From positions 1-36,398 of the forward strand of contig CAYWRT010000005.1 in NCBI GenBank assembly GCA_964460815.1: DNA of 36,398 nt. Reading direction: 5' to 3'. The notes under the pieces were generated by a model that had not been told where the DNA came from, did no database searches, and saw only the letters and a list, made by a program, of their open reading frames with translations. The position numbers were made by a program, and so were the translations under genes. Shown in pieces: positions 1 through 36,398 of the stretch (position 1 is its first letter; every line of letters begins with the position of its first letter). This DNA is from an uncultured Dehalococcoidaceae bacterium (GTDB lineage Bacteria > Chloroflexota > Dehalococcoidia > Dehalococcoidales > RBG-16-60-22).

Positions 1-1
1 G

Positions 2-190
2 GGCTTTGCCAGCCGCCTGCTCAAGCCCATGCTGGCACGGCTGGATGCGGAAAAGCTGCCCGCCTATTTGGAAACCCCAACCGAAGGCTATGTCGCCCTG
101 TACCGGCACTTTGGCTTTAAGCTGCTTCAGGAGGCGATGATGCCCGGCAGCGGCACTAAAATGTGGGTAATGTTGAGGGATAATGACTGA
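2..190 (+). CDS. GNAT-family N-acetyltransferase, C-terminal fragment (5' end outside window)
   Basis: The frame is open from the window edge to TGA 188-190 and reads GFASRLLKPMLARLDAEKLPAYLETPTEGYVALYRHFGFKLLQEAMMPGSGTKMWVMLRDND. The ...AYLET...V.LYRHFGF segment resembles the C-terminal end of GNAT folds. The stop overlaps the next ATG (ATGACTGA, 183-190). It is absent from the ORF track because there is no start in the window. Confidence 0.45.
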   Translation, partial: GFASRLLKPMLARLDAEKLPAYLETPTEGYVALYRHFGFKLLQEAMMPGSGTKMWVMLRDND

Positions 191-1331
191 CACCGTCTTA
201 AAAGGCATAAGAATCCTGGACTTCACCTGGGTGCTGGCGGGACCCTATGCCACCCGCCTGCTGGCTGATTTCGGGGCGGAGGTAATTAAGGTCCAGCCCC
301 TTCTATCCACCGAGGCTGATGACAGGTTTGCTCGGGGATACTATAACACCTGGAACCGGAACAAGCTGGGTATTACCCTCAACATGGATAAGCCGCAGGG
401 GGTGGCTCTGGCCAGGAGGCTGGCGGGCATATGTGATGCCGTGGTGGAGAATTTTACGCCGCGGGTGATGGCTAACTGGGGGCTGGACTACGACAATTTG
501 CAGAAGGTAAAGCCTGACATCATCATGCTGAGCATGTCGGTCATGGGGCGGACGGGGGTGTGGCGGGACTATGTCGGCTTTGGACCCACTGTTCAGGCCT
601 TCTCCGGCATGACCCGGCTGACTTCCTTCCCCGGCGGGCCGCCGGCAGGACCGGGTTTTTCTTATGCTGACCATGTTGCTGGTCTATTCGCGTCCCTGGC
701 CCTGCTGGGGGCACTGGAGTACCGGCAGAGGACGGGTGAGGGGCAGTACATTGATATCTCCCAGGTGGAGGCGATGAGCAGCTTACTGGGTGGTGCCATC
801 GTGGACTATGGAGCCAGTAGCGGTGAGGCGGCACCTCATGGTGTCTACCGCTGTAAAGGTAAGGAACGCTGGTGTGCCGTGGCTGTATTCACCGATGAGG
901 AATGGCAGGGATTCCAGCGGGCTCTGGGCAACCCGTCATGGGCTGAGGAGGAAAGGTTTGCCGCATTGTCCAGCCGAATAAGAAATGGTAAAGAGCTGGA
1001 CAGGCGGGTGGCGGCGTGGACGAAAGAGCGTACCGCTGAGGAGGTAATGTCACAGCTCCAGAGAAATGGGGTGGCGGCCGGGGTGGTGCAGGATGCCGCT
1101 GACCTTGCCCGTGACCCTCAGCTGAAGGCGCGGGACTTCTTTATTGAGATTGTCCATCCGGAAGCGGGCATAACTATGACTGATGCCGTACCGGTAAAGC
1201 TATCTTCGGCGCCGGCGAAGTATAATAGAGCCGCTCCGGCTCCAGGCCAGGATAATAGCTATGTCTACGGAAAGCTGCTGGGCATGAGCGAAGCCGAGGT
1301 GGCGGAGCTCGGAAAGCATGGGGTAATATAA
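183..1331 (+). CDS. Family III CoA-transferase (CaiB/BaiF/Frc type)
   Basis: 382-aa ORF. The N-terminus LKGIRILDFTWVLAGPYATRLLADFGAEVIKVQ is the hallmark start of CaiB/BaiF-type CoA-transferases. The central ...GFSYADHVAGL... segment carries the conserved Asp region. Confidence 0.9.
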   Translation: MTDTVLKGIRILDFTWVLAGPYATRLLADFGAEVIKVQPLLSTEADDRFARGYYNTWNRNKLGITLNMDKPQGVALARRLAGICDAVVENFTPRVMANWGLDYDNLQKVKPDIIMLSMSVMGRTGVWRDYVGFGPTVQAFSGMTRLTSFPGGPPAGPGFSYADHVAGLFASLALLGALEYRQRTGEGQYIDISQVEAMSSLLGGAIVDYGASSGEAAPHGVYRCKGKERWCAVAVFTDEEWQGFQRALGNPSWAEEERFAALSSRIRNGKELDRRVAAWTKERTAEEVMSQLQRNGVAAGVVQDAADLARDPQLKARDFFIEIVHPEAGITMTDAVPVKLSSAPAKYNRAAPAPGQDNSYVYGKLLGMSEAEVAELGKHGVI

Positions 1332-1357
1332 GACCTGTTGTTAGTTATCAGGTTCTA

Positions 1358-1387
1358 TTGACGGTTATATTATTAACTTATTAAAAT
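1358..1387 (+). promoter_or_regulatory. Sigma70-like promoter for the HIT gene
   Basis: TTGACG (1358-1363), 18 nt, TAAAAT (1382-1387). It is followed by the strong RBS AAGGAGGGAGG (1405-1415) just before ATG 1417. Confidence 0.4.
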
Positions 1388-1416
1388 GGTAACAAGCGAC
1401 TGGTAAGGAGGGAGGC

Positions 1417-1890
1417 ATGGAGCGAATCTGGGCACCGTGGCGTATTGAATATATCCTCATGGAGAAACCTGATGGGTGTATTCTGTGTGAGAAACCTAAG
1501 GAAGATAATGACGAGCAGAACTATATACTCTACCGGGGAGACAAAAACTTTATCATTTTAAATAGCTATCCCTACAACCCGGGACACCTGCTGGTAGCTT
1601 CTTACCGGCATATAGGTAGCCTGGAAGAGCTGACTGAACAGGAACGGAATGAGCATTTTGAGATGGTCAGCCGGAGCATCAGGGTTCTAAAAGAGGCTTT
1701 TAGCCCCGGCGGCTTTAATATAGGGGCGAATATTGGAAAAGTGGCCGGGACAGGCATAGATGACCATTTTCACAGCCACATTGTGCCCCGCTGGCAGGGG
1801 GATACCAATTATGTGCCGGTACTGGCTGATGTCAGGGTGGTGCCGCAGGCCCTGGCGGAGACCTATAAAATACTTAAGGGGAAATTTTGA
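1417..1890 (+). CDS. HIT-family nucleotide hydrolase/transferase
   Basis: 157 aa with the histidine-triad motif HFHSHIVPRW (H-x-H-x-H-x-x). The upstream NSYPYNPGHLLV block is typical of HIT / Ap4A-phosphorylase-like proteins. There is a strong RBS. Confidence 0.9.
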   Translation: MERIWAPWRIEYILMEKPDGCILCEKPKEDNDEQNYILYRGDKNFIILNSYPYNPGHLLVASYRHIGSLEELTEQERNEHFEMVSRSIRVLKEAFSPGGFNIGANIGKVAGTGIDDHFHSHIVPRWQGDTNYVPVLADVRVVPQALAETYKILKGKF

Positions 1891-1901
1891 ATTAAGAGGG
1901 G

Positions 1902-2291
1902 TTATCTCTTCTGCCGCAGGGCACGAGTGACAGCCTTCTTCAGGCCAGCCGCACTCAGAGGCTTGAGCAGGTAGTCGGCGGCCCCTAGGGCGAGGGCATG
2001 TGTTTGCTGCGATTCCCCGAAGGCAGCGGTAAATACAATTACCGGAATTACCGGGATTTCCGGGTCATTCTTTATCTCTTCCAGTATCACCCAGCCGTTA
2101 TTATCCGGCAGTATCAAGTCCAGCAGCACCAGATTGACCTTATTTCTTCTCGCCAGTATCAGGCCTTCATGACCGGTCTCGGCCTTAAGACAATCATATC
2201 CCTCCAGTTCAAGCACCCGGCAGGCGAAGTTTCGGGTGTCGGCATCATCATCTATAATGAGAACCGTGTCATCCTTGGGCTTTTTGGCCAT
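1902..2291 (-). CDS. Single-domain CheY-like response regulator (REC only)
   Basis: Canonical receiver residues are present: LIIDDDAD acidic pocket, phospho-acceptor Asp in LVLLDLILPD, Thr in VIVFTA, Lys in YLLKP. The ORF-track start at 2300 is GTG. ATG 2291 has AGGTGA 5 nt upstream and is preferred. It overlaps the 3' end of the upstream kinase gene (stop 2269), suggesting translational coupling. Confidence 0.85.
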   Translation of the reverse strand: MAKKPKDDTVLIIDDDADTRNFACRVLELEGYDCLKAETGHEGLILARRNKVNLVLLDLILPDNNGWVILEEIKNDPEIPVIPVIVFTAAFGESQQTHALALGAADYLLKPLSAAGLKKAVTRALRQKR

Positions 2292-5200
2292 AGCTATCAC
2301 CTGACCTGGTATATATCGGCAGGGTGAAGGAGCAACTGGTTCCCTTCCCTTCTTCGCTTTTTATCCAGATTCTGCCGCCGTGTGCCTCTATCAGCCCTTT
2401 GCAGATGGACAGCCCCAGCCCGGCTCCCCCTTCTCCCGGTAATAGCCCTGGCCGGGAGCGAAACATGCGCTCAAATACCCGTGGCAGGTCCTTTTCAGGG
2501 ATGCCTATCCCCTGGTCGGTGACGCTGACCAGTAGCTCCTGCCCGGAGCGACGAACGACTAATGTCACTTCTGTAAACGCTTCTGAGTACTTGACGGCAT
2601 TGCTGATGAGGTTATCCAGAACCTGCCGGATACGTGTGGCATCAATGTTTACCCTGGGCAATCTCTCCGGCAGGTCCAGTGTGATATGGTGGGCGGGTGA
2701 CCTTACCTGGGCCTCGGCTACGGCCTCCCGACACAGCCTGTTAATGGTGGTGGGTGCCTTGTCTATCGTCAGTGTGCCGGCGCCTAACTGGGACATGTCC
2801 AGCAACTGTCTTATGAGCTCTGCCAGCCGGTCGGCGTTCTTGTCAATAGTCTTCAGGTATTCCTGTTTCTCATCACGCTTCAGTCGCCGGTCATAGTCCA
2901 GTAGCATGGTGGCAAAGCCCTTGATACTTGCCAGTGGTGTGCGCAGTTCGTGGGAGATATTGGCCAGCAGTTCAGTTCGCAGCTTGTCAAGCTCTCTAAG
3001 GGTCGCCGCCTCACGCGCCTGTTCCTCAGCCCGTCTGCGCTCGGTGATGTCCCTGACAAAAACCGAGAGGCCATCCACAGAGGGATAGGCGCTGATTTCA
3101 AAAAGCAATTTCTTGTCCCGGATTTGGTATTCGGTGACCAAGTGCTGTGGCTGCCTGGTTCTCAGTGCCTTCAGGTACGTTCTTTCCGCCTTTCTGGTCA
3201 TTTCTGCGTCCGAGAAAATTTCATAGAGGTGTTTTCCCAGAGCGTCTCTGGCGGAAACTCCGGTCAGTTCTTCGCTGGCCTTATTCCAGTAGGTATATCT
3301 CAGGTCTTTATCAAAGGCAAAGAAGACGTCCGAGATGCTTTCGGCCAGGTTCCTGTATTTCTCCTCAGACCGCTTGCGCTCGGTAATATCACGAATAAAT
3401 ACAAACAGTTGCCCTTTCTCTACATTAAGGCAATTTACACTAACCTCAACATTAATTATCTTCCCGTCTTTACGTTTATGTCGACTCTCAAAACGGTCAT
3501 AACCTTCGTTAACCACTTTTTCAATATGTCGAGCAGTTTCCTCAGGACTTTCAATGGCTTCTATGTCTTTTATGGCCATCTTGAGTAGTTCTTCTCGTGT
3601 ATAGCCTATCATCTGACAATATGAATCGTTGACTTCAAGAAATTTACCCTCTAGATTGCAGAGCCAGAAACCATCCAGGGCTGTTGTTAAGATTGCCTGA
3701 TTTCTCTCTTCCATTTTCTTGCGCTCGGTAATGTCGGTTGCCACGGATATCATGCAGGGCTCACCATCAATGTTGATTGGCTCGGCTGAAAAAAGTGATG
3801 TGTATATCTCACCTGACTTAGTTCGTAATTCCACTTCCTCGTTATAAACTCGTCCCTGTTCTTTCATCTTTTTTACAATTCTGGCGCGATGCTCTGGCTT
3901 TATCCAGGAACGGAGCTCGCTTGTAGTATGACCGATTACCTCTTCACGGGTGTAGCCGGTAAAACGGGTGTAGCTGTCGTTTACTTCAATGAATCTGCCA
4001 TCTTTAATTGTGGTGATAGCGATTCTATCAGGGCTGGAACGAAAGGCTTTGGAGAACTTCTCCTCGCTCTCCTGTAGTGCCTCCTCCGCCTGCTTGCGCT
4101 CGGTGATGTCAACCCAGTTTGCCAGGTAGTATTTAATTGTCCCTTCGTGTATTACCGGTGTCATTTTTATCTCGGCCCAGAAATGTTCCCCGTTCTTTTT
4201 CCGGTTGATTAACTCTCTTTTTGCAGGGCTACTTCTCTTACCTTGCATCAAGCTGGTGAGTCTATCTTCCTTTATTTCCTCCGGCCACCAGGGGTATGGA
4301 GGTTTTATGCCGGCAATTTCCGACAGAGTAAAACCGGTCAGCTTTTCAAACGCCGGATTCGCATATTTTATTGAAGTATCTGGATTAGCCACGACGATTG
4401 GATTTGGCGAGTTCTCCAGCAGGCTGGTGCTGAACTCCTCACTTTCGGCTAAAGCCTCCTCAGACCGCTTGCGCTCGGTGATGTCATACAATGAAATCAG
4501 GCCGGCTAATCTACCCTGATATTCGATTCTCGCACCGACGGCTCTTATCCAGATTTTTCTGCCGTCTCTGGTTATTACCCGGAATTCGTTTACCTGACGC
4601 ATGTCTCTGGTAAACATGTCTTCGGTAATAATCTTAATAGCCCGGTCTCTATCGTCCGGGGGAATAAATTCAAGCGGGTTCGTTCCAATGGCGTCCTCGG
4701 CGGAATCAAATCCAAATAAATTAGCGGCGGCTTCATTGCCAAGCACTACCTTCATCGTTTCGGCATCAATGACAAATACGCCATCTAGTGTGCCTTCGAA
4801 TAAGGCCCTGTATCTCTGTTCGCTCTCCCGCAGTTTCTCCTCAGACCGCTTGCGCTCGGTGATGTCCCTAATAACAGTGACCGAACTAATATGTCTGCCT
4901 TGCTCATCTTTGAGTGTTGCCAACGCATGTTCGGAGGGGAAGATTGTGCCGTCCTTACGTCGCATCCTGTATTCAAACAAATGTAGAGAGCCAGATTGGT
5001 CAATGGTTGCCTTGTAGATGTGCTGTCGGAACTCTAGATTTGCTTGCCCGCCAATATGCAAGAAGCTCGTGGTGTGTCCTAGCATTTCTTGACGGGTGTA
5101 GCCGAATATTTGCGTTGCGGCTGGGTTGCATTCAAGTATCGTCGGCGGCTTCCCCGTATCCAAGACGAAGATGGCAGACCGCTGGCTGGCAAAGGTCTTT

Positions 5201-6108
5201 TCGAACAGTTCTTTGGACTCACGCAGCTTTTCCTCGGCCCGCTTGCGCTCGGTGATGTCAGTTGCCGCGCCTATAAATTTTGATGGCTTACCTGTTTTTT
5301 CATCCCGAATCACTATGATTCTGTCCAGCCAGGTCATGTATGTCCCATCTTTTTTTCTCATACGGTACTCTATGGTATATGGTACACCTGGTTCTAGCTG
5401 GTCTATACTTAGACTATCTATCCGGGCAAGGTCTTCCGGGTGGACATGTCCCCGCCAGCCTTCCATAGTACGGGGATAGCCACCAGGCTCATAGCCTAAA
5501 TGGCTGTCTATATCTCCATAAAATGTAGCCATGCCGGTTTGCAGGTCTCTCTCATAGACGACATCACTGGCAATCTGGCTGGCAACACGGAATCTTTTTT
5601 CACTATCTCTTAGCGCTTCCTCCGCCCGCTTGCGCTCGGTGATGTCATCCCCAATTATCTGGATGCCGACCGGCATATTATGTTTTTTGAGCACCCTGCC
5701 TCTTATTTGCAGCCAAATCCATTCCCCGTCCTTACGCTTGTACTGTATCTCCAAAATTCCGGGGGGTTGTCCCATCAGCTTTTTCTTCATCCGCTCTCTC
5801 AAGACCTTTATCGTTTCATTGGAAATTAGGCCAAGACTGAACGCATTCTTCCCAACCAACTCCCCCCATGAATAACCGGTAGCTTGCAGGATGGTTTTAT
5901 TAACATAGGTGATTTTGCCGGTGAGGTCCACGTTCATTATGCCAATGATAGCGTCTTCAACCAGCGTTCTGTATTTCTCTTCACTCTCCTTCAGTGCCTC
6001 TTCTGCATATTTGCTCTCGGCTTTTGATGCTTCAAGTCCAGCAAGCTGCTGGCGCGCCTCCATTAACTCAGCCATAAGATGTTTTTTAGTTTTACCTGAG
6101 TCATTCAT
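2269..6108 (-). CDS. Soluble multi-PAS sensor histidine kinase (8 PAS + HisKA + HATPase_c)
   Basis: Eight PAS units each end in DITERK(R/K/Q)xEE. The H-box is [12 protein letters not shown]. The ATPase boxes are DNLISNAVKYS, DQGIGIP and GGAGLGLSI. No hydrophobic TM segment is present. The ORF-track start at 6117 is GTG; ATG 6108 has AAGGGG 8 nt upstream. Confidence 0.9.
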   Translation of the reverse strand: MNDSGKTKKHLMAELMEARQQLAGLEASKAESKYAEEALKESEEKYRTLVEDAIIGIMNVDLTGKITYVNKTILQATGYSWGELVGKNAFSLGLISNETIKVLRERMKKKLMGQPPGILEIQYKRKDGEWIWLQIRGRVLKKHNMPVGIQIIGDDITERKRAEEALRDSEKRFRVASQIASDVVYERDLQTGMATFYGDIDSHLGYEPGGYPRTMEGWRGHVHPEDLARIDSLSIDQLEPGVPYTIEYRMRKKDGTYMTWLDRIIVIRDEKTGKPSKFIGAATDITERKRAEEKLRESKELFEKTFASQRSAIFVLDTGKPPTILECNPAATQIFGYTRQEMLGHTTSFLHIGGQANLEFRQHIYKATIDQSGSLHLFEYRMRRKDGTIFPSEHALATLKDEQGRHISSVTVIRDITERKRSEEKLRESEQRYRALFEGTLDGVFVIDAETMKVVLGNEAAANLFGFDSAEDAIGTNPLEFIPPDDRDRAIKIITEDMFTRDMRQVNEFRVITRDGRKIWIRAVGARIEYQGRLAGLISLYDITERKRSEEALAESEEFSTSLLENSPNPIVVANPDTSIKYANPAFEKLTGFTLSEIAGIKPPYPWWPEEIKEDRLTSLMQGKRSSPAKRELINRKKNGEHFWAEIKMTPVIHEGTIKYYLANWVDITERKQAEEALQESEEKFSKAFRSSPDRIAITTIKDGRFIEVNDSYTRFTGYTREEVIGHTTSELRSWIKPEHRARIVKKMKEQGRVYNEEVELRTKSGEIYTSLFSAEPINIDGEPCMISVATDITERKKMEERNQAILTTALDGFWLCNLEGKFLEVNDSYCQMIGYTREELLKMAIKDIEAIESPEETARHIEKVVNEGYDRFESRHKRKDGKIINVEVSVNCLNVEKGQLFVFIRDITERKRSEEKYRNLAESISDVFFAFDKDLRYTYWNKASEELTGVSARDALGKHLYEIFSDAEMTRKAERTYLKALRTRQPQHLVTEYQIRDKKLLFEISAYPSVDGLSVFVRDITERRRAEEQAREAATLRELDKLRTELLANISHELRTPLASIKGFATMLLDYDRRLKRDEKQEYLKTIDKNADRLAELIRQLLDMSQLGAGTLTIDKAPTTINRLCREAVAEAQVRSPAHHITLDLPERLPRVNIDATRIRQVLDNLISNAVKYSEAFTEVTLVVRRSGQELLVSVTDQGIGIPEKDLPRVFERMFRSRPGLLPGEGGAGLGLSICKGLIEAHGGRIWIKSEEGKGTSCSFTLPIYTRSGDSYGQKAQG

Positions 6109-6163
6109 CCCCGTCACCCCTTGAATCAGACCGGGTGCGCTTTTTATCTTATTTTATATGCTT

Positions 6164-6192
6164 TTTCTACCACTTGTTTTGCCAAATGTCAA
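6164..6192 (-). promoter_or_regulatory. Possible internal promoter ahead of the multi-PAS kinase
   Basis: On the minus strand: TTGACA (6192-6187), 17 nt, TAGAAA (6169-6164). It lies in the 217-nt gap between the REC-only gene and the kinase gene. The -10 element is weak. Confidence 0.25.
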
Positions 6193-6334
6193 GATTTTTT
6201 CGTCAGTGTTGATTTAGCCAGTGCCGGGATGGCAGGGAAAGAGGACGCTTTTGGAATTCTGGTGGTGCCTGGTGGCGGTGTCCCGGGTGTTTACCCTCGA
6301 GGTTGTTGTTTTCCTGATTGCCGGCACTCTGGTG

Positions 6335-6757
6335 CTAGAGCGCTGAAGAGTCCTTCTCCAGTGATTGCAGGGCTTCCTGCCGGGTACGTCTCAGCTTCGC
6401 CCGGATGCGGGCTATAAGCGCCCGTGTGCTGAAGGGCTTGCTGACATAATCGTCGGCACCGAGGAACAGTGACCTTTGCAGGGCTGTTACTTCAGCCCTG
6501 GCGGTGAGCATGATAATGGGAACGTTGGAACGCTCTCGTATTAGGTCAAGAGTCTGAAAACCATCAAGCCCCGGCATCATTATGTCCAGGATGACTAGGT
6601 CAGGGTCAGTTTCCTCCAGCAGGGCCAGTGCGGAGTTGCCGTCGGCGACAACAATAGCGTCGAAACCTTCCAGTTCAAGGGTGCGGTTGAGTATCTTCAG
6701 CATTTCCTGGTTATCATCTACCACCATAATGCGTTGGCGGTTATGCATTGTTGGCAA
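6335..6757 (-). CDS. REC-only response regulator (OmpR-like receiver without DNA-binding domain)
   Basis: 140 aa with MVVDDNQ, LVILDIMMPGLDG, IIMLTAR and DDYVSKPF, so all receiver signature residues are present. The receiver closely resembles that of the OmpR-type regulator at 7700-8398, but the protein stops after the linker. The RBS GGAGA lies 10 nt upstream. Confidence 0.85.
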   Translation of the reverse strand: MPTMHNRQRIMVVDDNQEMLKILNRTLELEGFDAIVVADGNSALALLEETDPDLVILDIMMPGLDGFQTLDLIRERSNVPIIMLTARAEVTALQRSLFLGADDYVSKPFSTRALIARIRAKLRRTRQEALQSLEKDSSAL

Positions 6758-6793
6758 ATCTCCGTTTATCTTGATTCTTAAAGGTGTAGCCCT

Positions 6794-7039
6794 TTAGTTC
6801 TGCGAATTTCTGGGCGGCGCTATCTTCCATATGGGAGCAATAACTGCCCCGCCTTTTATGCAGATGGAGCCTCTGACACATCCTGCTTTGCTTGAGGAGT
6901 GGATGTTGCCCGGGGTCGGCATGTCCTTTAGCGGAGCCAATCTGCCTTCGTCACTGCGGTGCGTCTGGCGGAACATTCTCATATGTTCGAGATGCTGCTT
7001 GAAGGATTTCGCATCATTCCATACCAGTGCCATTACCAT
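6794..7039 (-). CDS. Hypothetical small protein (81 aa), first gene of the kinase operon
   Basis: ATG 7039 is preceded by GAGGT (7-nt spacer) and a promoter-like element. It ends 37 nt before the REC-only gene. No family was recognised from the sequence MVMALVWNDAKSFKQHLEHMRMF.... Confidence 0.4.
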   Translation of the reverse strand: MVMALVWNDAKSFKQHLEHMRMFRQTHRSDEGRLAPLKDMPTPGNIHSSSKAGCVRGSICIKGGAVIAPIWKIAPPRNSQN

Positions 7040-7062
7040 TTTTCTTACCTCACACTGCTTAC

Positions 7063-7092
7063 ATTACTTAAGTGGCCTCACAAAAGTGTCAA
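7063..7092 (-). promoter_or_regulatory. Sigma70-like promoter for the 81-aa ORF / kinase operon
   Basis: On the minus strand: TTGACA (7092-7087), 18 nt, AGTAAT (7068-7063), about 20 nt upstream of the RBS and ATG at 7039. Confidence 0.35.
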
Positions 7093-7230
7093 AAAGGGGT
7101 TTCGAAGACTCACAAAAAAGTCACGGTTAGCCATTGTGTATATTATCGTCTTCAGTTTTGCCAGTTTCTGGGAAAAATCAGAAGTGGGCACCGAGATTGT
7201 TTAGCCACCTGTCCCCTGAATCCTTCCTTT

Positions 7231-7615
7231 GTTATCTATTCCCACCCAGGCCGCCCAGCATCATCTGTGGCTTATCCCGTGAGTTTGTACCTCCCCTCGT
7301 TGTTATCTATTCCCACCCTGCCACCCTCGTATCACCCACGGCTTAACCCGAGAATATTCCCCACCTTTTCCCCTTCAGAGAAGAAAGAAAAGAGGGGCTG
7401 GCGCCCCTCTACACAAGCTACTCCCCCTGGGGTGGGGAGGGTAAAACTACAACCTATGTCTGGACTGTACACTGCGGGATAAGCAGAAAATGATGCGTGG
7501 GTGGCTTGGGTGGGAAAAGATAAGAAAGAAAAAGTTAATAACCCCTGGGGTGGGGAGGTACAAACTTACGGGATAAGCCGCCGATGACACTGGGCGGCAG
7601 GGTGGGAAAGGATTA
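7231..7615. repeat. Palindromic cluster A of a C-rich ~65-95-nt repeat family (2 forward + 2 inverted copies)
   Basis: A1 is 7231-7296 and A2 is 7301-7365 (C-rich orientation). A3 is 7429-7523 and A4 is 7547-7615 (inverted). The shared boxes are TTCCCACCC...GCC(G/A)CCC...GGCTTATCCCG...CCTCCCC(ACCCC). A1 versus the reverse complement of A4 shows 6 substitutions and one 1-nt indel over the ~57-nt core by hand alignment. Confidence 0.85.
7381..7410 (-). terminator. Intrinsic-terminator-like hairpin at the dyad centre of cluster A
   Basis: AGAGGGGC-TGGC-GCCCCTCT (7391-7410) forms an 8-bp GC-rich stem with a 4-nt loop. On the minus strand it is followed by TTTCTTTCTT (reverse complement of 7381-7390). 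It lies ~290 nt downstream of the OmpR-type regulator stop at 7700. Confidence 0.4.
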
Positions 7616-7699
7616 CAAACGAGGGGGGCAAACTGAAATCAGAAGGCTCCCCGGGGACTGTTGACTGTCTTCGTGTGATGGACAATGGCTGTTAGGTAA

Positions 7700-8398
7700 T
7701 CACGTTGGCTTTGACATCATGTAGCCTATGCCGGGTCTGGTCAGGATGTAGGTGGGGTTCTTGGCGTCATCTCCCAGCTTATGCCTGAGCCGGGCTATAT
7801 TAACCTGAAGAAGGTGCGGAGCACCGATATATTCCTCGCCCCATACTTTATCCAGCAACTGGTCGGGCGTTACCACCCGGCCCGCGTTGCTCGAAATGTA
7901 AGACAGCAGTCTGTACTCTGTGGAGGTCAGATTTAGCTCCTGATTGCCGAACATGACCCTATGCGAGGCAAAGTCTATGGTCAGGTCTTTATAACGGAAT
8001 ATGGACTGAGGAGGCTTATCTTGGGTTCCAATGCGGCGCAACATTGCCCTGACTCGCGCCGCCAGCTCGCTGGCGGAGAAGGGTTTGGTTACGTAGTCAT
8101 CAGCGCCAATGTTTAGCCCTTCAACCTTCTCTTTATCATCACCCTTGGCGGTAACCATAATTATTGGTACCTGCGAAAACTCTCGGATTTGCTGACACAC
8201 GGTATATCCATCCATACCTGGCATCATGATGTCTAGCAGCACTAAATCTGGAGTTTCCTTCTCGAATATTTTTAGGGACGTTTCGCCGCTGCTGGCTACA
8301 AGTACCTGGAAGCCCTCCAGCTCCAGCACGCGCTTCATCATACGCAGCATCCGGATGTCATCATCAACTATCAAAATCGATGCGCTCTTTGAAGACAT
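7700..8398 (-). CDS. OmpR-family response regulator (REC + winged-helix)
   Basis: REC residues: ILIVDDD, LVLLDIMMPGMDG, IIMVTAKG, DDYVTKPF. The Trans_reg_C domain shows LTSTEYRLLSYISSNAGRVVTPDQLLDKVWGEEY...NIARLRHKL...ILTRPGIGYMM. The ORF extends to ATG 8431, but ATG 8398 has AGAGGTG 5 nt upstream, so it is preferred. Confidence 0.9.
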   Translation of the reverse strand: MSSKSASILIVDDDIRMLRMMKRVLELEGFQVLVASSGETSLKIFEKETPDLVLLDIMMPGMDGYTVCQQIREFSQVPIIMVTAKGDDKEKVEGLNIGADDYVTKPFSASELAARVRAMLRRIGTQDKPPQSIFRYKDLTIDFASHRVMFGNQELNLTSTEYRLLSYISSNAGRVVTPDQLLDKVWGEEYIGAPHLLQVNIARLRHKLGDDAKNPTYILTRPGIGYMMSKPT

Positions 8399-8470
8399 GA
8401 TAGCACCTCTCTTTCTGACTAGGGAAATCATCTTCCACCACTAATGTGGTCTTTGGCTGATTCCCTTCCT

Positions 8471-11299
8471 TCATGGTTGAACCCCTTTTATCGCCGTTAT
8501 TATGGGAAGGGTAAAATAGAAGGTACTTCCTTTTCCCATTTCACTCTGTACCCAGATTCGGCCGCCGTGAGCTTCCACCAGCCGCCGGCATATGGATAGC
8601 CCCAGTCCGATACCTTCTACACCCGAGGTCAGCCTTTGCTCGATTCGATACATCCGGTCGAAGATATTGGTGAGCTCATCAGCGGGTATACCCGGGCCTT
8701 TATCGGTAACGCTGATGACCAGCTGTCGCCTGTCTCGCCGGGCTGATATGAGCACTTCCGTTCCCTGGGGGGAATACTTGACGGCGTTATCAATCAGGTT
8801 GTCCAGCACCTGCCGGACGCGCTTGGCATCAATGTTTACCTGGGGCAGGCGTTTATCCAGAATTATAGCTATATGATGCTGGTTAGCCCTGAAACGAGCC
8901 TCAGCCGCCACCTCCTGGATGAGTCTTGAGATGCTGACCGGAGCTTTTTGCAGTTTTAGCAGTCCTGCCTCCATGCGAGACGTGTCCAGGAGGTTATCGA
9001 CAAGTTTGGCAAGCCTGTCTGTTGAATTATCTATGGATTTGAGGTAGTCCTTTTTTTCATCGGAACTGAGCTTGGGAAAATAGTCAAGTATCATGGTGGA
9101 GTACCCTTTTATCGTTGCCAGGGGAGTGCGCAGTTCATGGGAGACCGTGGCCAGGAGGTCGCTCTTGAGTTTGCTCAGTTCCTCGAATTCAATCACCTTT
9201 CTCTCAAGATATTTGCGTTCGGTAATGTCCATGAGGTTTCCCAGGAGGGCTTCTCTACCCTGGTACTGGATGGCGGAGACCGTTTGCATGACCCATTTAA
9301 TCTGTCTGGCTTTGCTGATAATCCGGTATTCGCACGGATAAGCGTGAGCCTCCTTCAGTGTGAATACGGTGCTTGACCTGACCACATCGCTGTCCTCAGG
9401 AGTAACAAGGCTCAGGAGATCCCTGTCTGACAACTCCTTTTGGCTGTAGCCGGTAAGCTTCTGGAACTGCGGGTTAGTGTACTGCAGCTTGTTATCCTGA
9501 AGAATATAGATGCCCAGTGGCGAATTATGGGAAACTGTCTTGAGTAGCTCTTCGGAGCGTTTGCGTTCGGTGATGTCTCTGGTAATGGCGACAAGTCCTA
9601 CGGGATTGCCCGAGGCATCTTTTAGAACGGTGGCATTTATCTCGGCATCAAATTTGCTGCCGTCTTTTCTCAGGAGCTTGTATTCAACATTGCCGCTGAA
9701 CCCGGCTGTCAGCCTCCTTTCAAGGTTTGCTCTGGCTCGGGCACGGTCTCTCGGCACCATCAACTCGAAGCGGTTTCGCCCAATCACGTCTTCCTTGTTC
9801 TCATAGCCGTGCATTTTGAGCATGGCTTCATTTGTCTCCGTAATATTTCCCTTCAGGTCAGTGATGATGATTCCCTCGGTCATTGATTCAAACATGAGGC
9901 GAAGCTTCTCCTCGCTTTCCCTCAGTTCCTCCCCGGCGCGTTTGCGCTCGGTGATGTCGGTTGTCATGGTGATGATACACGGTTCACCGCCAATGTTGAT
10001 TGGCTCGGCTGAGAAAAGCCAGGTGCATATCTCGCCTGACTTGATACGGATGTCAAATTCTTTATTGCTGACTCTGTCCCGTTTCTTCAGTATCTGTCGC
10101 AACGTGTTACGGTCCTTCGCCTTTGTCCACAAACCGAGCTCAAGGGCGCTGTGACCAATGACCTCTCCACGGGTGTAGCCGGTATAACGGGTGAAACTGT
10201 CATTAACTTCAATGAATACGCCGTCCTTGATCCTGTTGATGGAGACTATTTCAGGGCTGGAACGAAAGGCCTTGGAGAACTTTTCCTCCGATTGCTGCAG
10301 GGCATCTTCCACATACCTGTGCTCGGAGATTATTCCCAGCCGCTCCGCCACAGCATCAATGAGCAGTCTTTCCTCTTTTAAGAACGGGCCTTCATCTTTC
10401 TCTGGCCTGGCTTCCAGGTAAACGACCTCGACGGCACCGGCTCTGGCTCCATGTATTATGATGTCCGAAGATTGCTTCCAGTCTGTCTGCCTGTAGTTCT
10501 CTGTCTTGAACTCACTATTGTTAATGGTAATTCGGGCACAGGCAACCTCAGGGTACTGCCAGGCCCGGGGAAGCAGATTGGCTATCTCCTCGAACCGTTT
10601 GTACAGGGTGATATCCGGTGCTCCCGTGATGTTGGCAATATCATAGAGGAACCTGAGTTCTTTGGCACGCTTGGTTAATTCATGCTCCATCATCCGCTGG
10701 TGTTTGGAACTCTCGATGGTGTCCCATTTGCCGGCTCGCCTGATGAGGGCGAACTGGTGGTTACTGACAACGTCTATGATTTCAGGTGCCTGACAATTAT
10801 CAAGTGAATAGGTGCAAATGGCTATCACTTTGTATCTGCCGATGGCCGTATTTGCCTCTTCCTCGTATTTGACGAGGTTTTTCCAGGCTCCTTTGTCCGG
10901 CGAAGTGGCATTACTTATTACCCTCATGCCTTCATAGCCGTTGGCAATGGCTTGATTGAGTTTTTCAATCCAGTGATTAAAAACTCTTGGAGAGTCAAAA
11001 GCGCCGTCCTTAAAATACCATTCAGTGTGCGGGATTATCTCTATCTGTCCTTTTTCCAGGTATCTGTCAAAATCAGGCACGGACTTTCTCATCGCCTCTT
11101 CGGCACGTTTCTGGTCCAGAGTTTCTGAGGTTATCCACATGCAGAATTCCTTGTTCTCTAATCCGGTCCTGAAATAGGGCACCAGGATGTCAATTAAATC
11201 CTCCCTGGTCTGATAGAATTGACAGAGGTGTGTGCCCCAGGGCACATCGCCGATAGCATCAATTCCTGATTTTCTATATCCTTTCTCCACTCTGCTCAC
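8471..11299 (-). CDS. Sensor histidine kinase with N-terminal MEDS domain, GAF-like region, 3 PAS, HisKA, HATPase_c
   Basis: The N-terminus [36 protein letters not shown]...MRVISN...YEEEAN...ICTYSL fits the MEDS (DcmR-type sensory) pattern. There are three DITERK-terminated PAS units. The H-box is [12 protein letters not shown], with [18 protein letters not shown] and GIGLGLSI. There is no TM segment. The start is GTG, and there is no ATG before residue 54. Confidence 0.9.
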
Positions 11300-11705
11300 T
11301 GCTCGCTAACAAATTAATGATTCTAATTAATTATAGTAAAGGAATAATAGCCAATCCGTCAAGTGTCCAAAAGAATTCATCATTGTGCTTAATGTCTATC
11401 GAACATCTTCGTAGCTAGTAAATTCAGTGCTAGCGGTGATTTTTGCGTTTGAAGTATATGGGAATAGAGTCACCGATATATCACGAAGTGTTGACAGGGA
11501 CTCACAGCAATATTCATAAGTGGCCTTGATTTTCGTATGCTTATATGGAAATAACGGCAATAATAACGAGGGTCCACCGTGAAGGAGCTAAAAGTGGCCA
11601 GCAGGCGAATATGCCGATAACGAGCCGCGCAGACTAATCTGTAGTGGTTCCGGTTCCGCCGTGGTGCTGAGGAGGTGGGGTGTACTGCCGGTGATGCCTC
11701 TGATG

Positions 11706-11969
11706 TTACCAATTTAGGAGTGTGTTTTGGATTGGTATGCTATGCTTGGTCGCAAAGGCATAAAAATCATCCCTGTGTATTCGGTTTTGACCTCCGGGAA
11801 GCCTGAAGGCTGTCAGGTCTCCTTTCTCAATCCAGCGTAATACTGTTACCTTGCTCACCCCGCAGTGCCTGGCGACAGTGCCGGTGGTGAGATATTCCGG
11901 GTATCTCTTTTCTAGTCCTGTTTTCAAGTTAGACCTCCATAAAGGCAGTAAAACTGTGGCATTAACCAC
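11706..11969 (-). CDS. Excisionase-family (HTH_17 / MerR-superfamily) DNA-binding protein
   Basis: 87 aa. TGTVARHCGVSKVTVLRWIEKGDLTAFRLPGGQNRIHRDDFYAFATKH matches the excisionase-type helix-turn-helix pattern. Confidence 0.7.
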   Translation of the reverse strand: MVNATVLLPLWRSNLKTGLEKRYPEYLTTGTVARHCGVSKVTVLRWIEKGDLTAFRLPGGQNRIHRDDFYAFATKHSIPIQNTLLNW

Positions 11970-12186
11970 TCGGGTATCTCAGATTTACTTTTACCGATTT
12001 CCTGAAGTTTCATTGCGTTGTTCACGTGGTTAACTTAATTGATGGATGTTATGACCTTAATCTAGTAAAGTTAGCTCACAGCCGAATCACAAAGTAGGAG
12101 TGAAACTTCACAGTAATATCACACTTCGGTGCTAAGCCTGAGTTCTTATGGCTGGAGGGGAGTGTAGGAGGGGGGCGAAGGCTATT

Positions 12187-12464
12187 TTATCTTTTCCCAC
12201 CCTGCCGCCCTCGCAGCATCCAAGGCTATCTCGTTCTTCTCTACCCCGCCACCCCACATTTTTCATATCTGTTCCCACCCTAGCCGCCCTCGCAGCATCT
12301 GCGGCTTATCCTGTAGTTTTCTCCCCACCACCCCCGGAATAAGTGGTGACCAGTACGGGATTGCACTATCTCCAATCTCTCCCCAATACTCCAAGGGGGA
12401 AAAGGGGGGATATTCACGGGATAAGCCAATGATGGTACGAGGGTGGCAGGGTGGGATTAGATTA
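12187..12464. repeat. Cluster B of the same repeat family (2 forward + 1 inverted copy)
   Basis: B1 is 12187-12255 and B2 is 12265-12335 (C-rich orientation). B3 is 12404-12464 (inverted). The reverse complement of B3 shares a 21-nt identical run, TCCCACCCTGCCACCCTCGTA, with A2 of cluster A. Confidence 0.85.
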
Positions 12465-12550
12465 GAGACGAGGGAGGTTAAGGGGGGGAAGGCTAAAATA
12501 CCGAGACAACCAAAAACGAACGGAACCATCTGAAGAATTTTTAGTACAAG

Positions 12551-13177
12551 CTACCTGTGCAAAAAGGGGTTATTCCTGCGCTCAGCACCAATGCTGGTCT
12601 CTCGGCCATGCCCGGGATACACGGCAGTATCATCAGGTAATACCATCAATCTGGTATGGATGCTGTCTATCAGCTGGCGGCGACTGCTTCCGGGCATCAG
12701 GGTAGTACCGATACCGCGATAAAAAAGTGTATCTCCGGTAAATACTTTGCTGTCGGTGAAAAGACAGATGCTGCCGGGGGTGTGCCCCGGTGTATGCAAT
12801 ACCGAAAAGTTCAGGTCGCCAACATCTATAGTATCACCTTCATTGAGCAATCTGTCTGGCGTGAGAGGGGTCTTGTAGGAAATGCCAAACATCGTGCTGA
12901 AAGACCCACTGCCACGTAGAAACTGGGCGTCAGCCGTGTGAATAGCTACTTCAGCCCCGGTCCTGACCTGGATATCGTATAGGGCAGCAATATGGTCGGA
13001 ATGACCGTGGGTCAGCACGATAATCTTGATATCAAGTCCCGAATTACTGATGACCTGGAAAATATCTTGAGCATTACCACCGGGGTCAATCACCAGCCCT
13101 TCTCTTGAATTCTCTGAGCCGACGATATAACAGTTGGCTGATAGTGACCCCACCACCAATCTCTTGATAATCATCAT
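12551..13177 (-). CDS. MBL-fold metallo-hydrolase (glyoxalase II-like)
   Basis: 208 aa with the metal motif THGHSDH, later HTPGHTPGS, a TGDTLF Asp, and a C-terminal PGHG. Confidence 0.9.
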   Translation of the reverse strand: MMIIKRLVVGSLSANCYIVGSENSREGLVIDPGGNAQDIFQVISNSGLDIKIIVLTHGHSDHIAALYDIQVRTGAEVAIHTADAQFLRGSGSFSTMFGISYKTPLTPDRLLNEGDTIDVGDLNFSVLHTPGHTPGSICLFTDSKVFTGDTLFYRGIGTTLMPGSSRRQLIDSIHTRLMVLPDDTAVYPGHGRETSIGAERRNNPFLHR

Positions 13178-13284
13178 TTCGGCAATGTGGACAGAACCGT
13201 TTCCAAAATAGCAGAGTTAAGCAAATTAAGCAAGTCCTGTTTACCGGGGAGAACAATGCCGTCTAGTCTTGGGTAGCCGCAACA

Positions 13285-14130
13285 TCAGGAAGGGGTTGCT
13301 CGTATGAGCAGGAGTGGGGTGTTACCTCCAAGCAGAACCTTTTGGGCTACACTACCCAGAGACCAGAGGTTGATGGCATTATGACCGTGTGTTGACATGG
13401 CTACCATGTCAACAACCAGTTCATCAGCAAGGTCAATAATCTGTTCGGCTGGAGCGCCAACCCTAACCTCGTATCTCGCGCTGATGTGCATGTTTTCAAG
13501 CTGGTGGCACCACCTCTGCAGGTAAGCTTCAGTATCTGAATAGGTGTGATTGTTCTTAGGTACTACCTGAAGCAAAGTGAGTTCCATTTGGAGACTGGGT
13601 GCCAGCTCTGTAATATAGGGGATTATGGCTTCGCTTCCCACCGAGCCGTCCAGAGGCACAAGAGCTGTCTTCAGTATGCGCTTGGCACGTATATCAAGAT
13701 GAGAGCCCTTGGCTCTGATGAGCAATAGGGGCTGACTGGTAGCCGCCCTCACCACTTTATCAGCAACGCTTCCTACAGCCCAGCGGCTGATGCCAGACCG
13801 ACCATGTGTTGCCATGGCAATTAAATTTGGAGTCCCTTTGCTGATGTAATCTAAGATACCCTCGGCGGGGTTGCCTGTCCGTGTCGCCGTTCCTATGCTG
13901 ATTTCCTGGCCCTCTGACTTACTAAGATATTTATCAACATGGCGTTTGGTTGCCTCCACCTTTTTCATGGCGTAGTTGTGATGCTCTTGGTACGCCTGAG
14001 CCTCGTCGGACGGAAGAACTGACAAAAGGATTATCTCAGACCCCATCTTTCCCGCTATTTCCTCGGCGAAAGGCAGGGCTACCTCAGCCAGCGGGGAACC
14101 ATCCAAGGGAACAACTATTTTTTCATACAT
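13285..14130 (-). CDS. Universal stress protein with two tandem Usp domains
   Basis: Two UspA-like halves each end in an ATP-binding-type G-x2-G-x9-G(S/T) block (MATHGRSGISRWAVGSVADKV; MSTHGHNAINLWSLGSVAQKV). ATG 14130 (MYEKIVVPLDGS) is preferred over the upstream ATG 14166. Confidence 0.9.
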   Translation of the reverse strand: MYEKIVVPLDGSPLAEVALPFAEEIAGKMGSEIILLSVLPSDEAQAYQEHHNYAMKKVEATKRHVDKYLSKSEGQEISIGTATRTGNPAEGILDYISKGTPNLIAMATHGRSGISRWAVGSVADKVVRAATSQPLLLIRAKGSHLDIRAKRILKTALVPLDGSVGSEAIIPYITELAPSLQMELTLLQVVPKNNHTYSDTEAYLQRWCHQLENMHISARYEVRVGAPAEQIIDLADELVVDMVAMSTHGHNAINLWSLGSVAQKVLLGGNTPLLLIRATPS

Positions 14131-14174
14131 TGTCTTAACCTTAATTAATAAAAATCTATACCGCAATAATGAGA

Positions 14175-14561
14175 CTACGAGCTGACCGGCGTGGGCTGGT
14201 TGAGTGAGATGCGATGGAGCAGGGACTGTACTCTAGCCATGAACTCCAGTGGACCGAATGCTTTTCTCATGAAGTAGTCGGCACCGGCGTTAATTGCCCT
14301 GACACAGGTGTCGGTACTGGCATTTTGGCTGATGACAATGAGAGGCATGCCGGACAGGTGCCGAATTTGCTCACAAAGCCGCCAGCTTTCAGCCTCGTGG
14401 CTTTCCCGTACGATTACTATATCATAGGCCTGAGTATTCAACTTTTTTAAGCCTGCGTCAGAATTATGCACCATATCAACCCTGTATCCCTTTTTGATTA
14501 GAAGTTGAGAATCGGGCGTGTGTGAAATTATGTTATTAATAATAAGAGCTTTCTTACTCAT
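14175..14561 (-). CDS. Degenerate receiver-domain protein (pseudo-receiver)
   Basis: 128 aa that aligns end-to-end with the REC domains in this window. It has NN for the acidic DD pair (ALIINNIIS) and Arg for the phospho-acceptor Asp (DIVIVRESH). Ser (LIVISQ) and the ...ADYFMRKAF block are retained. Confidence 0.8.
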   Translation of the reverse strand: MSKKALIINNIISHTPDSQLLIKKGYRVDMVHNSDAGLKKLNTQAYDIVIVRESHEAESWRLCEQIRHLSGMPLIVISQNASTDTCVRAINAGADYFMRKAFGPLEFMARVQSLLHRISLNQPTPVSS

Positions 14562-14694
14562 CCTTATAGCTTAGAATGTAGTATATCCGTATACAGGTGA
14601 AAAGCAGATTAGCCTTTATTTCTTTTGGGGGTCTACTCCCATTCTGTTTTTGGAAACGGGGGTAGCCTTCAGTAAAAATAGGTTTTTTCTTTTA

Positions 14695-14703
14695 TGCTAT
14701 AAT
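14695..14703 (+). promoter_or_regulatory. Extended -10 promoter (TGCTATAAT) for MFS copy 1
   Basis: TGCTATAAT lies inside a ~65-nt block (14681-14748). That block is repeated almost verbatim upstream of MFS copy 3 (17350-17415). Confidence 0.45.
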
Positions 14704-14745
14704 GGGTTGGCTCTGATAATAGAAGCTGCTGAGAAATGGTTTATC

Positions 14746-16005
14746 GTGGAAAATAAGGAAGTCAGCCCGCCCCGCCGGAATGAACCACGGTTTTTTTACG
14801 GCTATATCGTGGTTATAGCTGCCTTCTTGATACTGGTTATCACGTTCGGCCCACATTCTGCGTTTGGTCTATTCTTAAATCCGTTGCTGGATGAGTTTGG
14901 CTGGACCAGAGCCATGACCTCGGGTGCCTTCTCACTGTCCATGTTTATCTATGGCTTAATGAGCATTATCTCAGGAGGACTAACTGACAGGTTCGGTCCC
15001 AGGGTGGTAGTGTCACTCTGTGGCCTGTGTATCGGGGTGGGGTTTATGCTGATGTCGCAGGTCAATTCTCTCTGGCAGCTGTACCTGTTCTTCGGGGTAA
15101 TAGCCGGTATCGGCATGAGTGCCGTTTGGGTCCCGCAGATGTCCTCAGTCGCCAGGTGGTTTGTTAAAAGAAGGAGCCTGATGACGGGCATTATTATAGC
15201 CGGCGCGGGCATAAGTCAATTGATTGCACCGCCGGTGATTAGTCGGCTTATTGCTGCTTTTGATTGGCGTCTCACCTATGTCATAATGGGGGGCGCCATT
15301 TTGGTAGTTATCGTTTTAGCGGCTCAGTTTCTGCGGCGCGACCCGGCTCAAATGGGACTGCTGCCCTATGGCATGAATGAAGGGTTACAACCAGAGTTGA
15401 AATCAGGGACTGAGGACTTCTCCTTCAAGGAGGCCGTTAATACGGCACAGTTCTGGGAAGTTTTCACTATGTTGTTCTGCTCCGGGTTTGGCTTTATGGG
15501 TCTTATGGTGCATATTGTGCCCCATGCCATTGAACTGGGAGTCTCAGCCGTCAGTGCCGCCAATATTTTAGCGGTTATGGGCGGGGTAGGTATCATCGGT
15601 AATTATGTCCTGGGGGGCATGGCTGACAGAATTGGCAACAGGCGAGTTTTTATTATTGGTTTTATTCTGATGGCGGCAGCTTTGTTCGGTCTGATGCCGG
15701 CCAGAGAGTTGTGGGCGCTTTACCTCTTTGCCGTTGTCTTTGGCTTCGCTTTTGGAGGTGTTGGCACCGTAGAGTCGCCTCTGGTAGCCGGGCTTTTTGG
15801 CTTGAGTTCCCATGGTTTGATTTACGGGGTTGTTCACGTCGGCTTTACCGTGGGAGCTGCTGCCGGTCCGTTTTTGACCGGTTATATATTTGATGTCAAT
15901 GGCAGCTATCAAATGGCTTTCTTAGTTGCGGCTGTTGTCGGCATTGTCGGTGTCATAATGTCATCAATATTAAGACCAACCAGAAGGATGGTTAGCAGGC
16001 TCTAG
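14746..16005 (+). CDS. MFS transporter, oxalate/formate antiporter (OFA)-like, paralog 1
   Basis: 12-TM MFS pattern with the loop 2-3 motif GGLTDRFGPR. GTG 14746 is homologous to the only possible start of paralog 2 and gives 419 aa, against 420 and 420 for the other copies. The ORF-track start at 14650 (TTG) lies upstream of the -10 box. Confidence 0.9.
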   Translation: MENKEVSPPRRNEPRFFYGYIVVIAAFLILVITFGPHSAFGLFLNPLLDEFGWTRAMTSGAFSLSMFIYGLMSIISGGLTDRFGPRVVVSLCGLCIGVGFMLMSQVNSLWQLYLFFGVIAGIGMSAVWVPQMSSVARWFVKRRSLMTGIIIAGAGISQLIAPPVISRLIAAFDWRLTYVIMGGAILVVIVLAAQFLRRDPAQMGLLPYGMNEGLQPELKSGTEDFSFKEAVNTAQFWEVFTMLFCSGFGFMGLMVHIVPHAIELGVSAVSAANILAVMGGVGIIGNYVLGGMADRIGNRRVFIIGFILMAAALFGLMPARELWALYLFAVVFGFAFGGVGTVESPLVAGLFGLSSHGLIYGVVHVGFTVGAAAGPFLTGYIFDVNGSYQMAFLVAAVVGIVGVIMSSILRPTRRMVSRL

Positions 16006-16058
16006 CTTTCTCGATAAAAGTATGTCGAGGGATGTAAATACCTTAGAACTGATTTATC

Positions 16059-17321
16059 GTGGTAAATAAGAAAGCTCGCCCGCCCCGCAAGACTGAATCA
16101 CGGTTTTTCTTCGGCTATGTCGTGGTTATAGCCAGCTTCTTTATTATGGTGATATCGTGGGGCCTGTATAGCACCTTCGGTGTTTTCCTCAAGCCGCTGC
16201 TCGACGAGTTTGGCTGGACTACCGCCATGACCTCAGGCGCCTTCTCGCTGTCCGTGATTGTAAATGGCGTGCTGGGTATTGTCATGGGGGGACTTACTGA
16301 CAGGTTCGGGCCCAGGGTAGTAGTGTCACTCTGTGGCTTGTGTATCGGTGTGGGGTTTATGCTGATGTCACAGGTCAATGCTCCCTGGCAGCTATATCTG
16401 TTCTACGGCGTGATAATAGGTATTGGTATGGGTGGTGTTTGGGTGCCGCTACTGTCATCTGTCGCCAGGTGGTTTGTCGGGAGAAGGAGCCTGATGACGG
16501 GCATTGTTATATCTGGCTTGTCCGCAGGCCAGTTGGTGGGGCCACCAGTGGCCAGTCGTCTTATTGCTGCTTATGATTGGCGTCTATCCTTTACCATACT
16601 GGGCGGCGTGGTTTTAGTATTTATGGTTCTGGCTGCCCAGTTCCTGAGGCGTGACCCGGCCCGGATGGGGCAACTGCCCTACGGTGAAAATGAAGAGGAG
16701 CCACGGGGGTTGGAATCCGGGACTAACGACTTTTCCTTCAGGGAGGCAGTTAATACGGCACAATTCTGGGTATTTTTAATCATGCTCTTCTGCTTCGGGT
16801 TTGCTGCGTTCTCTATCACGGTACATATTGTGCCGCATGCCATCGAGCTGGAAATTCCAGCCATCAGTGCCGCCAACATTTTAGCCATTCTTGGCGGGGT
16901 AGGTATTCTGGGCAATTCCCTGCTGGGTGGCATCACTGGTGACCGAATCGGTAACAGGAAGGCTTTTATTATCGGCTGTGTTCTGATGGTGGTATCTTTG
17001 TTCTGGCTGTTGCCGGCTAAAGAGGTGTGGATGTTTTACCTCTTTGCTGTTGCCTTTGGCTTTGCTCTTGGGGGTATGGGCACCTCAGAATCGCCTCTGG
17101 TAGCCAGGCTCTTCGGGCTGAGCTCCCATGGTTTGATTCTGGCGTTTATTGGTCTTGGCTTTACCAGTGGTGCTGCTATCGGTCCGGTGGTGACCGGCTA
17201 TATCTTTGACTTAAATGGCAGTTATCAGGTGGCTTTTCTGGTCTGTGCTGTCTTAAGCGTTGCCGGTCTCATACTGGCGGCCATGCTGAGACCAACCAGA
17301 AGGCTGGGTGGCAGAATTTAG
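16059..17321 (+). CDS. MFS transporter, OFA-like, paralog 2
   Basis: 420 aa with a GTG start in the conserved context ATCGTGGTAAATAAGAAAGC. It is highly similar to paralogs 1 and 3. Confidence 0.9.
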   Translation: MVNKKARPPRKTESRFFFGYVVVIASFFIMVISWGLYSTFGVFLKPLLDEFGWTTAMTSGAFSLSVIVNGVLGIVMGGLTDRFGPRVVVSLCGLCIGVGFMLMSQVNAPWQLYLFYGVIIGIGMGGVWVPLLSSVARWFVGRRSLMTGIVISGLSAGQLVGPPVASRLIAAYDWRLSFTILGGVVLVFMVLAAQFLRRDPARMGQLPYGENEEEPRGLESGTNDFSFREAVNTAQFWVFLIMLFCFGFAAFSITVHIVPHAIELEIPAISAANILAILGGVGILGNSLLGGITGDRIGNRKAFIIGCVLMVVSLFWLLPAKEVWMFYLFAVAFGFALGGMGTSESPLVARLFGLSSHGLILAFIGLGFTSGAAIGPVVTGYIFDLNGSYQVAFLVCAVLSVAGLILAAMLRPTRRLGGRI

Positions 17322-17361
17322 CTTTCTCAATTAGGAGGCACCATCCCTTCGTTTTCTTTTA

Positions 17362-17370
17362 TGCTATAAT
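17362..17370 (+). promoter_or_regulatory. Extended -10 promoter (TGCTATAAT) for MFS copy 3
   Basis: Same TTTTCTTTTATGCTATAATGG block as upstream of copy 1. ATG 17374 lies only 4 nt after the -10 box, so it is unlikely to be the translated start. Confidence 0.45.
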
Positions 17371-17412
17371 GGCATGGCACTGATAGCAGACGCTACTGAG
17401 AACTGGTTTATC

Positions 17413-18675
17413 GTGGTAAATAAGAAAGCTCACCCGCCCCGCAAGACTGAATCACGGTTTTTCTATGGCTACATCGTGGTCATAGTTGCCTTTTTCGTCA
17501 TGGCCGTCTCGTTTGCTGTGTTTAATACCTTTGGTGTCTTCTTCAAGCCTCTGCTGGACGAGTTTGGCTGGACCAGTGCCGTGACCTCGGGTGCCTTCTC
17601 ACTGTCCATGATTATATACGGCGTGCTGGGTATTGTCATGGGGGGACTTAATGACCGGTTTGGTCCCAGGGTGGTATTGACGCTCTGTAGCTTGATTATA
17701 GGTCTGGGATATTTGTTGATGTCACGTGTCAGCGCTCTCTGGCAATTTTACCTGTTCTACGGAGTGATGATAGGTGTTGGCATGAGTGGCGTTTGGGTAC
17801 CACTGTTGTCATCGGTCGCCAGGTGGTTTGTCCGGCGAAGGAATCTGATGACGGGCATTGTTATCGCTGGTACGGGCCTAGGTTCATTTATTGGGCCACC
17901 GGTGATTAACTGGCTCATTGCTACTTATGAATGGCGTCCAGCCTTCATCATACTGGGCGGCACCGTTTTAGTATTTTTGGTTCTGGCGGCTCAGTTCCTG
18001 AGGCGTGACCCTACCCAGAAGGGGCAGTTGCCCTATGGCGAGGCTGAAGGGAAACAAGAGGGAGCAGCAGCTGAGGCCAGCGACTTTTCACTGAGGGAGG
18101 CAGTTCCTACCCCGCAATTCTGGCTGACTTTCATAATGTTCTTCTGCTACGGCTTCGGTCTGTTCTCTATGATAGTGCATATTGTACGTCATGCCATTGA
18201 GCTGGAAATATCAGCGGCAACTGCCGCCAACATTTTGGCTGTTAGTGGCGGAGCCGGTGTTATTGGCAATTATGTGCTGGGTGGCATCATTGGTGAACGA
18301 ATCGGCAACAGGCAGGTTTTTATTATTGGCGGTATTCTGATGTCGGCAACCCTGTTCTGGCTGGTGTGGGCCGGAGAGGCATGGATGCTTTACCTCTTTA
18401 CTATTGTCTTTGGCTTCGCTCTCGGGGGTTTGGGTGCCGGTGAGTCGCCTCTGGTAGCCAGGCTTTTTGGGCTGAGCTCCCATGGTTTGATTTACGGCGT
18501 GGTTCACCTTGGTTTTACCATTGGCGCTGCTGTCGGTCCGGTGGTGACCGGTTACATCTTTGACTTAAACGGTGAATATCAGATGGCTTTCCTCCTTTGT
18601 GCCGCTTTAAGCGTTGCCGGTGTCATACTGGCGGCCATGCTGACACCAACCAGAAGGCGGGGTGGCAGTATCTAG
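17413..18675 (+). CDS. MFS transporter, OFA-like, paralog 3
   Basis: 420 aa from GTG 17413, in the same ATCGTGGTAAATAAGAAAGC context as paralog 2. The ORF is open from ATG 17374. Confidence 0.9.
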   Translation: MVNKKAHPPRKTESRFFYGYIVVIVAFFVMAVSFAVFNTFGVFFKPLLDEFGWTSAVTSGAFSLSMIIYGVLGIVMGGLNDRFGPRVVLTLCSLIIGLGYLLMSRVSALWQFYLFYGVMIGVGMSGVWVPLLSSVARWFVRRRNLMTGIVIAGTGLGSFIGPPVINWLIATYEWRPAFIILGGTVLVFLVLAAQFLRRDPTQKGQLPYGEAEGKQEGAAAEASDFSLREAVPTPQFWLTFIMFFCYGFGLFSMIVHIVRHAIELEISAATAANILAVSGGAGVIGNYVLGGIIGERIGNRQVFIIGGILMSATLFWLVWAGEAWMLYLFTIVFGFALGGLGAGESPLVARLFGLSSHGLIYGVVHLGFTIGAAVGPVVTGYIFDLNGEYQMAFLLCAALSVAGVILAAMLTPTRRRGGSI

Positions 18676-18719
18676 CCTGATTGCATTCCCCCCACTCAGG
18701 AATTTATTTTTTAACGGTA

Positions 18720-18748
18720 TTGACAAGGGCGCTAATTCGTTATATAAA
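18720..18748 (+). promoter_or_regulatory. Near-consensus sigma70 promoter
   Basis: TTGACA (18720-18725), 17 nt, TATAAA (18743-18748), about 37 nt upstream of ATG 18785. Confidence 0.55.
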
Positions 18749-18784
18749 TATGATACTGGATAATAGACAAAGGGGAGTTGAAAT

Positions 18785-19123
18785 ATGGCTAAAACAGAGA
18801 CGATAGAACCGGGATTCTGTGTGGCAGTAAGTCTGGTGCCGCAAACCGCGCCGGATAATTGCTACATTGGGCTGGTGGAGGCTGTGGACGGGCATGGTAT
18901 TAGAATAGACCTGGTCCACTGGGATGATAAACTGGATATGCTTGGGGGGTACACGGAAAGCCTTTTCGTTCCTTGGACAAACATAAATTCAATATTGGTC
19001 AGCACCGAGAAGCAACCAACGAGACGGTTTATGACGGATAAAGCCCCGAAGTGGCAGGCCCAAGTCGAATCCATGTGTGGAAAAACTGAACCACAGAAGA
19101 AAAAGCAATCAGTGAAACAGTAG
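18785..19123 (+). CDS. Hypothetical protein (112 aa), monocistronic
   Basis: It has its own promoter and the RBS AGGGGAG 7 nt before the ATG. The C-terminal tail is Lys-rich (KTEPQKKKQSVKQ). No family was recognised. Confidence 0.6.
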   Translation: MAKTETIEPGFCVAVSLVPQTAPDNCYIGLVEAVDGHGIRIDLVHWDDKLDMLGGYTESLFVPWTNINSILVSTEKQPTRRFMTDKAPKWQAQVESMCGKTEPQKKKQSVKQ

Positions 19124-19319
19124 CTGGCAAGTCTGCAATAATTATAAGATTCAAATCCATGTTCTAATTCCTCGTCAGGGAGGAGCCGTGCCAGGGCGTT
19201 GGCGGCGCCTGAGATTGTCTTTACTGGCTCTCGCGCTTATGGGGTTATGCCCGTGTTTGCTTCTATTCCCCGCTGAAAATTTATAGAGGCTTAAATAATT
19301 ATGCAAACTGACATTCTTA

Positions 19320-19347
19320 TTGGCATATTAATTAAAATATCTATAAT
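19320..19347 (+). promoter_or_regulatory. Sigma70-like promoter for the DUF1616 / membrane-protein operon
   Basis: TTGGCA (19320-19325), 16 nt, TATAAT (19342-19347), in an AT-rich stretch. Confidence 0.5.
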
Positions 19348-19459
19348 ACCTGTTATTCTAATCTAAAAAGTGGTATTATTTATGGGGGGGAGGTCAGCCA
19401 GCAGTCGCCTGTTACCTTGTCTACAGTTGCGTTTAAACTGAGCAAGGAGGTTAACTGCG

Positions 19460-20302
19460 ATTAGGATAAGGCTTCGAAATGAACTCCTGTTCCTGGATGT
19501 CCTCACAATTCTACTCATTATTATCATCGCCTTTTTCCCTTCCAGCATTTTGCGTATAATCCTGGGCTTGCCCTTTTTGCTCTTCTTCTCCGGGTATGCA
19601 TTAGTAGCCGCGCTCTTTCCTAAAAGAGATGACCTGGGTAACATGCAACGAGCGGCTTTGAGTTTTGGGCTTTCCATTGCCGTAGTTGCCCTTATCGGCA
19701 TCATTCTTAACTACACTCCCTGGGGCATCAGACTGTATCCTGTCCTTATTTTCCTCACTGCTTTCACCCTGGTCACTTCAGTGGTGGCCTGGTATCAGCG
19801 GCACCGATTGCCTGAGTCTGAGTGGCCTGATATTTCCTTTAGTCTGGGTCTGGCTTTCTGGAAGAGGCAGAGCTATGTAAATAAGACTCTGTTTATCATT
19901 CTCATAGTGGCCATACTTGGGGTTGCCGGAACTCTGAGCTATGTCATTGCCACACCCAGGGTTGGTGAGAGATTTACCGAATTTTATATTTTAGGGTTGG
20001 AGGGTAAGGGTGAGAATTATCCCAGGGAAGTGGTGGTGGGGGAACAGGCCAAGGTGATTGTGGGCATTATCAATCGTGAGCAGGAGACAATGCGCTACCA
20101 GGTGGAAATTACAATAGAGGGAATCATAGATAGTGAAATAGGGCCGGTGGTGCTTGCTCATGAAGACCAATGGGAACAGGAGGTGAGTTTCACAATGGCC
20201 AGGGTAGGGGATAAGCAGGAGGTAGATTTTTTCTTATATAAGGAAGATAAACTTGACAGTCAGCTCCACCTGTGGATTGATGTGGTAAGGCAAACAGGCT
20301 GA
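19460..20302 (+). CDS. DUF1616-family membrane protein
   Basis: LRIILGLPFLLFFSGYALVAALFPKRDDL...LSFGLSIAVVALIGIILNYTPWGIRL plus a C-terminal ...FTEFYILGLEGKGENYP...VIVGIINREQETMRYQVEI beta-rich domain matches the DUF1616 architecture. The first canonical start (TTG 19550) would delete the first TM helix (LLFLDVLTILLIIIIAFF). The start is placed at ATT 19460, 9 nt after AAGGAGG, and is uncertain. Confidence 0.7.
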   Translation: MRIRLRNELLFLDVLTILLIIIIAFFPSSILRIILGLPFLLFFSGYALVAALFPKRDDLGNMQRAALSFGLSIAVVALIGIILNYTPWGIRLYPVLIFLTAFTLVTSVVAWYQRHRLPESEWPDISFSLGLAFWKRQSYVNKTLFIILIVAILGVAGTLSYVIATPRVGERFTEFYILGLEGKGENYPREVVVGEQAKVIVGIINREQETMRYQVEITIEGIIDSEIGPVVLAHEDQWEQEVSFTMARVGDKQEVDFFLYKEDKLDSQLHLWIDVVRQTG

Positions 20303-20427
20303 CTGCCCATCTGCTTCTTCCTCATGTTGTGAGCCAGTATGCTGCAGGTTAAGATAATCAGTGAAGTGACCGGGGTAAAACCCGTCGTAATAATCCTGAT
20401 TGGCTGTTTAAAAGAGCGAATTAGCCC

Positions 20428-21918
20428 ATGAATAGACATCGTATATGGCAGCTAGCCAAATCGGACTACTTGAAGCTGTTGCCCATCTTGGGGCTGGCGT
20501 TCTACCTTGCTTTTATTCCGAAGCTCAGTTACCCCTATCCGGTGCATATTGATGAGTGGATGCATCTGGCTTATTCCAAGGCTATGCTTTCGGCGGGTAG
20601 CATCACCTTTGTAGACCTATTATCCGAGCAATCAACTCTGAGCCTTAGCTCTAATCTGGAGACCGGGTTCCACCTTTTACTGGTCATCTTCCAGAGAATC
20701 AGTGGCATCTCCTGGTTAGATATTTTCAGGTATTTACCCGGCGTCATCTTTATGATAGTAGTCCTTCTGGTCTTCGTCCTGGCTCGCCGAAAAGGGTTTG
20801 GATGGGAAGCTGCCCTCATTACCTGCCTGATACCCACCACGGTGGGAGTTCTGGGACCTGCCTTCCTCGTGCCGGTAGCTATGGGGCTGCTCTTTACACC
20901 TCTCATTCTCTTCCTGGCCTTTAATTTGAAAACCGTCTGGTCTTATCTCTTCATCTTTATCTTAATCTGTTTCCTGCTTACCATGCATCCTCCCTCAGCA
21001 ATTTGTCCCATTATCATACTAGTCCCCTATATACTGTTTAATCTCAAGGATAACTTCAAACACAGTTTGGGGATAGCCTTAGCCCTGGCACTCCCCTTTC
21101 TGGCAATCTTCCCCTGGATATTTGACATGTTACTGCCCACAGCCAAGAACGTGCTCATTATGCGTATGCCATCGGAGTATGTCCAGTTACCGCGAGTTCT
21201 GGAGACCCTTGGTTATTTGCCTATCGGCTTGAGCCTCTTGGGCATTTTCGTACTGGCGATGAGGGGTGGTAAAGAAAATTACGGCTTGATATTGGGTTTA
21301 CTGGCTGTCTCGCTGATGCTGGTTACGTTTTATACCTTTCACTACGGGTTGCAGATAATGTATACCCGCGGCCTGATGTTTATGATGCTGATGATAAGCA
21401 TTGTTGCCGGAGCGGGATTGATGGGGGTGAAGAACCTGAAATTGCCGGAGAGTCTGGGTACTTGGCTGAGAGTACCATTCATTACCCGAAATGTGGGCAG
21501 GTTCTTATGCCTGGCCATTATTGCGGGCATGTTGTATACAGGTATTCCTGAACGTCTGGATACTCCCTATTACCACATGATAGATAAGGTAGATTACGAG
21601 GCCTTTGTATGGATAAGAGACAATGTTGATGCCAGCTATACCAAGGCGGTAGTTGACCCGTGGAAGGCTACCGCCTTCATTGCCATCACCGAGAGGAACG
21701 CATATACCAGGATACACGTGCGTCCCTACGACACAGATAAGGAAGCCTATGCCTTTATCCGGGGTGGTAGCACTGACACCGCTTTCCTGAGGAAAAACGG
21801 TATTTCTATCATTTATACTCGCGTTTTTGACGGGGCCAGGAATATCGATTATGAAAGTGATAATCCTGATATAACAAAGCTGGCGCATAATATCTACCTT
21901 TTAAAGGAGAGCCAGTAG
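20428..21918 (+). CDS. Polytopic membrane protein, putative GT-C-type glycosyl/oligosaccharyl-transferase or glycan polymerase
   Basis: 496 aa with ~12 predicted TM helices followed by a ~120-aa soluble C-terminal domain. An acidic motif (HIDEW) sits in the first loop after TM1, as in GT-C enzymes. There is no WWDYG motif. It sits next to DUF1616 and a glycan cluster. Confidence 0.6.
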   Translation: MNRHRIWQLAKSDYLKLLPILGLAFYLAFIPKLSYPYPVHIDEWMHLAYSKAMLSAGSITFVDLLSEQSTLSLSSNLETGFHLLLVIFQRISGISWLDIFRYLPGVIFMIVVLLVFVLARRKGFGWEAALITCLIPTTVGVLGPAFLVPVAMGLLFTPLILFLAFNLKTVWSYLFIFILICFLLTMHPPSAICPIIILVPYILFNLKDNFKHSLGIALALALPFLAIFPWIFDMLLPTAKNVLIMRMPSEYVQLPRVLETLGYLPIGLSLLGIFVLAMRGGKENYGLILGLLAVSLMLVTFYTFHYGLQIMYTRGLMFMMLMISIVAGAGLMGVKNLKLPESLGTWLRVPFITRNVGRFLCLAIIAGMLYTGIPERLDTPYYHMIDKVDYEAFVWIRDNVDASYTKAVVDPWKATAFIAITERNAYTRIHVRPYDTDKEAYAFIRGGSTDTAFLRKNGISIIYTRVFDGARNIDYESDNPDITKLAHNIYLLKESQ

Positions 21919-22141
21919 AAGCCGCAAACTAAAAGTCCCATCTTGAAGGAGGCTGCCCGAGTGGGGGAGTGGTGATGTTGCTGACCATTTAAATTATAAA
22001 CAGTACCAAACCGTGGGCGAATCCTTAGCTGCTGGTAGATACATGCCCTTGGGCGATTACATTAAAATGCTCTATACAAGGCTATAGAAGCCCGAAATAT
22101 ATCCCGGTATGCCTAAATTTGGCCAAAAGGCTTTTACCAGC

Positions 22142-22170
22142 TTGAAAATTGACCCTTTTTGTAGTATATT
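22142..22170 (+). promoter_or_regulatory. Sigma70-like promoter for the methyltransferase / wzx genes
   Basis: TTGAAA (22142-22147), 17 nt, TATATT (22165-22170). Confidence 0.4.
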
Positions 22171-22278
22171 ATATACAAATGGGGATATGAATATCTGGTA
22201 TGTGCGTGGAGGGGTAGAGACGCAGTAAGTGATGTATCCGGTTACCCTGCTACTAACGAAGATAGAAAGGATTTTTTG

Positions 22279-23013
22279 ATGAAGAGCGGGAGGCATGATT
22301 ATTCAGTTTCAGGCGGAAGATGGAAGTCTGCCCAGAAGAAACATGAGAACGATGCTCGCAGGACTAGCGCGCTTTATTTAAAACAGGAGGAGGAAGGGTT
22401 GCCCTATGTGCCTGAATTTGACTATCAATATTTCTCTATATCTCCCGAGTTCTTCAGTGATAAGAGCATTTTGGAGGTTGGGTGCCGGCCTATAGCGGCA
22501 ATTCATGGTCTTAGTAAAGCGCGCTCCAGGGTAGGGCTTGACCCCATCGCCGGCCAATTGGCGCATTTTTATCGGTATGATACCGGTATCGTTCAGGGGA
22601 GGGGGGAAAGCCTTCCTTTCAGGAGTGGAACTTTTAATGTAGTATTATGCTTAAATACCCTGGACCACACCGAAAGTCCTGCTATGGTATTAACAGAAAT
22701 TGGAAGGGTGTTAAGTGAAGGAGGCACCCTGGTCTTGGAGGTACATACCTTTTCCGCCTTAAAGCTCCTCAGGAGAGTGGCAAATCTGGTTGACCGCCCA
22801 CACCCTCATCATTTGCGTGACAAAGAGATGCTCTTCATGCTGGGGGAGTCAGGCTATCATATTGACTATCATTACTGCCGGAAGAGCCGCCTGAGTGATA
22901 TCCCGTCTATATTGAAACGGGGGCAGGTCGTCTCGGCATTAAAGTATCTGGTTGCCCATATTATTTTCGGGGTTTGTGATACCATAATACGTGCTTCCAA
23001 GGTGAATCCTTGA
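22279..23013 (+). CDS. Class I SAM-dependent methyltransferase (Methyltransf_11-like)
   Basis: ILEVGCRPIA (a degenerate motif I) and FNVVLCLNTLDHTESPAMVLTEIGRVLSEGGTLVLEV. ATG 22279 has GAAAGGA upstream. The ORF-track start at 22276 is TTG. Confidence 0.8.
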   Translation: MKSGRHDYSVSGGRWKSAQKKHENDARRTSALYLKQEEEGLPYVPEFDYQYFSISPEFFSDKSILEVGCRPIAAIHGLSKARSRVGLDPIAGQLAHFYRYDTGIVQGRGESLPFRSGTFNVVLCLNTLDHTESPAMVLTEIGRVLSEGGTLVLEVHTFSALKLLRRVANLVDRPHPHHLRDKEMLFMLGESGYHIDYHYCRKSRLSDIPSILKRGQVVSALKYLVAHIIFGVCDTIIRASKVNP

Positions 23014-23100
23014 GAACCGGGGAGATGTTTAGCTGTACGGTATAGGTCGGTATGATGCAACCTGCTTTGCCACATTATTACTTTTATCACACTAGAGACA

Positions 23101-24558
23101 ATGTTGGGAAGTGACTATCAGAAGTTTGCTAAGGACGTCATCACTATCGGCGTTTGTCAACTTCTGGTAGCTTTAAGTGGAATTCTCCTGCTACCTCTGA
23201 TTACGAAGACACTTGGGGCTCACGACTATGGAATCTGGTCACAGGTTCAGGTCACTATAGGCCTGGTTTTTGGTTTTGCGGGGCTTGGGTTGCCTTTTGC
23301 CATGACCAGGTTCCTGGCGGCTAAGACAAGCCGAGAAGAGATACAGGAGGAGTTCTATTCAGTATTTTCCCTGGTATTTCTCTCCACCCTCATTGTCTCA
23401 ATTATCCTGATGGCGCTGGCCGATTTCTTTGCCGGGGCTTTTTTTGAGGGTGCCACAGACATAGTTAGAATAACCGGGCTTATTATTCTGGTACATTCAT
23501 TAAACTGGGTATACCTTAACTTTTTCAGGACCTTTCGGCAGATGAAAAAATATTCCATTTTTATGATTGCCGATAACTATGGGCAGATTGGCCTGATTGC
23601 CTACCTGGCTTTATCGGGATACGGGCTCTTCAGTGTCGTTCTGGCTGTTCTGGCGATAAGGGTGGCCATCTTTTTTTTCCTGTTCTTTTTCATAAATTCG
23701 CAGATTCGTATTAGAAGCCCCCGCTTCTCAAGGATAAGGGAGTATCTGGCTTTTAGCTTGCCCACCATACCCGGGCTTATCTCAGCCTGGTTTGTCGGCT
23801 CCAGTGACAGGTATGTTATTGGCTATTTCCTCGGAGCGGCATCTATAGGGGTTTACTCGGCAGGCTATACTCTGGGGAGTGCCGCTTTTATTATGGTACG
23901 CATATTTAGTTTTGTCCTGCCTCCCACCTTATCCAGGCTTTATGACGAAGGCAGAATTGACGAAGTAAAAACCCATTTAAGCTATTCATTAAAATTTTTG
24001 CTGCTGATAATAATACCTTTTATCTTTGGTGCGGTTGTCCTTTCCAAGCAAGTATTGCTGCTCTTTTCTACTCCTCAGGTGGTTACACAAGGCTACTATG
24101 TTGTTCCACTGGTGGCACTGGCTATTTTACTGCTATGTTTTTGTGAGCCGTTTGGAGCGGTTCTCACATTGGTGAAGAAAACAAAGATATCCGGCATAGC
24201 CTATACACTGGCGGCTCTGGTCAACCTCGGACTCAATATATTACTTGTCCCTATCTGGGGTATCCTGGCGGCCGCCATCACTACCATAATTGCCTATTCT
24301 CTCTTGCTGGGTATAAACGTTTACTATTCCCGTAAGGAATTTAGTTTCGATATGAACTGGCGCTTCATCGCCAAGAGCCTGATTGCCTCCCTGGCCATGT
24401 CCCTGGTTATCTGGTGGCTCGGCCCGGAAGGCAGTGTGGCGACAGTGGTCACGGTGGTAATCGGTGTTGTTGTGTATGGAGTAATCCTGTTCCTGTTAAG
24501 GGGCTTCAGCCGGGGGGAATTTAGATTTTTCAGGGGTCTGTTTCAGAGCAGTTCCTAG
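23101..24558 (+). CDS. wzx: Polysaccharide/oligosaccharide flippase (Wzx, MOP superfamily)
   Basis: 485 aa with ~12-14 TM helices. The overall pattern, N-terminal region (...VITIGVCQLLVALSGILLLPLITKTLG..DYGIW) and cluster context are typical of Wzx-type polysaccharide-biosynthesis proteins. Confidence 0.85.
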   Translation: MLGSDYQKFAKDVITIGVCQLLVALSGILLLPLITKTLGAHDYGIWSQVQVTIGLVFGFAGLGLPFAMTRFLAAKTSREEIQEEFYSVFSLVFLSTLIVSIILMALADFFAGAFFEGATDIVRITGLIILVHSLNWVYLNFFRTFRQMKKYSIFMIADNYGQIGLIAYLALSGYGLFSVVLAVLAIRVAIFFFLFFFINSQIRIRSPRFSRIREYLAFSLPTIPGLISAWFVGSSDRYVIGYFLGAASIGVYSAGYTLGSAAFIMVRIFSFVLPPTLSRLYDEGRIDEVKTHLSYSLKFLLLIIIPFIFGAVVLSKQVLLLFSTPQVVTQGYYVVPLVALAILLLCFCEPFGAVLTLVKKTKISGIAYTLAALVNLGLNILLVPIWGILAAAITTIIAYSLLLGINVYYSRKEFSFDMNWRFIAKSLIASLAMSLVIWWLGPEGSVATVVTVVIGVVVYGVILFLLRGFSRGEFRFFRGLFQSSS

Positions 24559-25287
24559 GTAGGTCGGGGTCTTTCGGTTTGCCATCACGGTACCTCCCTG
24601 GCCGGACCTGATGATGGAGAGGCTATTATCGCCCTCGTTCAGGAGCAAGTCCAGGGCCGAGAGATAAGGTACAAAATCTCCAAAGAGCTGGCGGTACCGG
24701 GGATGGTGATATTCATGGTAACATAGCTCGATGCCATTATCGGCAAATAAATCGTTTTCCTCGATATACCCCCTGGACCCGGGGGGTGAGAGATAGCGCT
24801 CCGCCCCGACCGACTTGCAGATAGCGACCAGAAGCTCGACCTTGTTCCCCTGTATGCCCAGCGAGGAACTGCGTATCAACTCGGTTTTTATGCCGATGGC
24901 CTCTCTGAGCCAGTCAATCAGCTCGATGGTGAGCTCGGCCAGATAGCCGTGTCTCTTCTCCAGGATGGCCGCCAGGCCACCCAGATACCTGCTGAAGAAT
25001 GGCGCTTTGCTGTAGTTATACTGAATAGTCTTGATGTGCTTATCTCCGAAATCGCTGTCTGGCTGGATTTCTACTTCGCATATTTTCTGGGTACGACGCT
25101 GTTTGGTCAGTACCGGCACGGTCAGCAGCAACTCCCCGGAAGGGCTTTTTATCCGGTTCCGCTGCTGCCAGGAACGTTTGTCAAATTGCACGGAATCCAG
25201 AAATACGAAAATATCGCTTTGAGCCATCAGGTCAAAATACCCCAGCCAGGGCAGGTAGGTCGGTTGCATGATTGCAATTGTTTTCAC
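24496..25287 (-). CDS. wbqC: WbqC-family protein
   Basis: The N-terminus (V)KTIAIMQPTYLPWLGYFDLM...FVFLDSVQFDKRSWQQRNRI is the WbqC signature. The ORF-track start at 25335 is TTG and abuts the upstream stop. GTG 25287 or ATG 25269 are more likely starts. The 3' end overlaps wzx convergently by 63 nt. Confidence 0.8.
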   Translation of the reverse strand: MKTIAIMQPTYLPWLGYFDLMAQSDIFVFLDSVQFDKRSWQQRNRIKSPSGELLLTVPVLTKQRRTQKICEVEIQPDSDFGDKHIKTIQYNYSKAPFFSRYLGGLAAILEKRHGYLAELTIELIDWLREAIGIKTELIRSSSLGIQGNKVELLVAICKSVGAERYLSPPGSRGYIEENDLFADNGIELCYHEYHHPRYRQLFGDFVPYLSALDLLLNEGDNSLSIIRSGQGGTVMANRKTPTYLGTALKQTPEKSKFPPAEAP

Positions 25288-25335
25288 GCTTACTCTCAAA
25301 TTATCCTGGTTTGGGGTTGATATAAATAATGCCAA

Positions 25336-26031
25336 TCATTTTTTAGCATACACAAGATACCAGGCATCTCGCTTTGAGTGTTCAAACAGGTCAAACGAAG
25401 CATTCCCCATCTTTACCTCTGAAAAGTGAAGGAACATGCGAGCAAGTTCTTCCTTCGATTCGGCAATATAAAAAGTCAATCCCTGACGATTATCATATTT
25501 ACTTTCTTTCTCAATGAAAAAGGAGCCATTGCCCAGAGGTTTCATCCTGTCAGAAAAAGAGCTGTTAGGGTGCAAGGTCGAAAGAAGAAGCACTCCCCCT
25601 GTCTTGAGAACACGGTGGAGTTCACCAATAACTTTTGAGACTGATTGACGGGTACCGTTATAATGTAGAACATTCCAGGAAACGATAACATCGAAGCTGT
25701 TATCGTCAAAGGGAATCTCCAGTCCCTTAACCGGGCGGAGGTCGACAGATATATCTTTGATTTTGAACAGCTTGTGACCTTCACTGACCAGGTATTCGCT
25801 GATCTCGCATCCGGCGCATTCGTAACCTCTGCTTGCCAAGAAAATCAGGTTCTCTGCGTGTCCGAAGCCATGGTCCATAACCCTTGCTGGTGGCTGTGGA
25901 ACCGGCACATACTTGCCAGAAAACAATCGAATCAGGTTTTCGTCCGGGAATTGTATCCTGGTATGAGGAAACAGCTTTAGGTTCTCCTCCCATACTTGCT
26001 TCGACTTTAAGAATATTTGCTCATCATCCAT
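25336..26031 (-). CDS. Class I SAM-dependent methyltransferase
   Basis: VMDHGFGHAENLIFLASRGYECAGCEIS (motif I plus an acidic residue), FDVIVSWNVLHYNG and LKTGGVLLLS. Confidence 0.85.
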   Translation of the reverse strand: MDDEQIFLKSKQVWEENLKLFPHTRIQFPDENLIRLFSGKYVPVPQPPARVMDHGFGHAENLIFLASRGYECAGCEISEYLVSEGHKLFKIKDISVDLRPVKGLEIPFDDNSFDVIVSWNVLHYNGTRQSVSKVIGELHRVLKTGGVLLLSTLHPNSSFSDRMKPLGNGSFFIEKESKYDNRQGLTFYIAESKEELARMFLHFSEVKMGNASFDLFEHSKRDAWYLVYAKK

Positions 26032-26047
26032 TGTGTATACCTCTTAT

Positions 26048-26962
26048 TTATTCCAGAATGGCATAGCCTATCCCCTCTTTGCCGTAATCATTGCCGTTAT
26101 AGAGCATGTACTTTCTGCCTTTATGCTCAAAGACAAACGGGTATTCTATCATCTCGGAGTCCCAACCTGATTCGGAAACGTCTATTCCAGCTTCATCATC
26201 TTTCCGCTCCCAGATTATGCCGTCTTTGGATTCGGCATAGCCTATTCTGTAGCTCTCTCCTTTATATGAATACCACATTTTATAAATGCTATTTTCCTTC
26301 ATGACGCAAGGGCGAGCCAGGGCATTTTCATCTTTAGACTTGAAGTCTATACATACCACTCCTTTTCTATCCCAGTTGATGCCATCTCTGGATTCAGCAT
26401 ATTTGATATTATATCGGGGCAAATCTTTATTTACCCATTCCACACCAGAGACATACCACATTCTCCATAACTTGCCTTCAACCAATACACATGGAGCCGT
26501 GAGTATTGAATATGGCTCTATATTGGTTCTCTCCAGAAGAGGGGCTTTTGAGAGTCTTTCAAATGTCTTCCCTCCGTCCCGGCTAATGGCGAGGCCAGCG
26601 ATAAGGTGCATTCGTACTGTTGAGCCTTTATTCCAGCCAATATAATATAAGTATTTCATACTTTTGTAGTCGACCAGCCAGGATGGCGTAACACCATTAT
26701 CATCAAAGCAACCCAATACCCCTAAGCCCAGTACCGGTTTTTCGGTAATATATAGAATTTTCTCGGATTCATTTATATCCACTTCTGCGTACCCTATTAA
26801 AGACCTGTTTTGTCTATCCCGCCCTGAAAAATATATTCTATAAAGGTCTTCTCCTGTTCTCTCGGCGCAAGGTATCATCGCATGGGTAACCATCCACTCA
26901 AGGTTTCCTGTTGGCCTAACTATCAAGCCCTTCTTACTCCATTTCACTGGTGATACCTTCAA
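26048..26962 (-). CDS. Glycoside-hydrolase-like five-bladed beta-propeller protein (GH32/43/68-clan-like), function unknown
   Basis: 304 aa with a repeated blade pattern (YRIYFSGRD, YLYYIGWN, WRMWYVSG, YKMWYSY, YMLYNGND). Asp/Glu-containing strands resemble GH43/32-type propellers. The assignment rests on pattern only. Confidence 0.6.
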   Translation of the reverse strand: MKVSPVKWSKKGLIVRPTGNLEWMVTHAMIPCAERTGEDLYRIYFSGRDRQNRSLIGYAEVDINESEKILYITEKPVLGLGVLGCFDDNGVTPSWLVDYKSMKYLYYIGWNKGSTVRMHLIAGLAISRDGGKTFERLSKAPLLERTNIEPYSILTAPCVLVEGKLWRMWYVSGVEWVNKDLPRYNIKYAESRDGINWDRKGVVCIDFKSKDENALARPCVMKENSIYKMWYSYKGESYRIGYAESKDGIIWERKDDEAGIDVSESGWDSEMIEYPFVFEHKGRKYMLYNGNDYGKEGIGYAILE

Positions 26963-26968
26963 TAAAAT

Positions 26969-27661
26969 CTATTCAGGTTTTTTCGGATACTGGGTATTAA
27001 TAAAGTATTTCGTTTTCGAGCTATCTTCTGAATATAACTCTGCGGCTTTGCCTATATAAACGCCCTTCTCCACTGTATTTTTCACGATTGTGGCACCGGC
27101 CCCAATAACACATTCCCGGGCTACGGTAATACCATCCCTGATAGTGGCATTAACCCCGAGAAAGGAGTACGGCCCAATGGTGACATGGCCAGATATAACC
27201 ACATGAGAGGTGATGAAGCAATGGTCGCCGATAACTGAGTGGTGGCCTATGTGATTGCCGCTCCAGATTGTGACATTGCTGCCAATCCTGACGAACGGCT
27301 GAATCGTTTGATTTTCAAATATGAAACAGTTATCGCCTATCTCGGTATCACCCCAATAAACAGACTTTGTAGAAATATAGCTTACCAGCTCGTACCCTTT
27401 ACTTTTGGCGTCTTCATATTTCTCCGCTCTTATTCTGTTTACTTCGCGGTAGCTGAGCGCGATAAACATGCTAAATTTATCAGGTGGATAACTTTTTTCA
27501 ATATCTTCGAATGGAACTACGGGTATGCCCGATAGCTCCTTCTCTCTAATGAATTTTCCATCGGCGGTAAAGGCAGCAATTTCATAGGGGCTATCATGGT
27601 TGAAGTAGAAATGAGCCAGTTGCCCGATATCGCCGGTGCCAAAAATTATCACCTTTTTCAT
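26969..27661 (-). CDS. NeuD/PglD-family sugar N-/O-acetyltransferase (left-handed beta-helix)
   Basis: The N-terminal Rossmann-like MKKVIIFGTGDIGQLAHFYF is followed by hexapeptide repeats (IGSNVTIWSGNHIGHHSVIGDHCFITSHVVISGHVTIGPYSFLGVNATI). Confidence 0.9.
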   Translation of the reverse strand: MKKVIIFGTGDIGQLAHFYFNHDSPYEIAAFTADGKFIREKELSGIPVVPFEDIEKSYPPDKFSMFIALSYREVNRIRAEKYEDAKSKGYELVSYISTKSVYWGDTEIGDNCFIFENQTIQPFVRIGSNVTIWSGNHIGHHSVIGDHCFITSHVVISGHVTIGPYSFLGVNATIRDGITVARECVIGAGATIVKNTVEKGVYIGKAAELYSEDSSKTKYFINTQYPKKPE

Positions 27662-27679
27662 GTCTAACCCTGCCGTGTG

Positions 27680-28681
27680 TTATATCATATTCCAGGTGAT
27701 AGCTTCACCTTTTTCAATATTCTTCTTGGCTTCACTCCCAATCACCACACCCAAAAATTTAGGTTTAATGCCGAGCCCCGGTCGCTTTATTACAACCATC
27801 TCTTTGGTAATCTTGGTACTTGTGGGAATATTGACCTTGGCAAATATGCTGACCCTTCTGCCAGTTTCCTTCTCCTCACGGAGTATCTGCTTGAGTGGGG
27901 AGCCTAAACTCTGCTCAATCTCCCTGATGGCGTGAACCATTCGCTTTAACTCATCCGGCTCAAGGGCATAGGAGTGGTCGGGGCCCTTAAACTTGCGGCT
28001 CAAGGTAAAATGTTTTTCTATGACGCAGGCCCCTCTGGCTACCGCAGCTATGGGTATTTCAATGCCCAGGGTGTGGTCGGAAAAACCCACCGGCAGCTGG
28101 AAAGCCTCTCTCAGGGTATCCATTGCTCTTAGATTAACCTGTTGAGGCCTGGGAGGATAAAGAGCGGCACAGTGTAGCAAAATAACATCTGGATTCCCGC
28201 AGGAATAAATCACCTCAATGGCATCATGGATATCTGCTAAGTCACACATACCCGTGGAGACAAGCATGGGTTTTTTCTTGCAAGCAGCATACCTTAAAAG
28301 CGGCAGGTTGACTGTTTCCGAAGATGCCCACTTATAGGCAGGGACGCCAATATTGTCTAATAGGTCAACTGATTCCTCATCAAAGACGCTGGCTAAAAAG
28401 GTAAGGTTTTTGTTTTTGGTATATTCAGCCAATTCTCCTATCCATTCTCTTGGTAGTTCGCTTGCTTTCATCATAGCAAAGAGAGGGTCATCTTCAGAAT
28501 AGAGATTTTCAGTGCGGTACACTTGAAACTTGACGACATCCGCGCCGCTTTCCGAAGCAACATCAATCAGTTCCCTGGCCTGGTCTAACTTTCCGTCGTG
28601 GTTAGAGCCAATCTCAGCAATAATAAGAGACGGCTCGCCGTTCCCAACCCACCTGCCCCCAACATTAATTTTTTCCTTCAT
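27680..28681 (-). CDS. NeuB-family nonulosonic-acid synthase (PseI/LegI/NeuB-like) with C-terminal SAF domain
   Basis: IIAEIGSNHDGKLDQARELIDVASESGADVVKFQ, GFSDHTLG and IEKHFT are present, plus a C-terminal SAF-like IFAKVNIPTSTKITKEMVVIKRPGLGI. The ATGA start/stop overlaps the upstream gene. Confidence 0.9.
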   Translation of the reverse strand: MKEKINVGGRWVGNGEPSLIIAEIGSNHDGKLDQARELIDVASESGADVVKFQVYRTENLYSEDDPLFAMMKASELPREWIGELAEYTKNKNLTFLASVFDEESVDLLDNIGVPAYKWASSETVNLPLLRYAACKKKPMLVSTGMCDLADIHDAIEVIYSCGNPDVILLHCAALYPPRPQQVNLRAMDTLREAFQLPVGFSDHTLGIEIPIAAVARGACVIEKHFTLSRKFKGPDHSYALEPDELKRMVHAIREIEQSLGSPLKQILREEKETGRRVSIFAKVNIPTSTKITKEMVVIKRPGLGIKPKFLGVVIGSEAKKNIEKGEAITWNMI

Positions 28682-29745
28682 GTCAACAGGCTCCCGGGTA
28701 TCTCCGAAATTATTCTCTCCATGCCTTTCCCGTCAACCATGTTTCTGCCTCTTTTAGCCATTTCCGTACGGAGAGCATAATCTTTCAACAGCCTTTCTAT
28801 TGATTCCTCTATATCATGTTCGTTAATTTCGCTGATAAGACCCAGGTGTAGAGTCGAGCCGCCCCCCTCAAATTCTCTGGTTCTGGCTGCTTCCTGTTCA
28901 AAGTGTGAGATTATGATGTTCGGTGTTCCCGTAACCGCCGTCTCGTATTTGGTGAGCCCGCCACCGGTGATAGCTAAATCTGACCAGAGCATTAATTCAG
29001 CCATATTATGGCTTCCCGTGAGCAATTCGTAGTTACCCTGATAACTTTTTAGAATCTTCTCAAGTTCCTGCCTGGCTGATGCGGCAAAACCTGCCCCGAT
29101 TACGATTCTTATATTCAGCGAGGTCCTGTCCAGTCTCAGCAGGGCTTCAGCTATCTTCATGGTAAGATTGAGCGGGTCACTGCCTCCCATGGTCACCAGA
29201 ATGTTCTGGGCATCTTCCTTTATCCGATGGTTTACTCTGGCGGCTGCTATAAACTCCTGTCTGAAGATAAAGTAGGCAGGGCCGAGGAGTAATTTGGTAC
29301 TGCCATTAGACCTGTAGTTTCTCTTATCGGCTCCATAGTAGGGAATAATCTGGATGTCAAACGGGAAATCTATTTTGATGAGGTCGTCTATGTTAATCAT
29401 GGATATCCGAGCCGCACTCAGCGCCGGAAAGTACCGGCGGTACTCATCCAGAATAGCCAGGTTGTCGGCATGGCTCAGGTCGGTTATCAACAGCTCGGCG
29501 CTGTATTTGGAGACAAACTGCGTGGTCAGTAACGCGTCCCCGGTGAAGCTGCTGTCGCCGGGTATTATCTCCACATCGTACCCGTAATCCCGGATAAGCC
29601 CGGCGACTCGCGGCTCGTAATCTCTGATAACGAATACAGACTTCACTCCCGTTCCTCCCAGGCCCTGAGCGAAGGCCAGGCAGCGCATGATATGCCCTAA
29701 CCCCAGATGGGGAGAACCATCAGCACGAAATAAGGCACACTTCAT
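28678..29745 (-). CDS. PseG/SpsG-like UDP-sugar hydrolase (GT28-C fold)
   Basis: The N-terminus FRADGSPHLGLGHIMRCLAFAQGL is the PseG-type signature. The C-terminal half (ILVTMGGSDPLNL...DLAITGGGLTKYETAVTGTP) is Glyco_tran_28_C-like. Confidence 0.75.
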   Translation of the reverse strand: MKCALFRADGSPHLGLGHIMRCLAFAQGLGGTGVKSVFVIRDYEPRVAGLIRDYGYDVEIIPGDSSFTGDALLTTQFVSKYSAELLITDLSHADNLAILDEYRRYFPALSAARISMINIDDLIKIDFPFDIQIIPYYGADKRNYRSNGSTKLLLGPAYFIFRQEFIAAARVNHRIKEDAQNILVTMGGSDPLNLTMKIAEALLRLDRTSLNIRIVIGAGFAASARQELEKILKSYQGNYELLTGSHNMAELMLWSDLAITGGGLTKYETAVTGTPNIIISHFEQEAARTREFEGGGSTLHLGLISEINEHDIEESIERLLKDYALRTEMAKRGRNMVDGKGMERIISEIPGSLLT

Positions 29746-29767
29746 TACTCGTCTGGCCCCTTTTGCC

Positions 29768-31072
29768 TCAGGTGCGTTTTCGAATCACCGGTTGAACCTG
29801 CCTGCCCTCAAGGTACTTTTCTATGTCACCCTCATCAATAGCCTGCCGGAGAGCCCTCATGGCGTCTCCATAGGCTTCCAGGGTCTGGGCAACGTCCTTA
29901 TCGCTGTGGGAAAAACAGATAACGTGTACGCCTATAGTCAGGACGCCTCTTTTAAGCAATTCCTGCTGAAACAGGCTCTTCATCTCCAGGGACTCCTTGC
30001 CTTCCGTGTCAAAGAAATAAAACCCACTATGGTCCGGCAGGCCAATGCATTTTGTATAATCGAGTAATCCGAATGTTTGAGCCATCTCGTTGTAACCATT
30101 TTTTAGCTTCTCACCCTGCTTCCAGAGATGTTTTATAACGTCCTTCTCCCTCATTTCTTCAATAGTAGCCATCGCCGCTGCCAGAGAGAGGGCTTCACCG
30201 CCGAAGGTGAATGAATAGAAGGCTTCGTTAAACTCTTTCATAATCTCCCCTCTCCCCACCACCGCCGATATCGGCATCCCGTTAGCCATGCCCTTGCCAA
30301 AGGTAGCCAGGTCAGGGGTAACGCCGTAATACTCCTGAGCGCCCCCCAGGGCTATCCTGAAGCCGGTCACGATTTCATCAAAGATTAATATTGCCCCGTT
30401 CTGGTGGGTCAGTTCTTTGACCTCCTGCAAAAAATTATCCCCGGGTTCGGCTATTATAATCGGCTCCATAATCACCGCCGCAATCTCGTCTTTGTTCTCG
30501 GCGAATATCCTCCGCAAGCTCTCGATGTTGTTATACTCAAAGGGAATGGTCAATTCTTTGGTGGACCCGGGGACTCCCTTATTTCTGGTAGTTGTCCCGA
30601 TATACCAGTCCTGCCAGCCGTGATAACCCCCGCAGGCTATCTTTTCCCGGCCGGTATATGCACGCGCCACCCTGACGGCTCCGGCTGTGGCGTCCGAGCC
30701 ATTCTTGCCAAACCTGACCATCTCGGCACAGGGGATAATTTCGACAAGCAGCTCCGATAGCTCGACTTCCAGCGGGTGCATCAGAGAGAAGGTGATTCCC
30801 TCCTCCATCTGTCTCCTTATGGCTTCATCCACACGGGGGTAGCAATACCCCAGGGTTATGGGGCCCAGCCCCATAACATAGTCAATGTAATCGTTGCCAT
30901 CAACGTCTAGGACATGGCTCCCCCGGCCACTTTGAAGATAGACAGGCGCCACGCCCTGCACATACTGGGTGGGGCCTTTACTGAATGTTTGGGTCGCAGC
31001 CGGGATAATCTTCTCTGCCCTCGCCAGATACTCAAAGGATTTCCGCAGGCTCCTTGCTGTAATCTCAGTCAT
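29768..31072 (-). CDS. Class-III PLP aminotransferase (glutamate-1-semialdehyde aminomutase-like)
   Basis: 434 aa with ...GSDATAGAVRVARAYTGR..., ILIFDEIVTGFR and the PLP-Lys context DLATFGKGMANGMP. Confidence 0.9.
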   Translation of the reverse strand: MTEITARSLRKSFEYLARAEKIIPAATQTFSKGPTQYVQGVAPVYLQSGRGSHVLDVDGNDYIDYVMGLGPITLGYCYPRVDEAIRRQMEEGITFSLMHPLEVELSELLVEIIPCAEMVRFGKNGSDATAGAVRVARAYTGREKIACGGYHGWQDWYIGTTTRNKGVPGSTKELTIPFEYNNIESLRRIFAENKDEIAAVIMEPIIIAEPGDNFLQEVKELTHQNGAILIFDEIVTGFRIALGGAQEYYGVTPDLATFGKGMANGMPISAVVGRGEIMKEFNEAFYSFTFGGEALSLAAAMATIEEMREKDVIKHLWKQGEKLKNGYNEMAQTFGLLDYTKCIGLPDHSGFYFFDTEGKESLEMKSLFQQELLKRGVLTIGVHVICFSHSDKDVAQTLEAYGDAMRALRQAIDEGDIEKYLEGRQVQPVIRKRT

Positions 31073-31094
31073 GTGGCGCTACTCCTCGATTAAA

Positions 31095-31844
31095 CTATTC
31101 TTCGGCAAGAACGGATTTCAGATATTCCGGGTTGATAAGGTCTCTATTTGACTCGGCAAGTCCCGGATGCTTATTCAGGAACTCCAGAATATCCCTTAAA
31201 TGAAAAACCTCGCCTTCTTTATACAGGTTCTTGAATATTTCCCTTACCAGTACCAGGTCTCTTTCGTAATCTACTGTCCACCTCATGTGTGACAGGTCTA
31301 CCTCATTTTCCACGGTAAGTGTATTGAAGATTTGAGGATTACCCCAGATATAGGTGGTGACGTACTCTCCCCTCTGGGATTTCTTTCTGGCTTCCTTCCA
31401 GGCCTTCTCCAGCGCCTTGAAGGAAAATACCTCAACATCAAGGCCGTCAGGGTAGCTCAGTCCCTTCCTCACATAGTCGAGTTTGCCCTTACTTCCCCGG
31501 TAAATACCGATGATTTTATCTACCAGCTCAGGGTCGATTAGCGGACAGTCGGCAGTGACCCTGACTATTGTTTCCGCGTCGTATTTTCGGGCTGCCTGAT
31601 AGTATCTATCCAGAACCTCGGTAGCGCTGCCGGCAAAGCTACCCACCCCCATATCCTGGGCCAGCTTCAAGATGGGTTTGTCTTCCTCTCTGTCCGAAGT
31701 AGCGATGACGATTTTATCAATAGAACTTGATTTGCTGAGCCTGTCAACCAGGTGCCATAGCGCCGGTTTGCCCACAATTTCCATGAGCACCTTGCCCGGA
31801 AGCCGGGATGAGCCCATTCTTGCCTGAACGATGGCTACGAGCAT
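31095..31844 (-). CDS. SpsF/PseF-type sugar cytidylyltransferase
   Basis: The N-terminus MLVAIVQARMGSSRLPGKVL and ...RVTADCPLIDPELVD... are typical of the SpsF (CMP-sugar synthetase-like) family. Confidence 0.85.
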   Translation of the reverse strand: MLVAIVQARMGSSRLPGKVLMEIVGKPALWHLVDRLSKSSSIDKIVIATSDREEDKPILKLAQDMGVGSFAGSATEVLDRYYQAARKYDAETIVRVTADCPLIDPELVDKIIGIYRGSKGKLDYVRKGLSYPDGLDVEVFSFKALEKAWKEARKKSQRGEYVTTYIWGNPQIFNTLTVENEVDLSHMRWTVDYERDLVLVREIFKNLYKEGEVFHLRDILEFLNKHPGLAESNRDLINPEYLKSVLAEE

Positions 31845-31905
31845 TCACTCCTCCTCGGACTGAGCCCTGCATATGAGTGCCCTGTCTCTATGTCTGCATA
31901 TTTGG

Positions 31906-32661
31906 TTAAGGCAGTGTGAGAAAAGGCGGCTCGCCCTGAATATCCGCAATCAGCGCCGCGGCTTTTCTTACCTTTTCGGGGTTTCCTTTCAGGAGCAGAC
32001 GGATAGAACCCTCGGCCCCTCCGACACCCCCGGCGGAAACCAACACCGCCTTGGCCCCGGTCAAAATTTCTAAAGCCTCGATTTCGGTTACTATGGTGCC
32101 GCTCAGCGGCACTAGGCGCAAAGGGGCACCTCGCCAGGTAGCCTCATTCTTTTCCAGCTCTTCCTGGATTGAAAAAACATCGGTTACCACGGACTTCTCA
32201 AGCCCTACAGGTAGAACCAGATTTATTTTATGGCGATTTATAGTGTCAATGGTGGCTCCTATGGTACCACCCTTTAACGAACCCATCAGAACGCCAACCA
32301 CCCCTTTTTCATAGTTCAGGGCATTGCCCCCCTTAATGAAGACATCGCCTTCACCCATAGACCGCACGGATTCGACCGCCGAGGTATCAACCGGTTCTCC
32401 ATCTCTTAATACCACATCTCTGGCGGGCGCAGGCAAGCTAGACAACGCCTCCGTTTTTTCAGGTAGCGTTTTTCCCAGGACATAAGCCGTTTTGTCTATT
32501 CTCTTATTTAAAAGCTCTTCGACGACATAGCCATTGGTAGTCCCCTTGGCTACAGTTATCATGCCGTGCCTTAACGCTTTTTTCACTATTTCCAGATTGG
32601 CCACTCCCTTGGCAATTAACCTCTTGGACTCGGCAACCGTCAATACTATAACCTCGGTCAT
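31906..32661 (-). CDS. Conserved-looking protein of unknown function (251 aa) embedded in the sugar operon
   Basis: The ORF has clean coding character. Its start overlaps the upstream GNAT stop by 4 nt (ATGA). Gly-rich boxes are present (FIKGGNALNY, GSLKGGTIG, SAGGVGGAEGS). No family was recognised. Confidence 0.65.
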   Translation of the reverse strand: MTEVIVLTVAESKRLIAKGVANLEIVKKALRHGMITVAKGTTNGYVVEELLNKRIDKTAYVLGKTLPEKTEALSSLPAPARDVVLRDGEPVDTSAVESVRSMGEGDVFIKGGNALNYEKGVVGVLMGSLKGGTIGATIDTINRHKINLVLPVGLEKSVVTDVFSIQEELEKNEATWRGAPLRLVPLSGTIVTEIEALEILTGAKAVLVSAGGVGGAEGSIRLLLKGNPEKVRKAAALIADIQGEPPFLTLP

Positions 32662-33284
32662 GTCATTCTCTCCCGTACCGGGCTTCTTCTATCGTCTACT
32701 TCTATAATAATTCTCTCTATGAATTCGGGTTTTACCAGTTCACCAATTTTTACCTCAACGCTTACGCTATCTGCATTTTCTTCGGTTACCTTAAAACCGC
32801 AGCTTAAGAACGATTTTAAAGAGGGTAAATTATTCTTTTTCACGCCGGCTTCAAATGTCTCCACCCCGCAGAAGTTATTAGCCAGATAGCAGGCCGCCCA
32901 GACCAGGGTCTTGCCGTAACCCTTGCCGCGTAACATCTCGCCAATTATTAAAATCCCTAAAATACAACCGTAGGTATAGCCTACGGCCATTTTAACGGCT
33001 CTGGTTGGGGTGCCTGCCACCGCCAGGTTCTGAATCCCCGCCGTCCCGATTAATTCCGAGTCCAGAAATAAGCCGTATATCGTATCGCCTGGCGATAGCA
33101 AAACCTCTTTGATATAGCTCCGCTGCCACTCGATGTTAATATCCTCAGGCACATTCTCAATCAGCCCCCGTGCCTTCTTCAGGGCGTTGACATAGGACTG
33201 TGAGACATCTTCGGGCGTGAGTGTTCTAAAGATGTATTCGTTATTACGTATGTTGAATTTGAGTTTATTTTCTAGCTTCATCAT
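32658..33284 (-). CDS. GNAT-family N-acetyltransferase (PseH-like position)
   Basis: GTAGIQNL...RGKGYGKTLVWAACYLA...NLPSLKSFLSCGFKV shows the acetyl-CoA-binding R/Q-x-x-G-x-G/A pattern. Its start overlaps the upstream NeuB-like gene by 20 nt. Confidence 0.8.
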   Translation of the reverse strand: MMKLENKLKFNIRNNEYIFRTLTPEDVSQSYVNALKKARGLIENVPEDINIEWQRSYIKEVLLSPGDTIYGLFLDSELIGTAGIQNLAVAGTPTRAVKMAVGYTYGCILGILIIGEMLRGKGYGKTLVWAACYLANNFCGVETFEAGVKKNNLPSLKSFLSCGFKVTEENADSVSVEVKIGELVKPEFIERIIIEVDDRRSPVRERMT

Positions 33285-34338
33285 CCGCTACCATTCGGGT
33301 ATCCAGCGCTGCCTCCGCAATCAGCTCATCAGCCTTCAATGACTGCTTTACCCGGCGCCCTATATATTTATCAGCGTGACGCGGGTCCAGGCCGCCTCCG
33401 GGCCGCTTGAAAGTGATATCCGATGCTTCCAGTAGCTTCCCGGCGGGTACATCCCGTTCCGCCACGATACTGCGCCGCATAAAGGAGCGGTCCTTGATTT
33501 CCTCAATGCTGATGGTCTTGTCAGCCCCCCGGGCCGCGTTCGCATACCGGACACAGGTACTGGCTCGCTTCCAGGCTTCGGGGTCGAGGCAGACCTGCCA
33601 GTCGGGTCCCCGCCAGCCTGGCTCTGGAGAGAGATGCTTGGTGACAACCGCCGCTCCCCGGCTGGCGGCGATAGCCGGCATAATCTCGCTATCGGTATGG
33701 TCAACAAAACCAACCGGAACGCCGTACCTTTTTTCCAGCATTGAAATGCAGTCCAGCTGAGTATATTCAACCGGTACTCCGGCTTCATGCTGAGAAGCCA
33801 TAATATGCTGCCCGTGCAGAAGGGCGAAGTCACCGGCGCCACGAGCGTGTAAACGGGAAACAGCCCAGTCAATCTCTTCAATGGTTCCCATTAGAGTTGC
33901 CACCAGAAAGGGCCGGCCGCAGACGGCCAGGGCGTCAAGCATACGGGGATTATTAAGGTCCGTGGCGTTCAGAACCAGGGTGTCCGCACCCGTCGTGACC
34001 ACGGCATCAATGAGTTTATCGCTCAGGCAGGCGGCCTGAAAAAACAGGCCCCTGTTATGCGTTGCCGAGATAAGTTCCTTAATGTCAGCCGGTTTGAACT
34101 CTCGCTTTTTATAGAGGTGGAAGTCCTGGTGGCTGCGAATATACAAATCGGAGGCGATGCTCAGCTGAAACTCGATGCCATCGGCGCCACAATCCGCCGC
34201 CAGGTCTATCATCCTGATGGCAAACTTAAAGTCACCCTCATTGGCCTGTCCCTCTTCGGCGACCAGCAGGGTGGGGTCCTGCCGGCTGCACCGGTGAGTG
34301 CCTATCCGCAAAGAAGGTATAATATTATAATCTGTCAT
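33265..34338 (-). CDS. Second, divergent NeuB-family synthase with SAF domain
   Basis: LVAEEGQANEGDFKFAIRMIDLAADCGADGIEFQ replaces the canonical AEIGxNHxG...KFQ block. GFVDHT and VTKHLS (the His-containing boxes) are retained. The C-terminal SAF-like segment is RRSIVAERDVPAGKLLEASDITFKRPGGGL. Confidence 0.85.
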   Translation of the reverse strand: MTDYNIIPSLRIGTHRCSRQDPTLLVAEEGQANEGDFKFAIRMIDLAADCGADGIEFQLSIASDLYIRSHQDFHLYKKREFKPADIKELISATHNRGLFFQAACLSDKLIDAVVTTGADTLVLNATDLNNPRMLDALAVCGRPFLVATLMGTIEEIDWAVSRLHARGAGDFALLHGQHIMASQHEAGVPVEYTQLDCISMLEKRYGVPVGFVDHTDSEIMPAIAASRGAAVVTKHLSPEPGWRGPDWQVCLDPEAWKRASTCVRYANAARGADKTISIEEIKDRSFMRRSIVAERDVPAGKLLEASDITFKRPGGGLDPRHADKYIGRRVKQSLKADELIAEAALDTRMVADDEARK

Positions 34339-34388
34339 TTTTCATATCACAGATATGATGGATTCCTTCAAATCTTTTCATTTATTTC

Positions 34389-35465
34389 TTACACGGTGGA
34401 GATGATACCGGGCGTAATATCCCGGAAATTGGCAGCGTTTATCAACTCTAAAACTCGTGCCCCTGCCCGCAGGTCCAGGTCAAACTCCACATCCCGGTTC
34501 CGAACTCGCTCGAAGAAATACGACATCTCGGCCAGATAGCGATGGTTCGCTTCAAAATCGTACCTGATTATTTCCGGCTCAGGGTCGTACTGGACGCCGT
34601 CCTCCAGAACCCTGATGCCGCCGGTTATTTCGGAAGGGGGAGGGACATCAGGAGTAAAGCGCTTGTCTCTAACTCGCCACAGCTTCAAAAGACTCCTGGA
34701 GAAATCAGCCTCTATGTGCCCCTCGCTGCCCGACAGCACCATATCATTACGGGGTAAACGGCTTAAAAAATCGCTGATGCCGGTGATAATTACGCCCTTC
34801 TTGGTGCGCAGGAGACAAAAAGCACTGTCCTCAACATCAATTGACAGGGAACTCAGCCGGGCTTTCCAGCCGATAATCTCGTCTATTTCACCGAACAGCC
34901 ATCGAAACGTGTCAAAATTATGGCTGAAGTTCGTGAGGACGACACCTCCCCCTAACGCCCGGCGCGCCGAATACTCGCGGCGGTAGTCTTGGTGATAATG
35001 CCAGTCTGGCAAATACCAGCCATTACTGGAGTAAACATGGTACAGCTCCCCGATGGCACCTTCATTCAGGAGCCTCTGTAGTGTCAGGAAGCCTTCATGA
35101 AACCGGAAGCTCTGGGCCATCATTGCCGTCAGGCGGTTCCGGTGAACCACCTTTTGCAGTGAGTCAATACCCTCAAGTGAGCGCGCCAACGGTTTTTCTA
35201 TCAGCAGGTGAATCCCCCGTCTGGCCAGCTGCGTTGCCATTTCTGTGTGCCGGGATGAAGGCGTTGCCACCACAGCGGCATCAGCACCGGCTTTATCGGC
35301 GGCCACCAGATAGTCTGTGTAGCCTGGAACCTCGCCCAGCTCGGCGCACAGGTCCTTCATCAGGGACGGCTCGAGGTCGCAGAGCGTTATCTCAGCCCCC
35401 AGCGTTCTGGCATTTCTGGCATGACGACGACCTATGGAGCCACAACCAATGATTAGCAGTTTCAT
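34389..35465 (-). CDS. Gfo/Idh/MocA-family NAD(P)-dependent oxidoreductase
   Basis: The N-terminal Rossmann motif is MKLLIIGCGSIGRRHARN, followed by ...VATPSSRHTEMATQLARRGIHLLIEKP. Confidence 0.9.
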   Translation of the reverse strand: MKLLIIGCGSIGRRHARNARTLGAEITLCDLEPSLMKDLCAELGEVPGYTDYLVAADKAGADAAVVATPSSRHTEMATQLARRGIHLLIEKPLARSLEGIDSLQKVVHRNRLTAMMAQSFRFHEGFLTLQRLLNEGAIGELYHVYSSNGWYLPDWHYHQDYRREYSARRALGGGVVLTNFSHNFDTFRWLFGEIDEIIGWKARLSSLSIDVEDSAFCLLRTKKGVIITGISDFLSRLPRNDMVLSGSEGHIEADFSRSLLKLWRVRDKRFTPDVPPPSEITGGIRVLEDGVQYDPEPEIIRYDFEANHRYLAEMSYFFERVRNRDVEFDLDLRAGARVLELINAANFRDITPGIISTV

Positions 35466-35536
35466 ACGGTTTCTTCCCGGTAAAAACTCTAATTATATGT
35501 TTTTAAAATACGCATAAGACAAGCTTTGTTAGAAGG

Positions 35537-36398
35537 TTATTCTATACCTCGATTAGTCCCCAGCTCCCTGTTTAACCTTCTGACCACCTTTTCGCAATCA
35601 ATATCTTTAGAAGGCGGCTCCTGTTCCCAGATGGGGTTTTTCAATACCCACCCGCCTTTTCCGTTTTTCTCCCACATATCGCCTCTATATCTTTCCACTA
35701 TTACCCAGAACTCATCCACAGGTAACTCAATATAATCGCAATAGGCCCTTACAAAACTGTCGGCGCAGCGTCCATCAAACTCCCTGACAAGGGCGATGGC
35801 TTCTTCACGGGTGATTTTCCCGGTTCTTATATCAAAACTGGCCATGTCCGTGGCCGCGCCGTAGCCGAATTTGATGTATTTTATCATTCCATTGACGATA
35901 TTCAGGTCGGAGTCTATGGCACTGAAACGGTCATATCTGCCGATGTCATATAGACCTTCAATTCTCGTTCTCAGTCCCTTACTTATGGCAAATTTAGCGT
36001 TCCCAAAGGTACTCCACTCCCGAAGATAATAGCTTAAATAAATAGCCCGGATACCGGAAAGCCTTATTTCCCCTTCAGATGGATACTGATACGGCAGGAT
36101 ATCTTTCAATCCAATTCCATCACCAGCCAAATCTCTGGCCTGACCGCCGCGAACAGTATTACTGTTGGCAAAACCAAGAGCGCTGCCCCCATAGTCACGC
36201 TTACTGGTAAATTCTGTCGGCTCTCCCATCTCCAATGCCGAATTTTCTCCATGTATAACCAGGGGAATTTTAAAATTGATAGCTACCCTTATTGGAATAG
36301 CGGCAATTGTGTATTCAGAAGGTATTTGCGGATTGCCACGGTTCACCAGCGCCCTTCTAACGAGCTCTTTATAAACCAGTGGATTGGCGTAGTATTTA
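35537..36398 (-). CDS. N-acetyl-sugar amidotransferase (PseA/WbuX-type), 5'-truncated by the window end
   Basis: The C-terminal region ...YDRFSAIDSDLNIVNGMIKYIKFGYGAATDMASFDIRTGKITREEAIALVREFDG... fits the LPS/flagellin-sugar amidotransferase family. The frame stays open upstream of the track's GTG (36346) to the last base of the window. Confidence 0.75.
   Translation of the reverse strand, partial: KYYANPLVYKELVRRALVNRGNPQIPSEYTIAAIPIRVAINFKIPLVIHGENSALEMGEPTEFTSKRDYGGSALGFANSNTVRGGQARDLAGDGIGLKDILPYQYPSEGEIRLSGIRAIYLSYYLREWSTFGNAKFAISKGLRTRIEGLYDIGRYDRFSAIDSDLNIVNGMIKYIKFGYGAATDMASFDIRTGKITREEAIALVREFDGRCADSFVRAYCDYIELPVDEFWVIVERYRGDMWEKNGKGGWVLKNPIWEQEPPSKDIDCEKVVRRLNRELGTNRGIE

Follow-up and report, generated by a model that had tools for sequence, protein, structure and literature searches.

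The C-rich array at 7224-7624 of the window (the whole stretch of 36,398 nucleotides that was analysed) is probably a cluster of a new lineage-specific extragenic mosaic repeat, non-palindromic and similar in kind to BIME and BOX elements, which belongs to uncultured Dehalococcoidales; a special RNA or a control device of the genes beside it would be the less fitting description. The first-pass annotation of this DNA, made from the sequence alone, had reported four copies of an unrecognised repeat, and the array is real: two direct and two inverted C-rich units are arranged tail-to-tail about an intrinsic-terminator-like hairpin. The unit would be a non-autonomous repeat, consisting of a core of about 70 nt with a C-run head and tail. 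Copies of the family are dispersed over the genomes of related species, are polar with respect to hairpin modules, share no conserved secondary structure and are present or absent at orthologous positions. The organism of the window is itself an uncultured member of this host group.

Anatomy of the array and of its unit

The four units, A1 to A4, lie where the annotation had placed them, and a profile built from relatives re-finds all of them in the window with E-values from 1e-13 to 1e-17. A1 (7224-7294, plus strand, profile E = 6.9e-17) has its C-rich strand on the plus strand and takes part in the direct repeat D1 and the inverted repeat I1; its core reads TTGTTATCTATTCCCACCC..GCCGCCC..CATC..GGCTTATCCCG and is followed by a C-run tail, while a C-rich head flank is located at ~7214-7229. 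A2 (7295-7365, plus strand, E = 1.1e-15) abuts A1 head-to-tail with a gap of 0, and the tail C-run of A1 together with TCG serves as the head of A2. The two units form D1, a direct repeat of 54 nt with 76% identity and a period of 71 nt. For A3 and A4 the C-rich strand is the minus strand. A3 (7424-7531, profile match 7529-7463, E = 3.9e-13) is involved in the repeats D2, D4, D5, I2, I3 and I6, and the insertion that had been ascribed to it is borne out, with ~25-30 nt that separate the core (7463-7529) from the C-run tail (7424-7440). A4 (7542-7632, profile match 7624-7554, E = 3.8e-15) starts 68 nt past the stop codon of an OmpR-type regulator gene (7700-8398, minus strand), has the head C-run GCCCCCCTCG (the complement of ~7620-7629) and pairs with A1 via I1, the arms of which extend over 58 nt and are 83% complementary. 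The pairing of A2 with A3 and the cross-pairs were likewise detected among the inverted repeats. Units in the array measure ~70-95 nt and contain 40% C and 16% G. One correction was needed to their extent: a C-run head is also found at each unit, which brings the element to ~95 nt. The window contains the core motif 8 times when only 0.45 occurrences are expected, and none of 100 shuffles reached this count. As had been said, the array is not CRISPR-like: adjacent units abut or stand 0-31 nt apart, their identity is 75%, and some copies are inverted.

The three further units that brought the annotation's total to seven form a second cluster at 12184-12471, consisting of two direct units and one inverted unit. 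B1 (core at 12184-12228, plus strand) is partly degenerate in its 3' half, B2 (12260-12329, plus strand) is direct with B1, and B3 (12403-12471, minus strand) is inverted and stands tail-to-tail with B2. B3 is situated 80 nt downstream of a metallo-beta-lactamase-fold gene (12551-13177, minus strand). In both clusters of the window, C-rich units come right after a stop codon and on the strand of the gene concerned.

At the centre of the first array, a scan for the terminator consensus accepts the hairpin that had been called terminator-like, though on the minus strand alone. The hairpin extends from 7410 to 7391 on that strand, with 8 pairs (6 of them G-C), a loop of 4 and the tail TTTCTTTCTT. 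From the terminator scan and the motif scan of the window, the whole module was delimited at 7381-7424 (minus strand) and consists of an M1-like lead GGAGTAGCTTGTGTA (7424-7410), the GC hairpin (7410-7391) and the T-tract (7390-7381); the motif scan assigns it to the M1/M2 type of module described below. Its orientation is that of A3, A4 and the upstream regulator gene, whose stop codon it follows by ~290 nt. We thus have the three features of an intrinsic (Rho-independent) terminator, namely a G+C-rich stem-loop, a T-tract directly after it, and a position downstream of a gene. By these predictions, the putative terminator would be the one part of the cluster that clearly looks functional.

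When the copies are read on the C-rich strand, the order of elements is a C-run head, TCG, TTGTTATCT[A/T]TTCCCACCC and 1-3 variable nt; then GCC[G/A]CCC, (T)CG, 3 variable nt, CATC and 3-4 variable nt; and finally GGCTTA[T/G]CCCG(TAG), a T-rich stretch and the C-run tail. The near-invariant blocks are TTATCT.TTCCCACCC and GGCTTA, the most conserved motif is CCCACCC, and two blocks containing TTATC[TC] are separated by ~43 nt. Conservation is block-wise and position-specific over 24 species, with hypervariable positions between the blocks. The blocks are not a mere effect of the search pattern, because TTATCT, CATC and the CCC after GCTTA are conserved though they lie outside that pattern, and because the 24 copies found by the profile only carry the same conserved blocks.

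No conserved secondary structure was found by RNAalifold on either strand of the unit, and the pairing-probability profiles of the unit are flat. The candidate stem GCCGC...GCGGC shows no covariation: its G-to-A variants keep the partner C in 27 of 33 cases, leaving an A:C mismatch, and beyond two G-C pairs its positions pair in 71%, 71%, 47% and 14% of the copies. Mutual information across the unit is limited to nearest-neighbour effects, with no long-range signal, and the units have no internal palindrome or terminal inverted repeats. CCCGTAG is the consensus after the core; the positions of its tetranucleotide are variable (entropy ~0.8-1.4 bits), and no stem-loop occurs there. A G-quadruplex was rejected as a conserved property, since the canonical motif is present in 7 of 144 units and in neither A3 nor A4. 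Upstream of the units there is no promoter-like signal, the information being ~0 beyond -25 and the immediate flank a C-run; an internal sigma-70 promoter or a 5'-leader on the G-rich strand was dismissed for want of a positional signal and of an orientation bias. There is also no target-site duplication, as the match between head and tail flanks is 5.75 nt compared with 5.65 +/- 0.10 in permuted data. The annotation's statement that the units are non-coding is upheld: the unit carries 1-2 nt indels at two positions, and in the orthologous loci the region is absent altogether. A coding region or a MIRU-like mini-ORF was rejected on the same two grounds.

Dispersal, genomic position and turnover

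A 20-position pattern was derived from the seven units of the window and scanned against GTDB contigs with one genome per species, where it matched more than 107 genomic stretches. Among the matches listed, all but two come from sediment and cold-seep MAGs assigned to Dehalococcoidales, 'Dehalococcoidaceae' or Chloroflexota. In the 736 kb examined, from 24 Dehalococcoidales MAG species, the profile built from the pattern matches detected 178 copies (E < 1e-3), with at least 25 in the richest genome. All host genomes are short-read MAGs, whose assemblies tend to break or collapse at repeats.

The description of the repeat as unrecognised stands. For the window and 20 related loci, Rfam 15 gave no match at gathering score at the units; the only Rfam matches were to tRNA, RNase P and T-box, away from the units, and the best E-values in the array region were 0.56-6.6. 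A known RNA family was rejected on this ground. The profile family is also absent from IMG/VR viral contigs, plasmids and phages, and the literature searched (on Dehalococcoidia repeats, on RAYT and REP in Chloroflexi and on Dehalococcoides sRNAs) does not describe it. Two side observations were made in the related loci: a stretch in L005 resembles the 3' end of tRNA-Ser at 15 of 19 positions, and L011 contains a genuine T-box away from its units. T-box-like pairing with tRNA 3' ends (through AGGGTGG) was rejected because no T-box match falls at the units, and a link to tRNA genes because the adjacency has no consistent orientation.

With gene calls made by crude longest-ORF heuristics, 149 of 172 copies (~87%) are intergenic. 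The gene on the 5' side of the unit is co-oriented with it in 64 cases and opposed in 62, and tandem, divergent and convergent gaps contain 59%, 21% and 20% of the copies, respectively. Divergent gaps, which contain two promoters, are therefore not avoided, and the annotation's placement of the units in 3' UTRs does not hold as a rule, given the near-equal orientation counts and the occupation of every gap type. The head-side gene is the nearer one, with a median distance of 74 nt after its stop codon or 94 nt before its start, compared with medians of 116-203 nt for the tail-side gene.

Most units are solitary, in that 130 of the 172 are more than 400 nt away from any other. Among the 24 pairs of close neighbours, 18 are head-to-tail, 6 tail-to-tail and none head-to-head; the split of 6 to 0 corresponds to a binomial p of 0.03, from few sites. 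Distant unit pairs are direct in 24 cases, divergent in 10 and convergent in 8. The surroundings of the units are polar as well. On the tail side, 37 sites combine a hairpin with a T-run, compared with 17 on the head side. Of the 17 occurrences of module M1 (GGAGTGCGnAGCGAG), 16 lie downstream of a unit and on its strand, and the same holds for module M2 (GCGTYTAAGAGGGG..CCCCTCTTT) in 20 of the 21 occurrences within 150 nt of a unit, while another 14 of its 35 occurrences are far from any unit. The REP-like hairpins M5 and M6 (GTCATTCCCGCGAAAGCGGGAATCCAG and GTCATTGCGAG...GCAATC) are mostly found on the head side. The family therefore occurs in polar mosaics, with REP-like hairpins mostly at the head and terminator-type modules at the tail, and the '2 + 2' tail-to-tail layout of this window is two unit pairs sharing one hairpin module. 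About a fifth of the copies have a co-oriented terminator-like module after the core, and the majority of copies have no T-run terminator. Units with M1 or M2 terminators are co-oriented with the upstream gene in 16 cases and opposed in 14. No protein family recurs next to the units, which led us to reject an associated transposase; no transposase, other mobilising gene or RAYT was seen in the window, and no transposase or mobilising gene was found near the copies.

The array of the window occupies a gap of 660 nt between the regulator gene, whose product has the Pfam domains Response_reg and Trans_reg_C, and an 81-codon ORF (6794-7039, minus strand). The regulator protein is recorded solely in two short metagenome contigs. 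Its ORF as listed starts 11 codons upstream of the recorded start. Two metagenome contigs (L110 and L111) have the same gene order, i.e. a MEDS/PAS kinase, the OmpR-type regulator, the small ORF and a CheY-like regulator, with identities to the window of 81% and 78% for the regulator, 41% for the small ORF (E = 4e-15) and 52% for the CheY-like protein. Their corresponding gaps are ~209 and ~132 nt long and contain no unit. All three loci conserve a promoter-proximal block at ~7070-7135 (CGTGACnTTTTTGTGAG ... TTTTTGACACTTTTGTGAG), and the array is located between the regulator stop codon and this block. As far as the sequences of the three loci indicate, the array is accessory here. It does not mediate the regulation of the two-component systems beside it; close relatives lack the array.

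Other loci give the same picture of turnover. Among five informative orthologous gaps in the GTDB loci, three show presence versus absence of units and one a change in copy number; the relatives compared are ~70-90% identical, those used for presence versus absence being fairly distant (~72% nt identity), and insertion and deletion are inseparable at base resolution. In L076 and L078, which are ~87% identical overall, the same gap differs both in the number of units and in the hairpin modules that it contains. For the pairs L036/L051 and L065/L072, unit identity is only 67-71%, although the flanks match at 100% over 28-90 nt, and the differences between units in close pairs fall at the variable positions of the family. 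On sequence grounds, the faster change of the units compared with their flanks fits replacement by array contraction or by exchange between copies. A contig from the same population (L001) differs from the window by no more than one SNP and the clean loss of one unit (71 nt) in A1/A2, and another contig (L002) ends inside A2, so the count of four units is either polymorphic or dependent on the assembly. Some copies are stable, for example one that occupies the same place upstream of valS in L017, L038 and L045. Mean unit identity is 75% within genomes and 73% between them, which excludes a recent burst, and the 99th percentile within genomes is 88%. No near-identical copies were found within any one of the genomes sampled, and a purely selfish, currently active element is therefore unsupported.

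From these patterns we infer that units may be gained, lost and replaced at the DNA level. Clusters would grow or shrink by head-to-tail duplication or contraction through shared sequence blocks, and exchange between copies or insertion beside C-runs and G+C hairpins may provide further routes. Tail-to-tail pairs would form when the tail of a unit abuts a hairpin or terminator module. In the window, insertion may have placed the cluster after the OmpR-type regulator stop codon and ahead of the promoter/operator block that is conserved at the following operon. The transcript of the kinase and regulator would then end at the putative strong intrinsic terminator after two C-rich units, and the cluster would separate the kinase-regulator operon from the conserved promoter of the operon that follows.

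Alternative readings of the unit

The blocks conserved across 24 species point towards a sequence-specific function or recognition that lies outside the main explanation, and their conservation without recent amplification is a hint of use by the host, as opposed to purely selfish spread; a benefit to the host could be, for example, termination or insulation. It is conceivable, though rather unlikely, that the unit is a selected, portable, non-palindromic and strand-asymmetric (C-rich, G-poor) cassette of ~95 nt whose blocks are read by a Dehalococcoidales-specific factor, and which acts together with the tail-side hairpin as a directional insulator. If this were true, the factor could be a binding protein dedicated to the unit, or else Rho acting with a partner, and clusters like the present array would be bidirectional insulators between operons.

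We consider it unlikely that the family is a portable termination or insulation module at the RNA level, in which the unstructured, C-rich and G-poor stretch of ~70 nt would, on transcription of its C-rich strand, load Rho in a rut-like manner and the tail hairpin would pause or terminate the polymerase. Tail-to-tail pairs round one hairpin would then stop transcription from both sides, and copies that lie antisense to the genes beside them would keep pervasive antisense transcription down. The base composition, with ~19.5 YC dinucleotides per 69-nt unit, and the lack of structure in the C-rich strand agree with this reading, and so do the concentration of hairpins and terminators on the tail side, the co-orientation of M1 and M2 with the unit and the existence of tail-to-tail but never head-to-head pairs. 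The position of C-rich units right after stop codons, and on the gene strand, in the two clusters of the window is also in its favour, and conservation without recent amplification suggests host selection. However, Rho loading needs composition and not a fixed sequence, which leaves the near-invariant blocks unexplained; the units show no excess of co-orientation with the upstream gene (64 against 62 overall, 16 against 14 with terminators), and the syntenic relatives manage without the cluster.

It is similarly improbable that a lineage-specific protein with affinity for DNA or RNA, for instance a nucleoid organiser or a recombinase, uses the unit as a binding scaffold, with the conserved blocks as recognition elements. 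The analogue would be the binding of IHF or gyrase at the BIMEs of E. coli. Position-specific blocks that persist in 24 species and in the profile-only copies, the two TTATC[TC] blocks ~43 nt apart, an orientation that is independent of the genes and the persistence of some copies at orthologous positions could all be accommodated by such a scaffold. On the other hand, no candidate protein was found, the unit has neither a dyad nor the regular direct-repeat symmetry typical of binding sites, a strong C/G asymmetry over ~95 nt is unexpected for a site in duplex DNA, and copies are dispensable at orthologous sites. Resemblances to an IHF site and a DnaA box, judged by eye, were discarded because key consensus positions are variable or missing.

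A family of sRNAs with C-rich single-stranded seeds, sometimes in tandem and ending at the tail-side hairpin or terminator, is very unlikely. The unstructured C-rich core, followed in roughly one copy in five by a co-oriented terminator-like module, and the tandem arrangement would suit it, and the tandem C-rich sRNAs of other bacteria (CcsR/cuckoo in Alphaproteobacteria and RsaE/RoxS in Firmicutes) likewise have C-rich motifs, occasional tandem arrays and, as in this window, a terminator after the last copy. Such sRNAs expose motifs of the CCUCC type in the loops of hairpins, are served by promoters or by a fixed host gene, and occur in few copies per genome. The present family, in contrast, has dozens of copies in random gene contexts, no promoter-like signal at any fixed upstream distance, no stem-loops presenting the C-rich motifs, no covariation and no Rfam match; its top motif CCCACCC lacks complementarity to ribosome-binding sites of the GGAGG type, and the T-run terminator is missing from most copies. 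A CsrA-type sponge with GGA hairpins on the G-rich strand (A4 reads CUUACGGGAUAAG) was also rejected, the hairpin not being conserved across copies.

The annotation had further predicted that A1 would pair with A4 and A2 with A3, giving a cruciform or an extended RNA hairpin of about 390 nt. This nested pairing does form in silico on both strands, and the fold of 7215-7635 has energies of -232 and -235 kcal/mol on the two strands compared with ~-143 kcal/mol for shuffles (z ~-14), but such pairing results automatically from the presence of inverted copies, and the palindromic four-copy layout is unsupported as the functional form. It is extremely unlikely that the four-copy dyad itself functions, whether as a MITE with two binding-site copies per end or as a cruciform or long RNA hairpin: despite its long inverted arms with heads outward and the similar 2-plus-1 layout of the second cluster, inverted pairs occur at just 6 of ~150 sites and most units are solitary, flanking sequence is not duplicated at the unit ends, no full-length parent with genes between distant inverted units is apparent, and a minus-strand transcript, i.e. 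one from the gene strand, would be truncated at the central terminator before the second half of the hairpin is made. A spacer of 60-100 nt and an arm mismatch of ~17-25% also disfavour cruciform extrusion. We account for the 390-nt dyad as a by-product of tail-to-tail clustering, since two units flanking one hairpin give the look of a long palindrome. An sRNA family and a MITE-like dyad are both less likely than the insulator or protein-scaffold roles.

Relation to known repeats and meaning for the Dehalococcoidales

The reading as a mosaic repeat can be placed against the known systems. The REP and BIME elements of Enterobacteria and Pseudomonas are reviewed in PMC3733652. The likeness to them that the annotation had seen is valid for the genomic logic and fails for the palindrome. 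Like REPs, the units are short and extragenic, with many copies per genome as singletons, head-to-tail or tail-to-tail dimers and larger clusters, often beside gene ends and terminators, and their copy number varies between relatives; like BIMEs, they form mosaics of defined order with other short conserved motifs. The unit is, however, not an imperfect palindrome of 20-40 bp as a REP is, its sole candidate stem being the one without covariation, and it is two to three times longer and strongly C/G-asymmetric. Where REPs bear a conserved GTAG or CGTC tag at one end, the consensus for GTAG behind the core is weak here; no RAYT-type transposase could be linked to the unit from the window or from the genes beside the copies, and divergent promoter gaps are not avoided. 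Membership of the BIMEs fails because the unit is not a REP.

By general description, the family also resembles the BOX elements of Streptococcus pneumoniae, which are built of boxA-boxB(n)-boxC modules and as whole elements are predicted to fold stably. Both are modular intergenic repeats that have a tandem middle module of variable copy number between conserved modules, encode no protein and are dispersed in about a hundred copies. They differ, again by general description, in that there is no sequence relationship, the phylum is a different one, and the present unit is unstructured with separate hairpins as its flanking modules. With MITEs such as Correia, RUP and ERIC, the family shares a non-autonomous, intergenic and lineage-restricted character, and the 2+2 cluster superficially has the long inverted ends; it differs in that the units lack terminal inverted repeats and target-site duplications, in that copies are mostly single units and in that no parent insertion sequence was found. 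The family is thus a non-palindromic addition to the short list of bacterial extragenic mosaic repeats.

For the annotation of Dehalococcoidales MAGs, the family accounts for long 'empty' gaps and contig breaks and for spurious C-rich ORFs, for example that at 7072-7482 of the window, and the unit profile is ready for masking these regions. As far as the searched literature shows, it is the first such repeat to be described in its phylum, and its polarity relative to terminator-like hairpins is clear.

Variation and neighbours of the repeat unit

The number of units at the A1/A2 end of the array was compared with that in two metagenome contigs. When aligned with window 7190-7370, L001 (JGI 3300031257) matches throughout except for a single SNP and the clean loss of one 71-nt unit, and L002 (SRR9710702) ends within A2. 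Either the population carries a 3-unit allele, or the tandem repeat collapsed in assembly.

Some units elsewhere are interrupted after CCCACCC, ahead of the TCG..CATC block, by a hairpin insertion of about 35-40 nt (e.g. GCCTGCGCTAAGGCTTCGGCGGGTAAACC), which breaks the profile hit into two. Such units are found in L015 (~5162-5261), L042 (~4353-4420) and L076 (~1047-1184). Units also follow directly 3' of genes for tRNAs (Ser, Glu, Gly) and share their strand, at L005 3763-3922, L039 4144-4312 and L088 1872-2076. In L005 the C-run head of the unit is supplied by the tRNA 3' end (..CCCACCCTCTCCGCCA), which is alike at 15 of 19 positions to the TTCCCACCCTGCCGCCC block of the unit.

Further repeat families share the intergenic gaps that bear units, for example in L016, L023, L028, L033, L035, L036, L040, L047, L051, L057, L078 and L080. 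The first is a REP-like hairpin with two stem variants, GTCATTCCCGCGAAAGCGGGAATCCAG and GTCATTGCGAG..GCAATC, which are swapped at one site between L028 and L033; the second is a double hairpin, CCCCCTTTGAAAAAGGGGGAnTAAGGGGGATTT, and the third a GAGAGGGCAGGGTGAGG module. No Rfam match was found for any of these companion repeats.

Other genes of the window

In the histidine kinase encoded 5' of the OmpR-type regulator (8471-11299, minus strand), PAS domains come after an N-terminal MEDS domain (E = 3e-46); roughly seven PAS domains are present in the downstream kinase (2269-6117). Three consecutive MFS transporter paralogues (451, 420 and 433 aa) occupy 14650-18675 on the plus strand, and a related pair exists in the contigs L034 and L099. 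Two NeuB-family genes (27680-28681 and 33265-34338, minus strand) are accompanied by WbqC-like, aminotransferase, methyltransferase and flippase genes. The group, which also takes in 24496-25335 and 29768-31072, forms a cluster for the biosynthesis of nonulosonic acid or glycan, and it is unrelated to the repeat.

Reading frames and a conserved block beside the array

A 136-codon ORF with a GTG start (7072-7482, plus strand) spans A1, A2 and the central hairpin. It stays open solely through the absence of stop codons on the C-rich strand; it has no Pfam match, the region is missing at the orthologous loci, and it can almost certainly be dismissed as a gene.

The 81-codon ORF at 6794-7039 (minus strand) also has no Pfam match. 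Conserved counterparts exist in L110 (41% identity, E = 4e-15) and L111, the syntenic contigs without any unit in the gap. All three loci have it between the genes for the OmpR-type and CheY-like regulators. Its product, which begins M(M)LVWND.KSF, is probably a genuine small protein belonging to the two-component locus.

At 7070-7135 (minus strand), TGAC(N)TTTTTGTGAG occurs twice as a direct repeat; the copies are about 32 nt apart, and the second overlaps a TTGACA-like hexamer. The pair is kept in 3/3 syntenic loci (also L110 8250-8320 and L111 1790-1850), each time 5' of the operon with the small ORF and the CheY-like regulator. The block looks like the promoter and operator sites of this operon, and the putative operators perhaps serve the adjacent OmpR-type regulator.
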